Shown one piece after another: positions 1 to 64,000 of a DNA stretch of 64,000 nucleotides (the first letter of the stretch is position 1; each line of letters starts with the position of its first letter). The notes beneath the pieces were generated by a model. That model was not told where the DNA came from and ran no database searches. It saw nothing but the letters and a program-made list of their open reading frames with translations. Where the stretch lies: assembly GCA_937894845.1 (NCBI GenBank), contig CALCQJ010000122.1:2660-66659 (forward strand). The letters are read 5' to 3'. The DNA is from an uncultured Clostridia bacterium. Its GTDB lineage: Bacteria; Bacillota; Clostridia; Oscillospirales; Acutalibacteraceae. Made by a program: the position numbers and the translations under genes.

Positions 1-79
1 AAGTTAAGAAAAAGACCACGAAACAAGACGAGATAAGGAGCCTTTATTGAGTGGGAATAAAATAAATTCAAGGTGGTAA

Positions 80-536
80 ATGATGAGTTTATTAACACTT
101 GCAAGTGCACAATCGGTTTGGCGTGGTTATGAGTATTTTAAAGAAAGAAATATATTAACTTTTAATAAAATCAGCAATACAAGAAATACGAGGAAGATTA
201 AGAGGGAATGGTAATAAGCATTATGATGTGTTTATTGATATTGAGCATCCGAGAAAATCCAAGTGCAATTGCCCACATGCCGATGGAAAAAGAATAATCT
301 GCAAGCATATGATATCCTTGTATTTTTCTGTTTTTCCTAAAGAAGCGAAAAAATACCATGATGAAGTAATAGCGTATGAAATAGAGGAAGAAAAACGCCA
401 AGAAGAGTTAGAGCATAAAATTATTAATTACATTGGACAACTAAAAATAGATGAACTTAAAAATCTTATTCTTGAAATTCTATATGATGGTCCTGAGTGG
501 CAATATGAAAGATTTGTGCGAACATTCATAGAATAA
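80..536 (+). pseudogene. SWIM zinc-finger domain protein whose reading frame is split by an apparent 1-nt frameshift
   Basis: SD aaggtgg precedes the ATG at 80. Frame A (80-214) reads MMSLLTLASAQSVWRGYEYFKERNILTFNKISNT... and stops at 212-214. Frame B is open from 159 and continues ...GRLRGNGNKHYDVFIDIEHPRKSKCNCPHADGKRIICKHM, which contains a CxCx9CxH SWIM signature. Frame B has only a GTG at 228 as its own start and no SD. Confidence 0.45.
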
Positions 537-969
537 ATTTTAATACTTTTAATTCAAATAATAAATATCTATGGTTTATATGATAGCAACCAAGTGATAG
601 CTATTAGATAGCAGAAGTCAATAGTTGAAAAATAGCTTTAAAGTTTACATCTAATTCAATGAGCAAGTCAGTGTGTGAATGTCTTAAATCAATGCCTTTA
701 CACCTGTTGCCTTGGTTGCCTTGCTCCTTTTTAGTTTGTTTTTGATTGACGTTTATTTGTATAGTCACTAAAAAGCATTTAATCTGGTTTATACTTATAA
801 AGGATACATATTTAGCGATTAGATTAATCAGAAATTCAGGGAATGTAATCACTCGATTAGATTTTGTTTTAGTCGTTGTGATTGCATTTTTCCTTCTCTA
901 ATTCCCCAATATTTATTAACTTTTTTAGATGAACTGAATAAGATGGCGGCCAGTTGCAATAAAAAGATA

Positions 970-2292
970 TTAATAGTTTAACTCTTTTCGCCTTTTGCGG
1001 AACCTTGCCACAGCCTCACTGTATTCTGAATTATCGATAACGTTAGCGGTTTCGTTGGGATCATTTTCTAAGTCAATCAGCACCTCCGGAAAATCTGAAT
1101 AATAGTGATATTTAAGGTTATCCTGTTTTATCATTAAACATACGCCTTCAAACTGAGAGATAGCCTCGTTATCCCAATCCTCGGATTTTCCCTTAAGTAA
1201 AGGAACAAGGCTTCTGCTATCAAGACCCTGTGGTATAGGAATACCGCATATATCACATAAAGTGGCGAAAATATCGCAGAGGCTCACATTTTGATTTATT
1301 ATCTTTTTTTCGCCGAACTTAGCTGGATAACGGATGATAAGTGGAACCCTTGCGCTTCCTTCAAAAAACTTCTGCTTTTCCCATACTCCATGCTGACCTA
1401 GCATTTCTCCGTGATCGGCGGCATAGATTACCAGCCAGTTGTCAATATCCTCTCCTACGGCCACAAGCTTATCGAGAACCTCAGCAAATAAATCATCAAC
1501 AGTTTCAATCATTCCGTAATATGCTGCGGTGGCACGGCGGATATCCCGCTCTGTTACATCGACGCCCGGTATAACTCTCCTGGTACCGCCAAGGAATGGA
1601 TGATCAAAGGGCCTCTCTTTTATGTAGGGCTTAACGCGGTTCAAATAATAATTAAACTTTTCTTCAATTGCAAGGTAAGGATAATGAGGCTGTACAAGGC
1701 TTATTTTTAAAAGCAGAGGATTATCACGCTTTTCTCTGTCCCACCAGGAGCTGTTAAAGTAGTTGTCTATAAAATTTATTGCTCCGGTAACAGTATAACG
1801 ATCTGTTACATAACCGGAATTGCCTATTCCGGCTCTCATAATTTCCTTTGAATCCGACCATTTCTGGTTTACTGGCTTCCTTTTTGTTTGTGCCATAATT
1901 CTGCCTTTAAGAAAGGAGGGGGAGATTATTGCATCAGAGCCTATCCTTGTCATCCATCCCTGCATTTGATCTTCACCCCTGTGGCTTAGCTTGCCGCAGG
2001 CAACTGTATCGTAACCGTAGAGGGATAGTTGGCGTGCAAAGGTCATATAGTTTGGTGGAAGATCTTGGCTCCCATGCTCAACCCCGCAGGTTCTCGGAAA
2101 TTGACCTGCCATTAGGCATTGTCTGCCCGGTATGCAGACAGGCGAGGGAGTATATGCGTTGGTAAAAACAGCTCCGGTTTCAGCAAGCATATCCAGCGTT
2201 TTTGTTCGAATAACGGGATTGCCGCCAAAGCCTGTTACATCTGCCCGATGCTCATCACTCATCAGAAATAAAATATTTGGTTTATCATTCAT
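970..2292 (-). CDS. Cys-type sulfatase (formylglycine-dependent), predicted cytoplasmic
   Basis: 440 aa. The N-terminus has ILFLMSDEHR and the formylglycine signature C-I-P-G-R (nt 2122-2136 on the minus strand). There is no signal peptide. SD GGAGG lies upstream of the ATG. Confidence 0.85.
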   Translation of the reverse strand: MNDKPNILFLMSDEHRADVTGFGGNPVIRTKTLDMLAETGAVFTNAYTPSPVCIPGRQCLMAGQFPRTCGVEHGSQDLPPNYMTFARQLSLYGYDTVACGKLSHRGEDQMQGWMTRIGSDAIISPSFLKGRIMAQTKRKPVNQKWSDSKEIMRAGIGNSGYVTDRYTVTGAINFIDNYFNSSWWDREKRDNPLLLKISLVQPHYPYLAIEEKFNYYLNRVKPYIKERPFDHPFLGGTRRVIPGVDVTERDIRRATAAYYGMIETVDDLFAEVLDKLVAVGEDIDNWLVIYAADHGEMLGQHGVWEKQKFFEGSARVPLIIRYPAKFGEKKIINQNVSLCDIFATLCDICGIPIPQGLDSRSLVPLLKGKSEDWDNEAISQFEGVCLMIKQDNLKYHYYSDFPEVLIDLENDPNETANVIDNSEYSEAVARFRKRRKELNY

Positions 2293-2515
2293 CTATTAGA
2301 CCTCCAACTCTATTAATACTGTTTCTTGTTAAAAATATAGAAATAGCTTTACAGGGATTTTTTTGCTTAGCAAGGCGGAGAAGGGAGGAAGGCTGTCGCC
2401 TGCCGACCGACGACAACGTAGCTAAACGGAAAAAGTCCGGGAAGTATTCTATGTTTTTAATGAGAATCAGTATAAATTGTGACAAAAATATTATTATTGC
2501 ATGGCTTATCTGCTG

Positions 2516-2544
2516 TTTGCTTTAAAAATTAACAATGGTATAAT
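2516..2544 (+). promoter_or_regulatory. Candidate sigma-A promoter for the maturase gene
   Basis: TTTGCT (2516-2521), a 17-nt spacer, then an extended -10 TGgTATAAT (2536-2544), about 60 nt upstream of the ATG at 2604. Confidence 0.4.
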
Positions 2545-2603
2545 ATTGAAACCAATTATTAGCATTTACTATGCTTTAATATTTTGAGAGAGATGAATAA
2601 TTT

Positions 2604-3701
2604 ATGAAAAGCTTTGTTGCACTTATAAAGCCGGCTTCATCATTATGTAATATGTGTTGTAATTACTGCTTTTATCATGATGTTGCAGATAATCGGAATG
2701 TTCCATCCTATGGTTTTATGGTGCAGGAAACATCACAGTGTTTAATTGATAAAATTATTAACAGCGTTTCAAGGTCGGCAACCGTAACCTTTGCATTTCA
2801 GGGCGGAGAGCCGACCTTGGCCGGCCTTCCGTTTTTCAAACACTTTGTTTATTACGCAAAGATAAAAAATGGGGGTAAATGTAGTATAAACTTTTCTATC
2901 CAGACCAATGGAATTCTGCTTGATGATAATTGGTGCAGCTTTTTATCTGAGCATAATTTTCTGGTGGGAATTTCAGTGGATTCCGGGCCGGATTTTCATG
3001 ACCGTAACCGTATTGATAAAAACGGAAAGGGCACATGGAGTATTGTTAACAGCAATATTAGGTTGTTGGACAAATATAAAGTTGATTATAATATTTTAAC
3101 GGTCATCACAAAGGATTTGGCGCGTCATCCTAAAGCTGTTTTCAATCGTTTTCTGCGTGACAAAAGGCGCTATTTGCAGTTTATTCCATGCTTAAAGCCA
3201 CTCGGCGCATGTGAGAATCAGCCGCACGATATAACGCCCCGTTTATATGCTCAATTTTTAAAATCAATATTCAGGCTTTGGGCAGAGCGCCTAACTACGG
3301 ATGACCCTGTCAGTATTCGCCAGTTTGACAATCTGCTTATGGTGACAAAAGGGTATGCGTCTGAGCAATGTGGATTATCGGGAAGCTGTATTCCTCAATT
3401 TGTGGTAGAGGCCGACGGCAGTGTGTTTCCGTGTGATTTTTATGTATTGGACAATTACATATGCGGCAATATTCATAACAATTCCATAGATGAAATTAGA
3501 CGGTCTGAAGGCGTGAAGAAGTTTTTGGCAGATGCAATACCAATGGCGGCAGAATGCAGAGATTGTCCTGTTATAGAGTATTGCAAAGGCGGTTGCAATC
3601 GGTACAGACTGTTTTATAGAGAAGAAGAGGGCTATTGTCCTAATAGAGATTTCTTGACTGAAGCTGTACCGGTTCTAAAAAGGTTGGCTGCTTTACTGTA
3701 A
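2604..3701 (+). CDS. Anaerobic sulfatase-maturating enzyme (radical SAM, SPASM-type)
   Basis: 365 aa. CX3CX2C cluster CNMCCNYC (nt 2646-2669). Cys-rich C-terminal region CGLSGSC...PCDFY...CRDCPVIEYCKGGCNRY. Divergently paired with the sulfatase. Confidence 0.85.
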   Translation: MKSFVALIKPASSLCNMCCNYCFYHDVADNRNVPSYGFMVQETSQCLIDKIINSVSRSATVTFAFQGGEPTLAGLPFFKHFVYYAKIKNGGKCSINFSIQTNGILLDDNWCSFLSEHNFLVGISVDSGPDFHDRNRIDKNGKGTWSIVNSNIRLLDKYKVDYNILTVITKDLARHPKAVFNRFLRDKRRYLQFIPCLKPLGACENQPHDITPRLYAQFLKSIFRLWAERLTTDDPVSIRQFDNLLMVTKGYASEQCGLSGSCIPQFVVEADGSVFPCDFYVLDNYICGNIHNNSIDEIRRSEGVKKFLADAIPMAAECRDCPVIEYCKGGCNRYRLFYREEEGYCPNRDFLTEAVPVLKRLAALL

Positions 3702-3754
3702 AAGGTCAGTATAAATCAGCGGCTGACAATGTGCTGTTTAAATTAAATATAGTT

Positions 3755-4867
3755 TCATTTAATCATTCCGGTTGAAAAACCATTAACCAATATAGGTGGG
3801 ATGGTTATTTTTTTTGTAAACAGGGTTTTGGTGTTTATCATTTCAGTTAAAAGCTCAAATGCACAAGAGCCCATTTTATGAGAGTCCTGTAATATATGAG
3901 TGGGCTGCTCGCCGAACCAGTCAAAAAGCCCGATTCTGTCTATGTTGATAATTGAAAAATCGTCAGGAGAGGAAAAACCGCATTTGTTAATAATACTGCT
4001 GACAAGCTTATAATCATAAATACTAAGACATATAAATGAAGTAGCCAATTTGGTTTTGATTATATGCTCTAATTGCTTAATATTTTCCTTAGAATAAAGC
4101 TGGGTTAAAATTAAGGACGGATCTATCATAATATTGTTTTCAGCCATTTCCGACAAAAAACCATCAACCCTGCATGAAATGGAGGTTGTTGGCATTGGAG
4201 TGTGAGAGCATATGCAGATTTTTTTATGGCCGAGCTTGATAAGATGCGAGGTTGCAATTTGGGTAGCCGCTTTATTATCAGTTTGAACGCAGCTAAGACC
4301 TAATCCCGGCAAATCTCTGTCAATAAGTACTACCGGCAGTCCGGCGTTTGCAAGCACTATTAATTTTTTGTTATAAGTTTCTTGATTTGAGGGATAAAGA
4401 ATGATGCCGGATGTGTTTTGAGTGCTGATATAATTAATCAAGTCCTCTTCTTTTTCAATGTTATTCAATGAATAAAATAAAGAGCAATATATATCCGCTT
4501 TGTTGGCTGCATCAACAACCGATTGTGCCAATTTGATTGAGTAATGATCTGCCACGCCAGGCAGGATAAAAGATATATGCTTTGCAGATGATTGTACAAG
4601 ATTGTTGTCGGAATTATTAATTACCTGGGCATCTGAATGCAATTCTGAAACAAATGAGCCTTTTCCCGGAATGCGGGTAATTATTCCATTATTTGCAAGA
4701 CGGGTAAGGGAATTTACCACCACAATACGGCTAACCTTAAATTGCTCCATCAGTTCACTTTCTGACGGAATACGGCTGCCGGGCATATACTCATTGTTCT
4801 GAATTTTTTGTTGAATATAGTTCATAATTTGCATATATTTAGGAATTGTTTGTTTTGCTGTTTTCAT
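3755..4867 (-). CDS. GntR-family HTH regulator fused to a LacI/PBP1-type sugar-binding domain
   Basis: 370 aa. N-terminal winged-helix motif (IPSESELMEQFKVSRIVVVNSLTRLANNGIITRIPGKGSFV) followed by a periplasmic-binding-protein-like domain. SD GGGAGA. Divergent from the transport operon. Confidence 0.8.
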   Translation of the reverse strand: MKTAKQTIPKYMQIMNYIQQKIQNNEYMPGSRIPSESELMEQFKVSRIVVVNSLTRLANNGIITRIPGKGSFVSELHSDAQVINNSDNNLVQSSAKHISFILPGVADHYSIKLAQSVVDAANKADIYCSLFYSLNNIEKEEDLINYISTQNTSGIILYPSNQETYNKKLIVLANAGLPVVLIDRDLPGLGLSCVQTDNKAATQIATSHLIKLGHKKICICSHTPMPTTSISCRVDGFLSEMAENNIMIDPSLILTQLYSKENIKQLEHIIKTKLATSFICLSIYDYKLVSSIINKCGFSSPDDFSIINIDRIGLFDWFGEQPTHILQDSHKMGSCAFELLTEMINTKTLFTKKITIPPILVNGFSTGMIK

Positions 4868-4886
4868 ATTATATCTCCCAATAAAA

Positions 4887-4979
4887 TAACATATTAATTT
4901 TATATCTGAATTATAACATGTTGCATTATTTAAATCAATGACATATTAACATGTTATTATAGATTTTTTTACATGTGTT
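4887..4979. promoter_or_regulatory. Array of T(A/G/T)ACAT(G/A)T(T/G)(A/G) palindromic boxes, a candidate operator
   Basis: TAACATATTA 4887-4896, TAACATGTTG 4914-4923, TGACATATTA 4939-4948, perfect palindrome TAACATGTTA 4947-4956, TTACATGTGT 4970-4979. A further TGACATATAG sits at 5161-5170, next to the RBS of the first transport gene. Confidence 0.45.
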
Positions 4980-5182
4980 TTTATTTAATTGCTATAATTA
5001 ACCAAATAAGTTATTAATAATTCACAAATATAAATATTTATGTTAAAATATTTAGCTAACCTCTTTACAAAAGTAAATAATTATGCTATTATTTTTTTGC
5101 GCTAAAAATCATAACTAATGGTTTGAAGTTATAAGATATAAACAGTTGGTAATATTAATATGACATATAGGGAGAGAAAGTC

Positions 5183-8092
5183 ATGATTTGCCTTTGCAGT
5201 TCCCGGAAAAAAGGTTTTATATGCATATTGATTGTCTTTATATTATTATTTTCCAATGGCAGATATTTTTTTTCTAAAGCAACCGGAAACAAATTATCTG
5301 AAAGGTTCCCATCTTATCATTCTTCAGATGGATCGGATGCGAAAGATTATTATCTAAACTATCTTTCGCAAATAGCAGACCATGAAATATATCCTGATAA
5401 ACAAATTAACATAAGCGTTTTGGATGCTTTGACCAGCCAGGGGAAAGTGCCTGTTTTGCACCGTAATGGAGAACCGGTGCTTGATTGGAGTAAGGATACT
5501 TTGGAATGGGTGCAATGGTCTTTTAATATTCCGAAAGCTGGTCTTTATAATATTGAAATAGATTATCGTGCGCTAAAGGGTACCGTGGAATCACCAAGGC
5601 GCAGCCTTGAAATTGACGGAGGTAAAATTGATTTCCACGAGCTTTCTAATATAGTTTTCCCGCGCTGCTGGTATGATGACGGCAAGCCTTGGATAAATGT
5701 GCTGGGTGATCAGGTAAGACCCAAGCAATCAGAAAAATTCATCAGACAGGCAATGAAAATTGAAGATTCGCTGGGTAAATATGATGAACCGCTGAAGTTT
5801 TATTTTGAATCCGGGAATCACACAATAAAGTTAAGCTACATACAAGAACCTATCGAACTGTATGGTGTTAAGATTTTACCTGCTGTACAAATAAAAAGCT
5901 ATGATGAGGTGCTTGTCGGCTGGAAAAAACTTGGCTATAAAGAGGCATTCAGGCAAATCAAGATAGATGCGGAATCACCGATAAAAAAGACTGAATCTTC
6001 TCTGCGTCTTGAATTTTCAGCTGACCCACTGGCAGATCCGGTATCAAGCGGAAATACAGTTTTTAATGCGATTGGGGGTTCCGGTTGGAACAAGGGAAAT
6101 CAGGGAATTATGTGGGAGTTTGATGTAGCTGAAAGCGGTTTATACTGTATCGACTTTCGCATGTTTCAAAAATATAACGACGGATTATCCTCTTTCAGGC
6201 AGATTTTGTTTGACGGCAAGGTTCCTTACCGTGAATTTCTATGCTATGAGTTCAAATATGGTGGATGGCAGGATGTAAGGGCAAAGAGCGACAGCGGGGA
6301 ACCTTTATTAATTTATCTTGAAGAAGGTAAACATACCCTTGAGATGAAAGTCAAGATTTCTGAATATACAGAGATCCTTTACGAGATGGAACAAACTCTG
6401 AGCCTTTTTTCAAAGGTAATTCAAAATATCATAATGATTACTGGAATTACTCCTGATACAAATTTTGATTATAAGTTTTTTGAAAAGCTACCATGGCTTG
6501 AGGAAACACTTAGTGAGATTTCATTAAGCCTTCAAAGGCAAATAGAAGGTCTGACTAAATCACTTAATAAAATTCCGGGGCCTGTAAATAGCCTTTCAAC
6601 AATCAAATACCGAGTAGATAAAATGAGAAATAATCCGTTTCTCATAGCAGCAAATCTGGATTACCTTATAGATGAACAAACGACTTTATCCTCATGGATC
6701 AGAGGATTTAATAATTTGCCGTTAACGCTGGATTACATATTGCTGAACAATCCTAAAAGTAAGGCTGAGAGCAAAAAAGCACATGCTTTTCAGGTTATCT
6801 GGTTTGCAGTCCGCAATTTCTATCAGTCCTTTTTTCGTGATTATGACTTTGTTGCAGGTGAAAATGCTAACGGTGAAGAGATAAAGACAATTAATGCATG
6901 GATATCCAGAGGTAAGGACTGGGGCGAAATTATCAAGCAGATTGCTGATGAGGATTTTACAAAAAGGACAGGCATAAATATTAAAATGAATATTCTGCCC
7001 GCGGGTCAGCTTGGCACAAGTGGAGTAATGCTGCTTGCTGTAGCTTCCGGAACGGCGCCTGACCTTGTTTTGGGCTCACAAGGTACGGTGCCTGCCGAGT
7101 ATGGTATGCGCGGAGTTCTTGTGGATTTACGGACCATGCATAATTATGATGAGATAGCCGGAAGGTTTGCAGAGGGCGTTATGATGCCTTACCGTTTTAA
7201 GGACAGTATATATGCGCTTCCAGAAACAATGGATTTTTCGGTGATGTTTTACAGAAAGGATATTTTATCATCTTTTAACTTGAAGCCTCCCGATACATGG
7301 GATGAGCTATACAGAGATGTATTGCCTGTTCTGAAACGAAATGGAATGGACTTTTGGTATGAGGGTGGCATTATAACCTTCCTGTTTCAGCATGGGGGCA
7401 GTATGTACAGCAAGGATGGTCTGAAATCAGCTCTCGATACGCAGGAGGCATTTGAAGCCTTTGGAAAATATGCTAATCTTTACAGAATTTATGATGTTCC
7501 TGTTTCTGCTAACTTTTATACACGCTTTCGTGCAGGTCAGATGCCTATAGGCATAAGCAGCTTTAATACATATCTTCTGCTCACCTCCGCTGCGCCGGAA
7601 TTAAACGGGAAGTGGGATGTAACACTTATTCCCGGCACTGTTCGTGAGGACGGCACAATTGACCGAAGTGATTCTGCTTCATCTTCTGCTACAATGATTT
7701 TCAACTCTTCACAATTGATTAACGAGTCTTGGAAATTTCTTGAGTGGTATACCAGTGCGGAGATTCAGACCCGGTATGCCGGCGATCTTGTAGCTTATAT
7801 CGGGCCTGAGGCAAAATGGTTTTCAGCTAATATTGAGTCCTTCGATGCCCTTTCCTGGGATAACAATCTTAAAAGGGTGGTAAAGGAGCAGCGTAAATGG
7901 TGTAAGGGCGTTCCAAGTGTAGTGGGCGGCTATATCACATCGCGGCATATTGAAAATGCGAGGGTTCGTGCAGTTGTACAGGGCAAGAATTACAGAGAAT
8001 CACTTGAAAGGGCCGCCAAGGATATAAACAGGGAGCTCGGACTAAAAAATAAAGAGTTTCAGCGCAGAATTCAGCAAAGCATTAGTGGGTGA
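5183..8092 (+). CDS. Giant membrane-anchored extracellular solute-binding protein: two CBM-like beta-sandwich modules, a helical spacer and an ABC family-1 SBP domain
   Basis: 969 aa. N-terminal anchor FICILIVFILLF. Two internally similar modules (GLYNIEIDYR...GNHTIKLSY and GLYCIDFRMF...GKHTLEMKV). The C-terminal ~400 aa are SBP-like (INAWISRGKDWG...APDLVLG...YALPETMDF). SD AGGGAGAG. Confidence 0.7.
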   Translation: MICLCSSRKKGFICILIVFILLFSNGRYFFSKATGNKLSERFPSYHSSDGSDAKDYYLNYLSQIADHEIYPDKQINISVLDALTSQGKVPVLHRNGEPVLDWSKDTLEWVQWSFNIPKAGLYNIEIDYRALKGTVESPRRSLEIDGGKIDFHELSNIVFPRCWYDDGKPWINVLGDQVRPKQSEKFIRQAMKIEDSLGKYDEPLKFYFESGNHTIKLSYIQEPIELYGVKILPAVQIKSYDEVLVGWKKLGYKEAFRQIKIDAESPIKKTESSLRLEFSADPLADPVSSGNTVFNAIGGSGWNKGNQGIMWEFDVAESGLYCIDFRMFQKYNDGLSSFRQILFDGKVPYREFLCYEFKYGGWQDVRAKSDSGEPLLIYLEEGKHTLEMKVKISEYTEILYEMEQTLSLFSKVIQNIIMITGITPDTNFDYKFFEKLPWLEETLSEISLSLQRQIEGLTKSLNKIPGPVNSLSTIKYRVDKMRNNPFLIAANLDYLIDEQTTLSSWIRGFNNLPLTLDYILLNNPKSKAESKKAHAFQVIWFAVRNFYQSFFRDYDFVAGENANGEEIKTINAWISRGKDWGEIIKQIADEDFTKRTGINIKMNILPAGQLGTSGVMLLAVASGTAPDLVLGSQGTVPAEYGMRGVLVDLRTMHNYDEIAGRFAEGVMMPYRFKDSIYALPETMDFSVMFYRKDILSSFNLKPPDTWDELYRDVLPVLKRNGMDFWYEGGIITFLFQHGGSMYSKDGLKSALDTQEAFEAFGKYANLYRIYDVPVSANFYTRFRAGQMPIGISSFNTYLLLTSAAPELNGKWDVTLIPGTVREDGTIDRSDSASSSATMIFNSSQLINESWKFLEWYTSAEIQTRYAGDLVAYIGPEAKWFSANIESFDALSWDNNLKRVVKEQRKWCKGVPSVVGGYITSRHIENARVRAVVQGKNYRESLERAAKDINRELGLKNKEFQRRIQQSISG

Positions 8093-8093
8093 G

Positions 8094-9011
8094 ATGATGA
8101 GAACCATGATTTTAAAAAGAAAATACAGTAGATATGAGATTAAAGAACGCCTGATTGCTGTTGCTTTTTTCCTTCCCTTTTTTGTTCTGTTTATTCTGTT
8201 TACTATAATACCTGTTATATCTGCACTGTTTCTTAGCCTCACAAATTATAGTGTTGTTCAAAGCCCCATTTTTATTGGGCTTGAGAATTACCAATATCTA
8301 TTTACGGAGGATAATGTATTCCTGAAAGCCATAGTAAACACTTTTTCATTTGCTGTTATTTCGGGTGTGTTTGGGTATGCACTTTCGTTTTTGGTAGCCT
8401 GGATAATAAGCAATTTAAAATTTAAAACTACATTTGCTCTTGCTTTTTACGCACCGTCCATAACAAGCGGCATTGCGATGTCTGTTGTTTGGCTGTACTT
8501 TTTCTCTTCGGACAGTTATGGAATATTTAATAATGCTTTAATGCAATTGGGCCTTATAAATGAACCAATTTTGTGGACACAGGATCCCGATCTTATCCTG
8601 CCGGTTGTTGTTATTGTTTCAATTTGGATGGGTATGGGCATGGGATTTCTAGGGTTTCTGGCAGGTTTTCAGAATCTTTCCAAGGAGATATTCGAGGCCG
8701 GGGCGATTGACGGAATACGCAACAAATATCAGGAGCTTATCTATCTTGTATTGCCATTAATGAAGCCTATGCTCTTGTTCGGTGCGGTAACCTCTGTTGT
8801 CAGTGCTTTCAGCATCTATGATGTACCATTGACACTTGTCGGCAGTCCCGGTCCCGAAAATGCAGGGCTTACACTTGTAGGGCACATAAATGATTATGCC
8901 TTTACCCGCATGGATATTGGTTACGGCTCAGCAGTTGCAGTTTTTCTATTTAGTATTACTTTCATAATAGGACGCATTCTGTTTAGGGTGCTTTCTTCTA
9001 AGGATGAATAG
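8094..9011 (+). CDS. Carbohydrate ABC transporter permease (MalF-like)
   Basis: Multi-TM protein with EAA loop EAGAIDGIRNKYQELIYLVLPLMKP. Its ORF overlaps the stop of the upstream gene. The start is ambiguous among 8085 (GTG), 8094, 8097 and 8106. Confidence 0.8.
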   Translation: MMRTMILKRKYSRYEIKERLIAVAFFLPFFVLFILFTIIPVISALFLSLTNYSVVQSPIFIGLENYQYLFTEDNVFLKAIVNTFSFAVISGVFGYALSFLVAWIISNLKFKTTFALAFYAPSITSGIAMSVVWLYFFSSDSYGIFNNALMQLGLINEPILWTQDPDLILPVVVIVSIWMGMGMGFLGFLAGFQNLSKEIFEAGAIDGIRNKYQELIYLVLPLMKPMLLFGAVTSVVSAFSIYDVPLTLVGSPGPENAGLTLVGHINDYAFTRMDIGYGSAVAVFLFSITFIIGRILFRVLSSKDE

Positions 9012-9021
9012 GGTGAGAATA

Positions 9022-9867
9022 ATGAAATTAAAATTTAGTTTAAGCAAATTATTCTTATATATATTTCTTATTGCGCTTGTATCCTTTACAGCACTTCCGC
9101 TTGTTTATCTTGTTTCATCCGCATTCAAACCGCTTGATGAGCTGTTTTTATTTCCCCCGCGATTTTTTGTCAAACGGCCGACATTTAACAATTTTACAGA
9201 ATTGCTGACAGCAGTAAGCAGCTCGACAGTTCCTTTTACACGATATTTTTTCAACAGTGCATTTGTGAGCATGGCCAGTGTTGGGATGTCTGTAATTGTC
9301 TGTTCAATGGCAACCTACTCAATTACAAAGCTTAAGCTTCCCTTTGCAAAAATGTTTTTTAACCTTATAGTTGCTGCATTGATGTTTTCACCACCCGCAG
9401 CTGCTATTTCCAATTATATTCTTGTCAATAAACTGGGAATGATGAATACGTATTGGGCATTAATTATTCCAAAGGTTGCCGGCTCATATTATTTTTTCCT
9501 GATGCGTCAGAACTTTATTCTAATCCCGGATGTAATTGTTGAGTCAGCCAGAATTGATGGATGTAATCCGTGGAAAATTTACACCAAAATTATTATGCCG
9601 CTGTCCAAGCCGGTTTTGGCTACTATTACAGTTTTTTCATTTGTTGCAAATTGGAATGATTTTCACTCCCCCCTTATTTACATAAACAAACAGGCACTTA
9701 AAACCCTGCCGCTGGCGCTTCAAATGCTTCAAGGAGGTGCAGGACAGGTAGCCCGCTCCGGTGCTATGGCAGCCGCTGCCCTTTTGACCACAGCACCTAC
9801 AATAATTGTATTTGTATTTATGCAATCAAAGGTTATCAACACTATGGCGCACACAGGCATTAAATAA
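9022..9867 (+). CDS. Carbohydrate ABC transporter permease (MalG-like)
   Basis: EAA loop ESARIDGCNPWKIYTKIIMPLSKP. The ORF is open from 9004, overlapping the upstream stop. The ATG at 9022 has the better SD (GGGTGAG, 4-nt spacer). Confidence 0.8.
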   Translation: MKLKFSLSKLFLYIFLIALVSFTALPLVYLVSSAFKPLDELFLFPPRFFVKRPTFNNFTELLTAVSSSTVPFTRYFFNSAFVSMASVGMSVIVCSMATYSITKLKLPFAKMFFNLIVAALMFSPPAAAISNYILVNKLGMMNTYWALIIPKVAGSYYFFLMRQNFILIPDVIVESARIDGCNPWKIYTKIIMPLSKPVLATITVFSFVANWNDFHSPLIYINKQALKTLPLALQMLQGGAGQVARSGAMAAAALLTTAPTIIVFVFMQSKVINTMAHTGIK

Positions 9868-9909
9868 CCGGCGCGACCTTCGTCTAATATTTAAATGGTG
9901 GAGGATGAA

Positions 9910-11997
9910 ATGAAGCAATTTAAAAGGTTATTCAGAATTAAAAAGTCGATTATTATATTATTTATATCGTTTGTTACAGCAATCAGCTTAATAACCGACG
10001 CCTCCGCCGATTATTATATTACCAATACGGAGCTTGGCACCCAGGGAATACCCAAGACCTATACTGTTTCAAATGTAATCGGAAGCTTTGGAGGCACGGA
10101 AGTGCTTGCAAATCCGATTGATTTATTTATTGATGATAAGGATAACCTATACATTCTGGACTCAGGTAATTCACGGATATTGGTGCTGGACGAAGACGGT
10201 AAATTTCTGCGGGAGATATCGGACAGCTACGGAAAAGATTCACTTTCTCTCAACAATCCGGGCGGAATATATGTTGATGAAATCGGAGATATATTTATTG
10301 CAGATACAGGAAATGCGCGTATACTGCATCTTAACAGCAACGGTGGCTTTATTGAAGAGTTTTTTCAGCCAAAGGAAGATACATATGATACATCGTATCC
10401 ATTTAAGCCAAGCAAGGTGTATTTGGATTCCGCCGGAAAGCTGTATACTGTTAACGATTTTGACTGGCACGGAATTATTGTAATGGATGGGGAAAACCGG
10501 TTTCTCGGTTATATAGGCGGCAGTAAGATTGGTTTCAGTTTAACTGACTGGTTTGTCAGGATATTTGCAACTAAGGCACAGAAGGAACAGCTTGCAAGGG
10601 AAACGCCTCCGTATTTTTCGAATTTTTTAATTAATGAAGGCCTGATTTATACTACATCATATTGGGAAGACAAAAATCAGATTAAAAAGCTTACTCCGGC
10701 CGGTGATAATATCTTTCCAAAAAAGCTTTACGGGGAGATGAATGAAAAAACAAACTTTAATGAGCGCCCCGGCTTTGTTGACCTTGCAGTGGACAAAAAG
10801 GGAATTGTTTATGCTGCCGATATGGTGGTCAGCAAAATATATGTATATGATCAGGAAGGAAATAATCTGGCTGTTTTCGGTGGCGAGGGCAGGCGCAAAG
10901 GCTATTTTAATAATATTTCTTCGATTGCAGTTAATTCCAAGGGTGATCTTTATATTCTCGACCGCATAACCGGTCTTATACAGGTTTTTACTCCTACAGA
11001 GCTAATGCGCAATATCATAGCAGCCACAACATGCTATAACGAGGGGCAATATGAGGCCGCTATTGAGTCGCTTAACATGATACAAGGCTTTGACAGCACC
11101 AATTATTTTGCAAATATTGCACTGGCGAAGGTGCAATACCGTCTTGGCAACACAAAAAAAGCCATGGCCCTTTACCGTATGTCCTTTAATAAGTCCGGTT
11201 ACTCCGATGTTTTTGGTGATTACAGAATAGATTGGGTAAGAAATAATTTTCTGCTGCTATTTATCGGAATTTTATCTGCAATGTTTTTGGCAACGTTTGG
11301 GTTCTTAAAACTTAAAAAGTATGCAGATGCAACATCACAGCAAACAACTATTCCGGATAGGCACTTTGGTTTCAAGGGGTATGTACGCCTTGGAGTTTTA
11401 ATGATTTTTCATCCAATCGATTGCTGTGACGGTATTAAGGCAAACCGTAAAAAGCTAACCTACTGGCCCGTAATTATTCTAACGGCTGCAATTATTCTTG
11501 CTCGCATTATCTATCTGTTTTTAGTGCATTTTCCACTAGCCGATCTGAACGCAGCAAAAGCTGATCTATGGCAGCAGGTCGCCATGATTCTTATCCCTCT
11601 ATTTTCATGGATTATTGTCTGCTTCTTGATATCCTCCATCTCTGAGGGCAAGCAGACATTTCTCGAAGCATTATTTTCATCCTTGTTCTCCTTTTTGCCG
11701 TATATAGTGCTTACAATACCGCTTGGCTTGTTATCGCGTTGCCTTACATCAGGTGAAAGAGGTCTGTTCGAACTTCTCTCTTCAATTATTCTTATGTGGA
11801 GTATAGGTCTGCTTCTGCTTTCCTGTAAGCTGCTTAATCAATATAGCTTCGGGAAGCTTGTAGGGCTCATTTTAAAGACTATATTCGGGATATTATGCTT
11901 ATGGATGATCACAATGCTGTTTTATATTGTTGTTTATCAATCTTTTAATTTCTTTAAAAGTATCTACACTGAGTTTAATATACTGATAAATCGCTGA
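9910..11997 (+). CDS. Membrane protein with a signal anchor, NHL-type beta-propeller repeats, a TPR-like segment and a C-terminal multi-TM Yip1-like domain
   Basis: About 5 NHL-like blades (LYILDSGNSRILVLDEDG, IFIADTGNARILHLNSNG, VYAADMVVSKIYVYDQEG, LYILDRITGLIQVF). TPR-like GQYEAAIESL...LGNTKKAMALY. About 5 hydrophobic helices in the last 250 aa. SD GGAGG lies 5 nt before the ATG at 9910 (ORF open from 9895). Confidence 0.6.
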   Translation: MKQFKRLFRIKKSIIILFISFVTAISLITDASADYYITNTELGTQGIPKTYTVSNVIGSFGGTEVLANPIDLFIDDKDNLYILDSGNSRILVLDEDGKFLREISDSYGKDSLSLNNPGGIYVDEIGDIFIADTGNARILHLNSNGGFIEEFFQPKEDTYDTSYPFKPSKVYLDSAGKLYTVNDFDWHGIIVMDGENRFLGYIGGSKIGFSLTDWFVRIFATKAQKEQLARETPPYFSNFLINEGLIYTTSYWEDKNQIKKLTPAGDNIFPKKLYGEMNEKTNFNERPGFVDLAVDKKGIVYAADMVVSKIYVYDQEGNNLAVFGGEGRRKGYFNNISSIAVNSKGDLYILDRITGLIQVFTPTELMRNIIAATTCYNEGQYEAAIESLNMIQGFDSTNYFANIALAKVQYRLGNTKKAMALYRMSFNKSGYSDVFGDYRIDWVRNNFLLLFIGILSAMFLATFGFLKLKKYADATSQQTTIPDRHFGFKGYVRLGVLMIFHPIDCCDGIKANRKKLTYWPVIILTAAIILARIIYLFLVHFPLADLNAAKADLWQQVAMILIPLFSWIIVCFLISSISEGKQTFLEALFSSLFSFLPYIVLTIPLGLLSRCLTSGERGLFELLSSIILMWSIGLLLLSCKLLNQYSFGKLVGLILKTIFGILCLWMITMLFYIVVYQSFNFFKSIYTEFNILINR

Positions 11998-12019
11998 ACA
12001 AGTCGGAAAGGGTGTCTAT

Positions 12020-14653
12020 ATGCTCACGCTGAAAAAAATAAGAGTTTTCAGAGTGTTGATTTTGCTTATAGTGATAATCTTACTGTTGGGCATCACTTAT
12101 TCAGCAAATTTACTAAACAGCCTTAAATATAAAAGTCATATGAACGCTGTAGAAACAGGCATAATTGCAGATTTAGCTATTCCAGCAGGTGATGCAGCGG
12201 ATGCATCCCGATTCTCAGAACAGAATCCCGTTGGAGCAGGATATCGCAAAGTAGCTGAAAACAACAATCTTATACTTTTTCTTGAAGATAATCTTCAGGG
12301 TATAAAGCTATATGATAAACAGTCGGGTCAGATTTGGAGCAGCCTTATGCAAGGAGAGGGACTGTCTGCCGCCGATTTATCTGAAAGCTACTATAATGCA
12401 ATGAATTCTATGCTTACATTTCAATATGTAGATTTGCACAGGAACGGCACAAAGGAGGAACTGACATATTCCTCGGTAGAGCCGTGTGAAGGCTCATATG
12501 AAGCAATTTTAAACGGTGTACGTGTAACATATAATTTTTACGAATTAAATATCCATCTTTCAGTTGACTTTACGTTGGAGGATAATCGTCTGTCTGTTTC
12601 TGTACCTGACGAGTTGATAGAAGAAAATATCAGCGGTGATGATGAGCTTGAAAAGAACCGTAAACAGCTAAAGCTTCTTATAAAAAAGCTAGAGACAGGC
12701 GGCGATGATGTTAAAAAAGCTACCTCTATGTCAGATTATTCGGAAAGCAAGCACAGAATTATTGAGCTGACAATAAACAGCAACAGAGAGATTTTACTTT
12801 CACTGGAAAATCATGCTTTATCGGGCAACCTCTCCCCGAATGCCCTTGATGACCTTAATGATAATATTAAAAGACTTTTATCATTAACTGATGATAATAA
12901 AACAGCACAGGAGCTTTTATCTGAAATCCGGCCGACGATTGACGAACTGGAGATCATTTCGCAAAAGCTATCTGACAGCCGTTCAACCGGGATTACATCA
13001 CTGCAGGTTATTCCTTACTTCGGGGCACAGCGCTCCAGTACTGACGGATATGTTTTTTTCCCTGACAGAAACGGAGCCATTTCATATTTTAATCGCAAGC
13101 ATTCTGTCATGGCGGGCGTATATCAGCAGGATATATATTCAGAGCATGCAATATTACAGCTGATAAATACTGAAAGCGTTAATATTGAAACAAATTATAC
13201 TTCTCCGACGATGATGCCGGTATTCGGTATAAAGGCTGAAAAGAGCGCTTTTGTTGGAATAATTGATAAAGGTGATACAGATAGTGCTATATTATTTAAT
13301 CCGTGTCAGCCTGATATAGATGCGGGAAATATAAATCCATTATATTACGTAAGAAAGAAATCCACCTATGTAAGCGAAAATAGCAACCAGAATATAATAT
13401 TCGATAGGCTTCGTACCAAAACTGATTGGAGGACATATTATGTTTTTTTAAACGGTGAAGCTGCGGATTATTCCGGCATGGCAGTGGAATACCGCAAATA
13501 TCTTGAAGAAAAAGAGCTGCTTGTTCCGTCTAAGATGATGGGCAAAGATTTGCCAATTGGGCTTAGATATTTTATGGGTATTGAAAGCAATCGTCAAAGC
13601 TTATTACGTGAATATATAACCATGACTCGATTCTCTGATATTATCGACCATCTGAATTTTTTTAAGAATGCCGGTGTGGAAAATGTTATGATCAACATTT
13701 CCGATTGGAGCGAGCATAACGGCGTAAGGGAACCCGACACTTTAAAGCCGGCAGGTGAAATCGGCGGCATTAAGGGTCTTACCCAATTATCTGAATTCGC
13801 AAAAAATAATAACTATCTTCTCAGCTTTTCTAAACAAATGGTTTGGGCAAACCGAAAGGATATGTCATCTGAATTTATTGATACAGCAGCTGTCAGAAAC
13901 AAAAGCCTGCTTACATTTGCAAGCTACGGATGGCATTTGCTGAACCCGCTTTATATCTATAACAGCAATGTATCGGATAGTCTTATAACGTTTAAAAAAT
14001 ACGGAATAAATGGTCTGGAGATAGGTGCTGCAGGAAATCTTCTTTATTTTGATTATAACAGCTCTGGTTCTGTTGATAGGTCGGATACCGCAAGGGTTTT
14101 TAATAAGCTTGCGCGGGAAATCCAGAAGACTTTGGGATACTCCGTCGGGACACAGGCTAATTCCTATATGTTTTCTGCGCTGGATTGGAACATGTATGTA
14201 AGCTTAGAGGACAGTAAATTTTTATATGCTGATGAAAATGTACCTTTTTATCAAATGGTCATACATGGCAGCATTCCATATACGGGAGAGGAATTTAATC
14301 TGATGCATGATGAAACTCTTCAGAAATTACAGGCAATTGAATATGGGTATCTACCATATTTTTTTATTACCGAGGAACCACCGTTTAAGATGCGTGAAGC
14401 AGGTTATAATTATTTTTTATCCGGGCATGCCGGGACTTTGCTCAACAACATATCAGAGATTTATCAAGATTATAAAGAGGATTTCGGCGCAATATGGAAC
14501 AAAAAAATAATTCGACATAACCGCCTGTCTGACACAATAAGTAAAACGGAATATGATGGAGGCTACAGCGTATATGTCAATTACGGGGATACCGAGGCTT
14601 CAATTGACAATATAACAATAGGTGCAAAAGATTATACAGTTGTCAGGACATAG
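12020..14653 (+). CDS. Large membrane-anchored extracytoplasmic protein of unknown function (resembles DUF5696-type proteins from memory, unverified)
   Basis: 877 aa. N-terminal anchor VLILLIVIILLLGITY. Contains a coiled-coil-like insert. I see no catalytic motif I can name. It sits between the two permease pairs. Confidence 0.5.
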   Translation: MLTLKKIRVFRVLILLIVIILLLGITYSANLLNSLKYKSHMNAVETGIIADLAIPAGDAADASRFSEQNPVGAGYRKVAENNNLILFLEDNLQGIKLYDKQSGQIWSSLMQGEGLSAADLSESYYNAMNSMLTFQYVDLHRNGTKEELTYSSVEPCEGSYEAILNGVRVTYNFYELNIHLSVDFTLEDNRLSVSVPDELIEENISGDDELEKNRKQLKLLIKKLETGGDDVKKATSMSDYSESKHRIIELTINSNREILLSLENHALSGNLSPNALDDLNDNIKRLLSLTDDNKTAQELLSEIRPTIDELEIISQKLSDSRSTGITSLQVIPYFGAQRSSTDGYVFFPDRNGAISYFNRKHSVMAGVYQQDIYSEHAILQLINTESVNIETNYTSPTMMPVFGIKAEKSAFVGIIDKGDTDSAILFNPCQPDIDAGNINPLYYVRKKSTYVSENSNQNIIFDRLRTKTDWRTYYVFLNGEAADYSGMAVEYRKYLEEKELLVPSKMMGKDLPIGLRYFMGIESNRQSLLREYITMTRFSDIIDHLNFFKNAGVENVMINISDWSEHNGVREPDTLKPAGEIGGIKGLTQLSEFAKNNNYLLSFSKQMVWANRKDMSSEFIDTAAVRNKSLLTFASYGWHLLNPLYIYNSNVSDSLITFKKYGINGLEIGAAGNLLYFDYNSSGSVDRSDTARVFNKLAREIQKTLGYSVGTQANSYMFSALDWNMYVSLEDSKFLYADENVPFYQMVIHGSIPYTGEEFNLMHDETLQKLQAIEYGYLPYFFITEEPPFKMREAGYNYFLSGHAGTLLNNISEIYQDYKEDFGAIWNKKIIRHNRLSDTISKTEYDGGYSVYVNYGDTEASIDNITIGAKDYTVVRT

Positions 14654-14684
14654 GGAATGGCTTCAAAGGAGGTGAAGAGCTAAC

Positions 14685-15536
14685 TTGATTAAGATAAAGT
14701 CACTTGAAAAAAGACGCAGGTTTGCCGGATATATATTTCTTTCACCATGGCTTATAGGCTTTCTTATCTTTATGCTTTATCCGCTGTGTGCAAATTTTAT
14801 TATGAGCTTCAGTAAAATCACCGATGTGGTCGGACTTAAAACTCAATTAATAGGATTTGAAAATTATAATAAACTTTTCACGGAAAGCACGGAGTTTATT
14901 CCCGCATTTATAGATACACTAACAAAGACATTTTTATGGACGCCGTTTATTATTGTATTCTCTTTGTTTCTGGCAATCTTGCTTAACAGAAAGCTGATGT
15001 TTAAGGGAATATTCAGAATTATATTTTTTATGCCGGTATTACTCGGCAGTGGTTACATAATGCAGCAGCTTGGTGGAGCAGCTAACATTTTAAAACTTCC
15101 GTTGGATGCAAAAAAATTGATTGAGTATTATATCAGCCAGGATATATCAGCATTTTTGCAAGAGCTGCTGGAGCAAATTATGCGTGTTTTTTGGAAGACC
15201 GGAGTTCAGATTGTAATATTTTTATCAGGATTGCAAAGCATTCCGGAATCGTACTATGAGGCTGCCAAGGTGGATAATGCCAATAGCTGGGATAGCTTCT
15301 GGAAGATAACCTTGCCCATGCTATCACCTGTTATATTGCTTAATACTGTATATACAATGATAGAGAGCTTCCGGAATACGGATAATAAAATTGCTAATCT
15401 TATAGTTAAAATAATCTTTAATAGTGCGGATTATGAATATGGTGCTGCAATGGGATGGATTTATTTTTCAGTAACTTTTCTAATTATCGGATTTATCTTC
15501 TTGGTATCAAGGAGGCTTGTAAATTATGAAAAGTAG
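14685..15536 (+). CDS. Carbohydrate ABC transporter permease
   Basis: TTG start 10 nt after SD AAGGAGGTG. EAA loop EAAKVDNANSWDSFWKITLPMLSP. Multi-TM. Confidence 0.8.
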   Translation: MIKIKSLEKRRRFAGYIFLSPWLIGFLIFMLYPLCANFIMSFSKITDVVGLKTQLIGFENYNKLFTESTEFIPAFIDTLTKTFLWTPFIIVFSLFLAILLNRKLMFKGIFRIIFFMPVLLGSGYIMQQLGGAANILKLPLDAKKLIEYYISQDISAFLQELLEQIMRVFWKTGVQIVIFLSGLQSIPESYYEAAKVDNANSWDSFWKITLPMLSPVILLNTVYTMIESFRNTDNKIANLIVKIIFNSADYEYGAAMGWIYFSVTFLIIGFIFLVSRRLVNYEK

Positions 15537-16461
15537 ATTTAAAACAATTTCAGGCCATATTTACAGCTTAAATGAGAATTATTTTAGAATGAGCAAATTC
15601 CACTTTGCTAACATTATTGCAAACATTATCAGCTATATGATGTTGATTGCTCTATCGGTAATTTTTTTGGCGCCGTTTATTTATATGCTGGGACATTCGC
15701 TTATGTCTTCGACGGATTTGGCTGATATAAATGTGGTGTGGCTGCCACGCAGCTTTATAATGAAAAATTATTCTCTGGCAATTACCGTGTTGAATTACAA
15801 AAGCCGGCTGATATGGAGCTTGCTTATTACAGTGACCGGTGTTATAGGGCAGGTAGCCTCTTGCTCATTTGTCGGCTATGGACTTGGCAGAATTAATTTC
15901 AAAGGGCGCGGTACTGCATTTGCATTAATAATATTCTCTATGTTGGTACCTCCCCAGACGATTATTATGTCTCAATATTTAATGTTTGCCCGGGCGGGAT
16001 TCTTAAATACGGCGGTACCCATAGTAATGCCCACTTTTTTCTCCCTTGGATTAAACGGGGGGTTGTTCGTTTTCTTATTTCGTCAATTTTTTAAAAGTAT
16101 GCCCCGCGAACTTGAGGATGCGGCGCTGATAGACGGCGCGGGGGTTTTTGGCGCATATTTTCGAATCATGCTGCCTAACTGTTCTTCTACTATTCTTGTA
16201 ACAGTAATTTTATCGTTTATTTGGCAATGGAACAACTATTTCGAGCCTACAATTTATATTAATGATCTTAGCAAATATACACTTGTTATGATGTTGTCAA
16301 ATCTTAGGGAAACTGCATTAAATCAATTTAACTTGAGTGGCTTTAACAATGGTATCAATCTTGCAGCAACAGTTCTGTGCGCGTTACCGCCAATAATATT
16401 GTTTTTTGTTTTACAAAGATGGTTTATTAAAGGGATTGAGACTACCGGACTTGCAAACTAA
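15526..16461 (+). CDS. Carbohydrate ABC transporter permease
   Basis: Overlaps the upstream gene by 11 nt. SD AGGAGG. EAA loop DAALIDGAGVFGAYFRIMLPN. Confidence 0.8.
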   Translation: MKSRFKTISGHIYSLNENYFRMSKFHFANIIANIISYMMLIALSVIFLAPFIYMLGHSLMSSTDLADINVVWLPRSFIMKNYSLAITVLNYKSRLIWSLLITVTGVIGQVASCSFVGYGLGRINFKGRGTAFALIIFSMLVPPQTIIMSQYLMFARAGFLNTAVPIVMPTFFSLGLNGGLFVFLFRQFFKSMPRELEDAALIDGAGVFGAYFRIMLPNCSSTILVTVILSFIWQWNNYFEPTIYINDLSKYTLVMMLSNLRETALNQFNLSGFNNGINLAATVLCALPPIILFFVLQRWFIKGIETTGLAN

Positions 16462-16611
16462 TAATTAATGTGCAGAAATTTACTCGCAACTCTGAAAAAG
16501 GATTAGAGATTACTTGATGCTTTAATAATCCTAAAACAATTTATAAACCGTATAGTGGTTACATTTTCGGATTTTTAGTACACATCAATCATTAATAAAG
16601 AAGGAGTGACT

Positions 16612-18102
16612 ATGATGCCTATTAGGTGTAGAAGAGTTTTGGTTTTTATACTTGTTTTTTCTTTTTTTATTGGCGCAGCATCAGGATGTAAAAAAGAGCC
16701 GATTAAAGGCGGCAGCTTGGTTGAAAATTCGGGAAATGATTACAGTGATATTTCGAGCAATGGTGATGTTGGCGACGAGAGCGGGTATGATTCGGATAAC
16801 TCCAATGGCAATGAAGATAACAGCCGGTCCGAAGACGCGTCTCAAAGCAATAACAGCGAAACGGGTGGCTCTGATTCGCGAACAGGAGGAACCGGCACGC
16901 CCGGCACAACACCTGGCACAACACCCGGCAAAACAACTTCACCCGGTCCCAATACAGGCAAAAAGGTAATTGAAATTTGGGATTCGGAGAGTAATGAGAC
17001 ATTAACACTTGCGGCTGTTGATTATGAGAGCAAAAACAAAAATGTTACAATTTCAATTAAGCAGCAGGGCAAAACATCTCTTAATATGCTAAAAATGGCA
17101 GTAGCTGCAAAAAGTGCGCCGGATATTGTATGTATGGATCAGGTATATTTAGTAGCAGCGGGTAATCTTTCATATCTGCATGACCTTACAAAGTATGGTG
17201 CAAATAATGTTAAAAGTAAATTTACCGATTCATGCATCAAAAGCATAACATATCAAAATAAGCTATACGGTCTTCCGTTTGATGCCAATACAATATGCTT
17301 TATTTATAATAAAGATATTATAAATCAGGCCGGTGCCGCAGTTCCTACAAATTACAATGAGCTTATTACCGCAAGCAACAAGATAAAAGCAAAGTTCGGC
17401 ACCTCAAAATACTCTTATACAGTACCCTTTGACGGATGGAATAATAAGAACTGGATGGCATTTAATTATTTCTTCTGGCTATGGAGAATGGGTGGAGAAA
17501 TATTAACCCCCGATCTTAAGAAAGCCGCCTTTAACAGCACAGAGGGTGTTCAAGCGCTCCAGATGCTCGTCAATATGAAAAACGACGGACTTGCAGCACC
17601 AACCTATAAGCATAATGAGTTTTTCAGCGGTCAGGTAGGCATGATAGATATTGGCTCATGGACCTATAATAAGGTTTTTGGGGCTGACAAAAGTGGCAAT
17701 TTCGGTGTTTCACTGCTGCCTGTATTAAAAACCGGAGTTCTTCCTTATTCAGGACTGGGTTTGTATTGTTACGGTGTAACTACCGGCAGTAAGAATGTCC
17801 AGGAAGCATATAATTTTATTGAATTCTATTGCACAAGCTCAAAATATCAGCTTCAATATTGTAAGAGAAATAATTTTTTACCTTCTTTAAAGGGCGCATA
17901 TAATGATTCTTTTTATTCTGCACCTGAATGGAAGGTTATGATTAAGCAGCTTGGTTATTCAAAATTCCGCCCCGGAGTTCCGAATTGGGACAGGATGGAG
18001 GAATCAATTGCAGATGCTGTTAAACTGGCCGTACTGGGACAAAAATCACCGAAAGAGGCATTGGATGCAGCTGCAAACAATGTCAACAGATTGATTAAAT
18101 AG
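16612..18102 (+). CDS. Lipoprotein ABC sugar-binding protein (CUT1 family)
   Basis: Lipobox FIGAASGC, a long S/N/D/G/T/P-rich linker, then an SBP fold (APDIVCMDQ..., YGLPFDANT). SD GAAGGAG precedes the ATG at 16612. Confidence 0.8.
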   Translation: MMPIRCRRVLVFILVFSFFIGAASGCKKEPIKGGSLVENSGNDYSDISSNGDVGDESGYDSDNSNGNEDNSRSEDASQSNNSETGGSDSRTGGTGTPGTTPGTTPGKTTSPGPNTGKKVIEIWDSESNETLTLAAVDYESKNKNVTISIKQQGKTSLNMLKMAVAAKSAPDIVCMDQVYLVAAGNLSYLHDLTKYGANNVKSKFTDSCIKSITYQNKLYGLPFDANTICFIYNKDIINQAGAAVPTNYNELITASNKIKAKFGTSKYSYTVPFDGWNNKNWMAFNYFFWLWRMGGEILTPDLKKAAFNSTEGVQALQMLVNMKNDGLAAPTYKHNEFFSGQVGMIDIGSWTYNKVFGADKSGNFGVSLLPVLKTGVLPYSGLGLYCYGVTTGSKNVQEAYNFIEFYCTSSKYQLQYCKRNNFLPSLKGAYNDSFYSAPEWKVMIKQLGYSKFRPGVPNWDRMEESIADAVKLAVLGQKSPKEALDAAANNVNRLIK

Positions 18103-18214
18103 CATGCTTTTAAATGTGAATTGCCCTACATAAGCTGTATCCGGCAGTTATTTTCCGCATTAAGTATCTGCCGTATAATAAAAATTTTTTATAATGCGGA
18201 GAAAAGGAGAAACT

Positions 18215-20566
18215 ATGAAATGGTATTATCGCATCCCGGCAATAATTCTTTGCATTGCTTTTTTACCTTTTATTTCAACGAGTTTCCAAAAGAGCTCTGT
18301 AGGGATGTTGCATAGCGGGCCTGACAGGGTTCAATTGAGCGCAATGTCTGACAATCAATTAGCAAAGAGCGGCACAAATAGCGAACAAATTATGCAGCTA
18401 AAAGCAGGCAAGGCTTCATTTGAACCAGGAACTGTACAAGAGGCAGTTATGATGGTGGAGGAACTTAAAGAGCAGCCTTTTTATTCCAACTTAAAAACAG
18501 CCGATAAACTCTATTACATCGAGGGCGATAAACTTAATTCAGCAGAGAGGAATCTGATTTTATCATTACAGGGTATTGTTGCACAGGAGGAAAGCCAGAT
18601 TTTTGTTTATTACAGCAGTGATAAACTTTGGTTTGAGGCTCTTCAAAAATACTACGGAATTACTATGGAAGAAGTAAAAACCATATGGGATATGGTAGAT
18701 TTATTCAAGGATAAGCTACAGGATAACGGATTTGTGCGCTATACACAATATGATTCATCCAAGACTTATCTTGATAACCCCACTGCACCATGTTCAATAA
18801 ACACAGCCACTGTAATATCGGGAATGGAAAAATATCTTATTGTAGAGGATTCACTTGTCGAAACGGCAATATCGAGAGGACTTGAACAAAAGGCAGATGC
18901 ACTGGATTATTTCGAGCTTGATGTGTATTTTGAATATCAGGATAAGCTAAATAAAGACATTATGACATCTTTAACCTATAATTCAACAACACTGAGAGAT
19001 GTTTCTATTGCACTGAAAACAATGGTTTGGCGTGATTCAGATATTGATGACCTTACTTTTATGCTTAGCAACATGAATCCGAATGGTATTTTGCTCGGCT
19101 GGCATGACGCCGAATACACCGGTGTTCTGGCAGGAACAACACAATCATATGCCACAATTGCTTCGGATACCGGCAGAAACTTTTCTGTTTTTGCAGGCTT
19201 GCCAAAAAGCAAATTGAAGCAAAAGCCACCAATGAAATATGAACTTAAAGATAAAAAGGATGTTCATTATGTTACCTTTATCATGAGTGACGGAGATAAT
19301 ATACAATGGGTAGAAGGCAGCTATACAAACGGAGAAAAATATTTTGCTGCGCGCTCGCGTGGCGAGATTCCTTACGGGTGGACATTATCCCCAAGCCTTG
19401 TTGAGCTGTCACCACTTTTCCCGCGCTACTTATATTCCAATGCTACAGTGAATGATAATTTCGTTGCGGCATTTTCAGGTCTTGGATACATGTATCCGTC
19501 CAAATATCCGGCTTCGCAGCTTGAAAAGTTTACCGAACGGACAGCTAAATATATGGACGCGTTGAATATGAGCTATACAACAATTCTGGATTTAGAGGAT
19601 GATTATCCCGATAAGACGAAGAGAGACAGAGTTTTGAATGCCTATTCGAAGCACTCTAATATTAAAGGCGGGTTCTTATATTATCATATAGACCGCTATG
19701 TCAGTTCGCAGATGGGCGGAGGTATATTCTGGAGCAATGGTAAGCCCTTTGTGAGCATGCGTGAATCACTGTGGGTAAGTGAATCTAATCAGGATCAATA
19801 TGACAAAGCGGAGGTAGCTTCGCAGATGGCTCATCGTATAAACAGCTATAAAAAAGATTGTACAGTCATTGATGGATATACGGCAGTTAACGTACATCCA
19901 TGGTCGTTTTCATATGATTATTGTACATCCATTACAAAGCTGCTTGATGATAATGTAGTAGTTGTAACTCCAAGTGAGTTTATGGAGCTTATTGCAAAGA
20001 ATGTTGAGAAAAAAGATGTTCCGGTGATAAAAACCGGCAAGAAGAATATGCATGATACATTTGATTACACCAATATGAAACGCTATTATGAGAGCGGAAT
20101 ACTTGATCTTAATGCTATTAAGCATAAGCAGCCAACAGACATGCTGATCTTCGATTTTAATTCAGGCGGTACCCAGGGCTGGATTCCCGCTCCTGGAAAC
20201 AGGGCGCTTGATCAGGTGCACTTACTTTCGGGTGGTATTGAGTTCATAGGTTCCTATTTTGGCCAGAAGCCCACTGAGCCGAACGGAAGTATTTATAATA
20301 AAATAATACTACCTGAAAAAGCTGATTTAAAGTTGAATGTTACTGTACAGTCAACGACAACAATGGGAAGAATTCAGGTTGTTAATGAAAATTCAAAAGT
20401 GGATACTATATATGATTGGACAGATTGGGCAAATACTTATAACTCAACTGTATATACAGCCGATTTATCTGAATATGCGGGAAAAACAGTTACCGTTATT
20501 ATTCAGTTCAGGGATGAATCCGGTTCAGGTGCACATATGAGAATAAACAAAATTGTTATTGAATAG
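18215..20566 (+). CDS. Secreted GxGYxYP-family protein (putative glycoside hydrolase, activity unknown) with a C-terminal beta-sandwich-like extension
   Basis: Signal peptide MKWYYRIPAIILCIAFLPFIS. Exact family motif G-L-G-Y-M-Y-P at nt 19478-19498. SD AAAGGAG precedes the ATG at 18215. Confidence 0.65.
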   Translation: MKWYYRIPAIILCIAFLPFISTSFQKSSVGMLHSGPDRVQLSAMSDNQLAKSGTNSEQIMQLKAGKASFEPGTVQEAVMMVEELKEQPFYSNLKTADKLYYIEGDKLNSAERNLILSLQGIVAQEESQIFVYYSSDKLWFEALQKYYGITMEEVKTIWDMVDLFKDKLQDNGFVRYTQYDSSKTYLDNPTAPCSINTATVISGMEKYLIVEDSLVETAISRGLEQKADALDYFELDVYFEYQDKLNKDIMTSLTYNSTTLRDVSIALKTMVWRDSDIDDLTFMLSNMNPNGILLGWHDAEYTGVLAGTTQSYATIASDTGRNFSVFAGLPKSKLKQKPPMKYELKDKKDVHYVTFIMSDGDNIQWVEGSYTNGEKYFAARSRGEIPYGWTLSPSLVELSPLFPRYLYSNATVNDNFVAAFSGLGYMYPSKYPASQLEKFTERTAKYMDALNMSYTTILDLEDDYPDKTKRDRVLNAYSKHSNIKGGFLYYHIDRYVSSQMGGGIFWSNGKPFVSMRESLWVSESNQDQYDKAEVASQMAHRINSYKKDCTVIDGYTAVNVHPWSFSYDYCTSITKLLDDNVVVVTPSEFMELIAKNVEKKDVPVIKTGKKNMHDTFDYTNMKRYYESGILDLNAIKHKQPTDMLIFDFNSGGTQGWIPAPGNRALDQVHLLSGGIEFIGSYFGQKPTEPNGSIYNKIILPEKADLKLNVTVQSTTTMGRIQVVNENSKVDTIYDWTDWANTYNSTVYTADLSEYAGKTVTVIIQFRDESGSGAHMRINKIVIE

Positions 20567-20589
20567 ATTAATTGAATGGGGGTATGGTT

Positions 20590-23500
20590 ATGAAAAAAGG
20601 GATACGTGGACTATCTATTGTTTTATCGGTTCTGATTATATTATCATCAATTTCAATTGCCGGTATCGGTACATTTGCGGCTGATTCGGTAAATGAATTT
20701 CCGGTGGTATTTGAAGCTGAAAACAGTTTAGGGGCGACTAATACCAGAACAGTTACTTCAACAGGAATTGAATGTGATCCGGCAACTAATGTTGCAGGAA
20801 TTGCTTTACAAGGCTCTGATTATTCATTAACACCGGGAACCTATAAGGTTACCGCAGTCATGAAGGTTATGAGCAGACTCGATGAAAATGACAGAAACTA
20901 TTTTGCTGAATTAAAGGTGGACTATAAAATTCGCGGTGCATCTGAAAGCAGCTATAATTACGCTATACGTGACGCTTCATTCACTGCTTTAAACACCTTA
21001 CAGAATTTAGATTTTTATTTCAGAGTAACATCACCGATAACTAACGTAAATCTTATTATTAATTCAATTAATAAAGTTAAATTCGGCGTTGATAAGCTGA
21101 TTTTAGAAAAGATGCCCGACGAAACCCCGATGGTTGTACAGGCTGAATATGATCGTGGAAAGCTGACCGGAAGATTTACAAACGAAGGAATTCTTTGCGA
21201 AAAGGATAAGCATGCCGTTAATTATATGATTAGCGGAGCAGTTATGACTTTGGACCCGGGAAAATATACAGTTAATGTTTATGCCAAGGTGCTTGCAAAG
21301 GCAGCCAACGCAGACGATGATGTTTTTATGTTTGATATGTATTATAAGGATGCAGAGACCAATGCCAAGTTGACTGGTTTTGCGCAAACCTTTAAGCAAA
21401 AAGATTTCCCCGATGCCGTCGGACAGTATAAAAAGTTCAAGGTTGAAGTAGAGGTTCCTGCGGGCAAACGGTATGTTGGTGTCCAGATGAGAACTCAATT
21501 TAAAAACACTGCCGATGTTTTGATAGATAAAATTGAAATTGCTCCGGAATTCCCTTTGGTGTTTGAAGCAGAAGCAAGTACGGCAGCAGATAATACCAGG
21601 GTCATTACAGAGGACGGAATAGAGTGTGATCCGGCTAGAGACATGGCTGGAGTTGCATTGCAGGGCTCAGATTACATCCTGGATCCCGGAACATATAAGG
21701 TAACGGCAGTTATGAAGGTAATGTCACGTGATTTGGATGCGAAAACGCTGTTCGGCGATTTTATAGTTGAATATAAAATAAACGGAACCCCTGAAAGCAG
21801 CTATAATTACGGTTTGCGGGATGTAACCTTTAAAGAGCTTGATACATGGCAGAACCTGGAGTTTTATTTCAGGGTTACAACACAGGTTATTAATGTCAAC
21901 TTAAAAATAAACTCAAGGGATATTGTAAAATTCGGAGTTGATAAGTTAATTCTCGAGAAGCTGGATTTAGATGCTCCGATGGTTGTGCAGGCTGAGAACG
22001 ACCGTGGAAATCGTACCGGTACATTTACGGATGAAGGTGTCAAATGCCAAAAGGATATACATAAAGTAGACTATATGGTGAGCGGATGCTATATTACTTT
22101 GGATCCCGGGAAATACACTGTAAATATTTATGCTAAACAGCTTGCTAAGGCAGCAGGCAATTCGGAAGACATTTTTATGTTCGATATGGCATATAAGTAT
22201 AACTCTGCTAATTTAGTCGGCTTTTCCAGGGCGTTTAAGCAGAGTGATTTTCCGGATACAGTCGGACAATATAAAAAATTCAGTGTAGAGGTTATAGTCC
22301 CTGAAGGACAGCGATTTGTCGGTGTTCAGCTGAGGGCACAGTATAAAAAGACTTCTGATATTCTGATAGATAAATTTGAGGTTGTTCCCAGTAATTTCCC
22401 CGTTGTATATGAGGCAGAAACCAGCATAGGAGCGAACAACACAAGAACCGTAACAGCTGAGGGTATTGAATGTGATCCTGCAACAAATGTAGCGGGTATT
22501 GCTTTGCAGGGCTCTGACTACGACCTTGAACCGGGAACCTATAAGGTAACGGCAGTTATGAAGGTGATGTCCAGAGCAGCGAATCCCAATACGCTATTCG
22601 GTGAATTAAAGGTGGATTACAAAATTGGCGGAGTAGCTGAAAGCAGCTATAATTTTGGAATTCGTGATATTACATTTGATGCTCTTAATACATGGCAAAA
22701 CCTTGACTTTTACTTTAGGGTAACATCACCTGTTACAAATGTTAATTTGATAGTTAACTCTAAAGATACAGTTAAATTCGGGGTTGACAAGCTGATTCTT
22801 GATAAAATGTCGGATGAATCACCGCTTGTAGTGCAGGCTGAATATGCACGCGGCAGTAACACAGGTACATTCACAAATGAAGGTATTAAATGCGAAAAGG
22901 GCAATAAAGTAGACTATATGGTGAGTGATGCCTATATCACCTTAGATTCGGGTGTTTATACGGTTGATGTATATGCAAAGCAGCTTGACAAGGCAGCAAA
23001 TGCTACGGATGATATATTCATGTTCGATATGGGCTATAAACTAAACGGTGCAAAATTAACGGGTTTTTCCAAGACCTTTAAGCAGAGCGCCTTCCCTGAA
23101 ACTCTGGGAGTTTACAGAAAGTTTAGCGTTGATGTTGAAGTGCCGGAAGGGGAACGCTTTGTTGGTGTTCAATTCAGAGCACAATTCAAGAATAATTCCG
23201 GAATAGTTATAGACAGATTTGAAGTAACACCCAATGCATCAACAGGTGGCCCGCTCTTTGAAGTAGAAGCCGAACGCATGAATAGTGTTATCGGAGTTAA
23301 AACAGATAATGGAGTTGTCTGTACTGTTGGTATGGGTAGCAACTTTGCCCTTTACGGTACAAACGTTAAGATTCCTCCCGGAAGCTGGAAAGCAGTTGTA
23401 TACATGAAGATTAATGAAAAAACAGGCGACGGCGATACGGTCGTAAGCATTTTTGATCTTAACTGTAAACCCGGAGGAGCAGAAAGGCAGCAGTTATACC

Positions 23501-24864
23501 CAACCGATGTAACTGAGAGCCAATTTGAACAAACGGACACTTATTATGCTATTGTGATTCCGTTTATTAACGACATCGAATTGTTGAGCACCGAGCTGAG
23601 GATGTTGTATACCAATAAGGTGGACCTTAAATATGATAAAATGATGATTCTGAAAATTGATGATGAGGTGCCTGAGCCAATTCAGGAAGAGGAAGAAGTA
23701 TATGAAAGACCTGACGGAGTACCTGCACATGATAAATATGATGTTCCGATAACCCCGGAAAACATTGAATTCAGTTCAACAAAAAGCGGAAAAATAACAA
23801 ACAACGCAATTGAGTTCAGGATAGAGGAGCACAATGTAGGAGATGTAAAGTCAATTAAAAACCCGTTCTATCTAACCAACGGAAGAAAATACGCAAGATT
23901 TTATCTGAGAACGCCGAATGATATAGCAGGTACCTTTACATTCTTAAACTTTACAGTTTTTAATGAAAATAAATTGATTGGAGATGTTTCCCTTAAAGGA
24001 GATGATTTAACCGGTTATGCAAATAAACCTTATATTATCAGCATGCCGTTTGATGCAAATGAGCATATGGCAATTAATTTTAAGATTTCATGGAAGGGTA
24101 ATTATGATATTATCATTGACAAAATTGAATTTACAGACAGTACAGAAACATCAAATATCTACCATCCTTTCAAAATGGAAGCTGATGGCAGTAAAAAATC
24201 GGTGAATCTGACAGCAGCTGATATGGAAGGCATCAGTGCAATTGATTACTTGAAAATTAATAAGGATGGCATTTACTTTGTAATACCCGCAGCTTATGTA
24301 TTTGAATGGCTTAACAAGCATGAATCAATTGACTTTTCATCCGGTAATATCGATACGCAGAAATCAGCGCGTTTCAGTGAAATAACTGACAACTATTCTG
24401 CAAAGATTGATAAATTAAGCGAGTTTACATTTACTGTTACTCTGAATTCGACGAGCAATAATATTACCCTTGATGTTATGCCAAACTACTATGATGTTTT
24501 GGTTCCCGCTGTAGAGGGCACGATTACTAAAGATAATTATGCCAACTTTGAGGTAATTTCTTTATTCATGCAGGAAAGTGGGAGGCTGAATGTACTTCGG
24601 AGTGTTATAACCGAGGAATTGGATTTTATTAGCTTTAATACAAAAAATCTTGGGACCTTTTATTCCGGCATAGCTGATTTGACCAAGTTAAAAGCTGAAG
24701 AACCCGAAGAGCCTGAGGATCCCACGGATCCGGATCCCAAAACACCATCGAAACCTGGTAAAAGTCCGGGCACGGGGGATAGCATGCTGCTGTTCGAAAT
24801 TGTAATAGCTACATTTGCTTGTATTGTTTTAGTATTTATAAAAAAATATCGCAAAGCATCTTAA
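20590..24864 (+). CDS. Cell-surface protein of tandem CBM6/35-like modules with a C-terminal SPxTG-type sorting signal
   Basis: About 1424 aa. Signal peptide. Three ~283-aa repeats, each built from two modules that begin FEAE or VVQAE. Additional modules follow. Acidic/Pro linker EEPEEPEDPTDPDPKTPSKPG, then SPGTGD, a hydrophobic helix and KKYRKAS. Confidence 0.7.
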   Translation: MKKGIRGLSIVLSVLIILSSISIAGIGTFAADSVNEFPVVFEAENSLGATNTRTVTSTGIECDPATNVAGIALQGSDYSLTPGTYKVTAVMKVMSRLDENDRNYFAELKVDYKIRGASESSYNYAIRDASFTALNTLQNLDFYFRVTSPITNVNLIINSINKVKFGVDKLILEKMPDETPMVVQAEYDRGKLTGRFTNEGILCEKDKHAVNYMISGAVMTLDPGKYTVNVYAKVLAKAANADDDVFMFDMYYKDAETNAKLTGFAQTFKQKDFPDAVGQYKKFKVEVEVPAGKRYVGVQMRTQFKNTADVLIDKIEIAPEFPLVFEAEASTAADNTRVITEDGIECDPARDMAGVALQGSDYILDPGTYKVTAVMKVMSRDLDAKTLFGDFIVEYKINGTPESSYNYGLRDVTFKELDTWQNLEFYFRVTTQVINVNLKINSRDIVKFGVDKLILEKLDLDAPMVVQAENDRGNRTGTFTDEGVKCQKDIHKVDYMVSGCYITLDPGKYTVNIYAKQLAKAAGNSEDIFMFDMAYKYNSANLVGFSRAFKQSDFPDTVGQYKKFSVEVIVPEGQRFVGVQLRAQYKKTSDILIDKFEVVPSNFPVVYEAETSIGANNTRTVTAEGIECDPATNVAGIALQGSDYDLEPGTYKVTAVMKVMSRAANPNTLFGELKVDYKIGGVAESSYNFGIRDITFDALNTWQNLDFYFRVTSPVTNVNLIVNSKDTVKFGVDKLILDKMSDESPLVVQAEYARGSNTGTFTNEGIKCEKGNKVDYMVSDAYITLDSGVYTVDVYAKQLDKAANATDDIFMFDMGYKLNGAKLTGFSKTFKQSAFPETLGVYRKFSVDVEVPEGERFVGVQFRAQFKNNSGIVIDRFEVTPNASTGGPLFEVEAERMNSVIGVKTDNGVVCTVGMGSNFALYGTNVKIPPGSWKAVVYMKINEKTGDGDTVVSIFDLNCKPGGAERQQLYPTDVTESQFEQTDTYYAIVIPFINDIELLSTELRMLYTNKVDLKYDKMMILKIDDEVPEPIQEEEEVYERPDGVPAHDKYDVPITPENIEFSSTKSGKITNNAIEFRIEEHNVGDVKSIKNPFYLTNGRKYARFYLRTPNDIAGTFTFLNFTVFNENKLIGDVSLKGDDLTGYANKPYIISMPFDANEHMAINFKISWKGNYDIIIDKIEFTDSTETSNIYHPFKMEADGSKKSVNLTAADMEGISAIDYLKINKDGIYFVIPAAYVFEWLNKHESIDFSSGNIDTQKSARFSEITDNYSAKIDKLSEFTFTVTLNSTSNNITLDVMPNYYDVLVPAVEGTITKDNYANFEVISLFMQESGRLNVLRSVITEELDFISFNTKNLGTFYSGIADLTKLKAEEPEEPEDPTDPDPKTPSKPGKSPGTGDSMLLFEIVIATFACIVLVFIKKYRKAS
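20695..23233 (+). repeat. Three intragenic tandem repeats of about 845-852 nt
   Basis: Repeat units start at about 20695, 21547 and 22391. The protein strings GIECDPA...GSDY...PGTYKVTAVMKVMSR recur in all three, while many third codon positions differ. Confidence 0.8.
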
Positions 24865-24880
24865 AGCTAATCCTCAAACA

Positions 24881-24916
24881 ATATACCAGCCCAATTACCT
24901 GTTAGGGCTGGTATAT
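24881..24916 (+). terminator. Hairpin with a perfect 12-bp stem after the surface-protein gene
   Basis: ATATACCAGCCC (24881-24892) pairs with GGGCTGGTATAT (24905-24916). The U-tract is weak. Confidence 0.45.
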
Positions 24917-24972
24917 TGCAGAGGTTAGCAAAAACCTTAAAGAGTTCAAAAGGTCATAAAAGGAGCAGTGCC

Positions 24973-27450
24973 ATGATTACACACATACGGTGCTGTGATG
25001 CAGATTCCCCGTTAGCTGTGGACATACAACCTGTATTTTCCTTTCGTCTTACAGATGGTGAAGCTGTCAAAATGAAGGCGGCTGTATTCTTGGAAAAAAG
25101 CAAAGACTTATCACTATGGGAAAGTGCTTGGCTTGATGCAAAATATTTCAGAATACCCTGCAACGCAAAGCTCAAGCCACGCACAACATATCTGTATCAG
25201 ATTTTTGTTAAATACTCGGATAACAGAATTGAAAAAAGCAATTTACACCGGTTTGAAACCGGATTGTTCGGGAAATTTAACAAAGCAAAATGGATTGGTG
25301 GAGAAGCGGAAGCCCCTGTTTTAGTTCGGAGCCTTGAAGTTAAGCCCGTAAAAAAAGCACGGCTTTATTTTTCGGCTTGTGGTATAGCAGAAATATATAT
25401 CAATGGTAATAAAATAGATGACAGTATATTTTCTCCCGTAAACTCCGATTATCATAAGCGTGAAAATATCGTGCTTAAATACCCCCTTAAAGATGAATTC
25501 TCTTATTCGCATTATTATGTATGTTACGATGTTACGACTTTGTTGAAGCCGGGTAATAATGTTCTGGCAATATGGCTTGGCAATGGCTGGTATAATCAAA
25601 CCGCACGTACTAATGAAGGAAATATGGAGTATGGAAAGCCAAGGATTAAGCTGAATCTGTATATTGAGCTTGCAGATGAGACGGTTGATGAGCTGCATTC
25701 CGACGAAAGCTTTATTTCATACGATAGTCCTATCAGGTTTAATCAGTATTTTGCAGGTGAGGTTTACGATGGAAGAATAGAAATACTTCCGATGCTGCTG
25801 TCACATAAAACCGGATCGCCTGTTGTAGTTTATCCTGAGTTTGAATCGGTACTTCGTCCACAGCTTTGCCCTCCTGATCGGATAATCAGGGTAATTAATC
25901 CAAAGCTATTATTTCGTCAGGGAGAATATGCAGTATTTGATGCAGGTGAGAACATCTCCGGGCGTGTAAGAATATTAACAAGCGCCCAAAGAGATAAAGA
26001 GATTGTACTTAAATTTGCCGAAGAGATTGATGAAGCAGGCAATTTGATTTTTGATTTTGCAGGTAAGATTATACAAACTGATTTATATATCTCTAATGGC
26101 GAGGTCAACCAGTCTTATGCGCCACGTTTTTGTTATCATGGCTTCAGATTTTTCAGTGTTTTCGGAGAAATAAATGAGGCTTTATGTGAAGTTATACATA
26201 CTGATATTGCACAAGAAGGAAGCTTTGAGACCTCGTCACCAATTATTAATGATGTTGTAAAAATGTATCTGCGTTCGCAGTGGTCAAATATGCATATGGG
26301 CGTGCCTACAGATTGTCCGCACCGCGAGCGGCTTGGCTATACTGGAGACGGCCAGCTTACTATAGACAGTGCATGTTATTTTGCCGATCTGGTACCATTT
26401 TATAAAAAGTGGATTAGGGATATAGCTGACGGTCAGTGCAAAAGGAGCGGACATGTACAGCACACAGCGCCATTCGGTGGCGGCGGCGGCGGGCCCGGAG
26501 GTTGGGGCGGCGCTATGATATTTGCTCCATGGAAGCTGTATAATTTTACGGGAGATATCTCTATCCTGCAGGATTATTACAGCAACATGTGCAAATGGAT
26601 GGATTATCTAAAATCACGTTGTGAAAATGATATTCTAATAAGGGAAGAGCCGGGCGGTTGGTGTCTCGGTGATTGGTGTAATCCGGGCAGCACTGTTATT
26701 ACACCTGCGTATGTTAACAGCTGTCTGTATATAATGCAGCTTATTATTATGAGCAAAATAGCCAATCTTTTAGATGATCAAAAGAACGTTGATAAATATT
26801 CTTCTGGTGCTAAACATGTGAGAAATGCTATAACAAGAGATTTCTATAATTCAGCTGATGGGAAATGGGATAAAGGTGTGCAAGGCTCGGACGCTTTTGC
26901 ATATAGAGTGGGGCTGATGTCAAATGAAATTGCTGCTGCCCGATTAGCTGCCTATGAAACAAAAAAACTGGATACCGGTATTTTCGGAACTCCTCTGTTG
27001 CTGGAATCTCTTTTTGAATTAGGTCTATGCGATATTGCCGTTAATATCCTTACAAGGACTGAATATCCCTCCTTTGGATATATGCAATCACAGGGCGCAA
27101 CTACTCTATGGGAAGACTTTACAGGACAAAACTCACATAATCATCCTATGTTCGGAACATATTCGGGCATTTTGATTAGATACCTGGCAGGAATTATGAT
27201 AGATTCGGATAATCCCGGTTTTAGGCATGTAATAATAAGGCCGTGCTTCCCAAAGGCAATTGACTGGGTTAAATGCACTGTTGTAACACAATATGGACCT
27301 CTTTTGGTAGAGTGGGAAAGAACCGGAGCAGGAAAAAAGCTCAATATTAGCCTGCCGGTGGGCACCGATGCAACATTGAAGCTTAGTTCGGGCGAAAGAA
27401 AAGGATTTGTGGACATCCATTCCACAACGAACAGAATAAACAATTTTTAG
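24973..27450 (+). CDS. GH78 alpha-L-rhamnosidase, cytoplasmic
   Basis: Family signature DCPHRERLGYTGDG at nt 26311-26352. No signal peptide. SD AAAGGAG precedes the ATG at 24973 (ORF open from 24916). Confidence 0.85.
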   Translation: MITHIRCCDADSPLAVDIQPVFSFRLTDGEAVKMKAAVFLEKSKDLSLWESAWLDAKYFRIPCNAKLKPRTTYLYQIFVKYSDNRIEKSNLHRFETGLFGKFNKAKWIGGEAEAPVLVRSLEVKPVKKARLYFSACGIAEIYINGNKIDDSIFSPVNSDYHKRENIVLKYPLKDEFSYSHYYVCYDVTTLLKPGNNVLAIWLGNGWYNQTARTNEGNMEYGKPRIKLNLYIELADETVDELHSDESFISYDSPIRFNQYFAGEVYDGRIEILPMLLSHKTGSPVVVYPEFESVLRPQLCPPDRIIRVINPKLLFRQGEYAVFDAGENISGRVRILTSAQRDKEIVLKFAEEIDEAGNLIFDFAGKIIQTDLYISNGEVNQSYAPRFCYHGFRFFSVFGEINEALCEVIHTDIAQEGSFETSSPIINDVVKMYLRSQWSNMHMGVPTDCPHRERLGYTGDGQLTIDSACYFADLVPFYKKWIRDIADGQCKRSGHVQHTAPFGGGGGGPGGWGGAMIFAPWKLYNFTGDISILQDYYSNMCKWMDYLKSRCENDILIREEPGGWCLGDWCNPGSTVITPAYVNSCLYIMQLIIMSKIANLLDDQKNVDKYSSGAKHVRNAITRDFYNSADGKWDKGVQGSDAFAYRVGLMSNEIAAARLAAYETKKLDTGIFGTPLLLESLFELGLCDIAVNILTRTEYPSFGYMQSQGATTLWEDFTGQNSHNHPMFGTYSGILIRYLAGIMIDSDNPGFRHVIIRPCFPKAIDWVKCTVVTQYGPLLVEWERTGAGKKLNISLPVGTDATLKLSSGERKGFVDIHSTTNRINNF

Positions 27451-27626
27451 CACAACACATCCCCTGAAAAAGTATTTGAGGCTGCAGGCAGGCGGATACT
27501 CTATGTAGTAGTGTGCATGTTTCCTCGGGTGCATTTAACAAATTATTTGAATGCTGTGTTAAGGTTTTTTGCGGTTTTATAACCCTACTGTGCCTTGTAG
27601 CGCAGCGGAAAGGAATGGTCACAACT

Positions 27627-30413
27627 ATGAACATTAATGACAAGCTAACAAGAGTACAAAGCTCAGCAAACACCGAGCTGGGAAAAAGGGTTGTAGCACA
27701 GATAAGGTTTGCAATGGAAATATCAAAGGCTCAGAACGGCAATTTTTTGGATGTTATCGATGATGCAGTAACCTATCTTTATGAAAAGCTGACTAATGAC
27801 GGTGCAGTTGTAAATGATGCTTATATGCAGGCAGAGAAAATGCTGATGCCAATACAGCCTGAGGCGAAAAAATACACTATGCACTGTGTACCCCACGCCC
27901 ATATTGATATGAACTGGATGTGGAGCTTTAATGAAACTGTAAACATTACACTTGACACCTTTCGCACAATGTTAACTCTTATGAGGGAATATCCCGATTT
28001 TACTTTTTCGCAGTCCCAGGCGTCCGTATACAAAATTGCGGAGGAATATGATCCTGAAATGTTTGAGGAAATCAGGCAGCGTGTAAGGGAAGGGCGCTGG
28101 GAGGTCATTGCCTCTACATGGACAGAGACCGATAAAAATATGCCCAATGGCGAGAGTCTGTGCCGGCATATTCTATATACAAAGGAATATTTCAAAGAAA
28201 AGTTTGGGCTTAGCTCTGACGATTTGCAGATTGATTTTGAGCCTGATACCTTCGGGCATAATATAAATGTACCTGAGTTATTAAATAAGGGTGATATAAA
28301 ATATTATTATCATTGCCGGGGAAGCAATCGCAATGATGTTTATCTCTATAAAGCGCCAAGCGGCAAAGAGGTTATTTGTTATCAGGAACCGATTTGGTAT
28401 AATGCGAATATTGAGCATAACTTCTTTGAATATCTGCCCGATTTTTGTACTAAAAATAATATTAATACAGTCCTCAAGGTTTATGGCGTCGGTGACCATG
28501 GCGGGGGGCCGTCAAGACGGGATATCGAAAGAATTTTGGATATGCAGACCTGGACTGTTGCACCGGTTATTAAGTTCAGTAAATATCATGACTTCTTTAA
28601 GGAGTTGGAAGTCTATCGGGATAGCCTGCCTGTAATTGACAAGGAGCTTAATTATATTTTTACAGGCTGTTATTCATCCCAGTCACGAATCAAGGCAGCA
28701 AATCGCCTTGCAGAGGACAGATTATATGGCTCAGAGGCTTTCAGTGCCATATCATACTGCTTTGCAGATGGATATAATTATTCAAAGCAATATGCAAAGG
28801 CATGGCAAAAGGTGATGTTTAACCATTTTCATGATATACTTCCCGGTTCATGTGTTCAGGAAAGCCGTGAACATGCCTTGGGTGAATTTCAAAATATCAT
28901 GGCGTATGCGGGTGCGGGGATGACAAAAGCACTGCTTAATATAGCCGAAAAGATAGATTCCTCTTTTGTACCGTTTGATCTTGACACAATGTCCACCTCA
29001 GAGGGTGGCGGAGTCGGTTTCCGTTCCGAAATCAGCAATCGTTGCATTAACAATCCGGCTGAGCGCGGATGCGGAAAAACCCGTGTTTTTCATATTTTCA
29101 ACAGCACCTCCCATTTTAGAGCAGAGCCTGTCGAGGTTACGGTATGGGACTGGCTCGGTGACCTAAATCTGCTTGAGGTAGTTGACACAAACGGTAAAGC
29201 TGTACCATTTATGATAATCGAAAGGGGCATATATTGGGCGCACAGCTTTATTAAGCTTTTAGTTCTGTCTGAAGTATTTTCATTTGGATATAATACATAT
29301 ATTTTGCAGGAAAAAGAAAATCCGGGCTTTTCAATAAGCTATCCCTTAGACAAGCGTCTTGAGGAGTTTCCCGACAATTTACTTGAAAATGACTTGATAA
29401 AAGCAGTGTTTGATGATGATATGTGCCTTGTTTCCCTTACGGATAAAACAACGGGTCAGGTTATAATCAATAGTCCCTCCTGCTATTTGCGTTATATTGA
29501 ACAAAATACCCGTCATAGCAAGCAGCCAAGCGGTTGGACTGAAGGTGAAGAAGTTTTCGGATGCAATATAAACAGGGAGGGCAGGGTGTATATAACCGGC
29601 AGAGATTACCGCTGCTGCCTGCGAAAGCTTATTAAATATACTGTAGAATATAAAAACTCAAGGGTTGATGTAACGGTATCTCTCGACGAAGGCGCCTCCA
29701 TGCTTAGGTTTAAGTTGAACATAGACTTTAAGGAGTGGGGAGTGCAGGGTCAGACAGTTCCGGGTTTAAAGTTTCATATGCCGATTAATTATGATGCACA
29801 GGAGTATCTGTATGAAATACCCTGCGGCAGCATTAAAAGAGAGCCGATGCACCACGATGCCCCGGCAAGAAGTTTTGTTTATGCTGTAAGCAATAATGGC
29901 AGTAAGGGAGTATGCTTACTTTCCGACACCATTTATGCATATTGCGGCGAGAATAATTCTATCAGCGCAACCATTCTGCGGGCAACTACAATGCCCGATA
30001 AATATCCTGAGTTCGGAATACATACAAATGAAATTGGCGTTGCGGTTTTATCGAATAAAAAAGATATTATTTATAAAACTGCGGCAGGTTTTAATCAGCC
30101 AATGCAATTTGTATCGGTTATTCCGCATAAGGGAAAGCTTGCTTCCACGGGTAGCTTTATTAAGGTTGAGGGAAGTGTAAGCGTTTCTGCCTTGAAAACT
30201 CCGGAGCATGCACAGGGGCATGAGATTATCGTGCGATTATACGAAATAGAGGGCAAAAGCGGTGAATGCAGAATAACCTTTGCTGATAAGCCTGTATCTG
30301 CACATATTGTTGATATACTGGAGCGGGAGCAGTCAAAAGCAACGGTTTTCGGCAGCACGGTTATTTTTAATGCCGGAGCAAATGAAATTATTACTTTACG
30401 CATTAAATTTTAA
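27627..30413 (+). CDS. GH38 alpha-mannosidase, cytoplasmic
   Basis: PHAHIDMNWMW at nt 27891-27923 and GVGDHGGGP. No signal peptide. The start is 27615 or 27627 (ORF open from 27513). Confidence 0.85.
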   Translation: MNINDKLTRVQSSANTELGKRVVAQIRFAMEISKAQNGNFLDVIDDAVTYLYEKLTNDGAVVNDAYMQAEKMLMPIQPEAKKYTMHCVPHAHIDMNWMWSFNETVNITLDTFRTMLTLMREYPDFTFSQSQASVYKIAEEYDPEMFEEIRQRVREGRWEVIASTWTETDKNMPNGESLCRHILYTKEYFKEKFGLSSDDLQIDFEPDTFGHNINVPELLNKGDIKYYYHCRGSNRNDVYLYKAPSGKEVICYQEPIWYNANIEHNFFEYLPDFCTKNNINTVLKVYGVGDHGGGPSRRDIERILDMQTWTVAPVIKFSKYHDFFKELEVYRDSLPVIDKELNYIFTGCYSSQSRIKAANRLAEDRLYGSEAFSAISYCFADGYNYSKQYAKAWQKVMFNHFHDILPGSCVQESREHALGEFQNIMAYAGAGMTKALLNIAEKIDSSFVPFDLDTMSTSEGGGVGFRSEISNRCINNPAERGCGKTRVFHIFNSTSHFRAEPVEVTVWDWLGDLNLLEVVDTNGKAVPFMIIERGIYWAHSFIKLLVLSEVFSFGYNTYILQEKENPGFSISYPLDKRLEEFPDNLLENDLIKAVFDDDMCLVSLTDKTTGQVIINSPSCYLRYIEQNTRHSKQPSGWTEGEEVFGCNINREGRVYITGRDYRCCLRKLIKYTVEYKNSRVDVTVSLDEGASMLRFKLNIDFKEWGVQGQTVPGLKFHMPINYDAQEYLYEIPCGSIKREPMHHDAPARSFVYAVSNNGSKGVCLLSDTIYAYCGENNSISATILRATTMPDKYPEFGIHTNEIGVAVLSNKKDIIYKTAAGFNQPMQFVSVIPHKGKLASTGSFIKVEGSVSVSALKTPEHAQGHEIIVRLYEIEGKSGECRITFADKPVSAHIVDILEREQSKATVFGSTVIFNAGANEIITLRIKF

Positions 30414-30449
30414 TTTGATTTACTAAATTCACAGAAAGGGAGATTGATA

Positions 30450-31820
30450 ATGAAAAAACCCTGTTGTTTTAAAGCTATGGCAGTCCTTATAATAATTCTG
30501 ATATGCTTTTGTAGTTCAGCTTATGCCGCTAATACTAAGCCGAAAAATGTTATATTGCTTATTGGTGATGGCATGGGACCTAATCAGGTGGCAATGGCAA
30601 GGCAATCAAAAGGCTCTGCGCTTAATATGGAGAGTATGCAGTATAAAGGCACATTTTCTACTGCTAATGTTGATGGTGGAGTTACCGATTCGGCAGCTGC
30701 GGGCACTGCTCTTGCGTGCGGTATAAAAACCAAAAACGGCATGGTTGGTATGAATGCTGCTAAAAATACTCTTCCTAACATTAGAGAATATTTTGCCGAT
30801 TTAGGCAAGAAAACAGGTTTGGTATCAACAGCTACTATTACAGATGCCACGCCGGCTGCCTTTGGTGCACATGTAGAGAATCGAAGCAGTCAGAATATTA
30901 TCGCAATCCAGTTTATAAAAAATAACATTGATCTTATTATGGGCGGAGGAGCAAAGTATTTCAGCTCAGACTTGTTGGAGCTTGCAACAGAAAAAGGGTA
31001 TACACATATTACAACCAAACAGCAGCTATTAAGTACGAACTCCTCGAAGATATTGGGGCTTTTTTGCGAAGGGGGCTTCCCGCTTTATCATAATAATGGA
31101 TATACTGCGGATATGCCAACCTTAGAACAGATGACAAGCAAGAGCATTGAAATATTAAACCGCAGCACAAAGGGATTCTTTCTGATGGTAGAGGGTGCAG
31201 CAATCGACTCTACCGGGCACTCAAACTTGATTGATGAAAACATTACCGAGACCTTGGAGTTTGACAAGGCAGTAAAGATAGCATTGGATTTTGCTGCCAG
31301 GGACGGCAATACGCTTGTAATTGTGACTGCTGATCATGAAACTGGTGGATTAAAATTCAATGCAGAGGAAAAAAGTTTTTATTTTACTTCTGCAGGTCAT
31401 ACTTCGGCAAATGTTCCTATCTTTGCATCTGGTACAGGCGCATCTAAATTTACCGGAGATATGAAAAATACTGATTTAAGTTTTAAAATTATGGAGCTTT
31501 ATAATTCAGATTCGGTTTCCTCTGCGCCGACAGCTAGCAAATCACAATCTTCATCCTCAATATCCTCATCAAAGACACAATCAAAATCAGTAGCATCAAA
31601 AAGCAGTATTTTAAGTTCGGAAAGTCAACAATCAGAATACAGCAGTACCACGAAAAGCGAAGCTGAACACAGTGATACAAGCATTGGAGAAGGCAGCTTA
31701 CCCACAAGCAAGCCCGATGGCGGCAACAGGGCTGCTATGATTATTTTAATTACGGCGGGCGCTGTAATTGTGCTTGGTGCAGGCAGCTTTGCAGTATATA
31801 AACTTGTAATAAAGAGATAA
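30450..31820 (+). CDS. Alkaline phosphatase (PhoA family), secreted and C-terminally membrane-anchored
   Basis: Signal peptide. LLIGDGMG and active-site VTDSAAAGTA motifs. Ser-rich linker, then TM helix AAMIILITAGAVIVLGAGSFAVY and KLVIKR. Confidence 0.85.
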   Translation: MKKPCCFKAMAVLIIILICFCSSAYAANTKPKNVILLIGDGMGPNQVAMARQSKGSALNMESMQYKGTFSTANVDGGVTDSAAAGTALACGIKTKNGMVGMNAAKNTLPNIREYFADLGKKTGLVSTATITDATPAAFGAHVENRSSQNIIAIQFIKNNIDLIMGGGAKYFSSDLLELATEKGYTHITTKQQLLSTNSSKILGLFCEGGFPLYHNNGYTADMPTLEQMTSKSIEILNRSTKGFFLMVEGAAIDSTGHSNLIDENITETLEFDKAVKIALDFAARDGNTLVIVTADHETGGLKFNAEEKSFYFTSAGHTSANVPIFASGTGASKFTGDMKNTDLSFKIMELYNSDSVSSAPTASKSQSSSSISSSKTQSKSVASKSSILSSESQQSEYSSTTKSEAEHSDTSIGEGSLPTSKPDGGNRAAMIILITAGAVIVLGAGSFAVYKLVIKR

Positions 31821-31912
31821 AAACGCCGTGTGTGTCCCGTGTTTTGCAATAAAACAGCTAAAAGCAATATCAAAAGAACCAAATAACTATTCGATTAAAA
31901 AGTAATATAATG

Positions 31913-31955
31913 ATACCCCGAAAACCTTGTGTTAGGGCTTTCGGGGTATTATTAT
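31913..31955. terminator. Bidirectional intrinsic terminator between convergent genes
   Basis: Perfect 11-bp stem ATACCCCGAAA (31913-31923) / TTTCGGGGTAT (31939-31949), with T-rich runs on both sides. Confidence 0.6.
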
Positions 31956-32008
31956 TGTGAAAACTACAATGTTTTTGGCACCTGTCTGCAATCTTCGAAG
32001 TGTTAGCT

Positions 32009-32596
32009 TTATTCTTTATGCACTTTATGGCATGTTTGTGAAAACGTCAAAATCAATCCTATTATAAACAGCTCCAAAGACGCGATAAGCAATACTAAAC
32101 AAGTCGCTGTGCGGTGTTGTTGATGCGATTTACATGGGTCGTGTTTGGGATGCCTGCTTAATTTAGCCGATATAATGATGTCGTCTGTTATATCGGCATT
32201 AACAGTTGCTATGTCGCATTTTTCGGTATTGTTATCATGCTCACAAACAACACAGTCACAAAATTTTGCGGGAAGATTAATATAATCTGCGTCTATTGCG
32301 TATACAAGGAATGCGGGCATAAATGAAATACCGATAAAAATCAGTCCCAAAATGTTAATCACTGTTATTCTTTCGCATTTAAAACATAACATTAATCCAG
32401 CAATCAACAAGAAAATTCCTATTGCTAAAAGAAATACCCTAACAATGCCTGCCAGCGCTATGATTGCCGCAACAATAAGGATAACAGCAATAACGGATAC
32501 AATTATTCCTGCAATTTTTCCAAGCTTGTTATCGTATAGGCATATTGCACCGAAAAACAGTAGAGCCAAAATAAGCCCCGCAACTAAAAATTCCAT
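32009..32596 (-). CDS. Multi-pass membrane protein, unknown function
   Basis: 195 aa. About 4 N-terminal TM helices, a Cys-rich loop (KFCDCVVCEHDNNTEKCD) and a C-terminal TM. SD AAGGAGG upstream. Confidence 0.55.
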   Translation of the reverse strand: MEFLVAGLILALLFFGAICLYDNKLGKIAGIIVSVIAVILIVAAIIALAGIVRVFLLAIGIFLLIAGLMLCFKCERITVINILGLIFIGISFMPAFLVYAIDADYINLPAKFCDCVVCEHDNNTEKCDIATVNADITDDIIISAKLSRHPKHDPCKSHQQHRTATCLVLLIASLELFIIGLILTFSQTCHKVHKE

Positions 32597-32787
32597 ATAT
32601 TAATAAATACCTCCTTTGCAGTTCGTTGATACATTATATTCCGTTAAGCCGACAAAGGTTAGCCGATTATGCATCCGGACAAACACGATAACCACAAAAT
32701 TTGCATAAATTAGTAAAGGTTTAGTTGTCAAACGGTGTCTTGCCACCGCCGCGGTTGGACACACTCACTCTGCGGCGGAGAAGGGGT

Positions 32788-34113
32788 ATGATTATGACGA
32801 TCTTTCAGGGTATAAACTGCACTGCATTCCAAGGAAACATAAATTGGCGGCTCGTTAAAGAAAGTCAAATTGACTTCGCTATGCTTCGCGCTACTATGGG
32901 CTGCGAAAATAAAATTCAAAGCCATACCGATATAAACTTTCACCGCAATATGCATGATGCAGCCGAGGCAGGCATAGCATTGGGGGCTTATCATTGTTTG
33001 CTCGCCACAACCGTTGAAGATGCCCGTGAAGAGTCTGGTTGTTTTTTGCGTGCGATAAGTGGTTATGAATTTTCATATCCTGTTGCTGTCGATATTGAAG
33101 ATCGTGCATTGCGTTATCTTCAAAAGGATAAGCTTGATGCGGTTGTGCAGGCGTGGTGCGACAATATTCGTAATGCAGGATATTATGTAATGATACGAGC
33201 CACTCTACCCACAATACAAAACCGTCTAAGTAATCTGACAATGCAACAAATTGATTTGTGGCTAATTAAATATGGTGAAACAACTGATTATAGCGGCGAT
33301 ATTGGAATATGGCAGTATACGGGAGCCGGCAGTGTTGGAGGAGTGCAAGGGCGAATTGGCCGTTTGCGTGCGCTGCGAAACTATCCCTTAATTATCCAAA
33401 AAACGGGGGATATTGATCAGGAAAATGAAAACAATGTTGCCCCAAAGCCGCCGTCATCATCAGCAAAATCACCTGTTATACAAGCGTTTGATACGCTCTA
33501 TAGTCTGGCTGAATTGAGAGAATCAATTAGAGAACTGTTTGAAGACAGCGACATCAAAAGGCTGTTATCAAAAGAACCCCAGGCGTGCAAATGTGAACAT
33601 AAGGAGCAAACTCAAAATCAAAATTTCAATGCCACAGATACAGACGAAAACAATGAGTCTGTGTCCGATGAAATATTGCGAAAGCACAATTCAAAACAAA
33701 ATGAACCGACGGACTCTTCTAAAAGCTTGGATACCTTAGCTGACACTTCCACAAATGAATTACCGCAAACCAATTTGAATTCGGCACAACCGGACATGTC
33801 ACAGGATGCACAAACTTTGCCGGAGAATATTGACAAAACCAATGGACCGAAAAACGAGCCGTCGTCCGATGGGGGAGCGATTATCCGACCCGAATCATCG
33901 TCCGAGCCTCAGCAGCATGATGATAAATTTGAGAACCAACTTGAACAAACTGAAACAGACGAAGATGTAATGTCCGAGCTGCTCTCGCTCACCGCTAAAA
34001 CAAACATATCAAAAATTATATGTCCTGATGAATTTGAAGATGATGAAGAAGAAACCGAAGAGCAGCATCATGTACGGCGACCTATGCGCGGGCGGTGGAA
34101 GTGGCTGTTTTAA
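32788..34113 (+). CDS. GH25 muramidase domain protein with a long acidic low-complexity C-terminal region
   Basis: GINCTAFQGNINWRLVKESQIDFAMLRAT...YPVAVDIED...GAYH match the GH25 pattern. No signal peptide. SD GGAGAAGGGG precedes the ATG at 32788. Confidence 0.7.
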   Translation: MIMTIFQGINCTAFQGNINWRLVKESQIDFAMLRATMGCENKIQSHTDINFHRNMHDAAEAGIALGAYHCLLATTVEDAREESGCFLRAISGYEFSYPVAVDIEDRALRYLQKDKLDAVVQAWCDNIRNAGYYVMIRATLPTIQNRLSNLTMQQIDLWLIKYGETTDYSGDIGIWQYTGAGSVGGVQGRIGRLRALRNYPLIIQKTGDIDQENENNVAPKPPSSSAKSPVIQAFDTLYSLAELRESIRELFEDSDIKRLLSKEPQACKCEHKEQTQNQNFNATDTDENNESVSDEILRKHNSKQNEPTDSSKSLDTLADTSTNELPQTNLNSAQPDMSQDAQTLPENIDKTNGPKNEPSSDGGAIIRPESSSEPQQHDDKFENQLEQTETDEDVMSELLSLTAKTNISKIICPDEFEDDEEETEEQHHVRRPMRGRWKWLF

Positions 34114-34160
34114 TAATCTATTATCGGATATTAGTATTATATAAAAGCCTATGTATAAAA

Positions 34161-34200
34161 TAAGCAGGCACCATTGTTTGTGGCGCCTGCTTATTTTCTT
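34161..34200. terminator. Bidirectional intrinsic terminator
   Basis: AAGCAGGCACCA / TGGCGCCTGCTT stem with one mismatch, flanked by T-runs on both strands. It lies between convergent genes. Confidence 0.6.
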
Positions 34201-34207
34201 GTTTTGG

Positions 34208-34915
34208 TTATTGTCTCCGGCGAATAATGTGTGAATATAACGTCATGCCGCCAATGCTGATAAGTCCGGTAACGGCAAACAGTATCGCCGCGAACATATA
34301 ATTTTGTGCACCGATAACATGTCCGCAGATTGTAGACGATACTACCGACGGTATGCGCGCAAGAATCGAAATAACCAGAAATTCATGCAGGCGTATTCGC
34401 GTAAGACCGGCGAAATAGGTAAAGATATCTTTAGGAGTCCCGGGCACAAAAAACAAAATAAAAATTGTGCGTTTCAGCTTTCGTTCGTTGTTTATGAATC
34501 GCAGCTCATTTATTTTCTCGCGACTTATAACGAGCTCGACCAGTTTTATGCCCCACCTCTTTGTGAGCATGAATATGAACGACGATGCTATCGCAACGCC
34601 CGCCATACATAAAAGTGTACCCTCTAATGGCCCAAATGCATAACCTGCACCCACTTCTATAATTTCGCCCGGAATCAAAGCAACGACAACCTGCAGACAC
34701 TGCAGTCCCAAAAAAACAAACCGGCCTTTCCAGCCAAACCCGCTGATATAGTTGCGAAACTCTTCGGGAGTATCGACTTTATCCAGCAACACATTATAAA
34801 GAAACAGAGACAGTCCTGCCGTCAGCAACAGCACAACAATTATTGATACCGTTCCGACAATACGCCGCCGTTTTAAATATGATTTAGTATTGTGTGCTGT
34901 TTCGACGTTACTCAT
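34208..34915 (-). CDS. TVP38/TMEM64 (DedA-related) family membrane protein
   Basis: VALIPGEIIEVGAGYAFGPLEGTLLCMAGVAIASSFIFMLTKRWG is typical of the family. SD GGAGGT precedes the ATG at 34915. Confidence 0.75.
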   Translation of the reverse strand: MSNVETAHNTKSYLKRRRIVGTVSIIVVLLLTAGLSLFLYNVLLDKVDTPEEFRNYISGFGWKGRFVFLGLQCLQVVVALIPGEIIEVGAGYAFGPLEGTLLCMAGVAIASSFIFMLTKRWGIKLVELVISREKINELRFINNERKLKRTIFILFFVPGTPKDIFTYFAGLTRIRLHEFLVISILARIPSVVSSTICGHVIGAQNYMFAAILFAVTGLISIGGMTLYSHIIRRRQ

Positions 34916-35150
34916 ACGGTACCTCCGCATAATTGTAATGGCTGCGTTGCGGCAGTCCCCGACAAAAAGCTCTTCTAACATATTCAGTATACTATAAAAA
35001 CCGAAAAAAATGCGTTATAAAAAATGAATTCTATTTTAATTTTTAAATCATATCCTTGTTTTTTCCTATTATTAACCATATAATACTTAAAGTGAATGGC
35101 TAAAATCTTGTTATGTATATTTAGTCAATAAAACCGAGAGGAAATAACGG

Positions 35151-37376
35151 ATGAAAAAATTGTTCGTATACCTTAAGCCGCACACTTTGATAATTGCAGT
35201 GTGCTTTTTGTTCCTTTTTGGGCAGGCCCTGTGCGACTTAAGTCTGCCGCATCTGATGTCGGATATTGTCAACATTGGAATACAGCAGGGGGGTATCAAA
35301 GAGCCTGCACCTGCCGCAATTACTGAAAATTCAATGGCGCTTATGCGCATATTTATGACCGAACAAGACCAACAGGCGGTTGACGCTCATTATAAACTAA
35401 TAGCTTCAAATTCAAACGATGCATTAAATTACCACAAAAAGTATCCTTTAGTCAATACCCAAAACATTTATGTACGTCATAATTCAAACAATCTTGACGC
35501 ACTTGGTGCATCGTTCGGACGCGCATCGATGACACTATTCAATTTTTTAAAAGAGCAGTATGGCCAAAACGGTCAAGCTATGCCTGATACAGCAGCCCAA
35601 GAGGGTCTTGATGAAATTGATTTGAAGCCGTTACAAGACATGCGGCCCATGTTAAGCAGCCTGCCGCCAACGGCCTTTGATGCCGCACGCGGAAAATCAA
35701 ATGATTTGGATCAATCTATGCTTACTCAGGTGGGTATTGTTATGGTCAAGCAGTTTTATAACGAGCTTGGTGTCGATACTGACGGGCTTCGCATACGTTA
35801 TATTGTAACCACGGGCGCCATAATGCTTTTGCTGACACTGCTTGGTGCGGCTGCGACGGTGATGGTTGCCCTCATTTCTGCGCGTATCGCCGCCGACGTT
35901 GCGAAATCAATGCGCCGCGATGTGTTTTCACGGGTCGAAAGCTTTTCGAACGCCGAATTTGACCGTTTTTCAACAGCATCTCTGATAACCCGCACAACCA
36001 ACGATGTCACCCATGTACAAATGCTTATTATTATGGGAATACGCATGGTTTGCTATGCTCCGATAGTCGGGGTTGGCGGAATAATTATGGCGGTAAGCAA
36101 AAGCCTTTCAATGAGCTGGATTATTGCGGTTGCTGTGCTTGTGCTTATCGGCCTTGTATCGGTGTTGTTTTCGGTAGCTGTTCCCAGATTTAAAATGGTT
36201 CAAAAGCTGATTGATAGGCTAAATCTTGTTACTCGTGAACAATTAAGCGGTATCATGGTGATTCGCGCATTCAATACTCAGAAATTTGAATATGACCGGT
36301 TTAAAAAATCCAATCAGGAGCTTACCGGTGTAATGCTGTTTATTAACCGTATTATGGTATTAATGATGCCTGCTATGATGTTTTTAATGAATTCGGTAAG
36401 TCTGCTTATAGTTTGGGTGGGTGCTCAGCAAATTGAATTGGCAGCAATACAAGTTGGTGACATGGTTGCATTTACCCAGTATGCTATACAGATTATTATA
36501 TCATTTTTAATGATTTCCATGATGTTTATAATGGTACCTCGTGCAGCCGTATCTGCCGCGCGTATCGCCGAGGTTTTGGACACCGACCCTGAAATAAATG
36601 ACCCGGATACTCCCAAAACGCTTAAAGGTCGTCTGTTTGGAAAAGTCGAGTTTCGTAATGTTTGTTTCAAATACGGCAATGCCGAGGATAATGTTCTTCA
36701 CGATATTAACTTTGTTGCTATGCCGGGACAAACCACTGCTTTTATCGGTTCTACCGGTTCAGGAAAATCAACGCTGATTAACTTAATACCGCGTTTCTAT
36801 GATGTTACACAAGGAAGCATTTTAGTAGACGATGTGGACATTCGAGAACTCACACAGCATGAGCTGCGTGAAATAATTGGATATGTCCCGCAAAAAGGCT
36901 TGCTGTTTTCAGGAGATATTGCACATAATTTAAGGTACGGCGGTCAAAATGCATCGGACGAGGAACTAAATCAGGCAGCTGACATTGCGCAAGCTACCGA
37001 ATTTATAGAGGGTGCGGGAGGATTGACAAGCCCCATATCACAAGGGGGAACTAATGTATCCGGTGGGCAAAAGCAGCGGCTTGCAATTGCGCGTGCACTT
37101 GTAAAAAAAGCGCCGATATATATTTTTGACGATAGCTTTTCGGCACTGGACTTTAAAACCGATGCAGCATTAAGACGGGCACTCAGTGAGCAAACAAAAC
37201 AATCAACCGTGCTTATAGTCGCCCAGAGAGTCGGCACAATTATGAATGCTGACCAGATTATTGTGCTTGACGAGGGGCGCATCGTGGGCAAAGGCACTCA
37301 CCGCGAGCTTCTTCAAAGCTGTGAAACCTACAGGGAAATTGCTTTATCCCAGCTTGCAAAGGAGGAATTGGCATGA
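35151..37376 (+). CDS. ABC exporter half-transporter (TMD-NBD), subunit 1, with a ~170-aa extracytoplasmic insert and a Walker-B Asp in place of the catalytic Glu
   Basis: Walker A GSTGSGKST. Signature VSGGQKQR. Walker B IYIFDDSFSALD. A long loop separates TM1 from TM2. Confidence 0.85.
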   Translation: MKKLFVYLKPHTLIIAVCFLFLFGQALCDLSLPHLMSDIVNIGIQQGGIKEPAPAAITENSMALMRIFMTEQDQQAVDAHYKLIASNSNDALNYHKKYPLVNTQNIYVRHNSNNLDALGASFGRASMTLFNFLKEQYGQNGQAMPDTAAQEGLDEIDLKPLQDMRPMLSSLPPTAFDAARGKSNDLDQSMLTQVGIVMVKQFYNELGVDTDGLRIRYIVTTGAIMLLLTLLGAAATVMVALISARIAADVAKSMRRDVFSRVESFSNAEFDRFSTASLITRTTNDVTHVQMLIIMGIRMVCYAPIVGVGGIIMAVSKSLSMSWIIAVAVLVLIGLVSVLFSVAVPRFKMVQKLIDRLNLVTREQLSGIMVIRAFNTQKFEYDRFKKSNQELTGVMLFINRIMVLMMPAMMFLMNSVSLLIVWVGAQQIELAAIQVGDMVAFTQYAIQIIISFLMISMMFIMVPRAAVSAARIAEVLDTDPEINDPDTPKTLKGRLFGKVEFRNVCFKYGNAEDNVLHDINFVAMPGQTTAFIGSTGSGKSTLINLIPRFYDVTQGSILVDDVDIRELTQHELREIIGYVPQKGLLFSGDIAHNLRYGGQNASDEELNQAADIAQATEFIEGAGGLTSPISQGGTNVSGGQKQRLAIARALVKKAPIYIFDDSFSALDFKTDAALRRALSEQTKQSTVLIVAQRVGTIMNADQIIVLDEGRIVGKGTHRELLQSCETYREIALSQLAKEELA

Positions 37377-39268
37377 GCGGCTCAAAAAAACCTGCACAAC
37401 GCCGCCCCAGAGGGCCAATGGGACACGGACCTATGAGCATGGCGGGGGAGAAGCCCAAGGATTTTAAAGGAGCAATGAAAAAACTTGCGCACCATCTTGC
37501 GCGCTTTAAGTTTCGTATGCTCGGCGTCTTGGTTTTTGCAGTTACTTCTATGATATTTGCAATTGTCGGGCCAAAAATACTTGGCAGGGCAACAAATACA
37601 CTCGTCGAAGGCATAATGAGCAAAATTACAGGCACAGGAAGAGGAATTGATTTTAATAAAATAAGCAGTATTTTACTGTTTTTGCTTTTGTTATATGTTA
37701 TCAGTTCGGTACTTTCGTATTTGCAGGGTTGGATAATGACAGGCGTATCAATGAAAGTCACTTACAACCTGCGTAACGATGTGGCAGAAAAAATAAACCG
37801 TCTCCCCTTAAGTTATTTTGACAAAACAAGTCATGGCGAAGTGTTGTCAAGGATAACAAATGACATTGATACTCTGGCGCACACTCTAAACCAAAGTATT
37901 TCACAGATAATTACATCAACTACGCTAATAGTTGGAATTCTCTTAATGATGTTTTCCATAAGCTGGCTTATGACATTGGTTTCCTTAATCATTGTGCCGC
38001 TGTCTATGGGTGTTGTAATGACGCTGATAAAGCATTCACAAAAGCATTTTGCTGCCCAGCAGGAGTATCTTGGGCACCTTAACGGCCATGTTGAGGAAAT
38101 GTATGGCGGCCACCTTGTAATAAAGGCGTTCAACCGTGAAAAAGCATCTGTTGGGGCTTTTGAAACAATAAACAACAAATTATATGGCTCGGCTTGGAAA
38201 TCTCAATTTTTTGCAGGGCTGATGATGCCGATAATGCAGTTTGTTTCAAATTTGGGGTATGTAGCCGTCTGCATTCTCGGTGGCTGGCTCGCAACACAGG
38301 GGCGCATCAGCATTGGCGATATACAGGCATTTTTGCAATATGTTAGACAGTTTACACAACCGATTGGTCAGCTTGCCAATATTACTAATATTTTGCAGTC
38401 AACTGCGGCAGCATCTGAGCGTGTGTTTGAATTTTTGGCAGAAGAAGAGGAAAAGCCCGAAATGCCTCTTGTTAATGTCCGCATTGACGAATCCACGCCC
38501 GAAACCGACACGCTTGTAGATATTAAAGGAAGTGTACAGTTTGCTCATGTTCATTTCGGTTATGAATCGGGCAAGCCGATAATCCATGATTTCAGTGCCA
38601 ATATATTTCCCGGGCAGAAAATAGCAATTGTCGGTCCTACGGGTGCCGGCAAAACAACAATTGTCAAGCTTCTTATGCGGTTTTACGATGTTAATGAAGG
38701 CGCAATACTTGTGGATGGGTACGACATACGTGACTTTTCGCGATCCGAACTGCGTTCACTGTTTGGTATGGTGCTGCAGGACACATGGCTCTATAACGCA
38801 AGTATAAGGAACAATATACGCTATGGCAGGTTAGATGCCGACGATGATATGGTGATTGCTGCTGCAAAGGCCGCTCAAGTCGACCATTTTGTGCGCACAC
38901 TACCGGGCGGCTATGATTTGGTACTCAACGAGGAGGCAAGCAATATCTCTCTCGGTCAAAAACAGCTCTTAACAATAGCACGTGTTATTCTTGCCGATCC
39001 TAAAATTCTTATACTGGACGAAGCCACAAGCTCTGTTGACACACGGACCGAGGTGTTAATTCAAAAGGCGATGGACCATCTTATGGTGGGACGCACCTCA
39101 TTTATTATTGCACATCGGTTGTCGACGATACGCAACGCTGACCGTATCTTGTGCATGGACAACGGGGATATTGTGGAGCAGGGAACGCACGACGAACTCA
39201 TGGCAAATAACGGTTTTTACAAACACCTGTATGACAGTCAATTTGATAACGCTGTTCAAAGTACCTAA
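37373..39268 (+). CDS. ABC exporter half-transporter, subunit 2, with a degenerate signature motif
   Basis: ATGA start/stop overlap with subunit 1. Walker A GPTGAGKTT. Signature ISLGQKQ. Walker B ILILDEATSSVD. Confidence 0.85.
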   Translation: MSGSKKPAQRRPRGPMGHGPMSMAGEKPKDFKGAMKKLAHHLARFKFRMLGVLVFAVTSMIFAIVGPKILGRATNTLVEGIMSKITGTGRGIDFNKISSILLFLLLLYVISSVLSYLQGWIMTGVSMKVTYNLRNDVAEKINRLPLSYFDKTSHGEVLSRITNDIDTLAHTLNQSISQIITSTTLIVGILLMMFSISWLMTLVSLIIVPLSMGVVMTLIKHSQKHFAAQQEYLGHLNGHVEEMYGGHLVIKAFNREKASVGAFETINNKLYGSAWKSQFFAGLMMPIMQFVSNLGYVAVCILGGWLATQGRISIGDIQAFLQYVRQFTQPIGQLANITNILQSTAAASERVFEFLAEEEEKPEMPLVNVRIDESTPETDTLVDIKGSVQFAHVHFGYESGKPIIHDFSANIFPGQKIAIVGPTGAGKTTIVKLLMRFYDVNEGAILVDGYDIRDFSRSELRSLFGMVLQDTWLYNASIRNNIRYGRLDADDDMVIAAAKAAQVDHFVRTLPGGYDLVLNEEASNISLGQKQLLTIARVILADPKILILDEATSSVDTRTEVLIQKAMDHLMVGRTSFIIAHRLSTIRNADRILCMDNGDIVEQGTHDELMANNGFYKHLYDSQFDNAVQST

Positions 39269-39300
39269 TACTAATATTCAATTAAAAATTTATAATCTTG

Positions 39301-39326
39301 TCGGAACGCCGTCCCCGGCGTTCCGA
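39301..39326 (+). repeat. REP-like hairpin element (GGAACGCCG subfamily)
   Basis: TCGGAACGCCG-TCCC-CGGCGTTCCGA. The flanks (AAAATtTAT..CTTG and CCGATTAAATTA) resemble those of the copy at 57758-57779 read on the opposite strand. Confidence 0.7.
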
Positions 39327-39382
39327 TTAAATTACTCGATGGCAATCAAGTATGCGTCACAATGGAAACTTTCTAATTTTAA

Positions 39383-39412
39383 TTGATGAATTGATAAAAA
39401 TCATGATACAAT
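39383..39412 (+). promoter_or_regulatory. Candidate sigma-A promoter for addBA
   Basis: TTGATG, an 18-nt spacer, then an extended -10 TGaTACAAT. Confidence 0.35.
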
Positions 39413-39449
39413 ATGTAAAACAAATCTGTTAAATTGAGGGGGTGGCGGC

Positions 39450-42400
39450 ATGCTTCAGTTGATTTTGGGTCGATCGGGGACCGGTAAAACACATGAGGTA
39501 TACAGCAGGCTGTGTGACTTGGCTTGGTCCGGAAGCGACAAACTTATCTTGCTTGTACCTGAACAGTTTTCTTTTGAAAGCGAACGTGCCTTGTTGCGTC
39601 GGCTTGGGCCACGCATGGCAACCCGCGTGCGCGTGTTGAGCTTTACGCGTTTGTCCGAGCAGGTGCTTCGTGAAACCGGCGGTCTTGCCGGGCGCAGAAT
39701 GGACGATGCATCGCGTACGCTGATGATGAGCCGTGCAGTTGAGCTTGTTGCCGATGGGCTTGTTTTGTATCGCGGTGCAGCCGATGATCCGGGCGTTGTC
39801 AGCACACTGCTGCACACGGTTTTAGAGCTTAAGCAATGTGGAATTACGCCCCTTGATTTGGAAAAAACGGCTGCATCACTACGGGATGGTGCTTTGCACC
39901 GCAAACTAAGCGAAATTGCGCTGCTTTATAATACATACGAAGCGTTGGTAGCCGGCGCAACCGGATTAAATGACAGCAATGATAAGGATAGCAATATTCA
40001 TTATATTGATCCGCTTGATAATCTTGCGGCGTTAAAAAACAAGCTGCCACAAAGCGACATGGTCAGGGACGCGCATGTGTTTGTCGACTCGTTCAAAGGA
40101 TTTACAGCTCCGGAAATCGAGGTGCTGCGTGTACTTATGCGGCAGGCACGCATCGTAACCGTGACATTGTGCGCCGACAGTATCGATGAAAAATCGTCAA
40201 GTTACAGCTTGTTTTCACCTGTTGCCCATACTGCCGCACACCTGCGTGATATTGCCCGGCAAGATGGCGTTGAAGTTGCTAAGGTGCAGATTTTAAACAC
40301 TAATTTGCGTACATCAAACGATGCTTTAAAAGCTGCCGAGGCTGGGCTGTTTTCGCCGTGTCCGGACATTTATGAACAGCCAAACGATGATGTAATGATT
40401 GTTTCGTGTTGTGATATATACGAGGAATGCGACTTTGTTGCAAGGGAAATTCGCCGCCGTTTGCGCATACAAGGGGGCAGATGCCGTGATTATGCCATTG
40501 TTGCGCGCAATTTAAATGATTATCACGGCATTCTTGATGCCGCCCTGCAAAAGCAGAGTATACCCTATATATTAGATGAGCGTGCCGACATACTGACCGA
40601 ACCGCTGATAACTCTGGCTTTGTCTGCACTTGATACGGTCACCGGCGGTTTTGACACCGACGATATTCTGCGCCTTTTAAAAACAGGGCTTGCGGGGTTT
40701 TCAACAAGATCAGTTTCATTAATCGAAAATTATGTGCTTATGTGGCATATTAATGGTGCACAATGGCGCACTGAATGGACAGGCAACCCCGACGGGTTAG
40801 ATATGCGTCTTGACAGTACGGCAGCCAAACGGCTTTGGTATTTGAATTTACTGCGCCGCAGAATTATGCGGCCACTTGAAAAGCTGTACAACACGCTTTT
40901 CAGTTCGGGAGCTAACGGACATGACTTTGCTAAAGCACTGTATCAATATTTAATGGATGTGCGTGCAGACAGACTAACACGAATGCGGATATATGGGCTT
41001 GACAAAATTGGCGAGCATTCTCTTGCCGAACGCATGGAGCAAATATGGGATTTGACGATGCAGTTGCTTGATAAAATTGCAGTTATTTTTGCAAATCAGC
41101 CTTGCAAACCTAAGCAGATGACGGCATTGTTACGCATGATTGCGGGGCTTGCGGATATGGGCGCCTTGCCGCAAAGCTTGGATGCGGTGCAAGTGGGTGC
41201 GGCAGACCGCATACGCTTTTCGTCGCCTAAGACAGTATTTATTATTGGTGCAAACGAGGGTGTGTTTCCCGCCTATACAACCCATCACGGAATATTAACA
41301 GAACAAGAACGGCGCAAGTTAATTTTAAACGGGCTAAATCTGTCCGACACAGCAGAAACCATTGCATTGGAGGAACGCTTTTTTGCCTATTCCGCAGTTG
41401 CAGCACCGTTGGAAAAGTTGGTGGTGAGTTACATACTTTCTGACGCTGCCGGCGAAACTAAATCTCCATCAATTATTGTACACAAACTTCGTAACATACT
41501 GCCCCAATGCCTTTTTATTGAGAATTTAAACACGGGCGATTGGCTGCCCGAATCAGAACGCGATGCATTTGAATATGCCGCGTCTATGTGGAGACAACCG
41601 ACGGCTCGGTCAGCCGCACTCCGACAATTGTTTTCACAACACGAGCAGTATGCCCACCGTCTTTCGGCACTTGACAGCGCATCAGCCAAAAAGCCTGCAT
41701 CGTTTGTCGACAGCGAATGTGCGCGCCGTCTTTTCGGCAAAGATATAAACCTGTCGGCATCGCGGGTCGAGTCATATCACCTGTGCCGTTTTGCCTATTA
41801 TTGCAAATACGGTCTTAAAGCCGAGCCACGCCGCACCGCCGATTTAGACGCTTTAGCTTTCGGAACTCTTGCCCACTGGGTAATGGAGCACGTTGTTCCG
41901 GAATATGCAAAAATGGGCTTTGACAAGCTTGATAAAAGAGATGTATATACTGATGCAGCAGACGCTGTGCGCCAATATGCAAACGATGTAATGGGTGGAA
42001 TACAAGACAAACCGAGCCGTTTTGAAGCATTGCTTAACCGGCTTGCAAAGGTTGCGGGCGCACTGCTGTGGCAAGTTGTGTGTGAGATGCGGCAAAGCAG
42101 GTTTGTGCCCGTAGATTTCGAGTTGAATGTTGGATATCCCACCAACGAAGATGAGCCCTTTATTCCTCCCGTTGTGCTAACTCTGCCTGATGGTTGCAAG
42201 GTGCGGGTTTATGGCAAGATTGACCGTGTAGATGTTTACAAGCACAACGGTGTTTCATTTGTCAGAGTAATTGATTATAAAACCGGCGCAAGAAAGTTTC
42301 GCCTATCCGATGTTATTGAAGGCATAAATGTGCAGATGCTTTTGTACCTGTTTACTATATGGCAAAACGGCAGTGAACGATATGGCGAAGTGGCGCCGGC

Positions 42401-42878
42401 AGGCGTTCTTTATCTGCCGGCAAAGCTGCCGGTAGTGCAAGTACAGCGAGATGCTGATGAGCAAACTGTAGAGCGTGAGCAAATAAAAATGCTTAGGATG
42501 AACGGTCTATTAATTGATGATGCTGAAATTGTCGAGGCAATGGAAGCGAGTGCCGCCGGAATATTTATTCCCGCCAAAACAGATGCAAACGGCGGTTTTA
42601 AGCGCGGTTCGGACATTGCGTCCCTTGAACAGTTTGGACTTCTTAAAAAGAAGATGGAAGGTCTGCTCGTTGATATGGCAAATACACTGCGTTCGGGAGA
42701 CATTGCTGCATTGCCGGCAATGGGTCAGGTTGATGCGTGTCGCTGGTGTGAGTTTAGATCGGTTTGCGGACACGAACCCTATGATCCTGTGCGTTTCATA
42801 GCAAAAAGAGACGATGCCGATATATTAAAAGAACTTAAAAACGGAGGTCACCATGCACAAGCGAAAATGGACAGATGA
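39450..42878 (+). CDS. addB: ATP-dependent helicase/deoxyribonuclease subunit B
   Basis: N-terminal GRSGTGKT. C-terminal nuclease/Fe-S motif CRWCEFRSVCGHE. Followed by an overlapping addA. Confidence 0.9.
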   Translation: MLQLILGRSGTGKTHEVYSRLCDLAWSGSDKLILLVPEQFSFESERALLRRLGPRMATRVRVLSFTRLSEQVLRETGGLAGRRMDDASRTLMMSRAVELVADGLVLYRGAADDPGVVSTLLHTVLELKQCGITPLDLEKTAASLRDGALHRKLSEIALLYNTYEALVAGATGLNDSNDKDSNIHYIDPLDNLAALKNKLPQSDMVRDAHVFVDSFKGFTAPEIEVLRVLMRQARIVTVTLCADSIDEKSSSYSLFSPVAHTAAHLRDIARQDGVEVAKVQILNTNLRTSNDALKAAEAGLFSPCPDIYEQPNDDVMIVSCCDIYEECDFVAREIRRRLRIQGGRCRDYAIVARNLNDYHGILDAALQKQSIPYILDERADILTEPLITLALSALDTVTGGFDTDDILRLLKTGLAGFSTRSVSLIENYVLMWHINGAQWRTEWTGNPDGLDMRLDSTAAKRLWYLNLLRRRIMRPLEKLYNTLFSSGANGHDFAKALYQYLMDVRADRLTRMRIYGLDKIGEHSLAERMEQIWDLTMQLLDKIAVIFANQPCKPKQMTALLRMIAGLADMGALPQSLDAVQVGAADRIRFSSPKTVFIIGANEGVFPAYTTHHGILTEQERRKLILNGLNLSDTAETIALEERFFAYSAVAAPLEKLVVSYILSDAAGETKSPSIIVHKLRNILPQCLFIENLNTGDWLPESERDAFEYAASMWRQPTARSAALRQLFSQHEQYAHRLSALDSASAKKPASFVDSECARRLFGKDINLSASRVESYHLCRFAYYCKYGLKAEPRRTADLDALAFGTLAHWVMEHVVPEYAKMGFDKLDKRDVYTDAADAVRQYANDVMGGIQDKPSRFEALLNRLAKVAGALLWQVVCEMRQSRFVPVDFELNVGYPTNEDEPFIPPVVLTLPDGCKVRVYGKIDRVDVYKHNGVSFVRVIDYKTGARKFRLSDVIEGINVQMLLYLFTIWQNGSERYGEVAPAGVLYLPAKLPVVQVQRDADEQTVEREQIKMLRMNGLLIDDAEIVEAMEASAAGIFIPAKTDANGGFKRGSDIASLEQFGLLKKKMEGLLVDMANTLRSGDIAALPAMGQVDACRWCEFRSVCGHEPYDPVRFIAKRDDADILKELKNGGHHAQAKMDR

Positions 42879-45800
42879 GCAGCGCAAATGCATAGGGGCA
42901 CGCGGCGGCACGCTTTTGGTATCGGCTGCGGCGGGGTCGGGCAAGACCTCGGTACTTGTCCAGCGTGTGATAAACTTGATAACCGGCAATCAAGATCCCG
43001 TAGATATTGATAAATTACTTGTAGTCACTTTTACCAAAGCCGCTGCGTCAGAAATGAAACAAAGGCTTTCATCTGCTCTGTCGGATTGCATTGCGAAAAA
43101 CCCCGAAGACACACGGCTGCAGCGACAGCAAATGCTGCTTGCCAATGCAAATATAAGCACAGTAGATGCATTTTGCTCGGCTCTTTTGCGTGATCATTTC
43201 CATTTAGCGGGACTGACTCCCCAGTTTCGTGTTGTCGATGAGACCGAAGCTGCACAGCTTGCAGACGAAGCGGTAAATGAAGTAGTTGAAGAGCTTTATA
43301 GGCAGGGAGACCCTCTGTTTTGTGAGCTTGCCGCACTGCTCAGTCCCGGTAAGGACGATGAAGTATTAATAAAAACGATTTTGAGTATATATGATTTTGT
43401 GCAGTCTCATCCATTTCCCGAAAAGTGGCTTGAAGAAAAACAGGCCATGTATACTTCTAATGCCCCAATCGAACAAATGCCCTGGGGGCGTGTTGTGCTT
43501 GACCACGCACAGAATTTGATATTGAGTGCAGCATCACTTATATCGCGTGCAGTGGCGCTTGCAGGACAAGAGCCGGTGATGGCCGAAAAATACCTTGACA
43601 CTCTTGAAGATGAGCTGACTCTACTTAAAGAGGCGTCGGGACAGATTGTTAATAAATCGTGGCAAGAGGCAAGGGATATGGCAGCAGGGCTATGCAATTT
43701 TAAAACGCTGCCTCAGCTTCGCAAATACCATGACGAAACACGAAAACAGCGCGTAAAAGAATTGCGAGACAAGGCAAAAAAAGTGTTACGCGACAAACTG
43801 TCTGCACTCTTTTGCGGAAGTGTTGAACAATGTCGTGCTGATATTTCAGCCATGTCGGGAATGTCAGCAATTCTTTTTGACGCGGTGTACCGTTATGAGC
43901 AGCTCTTTTCGCAAAAAAAGAGGCAACGTGGTCTTGTGGATTTTAACGATATGGGACATTTAGCACTGAGAATATTGATTGATGAAAACGGCAAAAAAAC
44001 ACCGGTTGCAGCTAAATTGTCCGAAAGCTTTGAATATATAATGGTTGATGAATATCAAGATACCAACGCGGCTCAGGATGCGCTTTTTAGGGCATTATCC
44101 CGCGATGAAAACAACCTTTTCATGGTGGGGGATGTAAAGCAAAGCATATATGGCTTTAGACAGGCTATGCCGGAAATATTCTTAAACCGCAAAAACAGCT
44201 ACCCTGAGTTTGATGGCAGCAGCTATCCTGCAACTATAACGCTTGGAAATAATTTCAGAAGCCGACTCCAAGTTACTGATGCTGTAAATTTTGTTTTCGG
44301 CCAGCTTATGACAAAAGCCGTCGGCGGAATAAATTATGACAAGAGAGAACAACTTATAGCGTCCGCACCATACAAGCCGGCGGATGGATGCGAAACCGAG
44401 CTTTTGATTATAGATGGCGGCACTCGTGAGCCCACCGACAGTGTCGATGCCGTTGAAGCACGCTTGATAGCCGCCCGCATTAAGGATTTGGCGGGCAATT
44501 TTACGGTTGTCGAAAACGGCAAGCAACGCCCGGCGGAATATAAGGATTTTTGCATTTTGCTTCGCAGCAAAAACACCCACGCCAAGGCCTATACCGATGA
44601 GCTTACACGCCACGGCATACCTGTATGGACTGCATCGTCGGGCGGGTTCTTTTCGGCATATGAGGTATCAATTGCTGTTTCATTGCTTAGAATTATTGAT
44701 AACCCGATTCAGGATATACCGCTCTTAGCCGTGATGTTATCTCCTGTGTTCGGGTTTTCTCCCGATGATTTGGCCGAAATAAGGCTTCATACCCCCAAAG
44801 GGCGACATTTTACCGCGCTTACGCGTTATTCGAAAAGCGGCAGTCTGCAAGAGCTTAAAGACCGTGTTATATTATTTATAAATCAAATTGACAATTGGCG
44901 AATGCTTGCAGTGACAATGCCGGCTGACAGGCTGATTCATCGTATTTACGAAGATTCGGCATTGACATCGATAGCATTGTCAATGCAAGGAGGTTCCCAA
45001 AGAGTTGCAAACCTTAGACTACTTCATGATACGGCACAGCGGTTTGAGCAAAAAGGGTTTAGGGGTTTGTCGGCATTTGTGCGCATGATTGACCGTGCCG
45101 AGCGGCATGGTAAATTGTCAGCAGCCCCGGCATCAGCTGCCGGCAACGCTGTTCGTATTATGAGTATACACCAGTCTAAAGGTCTTGAATTTCCTATAGT
45201 ATTTATTGCCGGATTGGGCAGAAGGTTCAACAAAGAATCCTCAAACAACAATTTAGTTTTGCATACCGATATGGGTGTTGGCTTTAAAAGGCGTGACCCG
45301 GAGATGTTAAAGCAGTGGAATACATTGCCGCGCCAGGCAGTTTCTCTTGCCGTTTCGCGCAGCGATTATGCCGAGGAAATTCGCGTTTTGTACGTTGCTA
45401 TGACGCGTGCTAAAGAAAAGCTGTGCATGATAATGACAATGGATTCTATTGAAAAAAAGCTGGCGTCACTTGCTGCCGTGATAGGTGACGGGCAAGTGCT
45501 TTCTCCTAACGCAATACTTGATGCCGCCTGTATGGGAGATTGGATTTTGTCGGCTGCGCTGCGCCATCCGTCAGGGGATCATCTGCGCGCTCTTGCCGGT
45601 GACGATAGTTTACCGATATTTACAGCACAAACGGCATGGAATATAGATTTGCTGCGTTCACCAAAGCCTGTAAATACTAAATCCGAAGATTGTGTAATAC
45701 CACCGCCGGATGCACAGTTTCTAAATAAAATTAAAACACGAATAGAGTACAGTTATCCGTATGCTAAGGTAAGTGCTATGCCCGCAAAGCTGGCCGCGTC

Positions 45801-46434
45801 AGCTTTATCGCACAGAGAAATCCGACGCGAAGCAGCGGCACGCCTGCGCCCCGCATTTTTAAGCGAAAGAGGACTGACACCCGCCGAACGGGGGACAGCG
45901 CTACATACATTTATGCAGTTTGCTGACTATAAGGCAGCCGCTATTGACGCACATTCCGAAATAGCACGCCTTATTTCAAATGGTTTTCTCACACCATTGC
46001 AGGGAGAGTCAATTCAAATCAGAAAGTTAGAGGAATTTTTTGATTCATCATTATACGCGCGTATGATGCGTTCAAAGCAGCTTTTGCGCGAAGTTCATTT
46101 CACAATAGACATTCCTGCCTGTGAGCTTGAAAAAGAGCAAGTTCCACAGGCAGCAGACGAAATAATAGTAATACAGGGTATCGCCGACTGTGTAATAGTC
46201 GAAGAAAACGGTCTTGCCGTGGTTGATTATAAAACAGATAATGTAAAAAGCGGTGAAACGCTAATAAAAAGATACATAGAACAGCTGTCGATTTATACAC
46301 GCGCACTTGAACGCACGCTGGGCTTGCCTGTGCGTGAGTGCATATTATATTCGTTTGCCTTAAACTCGAGCATAGACGCAACAGCCGAAGTAATTAAAAA
46401 TATAAAAAACAGAAATAACAATAATCTATATTAA
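42853..46434 (+). CDS. addA: ATP-dependent helicase/nuclease subunit A
   Basis: UvrD-type motifs WTDEQRKCI...AAAGSGKT, VDEYQDTN and a C-terminal RecB-type nuclease (IQGIADCVIVE...VVDYKTD). SD GGAGG. Confidence 0.9.
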   Translation: MHKRKWTDEQRKCIGARGGTLLVSAAAGSGKTSVLVQRVINLITGNQDPVDIDKLLVVTFTKAAASEMKQRLSSALSDCIAKNPEDTRLQRQQMLLANANISTVDAFCSALLRDHFHLAGLTPQFRVVDETEAAQLADEAVNEVVEELYRQGDPLFCELAALLSPGKDDEVLIKTILSIYDFVQSHPFPEKWLEEKQAMYTSNAPIEQMPWGRVVLDHAQNLILSAASLISRAVALAGQEPVMAEKYLDTLEDELTLLKEASGQIVNKSWQEARDMAAGLCNFKTLPQLRKYHDETRKQRVKELRDKAKKVLRDKLSALFCGSVEQCRADISAMSGMSAILFDAVYRYEQLFSQKKRQRGLVDFNDMGHLALRILIDENGKKTPVAAKLSESFEYIMVDEYQDTNAAQDALFRALSRDENNLFMVGDVKQSIYGFRQAMPEIFLNRKNSYPEFDGSSYPATITLGNNFRSRLQVTDAVNFVFGQLMTKAVGGINYDKREQLIASAPYKPADGCETELLIIDGGTREPTDSVDAVEARLIAARIKDLAGNFTVVENGKQRPAEYKDFCILLRSKNTHAKAYTDELTRHGIPVWTASSGGFFSAYEVSIAVSLLRIIDNPIQDIPLLAVMLSPVFGFSPDDLAEIRLHTPKGRHFTALTRYSKSGSLQELKDRVILFINQIDNWRMLAVTMPADRLIHRIYEDSALTSIALSMQGGSQRVANLRLLHDTAQRFEQKGFRGLSAFVRMIDRAERHGKLSAAPASAAGNAVRIMSIHQSKGLEFPIVFIAGLGRRFNKESSNNNLVLHTDMGVGFKRRDPEMLKQWNTLPRQAVSLAVSRSDYAEEIRVLYVAMTRAKEKLCMIMTMDSIEKKLASLAAVIGDGQVLSPNAILDAACMGDWILSAALRHPSGDHLRALAGDDSLPIFTAQTAWNIDLLRSPKPVNTKSEDCVIPPPDAQFLNKIKTRIEYSYPYAKVSAMPAKLAASALSHREIRREAAARLRPAFLSERGLTPAERGTALHTFMQFADYKAAAIDAHSEIARLISNGFLTPLQGESIQIRKLEEFFDSSLYARMMRSKQLLREVHFTIDIPACELEKEQVPQAADEIIVIQGIADCVIVEENGLAVVDYKTDNVKSGETLIKRYIEQLSIYTRALERTLGLPVRECILYSFALNSSIDATAEVIKNIKNRNNNNLY

Positions 46435-46468
46435 TATTAGTATTTTATAAAAAAGGGAGAGAAGCATA

Positions 46469-46786
46469 ATGGAACGATACGCCTGGACGGCAAAGGTCAT
46501 CGACGGTAAATTGCCAGAGTATATTAAGCGCCATAACGAGATTTGGCCAGAGCTTGTTGATGTTTTGGAAAAGGCGGGTATAAAAAATTATACCATTTGG
46601 AATTCGGGCAATACTTTATTTGGCTATTACGAATGCGAAAAGGGCGTTGACTATGCTGCGAAAATTCAAGCGCAAAGCCCGGTAGTTGACAAGTGGAATG
46701 CCTACATGAAGGATGTCATGATTATGGAAATGGATAATGATACAGGTGCCCAGCCCTTGATGAAACAAGTTTTTCTTATGGAATAG
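46469..46786 (+). CDS. rhaM: L-rhamnose mutarotase
   Basis: 105 aa. EYIKRHNEIWPELVDVLEKAGIKNYTIW matches the RhaM family pattern. Confidence 0.8.
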   Translation: MERYAWTAKVIDGKLPEYIKRHNEIWPELVDVLEKAGIKNYTIWNSGNTLFGYYECEKGVDYAAKIQAQSPVVDKWNAYMKDVMIMEMDNDTGAQPLMKQVFLME

Positions 46787-46807
46787 CTTTATACTTATTA
46801 ACCTGGA

Positions 46808-46839
46808 AACGGTGCGATGCGATTATCGCGCCGTTTTTT
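46808..46839 (+). terminator. Intrinsic terminator after rhaM
   Basis: AACGGTGCGAT / ATCGCGCCGTT stem with one G-U pair, followed by TTTTTT. Confidence 0.7.
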
Positions 46840-46859
46840 GCCTGCACACACATTTTTTT

Positions 46860-46888
46860 ACTATTCTCAGTTTTAATCTGAGAATAGT
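46860..46888. other. Hairpin with a perfect 11-bp inverted repeat at the left edge of the low-GC insertion
   Basis: ACTATTCTCAG-ttttaat-CTGAGAATAGT. Confidence 0.6.
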
Positions 46889-46973
46889 ATTATCTTTTAT
46901 ATCATTATCACAATCAAAGATTAGTATAAATATAATAGAGCGATAGAGTAATAAGGGGCAAAGGTCGTGTTTT

Positions 46974-47216
46974 ATGAGAAGCAACCAAATAAAAGCGGTG
47001 CATCAACGCGATTTGAAAAAGCTGTTAAAATCATTAAAAGTCTACGATGCCGTAACAAACCACACCCGGAATTGTTTTTTTTGCAATGAAATAATATGTG
47101 AACGAACCATTTCGGCCGTATTCCCATATGGCGACACAGTTTGCTTTTGCTGTGAAAATCATCAGTGCAGTCGCCGTCTGCTTGACCTATCAAAGGAGGA
47201 TGATGGGGGTGGATAA
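46974..47216 (+). CDS. Small Cys-rich (zinc-ribbon-like) protein, unknown function
   Basis: 80 aa. CFFC...x19...CFCCENHQC. An SD-like AAGG lies 9 nt upstream. Its stop overlaps the start region of the next gene. Confidence 0.45.
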   Translation: MRSNQIKAVHQRDLKKLLKSLKVYDAVTNHTRNCFFCNEIICERTISAVFPYGDTVCFCCENHQCSRRLLDLSKEDDGGG

Positions 47217-48225
47217 GTTAATGGGAGCTGTCGCCGACTTTTTTCTGCATTATGGCGGGTGGGGGATAGTCGCAATTTTCGTTATCCTTATACTTTTTTT
47301 TGGTGACAGGCTGTTTACGTCTGTCGAACGGTTTTGGTCAGCGTTTCGCAATGTTAGCACATTTACTTTTAAACGATACACTTCAACAAGACTCAGCAAC
47401 CAGATACTCCAAGCGACAAAATCAATAAGTGGTATAAATAACGACCTGCTGCCATATCGGGTGAAAATTAAATGGATAAAAAGTGAACAGATAGAAAGTT
47501 TTTTAAAGAGCGGGCAGGTAATAATAAAAATTCGTGACGACGAAGATGTAAACAAATCATTTGTTTTAGCTATTGCCGAGTTTGTCAGGCAGGGCTTAGT
47601 TCACAATGTCAAGCGACATCTAAGAGATACTCATTTAGTGCAGGCAATCGATTTGTGCGCTGTAGATAAAATTTTGTCAAATGCATATATGGAGAGCCTG
47701 TCATATTTTGAAAAAAATATGCTCAATAATCTTTTAGAAACAGACGAAGATTTTGCAAAACGCTTTGAGGAGCTCCAATGTTTAGACTGCAGTGGTTTGT
47801 TCCTTCCGGTTTTTTTAAACGAGCTATCAAAGGTGCTAAGACGAATAAGCGGTCAGTATTTCATTGAAGACTATGAAACCGAGGCAAAATCATTCTTAAA
47901 TTTTCTTATCGAATTTTGCAGCGATAAGCATAAAAAGCTATGCTATAATGGAAAGTATATACAGATTTCTTTTGGATTGATCGCCAACAAGGCATTTATT
48001 TCACGCCACGGCAAAGACGCTTATGTAGAAAAGGTGCGTGAAAGCCTTTCCTCGGGAATTCAAACAGTTTATCTTTTCGGTTGGGGCGACAGAATAAAAA
48101 CCGTGCGCCAGGTAGCTGAAAAAGCGATACGCGGTGATGTACGCATAGCCTATATAAAAATACATCAATACCGTCATGTATTTGAAGATCGCAGCACGGC
48201 TCGTGCAATTTGCATTGAACTGTAA
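47203..48225 (+). CDS. N-terminally membrane-anchored protein, unknown function
   Basis: About 340 aa. SD AGGAGG at 47194-47199. Candidate starts are 47200, 47203, 47209 (GTG) and 47221. One TM helix (GWGIVAIFVILILFFG), then a soluble domain with no motif I recognise. Confidence 0.55.
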   Translation: MGVDKLMGAVADFFLHYGGWGIVAIFVILILFFGDRLFTSVERFWSAFRNVSTFTFKRYTSTRLSNQILQATKSISGINNDLLPYRVKIKWIKSEQIESFLKSGQVIIKIRDDEDVNKSFVLAIAEFVRQGLVHNVKRHLRDTHLVQAIDLCAVDKILSNAYMESLSYFEKNMLNNLLETDEDFAKRFEELQCLDCSGLFLPVFLNELSKVLRRISGQYFIEDYETEAKSFLNFLIEFCSDKHKKLCYNGKYIQISFGLIANKAFISRHGKDAYVEKVRESLSSGIQTVYLFGWGDRIKTVRQVAEKAIRGDVRIAYIKIHQYRHVFEDRSTARAICIEL

Positions 48226-48263
48226 ACAACGAATGATAAAAAGGGACGAAAAGCTGCTGTCAG

Positions 48264-48293
48264 TTGACAAGAACAGCGGCAACAGGTTATAAT
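48264..48293 (+). promoter_or_regulatory. Near-consensus sigma-A promoter
   Basis: TTGACA (48264-48269), an 18-nt spacer, then TATAAT (48288-48293), about 40 nt upstream of the ATG at 48335. Confidence 0.55.
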
Positions 48294-48334
48294 TTGTATG
48301 TTCTAATTTTTTCCAATAAAGGGGATTAAGCTTT

Positions 48335-48739
48335 ATGACTATGACGCTTGCGTCGCAGACTGTTGACGGCTCATCAAAGGCTGGCAGCATGGTTTTTTCT
48401 TGCTGGGCAATAGTACTTGTCTTGGCGGCTATGTCGTTTGTGTTTTTGAGACGGGGCAAAAAGGAATATTCGGCTGCAATTCTCCCTTTGCTGCTTACCC
48501 CTTTTGCAAATATAATTGGCAGTATACCTGCACGCTTTTTATCTCGCTTTGTGCCGCTGTCTACGATAGAACTTCGCGTTATAATAGTGCTTACTGCAGG
48601 TCTGTTTTCCTGTCTTTTGCTCGGTATCGGTTCACGCAAAATAAAAGGACACCGCACGCGCCAAATATTTTTCTGGTGCTGTGCGGCATTTGTCATTATT
48701 TTGACACTTGTGCTGGTTATCAACGCAATGATTTCATAG
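48335..48739 (+). CDS. Small 4-TM membrane protein, unknown function
   Basis: 134 aa. SD AAAGGGGA. Hydrophobic helices throughout. Its 3' end overlaps the aroK stop by 6 nt (convergent genes). Confidence 0.55.
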   Translation: MTMTLASQTVDGSSKAGSMVFSCWAIVLVLAAMSFVFLRRGKKEYSAAILPLLLTPFANIIGSIPARFLSRFVPLSTIELRVIIVLTAGLFSCLLLGIGSRKIKGHRTRQIFFWCCAAFVIILTLVLVINAMIS

Positions 48740-49246
48740 TGAAGGTAAATCCAAAGCTTTTATAATATCCTGTGCTACGGTATTAGCGTCGGCGGCTGCA
48801 TTTACTGTGAATGCTGCTGCCGCTTTGTATAGTGGCATTCGCTGTTTATATAAAGCACGCGCAGCGTTTTCGCGGTCGGGTCGGGCAAGTAAAGGGCGGG
48901 TGTTATCGCCCTTTAGACGCTCTAATATCACTTCGACAGGCACATCGAGCAGAACAATATCACCTGTAGCTGAGAGCGCTTTTTTATTTTCAGTAAAGGT
49001 TAGTGCACCGCCGCCCACTGCTATAACAAGTCCCTTTTGTGCTGCAAGATTGGCACATGCTTCGCGTTCAAGGCATCGAAAATGCTGCTGGGAAAATTTT
49101 TCAAATATTTCAGGTATTGTCATACCGGTTTTTTGAACAATCAATTCGTCTGTATCTTCAAACCGCCGTCCCGTCAAACAGGCCAGGTGTTGCCCCACGG
49201 TGGTTTTGCCGCTGCCCATAAAACCACATAAAATGATGTTTCGCAT
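48734..49246 (-). CDS. aroK: Shikimate kinase
   Basis: 170 aa. P-loop GFMGSGKTTVG. Confidence 0.9.
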   Translation of the reverse strand: MRNIILCGFMGSGKTTVGQHLACLTGRRFEDTDELIVQKTGMTIPEIFEKFSQQHFRCLEREACANLAAQKGLVIAVGGGALTFTENKKALSATGDIVLLDVPVEVILERLKGDNTRPLLARPDRENAARALYKQRMPLYKAAAAFTVNAAADANTVAQDIIKALDLPSL

Positions 49247-49260
49247 CAGTCTTCTTCCTT

Positions 49261-50112
49261 TCAGGCAAAATGACGACGCATTTCTTCAGACGCATCATCA
49301 ATAAGCTGCACAATGTCGTCAGTATCAAATTTTGTTCCATGCCAAATTTCATGTGCAGCTACCGCTTGCCATACCAGCATAGGCATACCCCCCAGCGTGC
49401 GTGCTCCGTTTGCAGCGGCGCATTTTAGCAGTTCAGTTTGAGCAGGGTTATATACGGCATCAAACACCGCAGCGGCGCGTGATACGGTTTTTTGGTCAAC
49501 AGGCATATTGTGACTGTTCGGGTACATACCCACCGGTGTTGCGTTTATCATCAATTCAAAATTACCGTCAAGCGAGTCAAGTGTTGTTATTGTATATGAA
49601 GTCTGTGGCTTTAATTTTAGCACATAATCACGAAGCTCATCGGCTTTTTTAAAATCCACCGGGCGAACGGCATTTACAATCGAGCATCCTGCCAGTGCCG
49701 CCTCACACGCAAATGTGCGGCCTACTCCGCCGCTTCCCAAAATTGCAATATTACCTTCAAGGCGAATATTCTCAAGGCGCAGTGCATTAAGAAAGCCGTC
49801 CGCATCTGTGTTGTGACCCATACAGCCATTTTCATCTATACTTATGGTATTAACCGAACGGTAAAGCTGTGCACGACCGCACAGACCGTCAAGAAAAGGC
49901 AACACTTGCTGTTTGTGTGGGATTGTAACATTTATCCCACCTGCATGGTCTAAAAGAGAGGTAAGCATTACCTTTAGCTTGTCGGGGGGTATGTCATATA
50001 CAGAATAATCTGCATCAAATTTTTTTAAATTGAACAACCGTTTGTGAATAAACGGAGACATACTGTGTCCTATTGGGTGACCGATTACATAGAACTGCGT
50101 TTTTTGAGCCAT
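49261..50112 (-). CDS. aroE: Shikimate dehydrogenase
   Basis: 283 aa. VIGHPIGHSMSP and GSGGVGR motifs. Only 14 nt upstream of aroK. Confidence 0.9.
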   Translation of the reverse strand: MAQKTQFYVIGHPIGHSMSPFIHKRLFNLKKFDADYSVYDIPPDKLKVMLTSLLDHAGGINVTIPHKQQVLPFLDGLCGRAQLYRSVNTISIDENGCMGHNTDADGFLNALRLENIRLEGNIAILGSGGVGRTFACEAALAGCSIVNAVRPVDFKKADELRDYVLKLKPQTSYTITTLDSLDGNFELMINATPVGMYPNSHNMPVDQKTVSRAAAVFDAVYNPAQTELLKCAAANGARTLGGMPMLVWQAVAAHEIWHGTKFDTDDIVQLIDDASEEMRRHFA

Positions 50113-50188
50113 AATAGATCAGCCTTTCAATAAAAACAAGCCGCTACACAAGTTTTTTAAAATTATATGATAAATTTTAAAAATATGA

Positions 50189-50217
50189 TTGACAAAACAG
50201 CATTTTACTAATAATAT
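50189..50217 (+). promoter_or_regulatory. Candidate sigma-A promoter for acpP
   Basis: TTGACA, a 17-nt spacer, then TAATAT. Confidence 0.45.
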
Positions 50218-50333
50218 TTTGGTGTACTTGGTTTTGTGGGCAAATAAAGCTGCATAGATTATAGCACAAAGCCACGCCTCTGTCTATTTTAGACAAGCGC
50301 AAAATAGGTCACTATGAAGGAAGGATGAGCTGG

Positions 50334-50561
50334 ATGGTACTGGAAAAGGTGAAAGCAATACTTGCGGGTCAATTTGATGTCGAAGAGGACACTATAACTC
50401 CGGAAACAAATATTGCGGATGATTTGGGCGCCGACTCGCTGGATGTGGTGGATATGCTGATGTCCCTCGAGGACGAGTTTGACGTGGAAATCCCGGACGA
50501 AGAAATAGAAAAAATGCAAACGGTCGGTGATGTTGTAACCTACATTGAGGAGAATATGTAG
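50334..50561 (+). CDS. acpP: Acyl carrier protein
   Basis: LGADSLDVVDMLMSLEDEF contains the phosphopantetheine Ser in the DSL motif. SD GAAGGAAGGA precedes the ATG at 50334. Confidence 0.85.
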   Translation: MVLEKVKAILAGQFDVEEDTITPETNIADDLGADSLDVVDMLMSLEDEFDVEIPDEEIEKMQTVGDVVTYIEENM

Positions 50562-50624
50562 GCATATCGGCGCACCTTGATTGTTATACTAATAATTGAT
50601 ATTAGTATAAATGCAATTAAATAA

Positions 50625-50664
50625 AAAAGGAGAGCAGTGCTTTAAGCCTGCATCTCCTTTTTTA
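50625..50664. terminator. Bidirectional terminator between acpP and rsmA
   Basis: AAAAGGAGAGCAG / CTGCATCTCCTTTT stem with one bulge, flanked by A/T runs. Confidence 0.6.
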
Positions 50665-50665
50665 T

Positions 50666-51541
50666 TTAGATTTTCTCAAGTTCAAATCCAAAATCATATG
50701 CAAGGTTTGCAATTCTAATAAACTCACAAAGTGTTAATTGTTCGGCACGTGCGGTTCGCGGCACATTCGCATCATCAAGCAGTGCGCCAACCTGTTCTTT
50801 TGCAAGCCCGGTATCCGTCAATGAATTATAAAGTGTTTTGCGTCGTTTACCGAACGCTGAGCGTATAAAGCAAAAAAGCAACTTTTCACTTTTTACCTCG
50901 TACGGAGTGGCTTTATGAATATTAAGGCGTATTACCGCGCTGTCTACATTGGGCGCAGGCATAAAACTGCCACGCGATACCGAAAAAAGAATCTCAGGTC
51001 TTGAATAATACCATACAGCAAGAGATATGGCTCCGCATTCGCGGGTACCCGGCTGCGAGCATAGCCGCACCGCAGTCTCTTTTTGCACCATAACTGTAAT
51101 ATTATCCACCGGCAACCGACTTTCAAGCAGGTGCATAATAATAGGAGATGTTATATAATAAGGCAGGTTGGCGCACACAGCCACCTTTAGACCTGCAAAC
51201 TCACGCTCAATCAAATTTTGATAATCAGTTTCCATAGCGTCACCGTGGATTATGCGTGTATTGGTGACATCTTCGAGTGTTTCACTAAGGACCGGCAGCA
51301 GACGGTTATCAATTTCAATAGCGACAACATGGGCGGCTCGAGCGGCAAGCTCACGCGTCAAAACACCAATACCGGGTCCTATTTCCAATACTCCTGTCTT
51401 ACTGTCTGCACCACAGGCCTCTGCCATTTTTGGGCATACCGAAGGGTTTATCAGAAAATTTTGTCCAAGTGACTTTGTAAATTTAAATCCGTGTTGTTTA
51501 AGCAATGAACGGATTTTAGATATATCAGTAAGCTTGTCCAA
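50666..51541 (-). CDS. rsmA: 16S rRNA (adenine1518/1519-N6)-dimethyltransferase
   Basis: KSLGQNFL and EIGPGIGVLT SAM motifs. The ORF extends to 51748 but overlaps cdd there. The TTG at 51541, just after the cdd stop, gives a normal N-terminus (MDKLTDISKIRSLLKQHGF). Confidence 0.8.
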   Translation of the reverse strand: MDKLTDISKIRSLLKQHGFKFTKSLGQNFLINPSVCPKMAEACGADSKTGVLEIGPGIGVLTRELAARAAHVVAIEIDNRLLPVLSETLEDVTNTRIIHGDAMETDYQNLIEREFAGLKVAVCANLPYYITSPIIMHLLESRLPVDNITVMVQKETAVRLCSQPGTRECGAISLAVWYYSRPEILFSVSRGSFMPAPNVDSAVIRLNIHKATPYEVKSEKLLFCFIRSAFGKRRKTLYNSLTDTGLAKEQVGALLDDANVPRTARAEQLTLCEFIRIANLAYDFGFELEKI

Positions 51542-51545
51542 CGTA

Positions 51546-51950
51546 TCAATCCATTCTACTAAATTCAACAAAGGCGTCGGGAAGCAACTCCGACAACATC
51601 GTTTTTTTATAGTCTTCCCCTTGCGCTGCAGCACATAATACAGGAATGTCGCCAAATTCAGCGAGCACCTGCCGGCATATCCCGCATGGCGAAACCGGTT
51701 GTTTGCCAGCTGCCACAGCAATAGCGACAAAGCTACGCTCTCCCGCACTTATTGCAGAGGTTAAGGCGGCCCGCTCTGCACAGATTGTAGCACCCAGTGA
51801 AGCGTTTTCACAATTTGCACCAGTATATATTTTGCCCGATTTGGCTAAAAGTGCAGCGCCAACGGCAAAGTCTGAATAAGGGCAGTAGGCATTGACGCGC
51901 ACCTTCTGTGCAAGGCTGACAAGCTCAAGCAGCTTTGTTTTACTAATCAT
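51546..51950 (-). CDS. cdd: Cytidine deaminase
   Basis: CAERAAL and PCGICRQ zinc motifs. Probable start at 51950 (MISKTKLLEL). Confidence 0.85.
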   Translation of the reverse strand: MISKTKLLELVSLAQKVRVNAYCPYSDFAVGAALLAKSGKIYTGANCENASLGATICAERAALTSAISAGERSFVAIAVAAGKQPVSPCGICRQVLAEFGDIPVLCAAAQGEDYKKTMLSELLPDAFVEFSRMD

Positions 51951-51982
51951 TATGATTTTTACCCCATTGTATTTAACATTAG

Positions 51983-52003
51983 GGGCGGATTCCATATCCG
52001 CCC
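51983..52003 (+). repeat. REP-like hairpin element (GGGCGGAT subfamily)
   Basis: TTAG-GGGCGGAT-TCCAT-ATCCGCCC-G. Nearly identical to the copy at 63118-63138 on the opposite strand. Confidence 0.7.
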
Positions 52004-52099
52004 GTTCAATGATTCAATCAAGGCTTTTTGTTGATAAATATATTGAATTGAGTTATTATATGAAAAGTAATATAAAAATCTGAAAGGCACGGGATTTAA

Positions 52100-52588
52100 A
52101 TGAACAGACGCGACAAGGAAAACTATTATCTCGATATTGCCCAGGCCGTATCAGAACGGGGCACATGCTTAAGACGCAATTTTGGCGCAATTATAGTAAA
52201 GAATGATCAAATCCAGTCAACAGGCTATACAGGCGCGCCGCGTGGGCGTAAAAACTGTTGTGATTTAAAAACCTGTCTGAGAGAAAGCATGAACATACCA
52301 AGGGGAGAACGCTACGAGCTTTGCCGTTCGGTCCACGCCGAGGCCAACGCAATTATAAGCTCCGCCCGCAGTGACATGATAGACTCAACACTATACCTTG
52401 TAGGCGTCGACAGAAAAAGCGGTGAGCTTGTCAAAAACGCCTGTTCCTGCTCGATGTGCAAAAGATTGATTATCAATGCGGGTATTTGCCGCGTCATTAT
52501 TCGAAACACCCCTAATGATTTTACGGTGGTATACGTGCAAGACTGGGTTGAAAATGACGATTCACTTGATGGCAAGAAAGGCTATTAA
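52100..52588 (+). CDS. dCMP (deoxycytidylate) deaminase family protein
   Basis: HAEANAI and CSCSMCKRLIINAGI zinc-binding motifs. Confidence 0.8.
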   Translation: MNRRDKENYYLDIAQAVSERGTCLRRNFGAIIVKNDQIQSTGYTGAPRGRKNCCDLKTCLRESMNIPRGERYELCRSVHAEANAIISSARSDMIDSTLYLVGVDRKSGELVKNACSCSMCKRLIINAGICRVIIRNTPNDFTVVYVQDWVENDDSLDGKKGY

Positions 52589-53964
52589 CGATATCTCTTT
52601 AGGTTTTTATAACGTCTGTGTCTGCGCTTGCGATTGTGCACTAATCCGAGAATAAAGTAGCCTATAAGAAGCAGTGCAAGCAGCACAAGTCCGATGAAAA
52701 ACCACGACGATGATAAAAATGTCTGTACATTGGCCCACATCGCAAGCAACTGGCTACGTTCGACTGACTCGCTCGCTATTAAATCCACTTCCCCTATTAT
52801 TTGGTCAACATTTGTTTTTAGCATTACCTTCCCCAACACTTGTCCTTTGGTAATCGGCGCGTCAACACTGTCAGCTGTTAGGTTGATATCATATTCAATC
52901 GTCGACTTGTCCAGCCCTTTGATTACGATTGCAGCAACATCATTTTTGGGCCTTAATGGTACGCTGTCCTTATCCCATGCAAGGTTTACTTTAATTTGTG
53001 TTACCGTTTCATATTTATCCAGCAATTTTTCATATGTGAAATTGTTAAAAGCCCACTGATACAGTGCCCGTGTATCTTTAAAGTATACTCCTCTGTTTCC
53101 TTGCTCATCCGTGTCGGGCTCACCCATTACAATACACAGGTATTCATATCCGCTGTCTCTTGCAACCGATGCAAGGCAGCGTCCTGCAGGAGTGGTATAA
53201 CCTGTCTTACCGAACGCCATCGGAGAATAATAATACGAAGTGGTAGAGCGTAGCATATCGTTGGTTGTCGCATATGTGCGCTTAGTGCCGCCGCTTACCG
53301 GATTGCATGTATGTTGCAATGCGGCGAACAAAGGCTCGTATTCGGGATACTCCATTGCGTACCGCATGATTTTATATAAGTCACGGGCTGTTGTGTATTG
53401 GTTAAGGCTGTCAATCCCGGTGACGTTGGCAAAGCTGGTGTTTTCGCATCCGATTTTCTTGGCAAGTGTGTTCATTTCGGCTACAAATTGTGAGTGGCTT
53501 CCGGATAGAGTGATAGCTAATGTCACGCATGCGTCGGCTGCCGTTTGAATCATTGATATCGACAGCAAATCGCGAACAGTCCACTCCTCTCCGACTTGCA
53601 TTTGAACCGTAGTCAGGCCGGTACCCGCAATAATATTGAAACCCTCGCTGGAATACTTGCCTGTTACCTTGTCAATGTCGATTCCTTTATCTCTGATTAT
53701 TTCTATTGCAGTAACGCCCACCATTATGCGCACTAATGCTGCGGGGGATCTTTTTGAATCGGACTGCTTTTCATACAGTACCGTATCCTCCTCGGGCGTT
53801 GCGCCAAGGCTTACTAAAATTGCCGAGTTGGCACTTATTTTCATGTTGGACGGCAAATCATACAGTACGCCCGCCGCCTGTGCCGAAGTATGAAGAAGTA
53901 CGGATGTAAGCCCGGCAATTATTACCGCAATTCGAGATATAATTCTTAATCCTGGTTTTTTCAT
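52585..53964 (-). CDS. PBP5/DacA-like D,D-carboxypeptidase homologue with degenerate catalytic motifs and a C-terminal TM anchor
   Basis: Signal peptide. The fold aligns by eye to DacA. The SxxK position reads A-L-V-R (nt 53728-53739), the SxN position reads T-A-A, and KTG is retained (FGKTGYT). Confidence 0.7.
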   Translation of the reverse strand: MKKPGLRIISRIAVIIAGLTSVLLHTSAQAAGVLYDLPSNMKISANSAILVSLGATPEEDTVLYEKQSDSKRSPAALVRIMVGVTAIEIIRDKGIDIDKVTGKYSSEGFNIIAGTGLTTVQMQVGEEWTVRDLLSISMIQTAADACVTLAITLSGSHSQFVAEMNTLAKKIGCENTSFANVTGIDSLNQYTTARDLYKIMRYAMEYPEYEPLFAALQHTCNPVSGGTKRTYATTNDMLRSTTSYYYSPMAFGKTGYTTPAGRCLASVARDSGYEYLCIVMGEPDTDEQGNRGVYFKDTRALYQWAFNNFTYEKLLDKYETVTQIKVNLAWDKDSVPLRPKNDVAAIVIKGLDKSTIEYDINLTADSVDAPITKGQVLGKVMLKTNVDQIIGEVDLIASESVERSQLLAMWANVQTFLSSSWFFIGLVLLALLLIGYFILGLVHNRKRRHRRYKNLKRYR

Positions 53965-54030
53965 AGTCCTGTTCACCCATTTAATATGTTTTGCAAATGT
54001 TATTATTAAAATGAAAGGCTTGGTTATTTC

Positions 54031-54711
54031 ATGGTATATGTCACCGGCGACACACACGGGGATTTTTCCCGTTTCAAAAGTCGAGCAGCTCGCCGCCTGC
54101 GACGCGGAGATACGCTCATTGTACTCGGAGACTTTGGTTTTATATGGGACGGTTCAAAAAAAGAGAGAAGCATATTAAAAAGACTTTCTAAAAAAAAATA
54201 TAATATTCTGTTTTTGGACGGTCCGCATGAAAACTATGATATGCTGCGCGACATACCGATTTCCGAATGGAACGGCGGCCGTGTGCAGATTATCGAGGGC
54301 AACCTCATGCATCTGTTGCGCGGTGAAATATATAATATTGAAAACGAAAGTTATTTTGTGTTTGGCGGGGGAGAGGGTAACGACCGTGATATGCGTGATG
54401 AGGCCAAGACATGGTGGGAGGAAGAAATGCCGTCTGCCGAGCAAATGCAGAACGGGCTGCTTAGCCTTGAAAAGCACGGCAACAAGGTGGATTATATACT
54501 TACGCACGAATACCCGGGCAGGGGAGCGGGATTTTTTGGGACGACCGGTCGCAAAAACGGCCTAAATGCCTATCTCGGCCTGATTGCAAGTGAGGTTGAA
54601 TATAAGCAATGGTACGTTGGATCGCTGCACATTGACAGGTCACTAAGCAAAAGGTTGCATGCTGTCTTTCAGCAAATTCGTCCGGTTAATTCTGCTATTG
54701 ATAAAAGATAA
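54031..54711 (+). CDS. Metallophosphoesterase
   Basis: N-terminal YVTGDTHGD. GDFGFIW and LTHEYP motifs. Confidence 0.75.
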   Translation: MVYVTGDTHGDFSRFKSRAARRLRRGDTLIVLGDFGFIWDGSKKERSILKRLSKKKYNILFLDGPHENYDMLRDIPISEWNGGRVQIIEGNLMHLLRGEIYNIENESYFVFGGGEGNDRDMRDEAKTWWEEEMPSAEQMQNGLLSLEKHGNKVDYILTHEYPGRGAGFFGTTGRKNGLNAYLGLIASEVEYKQWYVGSLHIDRSLSKRLHAVFQQIRPVNSAIDKR

Positions 54712-54712
54712 G

Positions 54713-55306
54713 CTATACATCCTCATAAATTAATTCTGTGCGGGTGCAAATATCATTGATTTTATTACGCAATTCAAGAAAATCTGCAAAAGCTTGCGGC
54801 TTTTGATTTGGGTTACGCAACAAAGCGGCTGGGTGAAAAGTGCCCATCATCAAAGTCTCGCCCTTCTTGATAAACTGGCCGTGTTGTTTTGTCACCTTAA
54901 AATCGGGTGAAATAATACGACATGCCGCCACGCGACCGAGACACACAATGATTTTGGGGCGAATAAGAGCCGTTTGTGCCCTAAGCCAGTTAATACATGC
55001 TTCCTGTTCAGCCGGCAGAGGGTCGCGGTTGTTGGGTGGGCGGCATTTGACTATGTTTGCAATATATATATTATGTTTGCGTGACAGTCCCACAGCCGCA
55101 AGCATCTTGTCCAAAAGCCGGCCTGATCTGCCCACAAAAGGTTCGCCTTTCAGATCCTCCTGCTCGCCGGGTCCTTCACCTACGAACATCACCTCGGATT
55201 TCGGGTTGCCGACGCCGACAACCACATTTGTGCGAGTTGACGCAAGGTCACAGACATTGCAGATTTTGCATTGCTCTATTAAATTATCCCAGTTCCCGTG
55301 TGCCAT
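54713..55306 (-). CDS. Uracil-DNA glycosylase, family 4
   Basis: CxxC Fe-S ligands (CKICNVC) and GEGPGEQED motif. Confidence 0.85.
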   Translation of the reverse strand: MAHGNWDNLIEQCKICNVCDLASTRTNVVVGVGNPKSEVMFVGEGPGEQEDLKGEPFVGRSGRLLDKMLAAVGLSRKHNIYIANIVKCRPPNNRDPLPAEQEACINWLRAQTALIRPKIIVCLGRVAACRIISPDFKVTKQHGQFIKKGETLMMGTFHPAALLRNPNQKPQAFADFLELRNKINDICTRTELIYEDV

Positions 55307-55463
55307 TTAACCAGCCTTCCAATTTTGCAGAACACCATTTTAATAATATATTAGCTTTTCTTGCCTTTATAATACCATACTTTAGCTTGAAATAACAGCC
55401 CTAAGGCGTTACAATAATATTATAAAAGAAATTAGTACTAATTGAAAGGATGTTCTATATAAA

Positions 55464-56039
55464 ATGGAAAAACAGGTTTTGATCGAAACGTCGGCTCGTC
55501 ATGTACACTTGTCGCGCAAGGATTTGGATACCCTTTTCGGCGAAGGCTACGAACTCACTAAAAAGAAGGATTTGTCGCAGCCCGGACAGTTTGCTTGCAA
55601 TGAGAGGGTTGACATTATCGGGCCTAAAAGGACGCTTACCGGCGTTTCTATTTTAGGACCTGTGCGAAAGAATACGCAAGTAGAAATATCTCTGACCGAT
55701 TCACGCTCGATAGGCGTAGAGGCGCACATACGCGAGTCCGGCGACACAGCCGGTTCTGCCCCATGCAAAATTGTAGGACCAAAGGGCGAGGTTGAGCTTT
55801 CGCAGGGTGTTATTGTTGCAAAGCGCCACATACACATGACATCGGCAGACGCGCAGGAATTTGGTGTAAAAGACAAAGATGTAGTAAGCGTAAAGGTAAA
55901 AACTGACGCGCGTTCCCTTGTGTTCGGCGATGTGGTTGTACGCGTAAGCGACAGCTTTTCACTTGCAATGCACATTGATACGGATGAGTCTAACGCTGCC
56001 GGTATAAAAAGTGCAGTTTTCGGCACAGTAATCAAATAA
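55464..56039 (+). CDS. pduL: Phosphate propanoyl/acetyl-transferase PduL
   Basis: Duplicated SARHVHLS and AKRHIHM motifs. Confidence 0.85.
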   Translation: MEKQVLIETSARHVHLSRKDLDTLFGEGYELTKKKDLSQPGQFACNERVDIIGPKRTLTGVSILGPVRKNTQVEISLTDSRSIGVEAHIRESGDTAGSAPCKIVGPKGEVELSQGVIVAKRHIHMTSADAQEFGVKDKDVVSVKVKTDARSLVFGDVVVRVSDSFSLAMHIDTDESNAAGIKSAVFGTVIK

Positions 56040-56060
56040 TATAAAAATACAGTGCACATA

Positions 56061-56102
56061 AAACCGAACGGACTGATAAACAAATCAGTCCGTTCGGTTT
56101 TT
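56061..56102. terminator. Bidirectional intrinsic terminator
   Basis: Perfect 17-bp stem AAACCGAACGGACTGAT / ATCAGTCCGTTCGGTTT with T-runs on both strands. Confidence 0.75.
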
Positions 56103-56180
56103 GGGAAAAGTAGGGCTCGATACCCTTAACGCGCCGATGGTAAAAAGCAGTTATCCAAATAGGGATTCGTATTTTTCAAA

Positions 56181-57581
56181 TCAAATTCTATCACACAAAA
56201 GCAATCGCTGCTCACGATATTTATTAAATGAGCGAGTGCATATAACGAATACAACAAGGTTGCAAAAAATTCCGACCACATTACCGTCAATCCCCCATGG
56301 CTTGTGCATCACATGGTTCCATAACATTGACGAAACAAGTCCGGCTTCGAGGGCGCGGCGAAACGATGCCCCATTTGACTTTACACCTAAAAGGGCGGCA
56401 GCAAGCGGCACAAGTATTAACGGAGACCAAAACGAATAAGCCAACACCAGTATATTGAAAATGCCAGGGAGAATAAATGCAACAAGTACGGCGGCGGCAC
56501 CTGTGAGTAGATTTATGACACGCAGCCACCAAAGCTCAGAGCGTTTCGATATAGATGGCCGAACAACCTTAATCGTGTCGCAAACCAAGCCAACCGACGC
56601 TCCATTCAGAAAACCATCGGCTGCCGATAATATAATTGATACCATAGATGCCATAACCAGACCGCGCATACCGGTGGGCAAGACCGATTTTACAAGTGCA
56701 GGCATCGCCGTGGCCCCGTCGTTTGTAACATTAAGCGAAAAGGCAGACATTCCAATAAGTCCGGTTAATATAAATACCGGCATTGAAAACAGACCGCTTA
56801 GCACGGTTGCTCGTGCCGTGCCCCGCGGGTTGCGGCCGATAAGGAGACGCTGAGTGTATGGAGGGGCAAGTGCTTCTCCAAACATCATAGTAATAAACAT
56901 TGAAAAAAATCCAGCGGGAGTTGTACCGTTGAACGGATTTAAATACCCAGAGGGCAGTGAACCAAGCATTGTGCCAAGACCGCCCGCCTGACGGATAGAC
57001 AATAAAAGCAGTAAAGGCATACCTGCAACCAGCATTACAAACTGTACTATGTCGGCAATTATTACAGACTGTAAACCTCCGGTTGTGGAATAAAGTATCA
57101 CAATTCCGCAGCCTATCAGTATACCTATTCGGGGCTCGATTCCGAGCAAAACATTAAACACCATGCCGATAGCTCCCATTTGAGCACCCACCACACCTGC
57201 ACAGCATATAAATGAAAATATTCCTGTCAGTACTTGTGCGGCATGCCCATATGTCATTCCGATAATGCTTCCTACTGTCGCGGCTCCTTTAAACCTTTCC
57301 ACGCCAGGCACCAAAAATTTCCCTATTAATATTGTCGAAATACTAAAGCCAAACAATGCAAGCGTCATGCCAATGCCGTTAGTAAAGGCCTCGGCTGCAT
57401 TTCCAGATGAGTATCCCCCGCCTATATATGATGCAGATAGTGATGCGAATATTGTCAAAGTGCCATATCTGCCGCCTGCTGCGGTAAAGCCGTCCGCATC
57501 CTTTACTCGTCTTCCGATATATATGCCAATGCCTGCGAGCACGGCGAGATACGCTATTACCATACCGGTGTCAAATAACAT
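56181..57581 (-). CDS. Sodium:solute symporter (SSS family)
   Basis: 466 aa, about 12-13 TM helices. N-terminus YIGRRVKDADGFTAAGGR is typical of the SSS family. SD AGGAGGG. Confidence 0.75.
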   Translation of the reverse strand: MLFDTGMVIAYLAVLAGIGIYIGRRVKDADGFTAAGGRYGTLTIFASLSASYIGGGYSSGNAAEAFTNGIGMTLALFGFSISTILIGKFLVPGVERFKGAATVGSIIGMTYGHAAQVLTGIFSFICCAGVVGAQMGAIGMVFNVLLGIEPRIGILIGCGIVILYSTTGGLQSVIIADIVQFVMLVAGMPLLLLLSIRQAGGLGTMLGSLPSGYLNPFNGTTPAGFFSMFITMMFGEALAPPYTQRLLIGRNPRGTARATVLSGLFSMPVFILTGLIGMSAFSLNVTNDGATAMPALVKSVLPTGMRGLVMASMVSIILSAADGFLNGASVGLVCDTIKVVRPSISKRSELWWLRVINLLTGAAAVLVAFILPGIFNILVLAYSFWSPLILVPLAAALLGVKSNGASFRRALEAGLVSSMLWNHVMHKPWGIDGNVVGIFCNLVVFVICTRSFNKYREQRLLLCDRI

Positions 57582-57613
57582 TACCCCGCCCTCCTATCTC
57601 TTGATTATTGAAT

Positions 57614-57681
57614 AAAATGCATTAAAACCACATCAATCTTTTGTAAGGAACGCCGTTCCCGGCGTTCCGCACGGTTTTTAC
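57614..57681 (+). repeat. 68-nt REP-like element, copy A
   Basis: AAAATGCATTAAAACCACATCAATCTTTTGTAAGGAACGCCGTTCCCGGCGTTCCGCACGGTTTTTAC. Differs from copy B at 2 positions. Confidence 0.85.
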
Positions 57682-57757
57682 AGCAGCCCGCTAATAATGA
57701 CAAGATGGTCTATTTTCTACAATGATATTTCCTATTGTGGCTCTCTTAATTTCAATC

Positions 57758-57779
57758 GGAACGCTGAGGACAGCGTTCC
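57758..57779 (-). repeat. REP-like hairpin in inverted orientation with compensated stem changes
   Basis: On the minus strand it reads CCGTAG-GGAACGCTG-TCCT-CAGCGTTCC-GATTG. The CCG/CGG pairs of the other copies are CTG/CAG here, so pairing is preserved. Confidence 0.75.
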
Positions 57780-57867
57780 CTACGGTTGCAAGGATACATT
57801 TTAAACAATGCACAATGAATGATATTCATTCGTGAGGAAAGTAGATCGCATAGTATATTTATTATGT

Positions 57868-57935
57868 AAAATGCATTAAAACCACATCAATCTTTTGTAG
57901 GGAACGCCGTCCCCGGCGTTCCGCACGGTTTTTAC
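57868..57935 (+). repeat. 68-nt REP-like element, copy B
   Basis: Direct repeat of 57614-57681, 254 nt downstream. Confidence 0.85.
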
Positions 57936-58012
57936 TAATATTAATACTATGGGCGGCCAAGCACAAATATGCCGCATAACATTTAGTCATGCGGCATAAT
58001 ACTTTGAATATT

Positions 58013-58849
58013 TTATTGTATTTTCATTGATATATCCAAGGCAGTAACCGAATGGGTAAGCGCCCCTATTGATATTATATCAACGCCGGTCAGAGCAACT
58101 TCACGCAGGTTTTGTTCAGTTATTCCGCCGCTTGCCTCAAGCAGTGCTCGCCCTGCATTAAGCGTTACCGCCTCTTTCATTTGATCACAGCTCATATTGT
58201 CAAGCATGATTACATCTGCACCCGCATTTACAGCTTCGCGGACCTCGTCAATATTGCGGGTTTCAACCTCCAGCTTTACCATGTGTCCAAGCTTATTGCG
58301 CACAGCTGAAATTGCCGCCGTAATGCTGCCTGCAGCATCAATATGGTTGTCTTTGAGCATCGCACCGTCCGAAAGGTTAAAGCGGTGGTTGTGGCCTCCT
58401 CCGACCATTACGGCATATTTTTGCAAAGGACGCAGACCGGGCAGAGTTTTGCGAGTGTCAGTTATTGATGCGTTAGTCCCTGTTACAATCTGTACGCAGC
58501 GGTTTGTTGCTGTTGCAATACCTGACATGTGTTGAAGCAGGTTGAGTGCTGTTCTTTCACCTTTAAGCAGACATCGAATACTGCCGCTAAACTCGGCAAT
58601 GCAATCGCCCGGCTTAATATGCTCACCGTCATGCTTGTATACAGTTGATTTAAAGCTGTCATCCAGCAAGGCAAATACGCGCAGAGCCGTATTTATCCCG
58701 CACACAACCCCTTCTGCCTTGGCGACAAACCGTGCCGAGCCACGAATTTCTTGTGATATCAACAAATCGGTTGTAGTATCAATATAATTGATGTCTTCGC
58801 GCAGTGCGGTTTTGATTACATCGTCAATATAAAAAATAGGCAATTCCAT
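58013..58849 (-). CDS. nadC: Nicotinate-nucleotide pyrophosphorylase (quinolinate phosphoribosyltransferase)
   Basis: 278 aa. Pattern TRKTLPGLR...AVMVGGGHNHR...MLDN. Confidence 0.9.
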   Translation of the reverse strand: MELPIFYIDDVIKTALREDINYIDTTTDLLISQEIRGSARFVAKAEGVVCGINTALRVFALLDDSFKSTVYKHDGEHIKPGDCIAEFSGSIRCLLKGERTALNLLQHMSGIATATNRCVQIVTGTNASITDTRKTLPGLRPLQKYAVMVGGGHNHRFNLSDGAMLKDNHIDAAGSITAAISAVRNKLGHMVKLEVETRNIDEVREAVNAGADVIMLDNMSCDQMKEAVTLNAGRALLEASGGITEQNLREVALTGVDIISIGALTHSVTALDISMKIQ

Positions 58850-58883
58850 TAAGCAGCACCTCCCAAAATTAATGAATATTATG

Positions 58884-60374
58884 TCAATGTAAGTCTTCCA
58901 ACCACGATTCCTCGGGCTCTTTTTGTACTACCTCTTTTAATAGTAATGTGCAAATAGTGGCAAGACTTTTTGCTTCAAGGTAATCAGAGGTAATTGCATA
59001 GTCATTATTTTTCAGCTTTTTTAAAATTTTGGTAGATTCTTTGAGGCCATCATGTACGGCTTCATAGTTGGGAACAACAAACCAGGCTCGCCCGATAATT
59101 TGGCGAATGCTGGTTCTATAGCCGGGCTCAAGAGCGCGTTTGCCTGTAGGCAGTGGGGGAGGCGGAGAGGTGACGCTGCTTTGCTCATGGCGCATTCTGC
59201 GGCTTATGTCGTAGGTGCAGCGGCGTGCAAACACCAATGCTTCTAAAAGTGAATTGCTTGCAAGGCGATTCATGCCGTGCACACCTGTATGCGAGCATTC
59301 GCCGGCTGCGTATAATCGGTCAACCGTTGTGTCTCCATACACATTCACGTTAATACCGCCCATCAAATAATGCTGGCACGGAAACACAGGGATACGGTCT
59401 TTTGCGATGTCTATACCCTCTTCAAGACAACGTTCGTATATCATTGGAAACCGCCGTTTTATAAACTCTTCACCGCGACCGGTTATGTCCAGATAAAAAT
59501 CCTCGTTTCCTGTGCGTATTGATTCTTTTATAATCGAGCGCGATACTACATCTCGGGGGGCAAGCTCTCCGCGTTTGTCATAGCTTTTCATAAACTGTTC
59601 GCCAAAGCAATTAACAAGAATCGCTCCCTCGCCGCGCACAGCTTCGGATATCAGAAATCGTTCTCTTCCTTGCGCCGCGGCAAATGCAGTGGGGTGAAAC
59701 TGGATAAGGTGCAAGTTTTTTGTCTTGGCTCCAAGTTCGTGAGCGAGCGTGATGCCGTCACCGGTTGCAATTGCGGAGTTTGTCGTGTACGGGTACATTC
59801 TACCAATTCCTCCCGTGCACAGTATGCAGTATGAGCAGGATATATAGTGAAAACCCTGTTGGTCCAGCACACCCGCCCAAAAGCCCCCTTGGACCGGTTT
59901 GAGTGAGGACAAATGGGTATATTCCATAAATGTGATGTTTGAGCGCGACTTAGCAGCGGCAAGCAGCTTGCTGGTGATTTCACGACCCGTCGAGTCCTTG
60001 TGATGAAGGATGCGGCGCCTCGAATGCCCGCCCTCCAGCGTCATTGATATTTGCCGAGTTTCATCGCGATCAAATTCCACGCCCATTTGCTTAATAAGGC
60101 GCAACACATCTTCAGGACCTTCGTTTACAAGTATTTCAAGGCTGCGAAGATCGTTTTTATATCCACCTGCAATCAGCGTGTCGGCGATATGCAGCCGGTA
60201 ATCGTCGTCGGTTTTATCAACTACAGCCGCGACACCACCTTGCGCTAAATAGCTGTTGCATAATGTCAGCTCACGCTTGGATAGCACCAAAACCTTGGTT
60301 TCGGGTTCAAAATTAAGTGCGGCATATAATCCGGCAACACCCGAACCGGCTATAAGCACATCGTATTCATTCAT
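58884..60374 (-). CDS. nadB: L-aspartate oxidase
   Basis: FAD motif DVLIAGSGVAGL. The body is flavoprotein-like, similar to the succinate dehydrogenase/fumarate reductase family. Confidence 0.9.
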   Translation of the reverse strand: MNEYDVLIAGSGVAGLYAALNFEPETKVLVLSKRELTLCNSYLAQGGVAAVVDKTDDDYRLHIADTLIAGGYKNDLRSLEILVNEGPEDVLRLIKQMGVEFDRDETRQISMTLEGGHSRRRILHHKDSTGREITSKLLAAAKSRSNITFMEYTHLSSLKPVQGGFWAGVLDQQGFHYISCSYCILCTGGIGRMYPYTTNSAIATGDGITLAHELGAKTKNLHLIQFHPTAFAAAQGRERFLISEAVRGEGAILVNCFGEQFMKSYDKRGELAPRDVVSRSIIKESIRTGNEDFYLDITGRGEEFIKRRFPMIYERCLEEGIDIAKDRIPVFPCQHYLMGGINVNVYGDTTVDRLYAAGECSHTGVHGMNRLASNSLLEALVFARRCTYDISRRMRHEQSSVTSPPPPLPTGKRALEPGYRTSIRQIIGRAWFVVPNYEAVHDGLKESTKILKKLKNNDYAITSDYLEAKSLATICTLLLKEVVQKEPEESWLEDLH

Positions 60375-60397
60375 ATATTAGTCTAACCTTCCAACGT

Positions 60398-61546
60398 TTA
60401 TCCACGAAATCTTTTTAACAAATTTTCAATTTTAAGATGCGGATCAATTATTTTGCTTACCGACACATCATGGTTTAGTGCTGCGATAAAGTATGCGATA
60501 TATTTTGAAACATCGACTTCATAAAACCAATTGCGGCTTTTTAACTCTTCGCTGCGGTAAGTGAGGTTTGTTCCGAATACGCCCGATATTACGCCGTCAT
60601 TATATGCTTTATCAAAGCTGTCTAACCCGCCGGTAAATATTGCGTAAGTGGCGTATGCATAAATATTGCGCGCCTTGCGTTTTTTTAGCTCGTATGCAAT
60701 GTCGAGCATGGATTCACCTGAAGATATGATGTCGTCAGCGATAAACACATCCATGCCGTCAACCGAATTGCCGAGATATTCATGCGCTACAATTGGATTG
60801 CGGCCGTTCACTATAGTAGAATAGTCACGGCGTTTATAGAACATGCCCAAGTCTACACCAAGTACTGATGCATAAAACATATTACGACTCATTGCACCCT
60901 CATCTGGGCTAACTATCATCAAATGGTCTTGGTCGGGTTTTATATCGGGGACATTATTAAAAAGCGCCTTTAAAACCTGATAATATGGAATAACATTGTC
61001 AAAGCCCATCAAAGGTACGGCGTTCTGCACCCGTGAATCATGTGCGTCAAAGGTAATAATATTGGCTACACCCATGCTTCTAAGCTCTTGAAGAGCAACG
61101 GCGCAATCGAGGGATTCACGGTAATTTCTCCGATGTTGCCTGCCCCCATACAAAATGGGCATGATTACATTAACGCGGTGTGCTTTTCCGCCTGTTGCCT
61201 GTATAATGCGCTTCAGATCCTGATAGTGGTCATCGGGTGACATTACATTCTCATGGCCAAACATCTTATATGTGCAGCTATAGTTTCCCACATCAACCAA
61301 GACAAACAAGTCATCACCGCGAATGCTTGAATGAATTATACCTTTGGCATCACCCGAGGAAAAACGCGGGCACTCAGAGTCAACTATAAATGAGTCACAC
61401 GATCTGCCACTGTTTGCCGCCCAGCGCGTCAAGTGTCGGTCTATTTTAATCCCAAGCTCCCGGCACCCTTGCATCGCAATCAAGCTAAGAGGCGCGACGC
61501 AATCCTCGTGATTGAATATCATTTCACTGGGTTTTACTTCAGCCAA
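60398..61546 (-). CDS. prs: Ribose-phosphate diphosphokinase family protein (long form)
   Basis: FDAHD and the PRPP loop FIADDIISSGES. TTG start 7-8 nt after SD AAGGAGAAG. Confidence 0.75.
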   Translation of the reverse strand: MAEVKPSEMIFNHEDCVAPLSLIAMQGCRELGIKIDRHLTRWAANSGRSCDSFIVDSECPRFSSGDAKGIIHSSIRGDDLFVLVDVGNYSCTYKMFGHENVMSPDDHYQDLKRIIQATGGKAHRVNVIMPILYGGRQHRRNYRESLDCAVALQELRSMGVANIITFDAHDSRVQNAVPLMGFDNVIPYYQVLKALFNNVPDIKPDQDHLMIVSPDEGAMSRNMFYASVLGVDLGMFYKRRDYSTIVNGRNPIVAHEYLGNSVDGMDVFIADDIISSGESMLDIAYELKKRKARNIYAYATYAIFTGGLDSFDKAYNDGVISGVFGTNLTYRSEELKSRNWFYEVDVSKYIAYFIAALNHDVSVSKIIDPHLKIENLLKRFRG

Positions 61547-61802
61547 TGTTAACTTCTCCTTTTTTCATGTAATTAATGCTCACTGAATAATACCGTTTGC
61601 GAAAAATATTATATTTAGCTCTCTAACAAAGAGCATAATAATCGCTAGTTAAATTGTATCACATTCTGCTAAAAAAGTAATTAAAATTAATTAAAACAAT
61701 ATTCGCTCCAAACTATTGATAATGCACAACTCGGACATGCACGCCCAATACTTTAATACTAATAGATTATTTAAATTTTCCTAAATAAAATGACAAACTG
61801 GG

Positions 61803-61848
61803 CTAAAAGAAAAACCGTTCGCACCAATATACTTTGGGCGGACGGTTT
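61803..61848 (-). terminator. Intrinsic terminator of the rpsF-ssb-rpsR operon
   Basis: AAACCGTCCGC / GCGAACGGTTT stem with one G-U pair, followed by TTTTCTTTT on the minus strand. Confidence 0.7.
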
Positions 61849-61857
61849 AAAGATAAA

Positions 61858-62124
61858 TTAATCGCTCTCAAACGGGAGCAGTGCAATATGACGGGCACGT
61901 TTAATTGCAACTGTCATTTTACGCTGGTGTCCGGCACAATTGCCGGTAACCCGACGCGGAAGTATTTTTGCCCTTTCGGACATGCAGCGACGCAAACGCG
62001 CGACATCCTTATAATCAATCGTATCAATTTTATCAACGCAGAAGCTGCACACCTTGCGACGACCTTTTCGGTTGCCCCGCGCCTGGCGTGCTGGCCTTTC
62101 TGCTCTATCCGGTTTGTCAGCCAT
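61858..62124 (-). CDS. rpsR: 30S ribosomal protein S18
   Basis: [36 protein letters not shown]. Confidence 0.95.
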
Positions 62125-62151
62125 GATTTATTGGCCTCCTTTACTAATAAA

Positions 62152-62607
62152 TTAAAACGGCAGCTCTTCGTCGCCCACAATTTCCTCAAAATCTCCGGGT
62201 TCGGCGGTTGAGAAAGCAGGCTGTGTTTCATTGAACTGCGGTATTTGCGAATCAAAATTACCGGCAGGGGATGTGCCCCCGCTGCTACGCTTTGACTCGC
62301 CAAAAAATACGTTGTCGGCAACCACCTCGTAGGCTGTTCTCTTGTTGCCGTCTTTATCGGTGTAGCGTCTGGTCTGAAGCGAACCTTGGACGGCAATCAT
62401 CGAGCCCTTATGAAAATAACGGCTAATAAATTCGGCAGTGCCGCGCCATGCAACAATGTCAATCCAGTCGGTTTGCTTTTCCTGACCTTTGGGCTGGAAC
62501 GTACGGTCTACCGCAATACTAAAACTGGTAACCGGGATTTGCGATTGTGTATGCCGCAGTTCGGGGTCGGCTCCAAGCCGTCCCATCAGACAAACAACGT
62601 TCAGCAT
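62152..62607 (-). CDS. ssb: Single-stranded DNA-binding protein
   Basis: OB-fold N-terminus MLNVVCLMGRLGADPELR and acidic tail DEELPF. Confidence 0.95.
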   Translation of the reverse strand: MLNVVCLMGRLGADPELRHTQSQIPVTSFSIAVDRTFQPKGQEKQTDWIDIVAWRGTAEFISRYFHKGSMIAVQGSLQTRRYTDKDGNKRTAYEVVADNVFFGESKRSSGGTSPAGNFDSQIPQFNETQPAFSTAEPGDFEEIVGDEELPF

Positions 62608-62619
62608 TTTTGTTCCTCC

Positions 62620-62916
62620 CTACTTATCGTTACGGATAATTAGTGACCGCAGTACACCTTCGGTGATTTTGCAGACACGATCAAGCTCTGCCGGAAAATC
62701 CGAATCGCTGTCAAATTTGTAAAGCACATAAAAGCCTTCACTTTCGTCGTTAATCAAGTAGGCAAGTCTTCGCTTGCCCCATTCATCAATTTCGACATTC
62801 TCGGCATTCTGCTCGAGCAGCGATTTGAACTTGTCCACCAAAGTGGCAATTCCTTCCTCTCCTAAAGTTATGGAAAAGATAAGAACAGCCTCATAGGACC
62901 CTTTTACTGTGGGCAT
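62620..62916 (-). CDS. rpsF: 30S ribosomal protein S6
   Basis: YEAVLIF...WGKRRLAY. Confidence 0.95.
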   Translation of the reverse strand: MPTVKGSYEAVLIFSITLGEEGIATLVDKFKSLLEQNAENVEIDEWGKRRLAYLINDESEGFYVLYKFDSDSDFPAELDRVCKITEGVLRSLIIRNDK

Positions 62917-62980
62917 AATTGCACCTCCTTATGGCCTGATGGCCCTGGTTCACTGACCGGGGCAAGGATGGGTATTCACC
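62917..62980 (-). promoter_or_regulatory. Structured rpsF 5' leader (candidate S6:S18 autoregulatory element)
   Basis: The minus-strand RNA is ...CCCAUCCUUGCCCCGGUCAGUGAACCAGGGCCAUCAGGCCAUAAGGAGGUG. It can form the hairpins CCCGGU/ACC(A)GGG and GGCC-AUCA-GGCC directly abutting the SD. Confidence 0.4.
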
Positions 62981-62984
62981 ATTA

Positions 62985-63014
62985 TATATACTGCTGATTA
63001 ATCAACAGTGTCAA
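62985..63014 (-). promoter_or_regulatory. Sigma-A promoter of the rpsF operon
   Basis: On the minus strand: TTGACA (63014-63009), an 18-nt spacer, then TATATA(TAAT). Confidence 0.55.
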
Positions 63015-63105
63015 TATTATATCAGCACTCCCTTTTGCAGTCAAGCTTTTCGATGATGATATTCAACGCATGGGTATTGTTGATTGCATACGGTATCAAT
63101 CATTT

Positions 63106-63143
63106 GGGCGGATATGCGGGCGGATATAGAATCCGCCCCTACG
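63106..63143 (-). repeat. REP-like hairpin (GGGCGGAT subfamily) with a duplicated arm
   Basis: On the minus strand: CGTAG-GGGCGGAT-TCTAT-ATCCGCCC-GCATATCCGCCC. The hairpin proper is 63118-63138. Confidence 0.7.
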
Positions 63144-63249
63144 ACTTCGTATATGTCCGGCTCAAGTGTTAAAATACTTTACATTGTCGTTAAAATCCCA
63201 TATAATGTGATTTGTGAATCTTATTCGATAATAAAGGGATGTAATCCGA

Positions 63250-64000
63250 ATGCTTCAATATGAAGAACTACGGCAAAAACTTGAAGAGCTTAAGCCTAAT
63301 ATTGATGACCTGGCATCGGCGTTAGGGCTGGAACGCTTGCGCAGTGAAGTTGGCGGGCTGCAATCAAAGGCTGCGTCTCGCGGCTTTTGGGACGATATGG
63401 ACGCCGCACAATCTGTTTTGCGGCGAACTTCCGAGTTAAAGACTACTATTAACAATTACGAACACTTAGTGTCGATGTATCACGATGCCGAAACACTAAT
63501 CCAGCTTGCCGATGAAGAACAGGACGAGTCGCTGCTTGAGGAATGCACCATCGCAGTCGACGAAGTGCGGCATGAAACCGAAAAACAACGGTTGTCTACA
63601 CTGTTAACCGGCGAATACGACAGCAAAAATGCTATACTCACATTCCACGCGGGGGCGGGTGGCACCGAGGCCCAGGATTGGGCAGAAATGCTGTACCGTA
63701 TGTATACGCGCTGGGCGGAACGGCACGGCTATAAGTACGAAATCCTTAATTATCTTGACGGCGACGAGGCAGGCCTTAAAAGTGCATCAATTTTAATAAA
63801 CGGACTCAACGCCTATGGTTATCTCAAGCCGGAATCCGGCATTCATCGCCTTGTGCGCATTTCTCCGTTCGATGCCTCGGGCAGGCGGCACACTTCATTT
63901 GCAGCACTTGAAGTTATTCCGGAGATTGACGACTCGGTTGAAGTTGAAATACGCCCGGAGGACTTGAGAGTTGACACTTACCGCTCAGGTGGCGCAGGCG
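63250..64000 (+). CDS. prfB: Peptide chain release factor 2, truncated by the 3' end of the window
   Basis: Continuous frame from the ATG at 63250. RF2 tripeptide SPF (RISPFD). The N-terminal helical domain ends ...FHAGAGGTEAQDW. There is no internal stop in the first 250 codons. Confidence 0.9.
   Translation, partial: MLQYEELRQKLEELKPNIDDLASALGLERLRSEVGGLQSKAASRGFWDDMDAAQSVLRRTSELKTTINNYEHLVSMYHDAETLIQLADEEQDESLLEECTIAVDEVRHETEKQRLSTLLTGEYDSKNAILTFHAGAGGTEAQDWAEMLYRMYTRWAERHGYKYEILNYLDGDEAGLKSASILINGLNAYGYLKPESGIHRLVRISPFDASGRRHTSFAALEVIPEIDDSVEVEIRPEDLRVDTYRSGGAG

Follow-up and report, generated by a model that had tools for sequence, protein, structure and literature searches.

In the window (the whole 64,000-nucleotide stretch of Clostridia DNA analysed here), eight closely spaced ORFs on the forward strand encode, in turn, a giant substrate-binding protein (SBP), two permeases (A1 and A2), an NHL-TPR-Yip1 membrane protein, a DUF5696 protein, two further permeases (B1 and B2) and a lipoprotein SBP of ordinary size. 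An ORF check, together with Pfam, supports all eight as real genes carrying these domains, in the order and at the coordinates given by the first-pass annotation. The overlapping junctions described there are likewise genuine (8085/8092, 9004/9011 and 15526/15536); the remaining gaps between cassette genes are 22–43 nt, and we found no terminator-like site between these genes in the window sequence. Shine-Dalgarno-like sequences precede the starts at 9910, 12020 and 14685; with a GGAGG 6 nt upstream, 9910 rather than 9895 is probably where the NHL gene begins. Divergent from the set, on the reverse strand, is a gene (3755–4867) for a GntR-HTH / LacI-type sugar-binding regulator (Pfam GntR, 1.6e-17; also Peripla_BP_4 and Peripla_BP_3); this is probably the local regulator, and serves here as context only, outside the conserved core. 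Promoter-like sites are located at 5021–5092, in the 315-nt intergenic region between the regulator and the giant SBP gene.

The giant SBP (969 aa; 5183–8092) starts with a hydrophobic N-terminal TM helix, 95 of 108 giant SBPs having such an N-terminus, and its gene heads the cassette wherever the locus is complete. The Pfam SBP_bac_1 match (4e-26) is limited to residues 579–862, but the N-terminal 570 aa are not featureless; profile analysis places two CBM6/35-like beta-sandwiches (~95–235 and ~300–395) and a coiled coil (~400–570) ahead of the CUT1-type SBP domain (579–868), the profile matching the CBM35 of CITase (5x7g, 2.6e-7), a CBM6 (2y8k, 0.006) and coiled-coil entries in the PDB. At the far end of the island, the lipoprotein SBP (498 aa; 16606–18102) carries a lipobox-like AASGC and matches SBP_bac_8 (9.5e-33), with weak GanS/MalE-type matches in NCBIfam. 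In ~18 of 76 loci an SBP directly follows the cassette, and in ~19 of 67 one directly precedes it; the small lipoprotein SBP is an accessory of particular loci and lies outside the conserved core.

All four permeases match BPD_transp_1 in Pfam and possess an EAA-type coupling loop. A1 (8085–9011; EAGAIDG) and B1 (14685–15536; EAAKVDN) are MalF-like TMDs, whilst A2 (9004–9867; ESARIDG) and B2 (15526–16461; DAALIDG) are MalG-like, the assignments being supported by the TM profiles and by conserved position. B1 is always found directly 3' of the DUF5696 gene, even in the half-cassettes described below, and the two ORFs often overlap. A phmmer search finds no MalK/UgpC-type ATPase in the 64-kb window, where the only nucleotide-binding domains belong to two fused exporter genes (35151–39268). 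The earlier description of the island as ATPase-less thus holds for the window but not for the system: in six Paenibacillus cassettes a UgpC/MalK-type ATPase gene directly precedes that of the giant SBP, with overlapping ORFs in five of the six.

Our AF2 model of the 695-aa protein located between the permease pairs (9910–11997; pLDDT 90.7) runs from a TM anchor (residues 2–26; nt 9913–9987) through a six-bladed NHL propeller (34–362; nt 10009–10995) and TPR-like helical hairpins (364–445; nt 10999–11244) to a second TM helix (447–476; nt 11248–11337), followed by a Yip1-like cytoplasmic segment and five TM helices (488–694; nt 11371–11991). The NHL match predicted by the first-pass annotation is present in Pfam (3.9e-16), and Foldseek matches the model to NHL propellers at 1e-17. 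The other two assignments hold in part: for TPR, the Pfam matches fall under cut-offs but the model has five paired helices; for Yip1, there is no direct Pfam match on the window's protein, but the segment is 33% identical (E 2e-39) to a stand-alone PF04893-positive protein, PF04893 is matched on most homologues, and the model supplies the five TM helices. NHL-TPR and Yip1 form one fused gene in 33 genome loci and two adjacent genes in 34, the break falling exactly after the second TM; the split NHL proteins have TM anchors at their two ends (84 and 87 of 88).

The DUF5696 label suggested by the first-pass annotation is borne out for the 877-aa protein (12020–14653) by Pfam (1.2e-128). Behind an N-terminal TM anchor (123 of 131 DUF5696 proteins have hydrophobic N-termini) we see a beta-sandwich (~75–478) interrupted by a helical coiled-coil insert (206–319), then a (beta/alpha)8 barrel (~513–825; nt 13556–14494) and a C-terminal beta-sandwich (830–876). 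The AF2 model is of moderate confidence (pLDDT 68, pTM 0.71), being weakest near the putative active-site loops. Foldseek matches it to GH129 (5opq, 6e-24; 5wzn, 2.5e-18) and GH101 (2zxq, 6e-12), and a DUF5696 profile finds GH129 among PDB sequences at 2e-8 and 1e-8, in an alignment that covers the N-domain and barrel strands 1–3 but stops short of the catalytic strands. The nearest enzymes are those of GH129 (the alpha-N-acetylgalactosaminidase NagBb, 5wzn; the 3,6-anhydro-D-galactosidase ZgGH129, 5opq/8rzk) and the related GH101, with which DUF5696 shares all three domains and an Asp after strand 4; it differs in its low identity (~10–13%, the catalytic strands not being alignable by sequence), its TM anchor, the 110-residue helical insert of this subgroup, and its constant location inside an ABC permease operon. 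By profile and model, DUF5696 is a membrane-anchored, distant GH129 relative rather than a fold-less protein. The first-pass annotation had called the protein unknown, and had counted a match to a characterised enzyme family as refuting its interpretation; the remote GH129 match refines that description to a membrane-anchored, probably glycosidase-like subunit, which we do not place in GH129 itself.

Candidate catalytic residues are D678, after barrel strand 4, with D722 and D738-E739, the positions of D722 and D738 near strand 6 completing the layout expected for the fold in the model. Most members, the window's protein among them, retain D678 and D738-E739. Across 131 DUF5696 sequences, position 678 has D in 87 cases and N in 40, position 738 has D in 91 and T in 35, and both aspartates are replaced in one prevalent human-gut lineage. 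The candidate carboxylates are not invariant, which means either that the wrong residues have been assigned or that the conserved role is something other than catalysis.

With DUF5696 as the seed, every one of the 70 evaluable species-level genome loci has all seven core families, in the order giant SBP, A1, A2, NHL-TPR(-)Yip1, DUF5696, B1, B2, save for three in which A1 has moved behind B2. Seeded independently on NHL-Yip1, 31 of 33 evaluable metagenome loci (a set dominated by one lineage) hold the full cassette in the same order, the other two being half-cassettes of NHL/Yip1-DUF5696-B1-B2; five loci examined singly agree. Each survey comprised the 80 best matches, with more distant DUF5696 members (3,889 clusters) lying outside, and complete loci total ~100, mostly from Gram-positive bacteria. 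The synteny test set for the earlier interpretation is thereby answered, the DUF5696 and NHL-Yip1 genes lying beside ABC permeases in all ~100 evaluable loci, and the view of both as dedicated permease partners stands. The 'unknown' protein and 'ATPase-less' system do not, and neither does the picture of two importers interrupted: the conserved unit has four permease genes to a single giant SBP, with the small SBP an add-on.

Gene order is invariant across Bacilli, Clostridia, Negativicutes and a Spirochaete MAG. The CAZymes around the cassette, by contrast, all change (GH10, GH38, GH20, GH9, GH29, GH36, GH43, GH76, GH88 and GH127 by locus; the window has a sulfatase, an anSME-like radical SAM enzyme, GxGYxYP, GH78 and GH38 nearby). 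Paralogous cassettes in one genome are 28–51% identical in all seven components, and thus diverge as whole units; orthologous cassettes across species are 84–97% identical, and the fastest-diverging parts are the extracellular ones.

In agreement with the first-pass statement that no such function had been described, a literature search found no account of the cassette, and a 2026 review covering glycoside transport in bacteria (PMC13543919) mentions none of its extra features. It resembles Gram-positive CUT1 importers (MalEFGK2-type, shared MsmK/MsmX ATPase) in its MalF/MalG-like permeases, paired and equipped with EAA loops, in the cluster-B type of its SBP domain, in its PUL setting and in drawing on an ATPase encoded in trans (some Paenibacillus cassettes carry theirs in cis); it departs from them in having four TMD genes and one core SBP, in the TM anchor, two CBM-like modules and coiled coil of that SBP, and in obligatorily co-encoding three more membrane-anchored components. 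It is unlikely, in our estimate, that the island represents two independent CUT1 importers, the middle genes (a surface enzyme and a binding protein) being PUL passengers that are co-inherited but act separately. The complete MalF/MalG-like make-up of each pair, the two SBPs in the window, the adjoining SBP in around a quarter of loci downstream and a quarter upstream, and the frequency with which Gram-positive PULs combine enzymes and transporters would all suit such an arrangement, whereas the invariant order amidst changing CAZymes, the single core SBP per four permeases, the cohesion of the half-cassettes, duplication and divergence by whole cassette, and the membrane tethering of every accessory protein argue against it.

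Pair B has no SBP in the conserved core, and the half-cassettes consist of exactly NHL/Yip1-DUF5696-B1-B2; these features, the fixed position of the DUF5696 gene before B1, and replacement of the candidate nucleophile by N and acid/base by T in the prevalent human-gut lineage and ~15 other sequences would fit DUF5696 as a mainly non-catalytic receptor on a glycosidase fold, docking with NHL-TPR-Yip1 on B1/B2 in place of a soluble SBP. We consider this distinctly unlikely: most members keep the candidate residues, pair B could be served by the giant SBP or an unlinked one, and type I ABC importers are not known to receive substrate from any but SBP-fold proteins. That NHL-TPR-Yip1 and DUF5696 form a sensor or gate, regulating the transporter or signalling glycan availability rather than acting in capture or transport, is very improbable, for although extracellular NHL propellers serve as sensor domains (e.g. 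PknD, matched by sequence; 1rwi) and two-component and AraC regulators often flank the cassette, neither protein has a cytoplasmic output domain (kinase, HTH, GGDEF) and the neighbouring regulators differ by locus, each a complete system alone.

Precedents exist for parts of the arrangement. YknW, a Yip1-family polytopic protein of Bacillus, is encoded with an ABC transporter and needed for its assembly or activity (PMC4887032, citing Yamada et al. 2012). YknYZ is a MacB-type exporter that works with a membrane-fusion protein and protects against a peptide toxin; the cassette shares the co-encoded Yip1-family protein, but its partners are type I importer permeases, it has neither a membrane-fusion protein nor a MacB-type permease, and its Yip1 comes with an NHL-TPR ectodomain, either fused to it or encoded beside it. 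The alginate importer of Sphingomonas sp. A1 (AlgM1M2SS with AlgQ1/Q2; cited in PMC9751261) likewise ties an ABC importer to macromolecular glycan uptake aided by extra cell-surface proteins; this is a Gram-negative system with one TMD pair and soluble SBPs, and without Yip1, NHL or GH129-like partners. The cassette's logic is also that of the Sus-type utilisomes of Bacteroidota (SusCD, surface glycan-binding proteins, surface glycosidase), in which binder, enzyme and transporter are co-encoded, and many PULs with different CAZyme neighbours carry copies of the set that have diverged together. There is no homology, the cassette having ABC permeases at the cytoplasmic membrane and Sus a TonB-dependent barrel; the analogy is functional, and we infer physical assembly of the cassette's products, operon conservation not being proof of this by itself.

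With somewhat more confidence than doubt, we read the island as one copy of a widespread, modular seven-to-eight-gene glycan-uptake cassette: a membrane-anchored machine for capture, trimming and import, with all extracytoplasmic parts tethered to the membrane beside two MalFG-type translocators. Both would draw power from a MalK/UgpC/MsmK-type ATPase whose gene would lie outside the window in this genome; some Paenibacillus carry it in cis. The explanation gives no reason for there being two translocators. Through its CBM6/35-like modules the giant SBP would keep its glycan (a polysaccharide or a large oligosaccharide) at the membrane and, through its SBP domain, load pair A1/A2; the captured chain could be trimmed or cleaved at the surface by DUF5696. 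The NHL-TPR ectodomain has TM helices at both ends fixing it to the membrane, and the 5-TM Yip1 module is joined to it or lies next to it; this ectodomain may act as a glycan-binding or scaffolding subunit that keeps DUF5696 with pair B1/B2. YknW would be a parallel, in that it modulates how the YknXYZ ABC pump is assembled. Pair B1/B2 would then import a second product, received from a locus-specific small SBP (here 16606–18102), from the giant SBP or straight from the accessory proteins.

Reading the cassette of the window in the 5' to 3' direction, we see that the gene for the 969-aa giant SBP (5183-8092) is followed by a first pair of MalF-/MalG-like permeases (A1, 8085-9011; A2, 9004-9867), the NHL-TPR-Yip1 protein (9910-11997), the DUF5696 protein (12020-14653), a second permease pair (B1, 14685-15536; B2, 15526-16461) and lastly a small lipoprotein SBP (16606-18102; 498 aa, SBP_bac_8 at E 9.5e-33 by Pfam); all lie on the (+) strand. 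All eight open reading frames sit where the first-pass annotation had placed them, with its overlaps at 8085/8092, 9004/9011 and 15526/15536; the cassette junctions that do not overlap measure 22-43 nt, each with a Shine-Dalgarno-like sequence ahead of the next gene. Its choice of 9910 as the start of the NHL gene is also retained, a GGAGG located 6 nt before this ATG favouring it over the ATG at 9895. We find no terminator-like sites between the genes of the island, the terminator count of the region being at chance level. BPD_transp_1 (Pfam) and an EAA-type loop—the permease element that couples to the ATPase—are present in all four permeases, which thus represent two CUT1/MalFGK2-like pairs of transmembrane domains. 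Inverted repeats between the cassette and a divergent GntR/LacI-type regulator gene (3755-4867, (-) strand) are AT-rich, and unconvincing as operators.

The same gene order was returned by each of three look-ups of NHL homologues (a Clostridia MAG, Cohnella nanjingensis and Paenibacillus lycopersici), with NHL-TPR and Yip1 being separate genes in P. lycopersici. In a survey of one genome per GTDB species, queried with a DUF5696 alignment and annotated with HMMs built from alignments made in this analysis, each of the 70 loci with sufficient flanking sequence, among the best 80 of at least 546 relatives, encodes the giant SBP, A1, A2, NHL-TPR, Yip1, DUF5696, B1 and B2, in this order and on one strand. 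A strict script passes 64 of the 70; the six that it flags comprise two loci with A1 behind B2, and four in which over-long ORFs or the limits of the locus window produced artefacts. Such a shift of A1 behind B2, with the remaining order intact, is seen in the surveyed loci L015, L027 and L035. An independent metagenome survey, queried with a 12-sequence NHL-Yip1 alignment, yields the full cassette at 31 of 33 evaluable loci, with half-cassettes (NHL/Yip1-DUF5696-B1-B2) at the other two. The synteny of both middle genes with ABC permeases, described by the first-pass annotation from a single locus, thus extends to 70/70 genome and 33/33 metagenome loci; the two most distant DUF5696 matches available likewise lie between NHL/Yip1 and permeases. 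The half-cassettes suggest that NHL/Yip1-DUF5696-B1-B2 is a tighter sub-module; one (L139, 7304-15174) has a second NHL protein of 882 aa directly upstream, the other (L154, 9992-16240) a GH106 upstream and a DUF4340 protein directly downstream.

Directly downstream of B2, an SBP gene is found in only ~18 of 76 loci, making the window's small lipoprotein SBP a local addition; other genes at this position encode GH10, GH38, GH20, GH9, GH29, GH36, an oxidoreductase or a kinase. Upstream, the immediate neighbour of the giant SBP gene (67 loci) encodes an SBP (~19), an AraC regulator (12) or a MalK-type ATPase (6), the remainder including GH43, GH76, GH88 and GH127. The original description of the island as two interrupted importers needs recasting: there are two EAA-bearing permease pairs, and the core provides one SBP for all four permeases. 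That these are two independent importers, with the middle genes as passengers, we consider rather unlikely; the paired permeases speak for it, the solitary core SBP and the constant presence of the middle genes against.

The cassette is carried by mostly Gram-positive taxa (among them Lachnospiraceae, Ruminococcaceae, Acetatifactor, Butyrivibrio, Defluviitaleaceae, Paenibacillus, Cohnella, Gracilibacillus and Lederbergia), and also by a Selenomonadales and a Spirochaete MAG. Human-gut metagenomes supply many contigs that carry it, chiefly from a single lineage, and it also occurs in MAGs whose names suggest an origin in the gut of chicken, sheep, rabbit or ruminants. Paenibacillus genomes carry several copies; in three compared, each with two cassettes, the copies within a genome are 28-51% identical in all seven components, whereas orthologous cassettes between species share 84-97% identity, again in each component. 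Divergence is most rapid in DUF5696, NHL and the giant SBP. Membrane anchors are almost always present in DUF5696, the giant SBP and at both ends of split NHL-TPR proteins. The pattern of divergence matches what might be expected of a specificity-bearing, co-evolving module, as the SusC/D pairs of Bacteroidota are—a functional likeness, with no homology.

We agree with the first-pass annotation that the island encodes no importer ATPase: with a UgpC/MalK-type query, phmmer finds no MalK/UgpC-type ATPase in any of the six frames of the 64-kb window, the sole matches being the NBDs of two fused exporter genes (35151-39268). An importer ATPase would thus have to act in trans; the sharing of an MsmK/UgpC-type ATPase in this way is established for Firmicute CUT1 systems. 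The six MalK-type ATPases found directly 5' of the giant SBP gene, all in Paenibacillus, bear an OB_MalK domain and are 373-382 aa in length; five overlap the giant SBP ORF (L029, 1743-2888; L067, 1536-2672; L068, 1642-2790; L070, 1222-2349; L074, 1632-2768) and the sixth lies 88 nt from it (L080, 1247-2368). Two of the six, scanned against NCBIfam, match UgpC at 443 bits (cut-off 432). These cassettes are complete, nine-gene versions that bring their own ATPase, and the position of a UgpC/MalK-type gene beside that of the giant SBP ties the cassette to MalK-type energisation.

The SBP domain of the 969-aa protein is confined to residues 579-868 (Pfam, E 4e-26). When the N-terminal 570 residues are searched as a 43-sequence profile, the CBM35 of cycloisomaltooligosaccharide glucanotransferase is matched at 2.6e-7, with an earlier repeat giving weaker matches to CBM6 and CBM35 modules; residues ~400-520 match coiled coils and the N-terminus is hydrophobic. 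The protein thus reads as a transmembrane anchor followed by a pair of CBM-like modules, then a coiled coil and lastly the SBP domain. In another sample's copy of the window locus (L001, 2761-5538) the giant SBP is 925 aa and ends ~140 nt earlier, which reflects either C-terminal strain-level variation or an assembly difference.

For the NHL-TPR-Yip1 protein (700/695 aa), the NHL assignment stands: PF01436 matches at E 3.9e-16 (58.6 bits, cut-off 20), there are sequence matches to the NHL domains of TRIM71, Thin and Brat, and the AlphaFold model (57 homologues; pLDDT 90.7) contains a six-bladed propeller, for which Foldseek returns 1e-17 and a TM-score to target of ~0.8. Working along the model we see an N-terminal transmembrane helix, the propeller (34-362), five paired antiparallel helices (364-445), a second transmembrane helix (447-476), a short cytoplasmic segment and then five transmembrane helices. 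The TPR label draws on those paired helices and on precomputed TPR family annotations for many homologues; the best direct profile match, TPR_2, reaches 22.1 bits, under its cut-off of 27. Pfam returns no family at E up to 10 for the C-terminal 251 aa, and full-length Foldseek finds propellers only, with no match for the Yip1 part. PF04893 is annotated on most of 742 homologues, and a stand-alone, 215-aa, PF04893-positive protein of P. lycopersici shares 33% identity (E 2e-39) with the C-terminal domain; together with the five-helix topology, this homology upholds the Yip1 assignment, a direct profile match having failed. NHL-TPR and Yip1 form one gene in 33 genome loci and two in 34, the fission point lying exactly behind the second transmembrane helix.

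The tentative identification of the 877-aa protein as DUF5696 proves correct (PF18952, E 1.2e-128; 430.8 bits, cut-off 25.6), the match spanning profile positions 37-612 of 612. The family numbers 3,889 clusters at 50% identity (E up to 1e-3), and we find no mention of it in the literature searched. Our model is of moderate confidence (pLDDT 68, pTM 0.71), its pLDDT a consequence of a shallow alignment, since homologue searches stayed at nine proteins. In it, a transmembrane anchor precedes a beta-sandwich into which a helical stretch of 110 residues is inserted, and a (beta/alpha)8 barrel and a C-terminal beta-sandwich follow; at this moderate confidence, the beta-sandwich / (beta/alpha)8 / beta-sandwich fold is like that of solved GH129 structures. 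Foldseek against the PDB places GH129 at the top (ZgGH129, 5opq, 5.9e-24, TM-score to target 0.65; NagBb, 5wzn, 2.5e-18), with GH101, an FpGalactosaminidase, GH36 and GH97 at lower ranks. Sequence profiles lead to GH129 independently of the fold: the full-length one reaches 8rzg/5opq at 2e-8 over the N-domain and barrel start, and a barrel-only profile (71 sequences) reaches NagBb residues 296-406 at 1.1e-8. Membership of GH129 itself was rejected, given that a search with the single sequence finds nothing in the PDB at E up to 10, the profiles reach partial regions only and identity is 10-13%. The protein, first presented as having no nameable motif, hence has GH129-like fold and profile matches and stays outside that family; it is a distant GH129 relative. 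The helical coiled-coil insert (12635-12976; residues 206-319), which splits the N-terminal beta-sandwich, occurs only in longer variants of ~840-950 aa; with coiled coils in both this insert and the giant SBP, the two might pair.

The profile alignments to GH129 end ~30 residues short of the GH129 nucleophile, before the catalytic strands, so that the choice of D678 (Y-x-D-Y-N, after strand 4) as candidate nucleophile is one of position in the model, as is that of D722 or D738-E739 (D-E-x-V-P-F-Y-Q) as candidate acid/base; the corresponding NagBb residues are, in the numbering we assume, D435 and E478. The window protein keeps D678, D722 and D738-E739. Of 131 cassette homologues, 87 have D and 40 have N at position 678, 91 have D and 35 have T at position 738, and 93 keep D722. 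The substituted set is mostly one human-gut lineage (28 near-identical sequences) plus ~15 others. In L103-L138 and related human-gut loci, the DUF5696 protein is 706 aa, with N at D678, T at D738 and A at N714, and may be a pseudo-enzyme variant. Catalysis by the window protein is plausible from the residues it keeps; as a conserved function of the family it is not secured. That DUF5696 is a non-catalytic receptor standing in for the SBP of pair B seems to us improbable: the substituted sequences and the lone core SBP would suit it, and the residues retained in the window protein and most homologues would not.

The setting of the island is entirely one of carbohydrate utilisation, and a defence-system reading was set aside. 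Just 5' of the cassette, a sulfatase gene adjoins that of an anSME-like radical-SAM/SPASM protein (anaerobic sulfatase-maturase type), the pair occupying 970-2292 (-) and 2604-3701 (+); downstream lie a GxGYxYP putative glycoside hydrolase (18194-20566, +), GH78 (24916-27450), GH38 (27513-30413) and an alkaline phosphatase. The sulfatase, its maturase-type partner, GH78 and GH38 suggest a sulfated, rhamnose- or mannose-containing target glycan. GxGYxYP genes flank the cassette only in the window's closest relatives (L004, at 3015-4979 and 18212-20749; L007; L087) and are outside the conserved core. The 1430-aa product of 20572-24864 (+) carries a signal peptide and, at its C-terminus, a hydrophobic tail of LPXTG type (NCBIfam EF0750_LPXTG, a weak match), with no Pfam domain above cut-off and faint CBM_4_9 and Y_Y_Y matches only; its role may be that of an enzyme or a binding protein anchored to the wall. 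Pfam has no match for the ORFs at 32009-32596 (-; 195 aa) and 47098-48225 (+; 375 aa). G+C is 0.35-0.43 in 1-38000, the carbohydrate-utilisation part, versus 0.43-0.48 in 38000-64000, the housekeeping part (addAB, shikimate and NAD genes), and may mark the former as a horizontally acquired island.

The best-supported reading is of a modular machine, tethered to the membrane, that captures, trims and imports glycans, and whose assembly, catalysis and substrate we infer. The CBM-bearing giant SBP would capture the glycan and load A1/A2; the GH129-like DUF5696 protein would process the captured chain; B1/B2 would take up a second product; and an MsmK/UgpC-type ATPase in trans would power both translocators. 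The NHL-TPR/Yip1 unit would bind glycan or scaffold the assembly, by analogy with the Yip1 protein YknW, which modulates assembly of the YknXYZ ABC pump (PMC4887032). This is analogy only, as YknWXYZ has a MacB-type permease and a membrane-fusion protein whereas the island has BPD_transp_1 permeases only, with no MFP or MacB domains. That NHL-TPR-Yip1 and DUF5696 instead form a sensor or gate we consider very unlikely.

A bolder version of the membrane-tethered machine is a single supercomplex, in which Yip1 bridges two MalFG-type translocators, the membrane-stapled NHL-TPR ectodomain and DUF5696 load B1/B2 directly with no SBP, and lineages differ in whether DUF5696 is catalytic or a pseudo-enzyme; we regard this as speculative and rather unlikely. 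If true, the cytoplasmic membrane would have its own counterpart of the Bacteroidota utilisome, and a type I ABC importer would for the first time be seen to take its substrate from a receptor other than an SBP. The likeness to the Sus utilisome is again analogy only, the SusC TonB-dependent transporter and SusD lipoprotein domains being absent from the window.

No description of the cassette was found in the literature searched, where coverage of subscription journals is thin and an earlier description possible; in a review of glycoside transporters in bacteria dated September 2026, Yip1, NHL, DUF and accessory components are all absent (PMC13543919). By class, this is a type I ABC sugar importer in a Gram-positive PUL, the new elements being the undescribed, obligatorily co-encoded membrane accessories and the doubled translocator. 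In the usual description, glycan uptake in Gram-positive bacteria takes a single SBP, a pair of permeases and an ATPase that is shared, the enzymes acting apart. The cassette points to a more elaborate machine, and would add to this scheme a transporter to which a receptor bearing CBMs, a glycosidase-like protein and a propeller anchored by Yip1 are all hard-wired. Confirmation of this would assign functions to DUF5696 as well as to the Yip1 and NHL proteins of bacteria, and would yield a marker with which to predict Gram-positive PULs and, in culturable Paenibacillus, a tractable system for how long glycans enter ABC importers.
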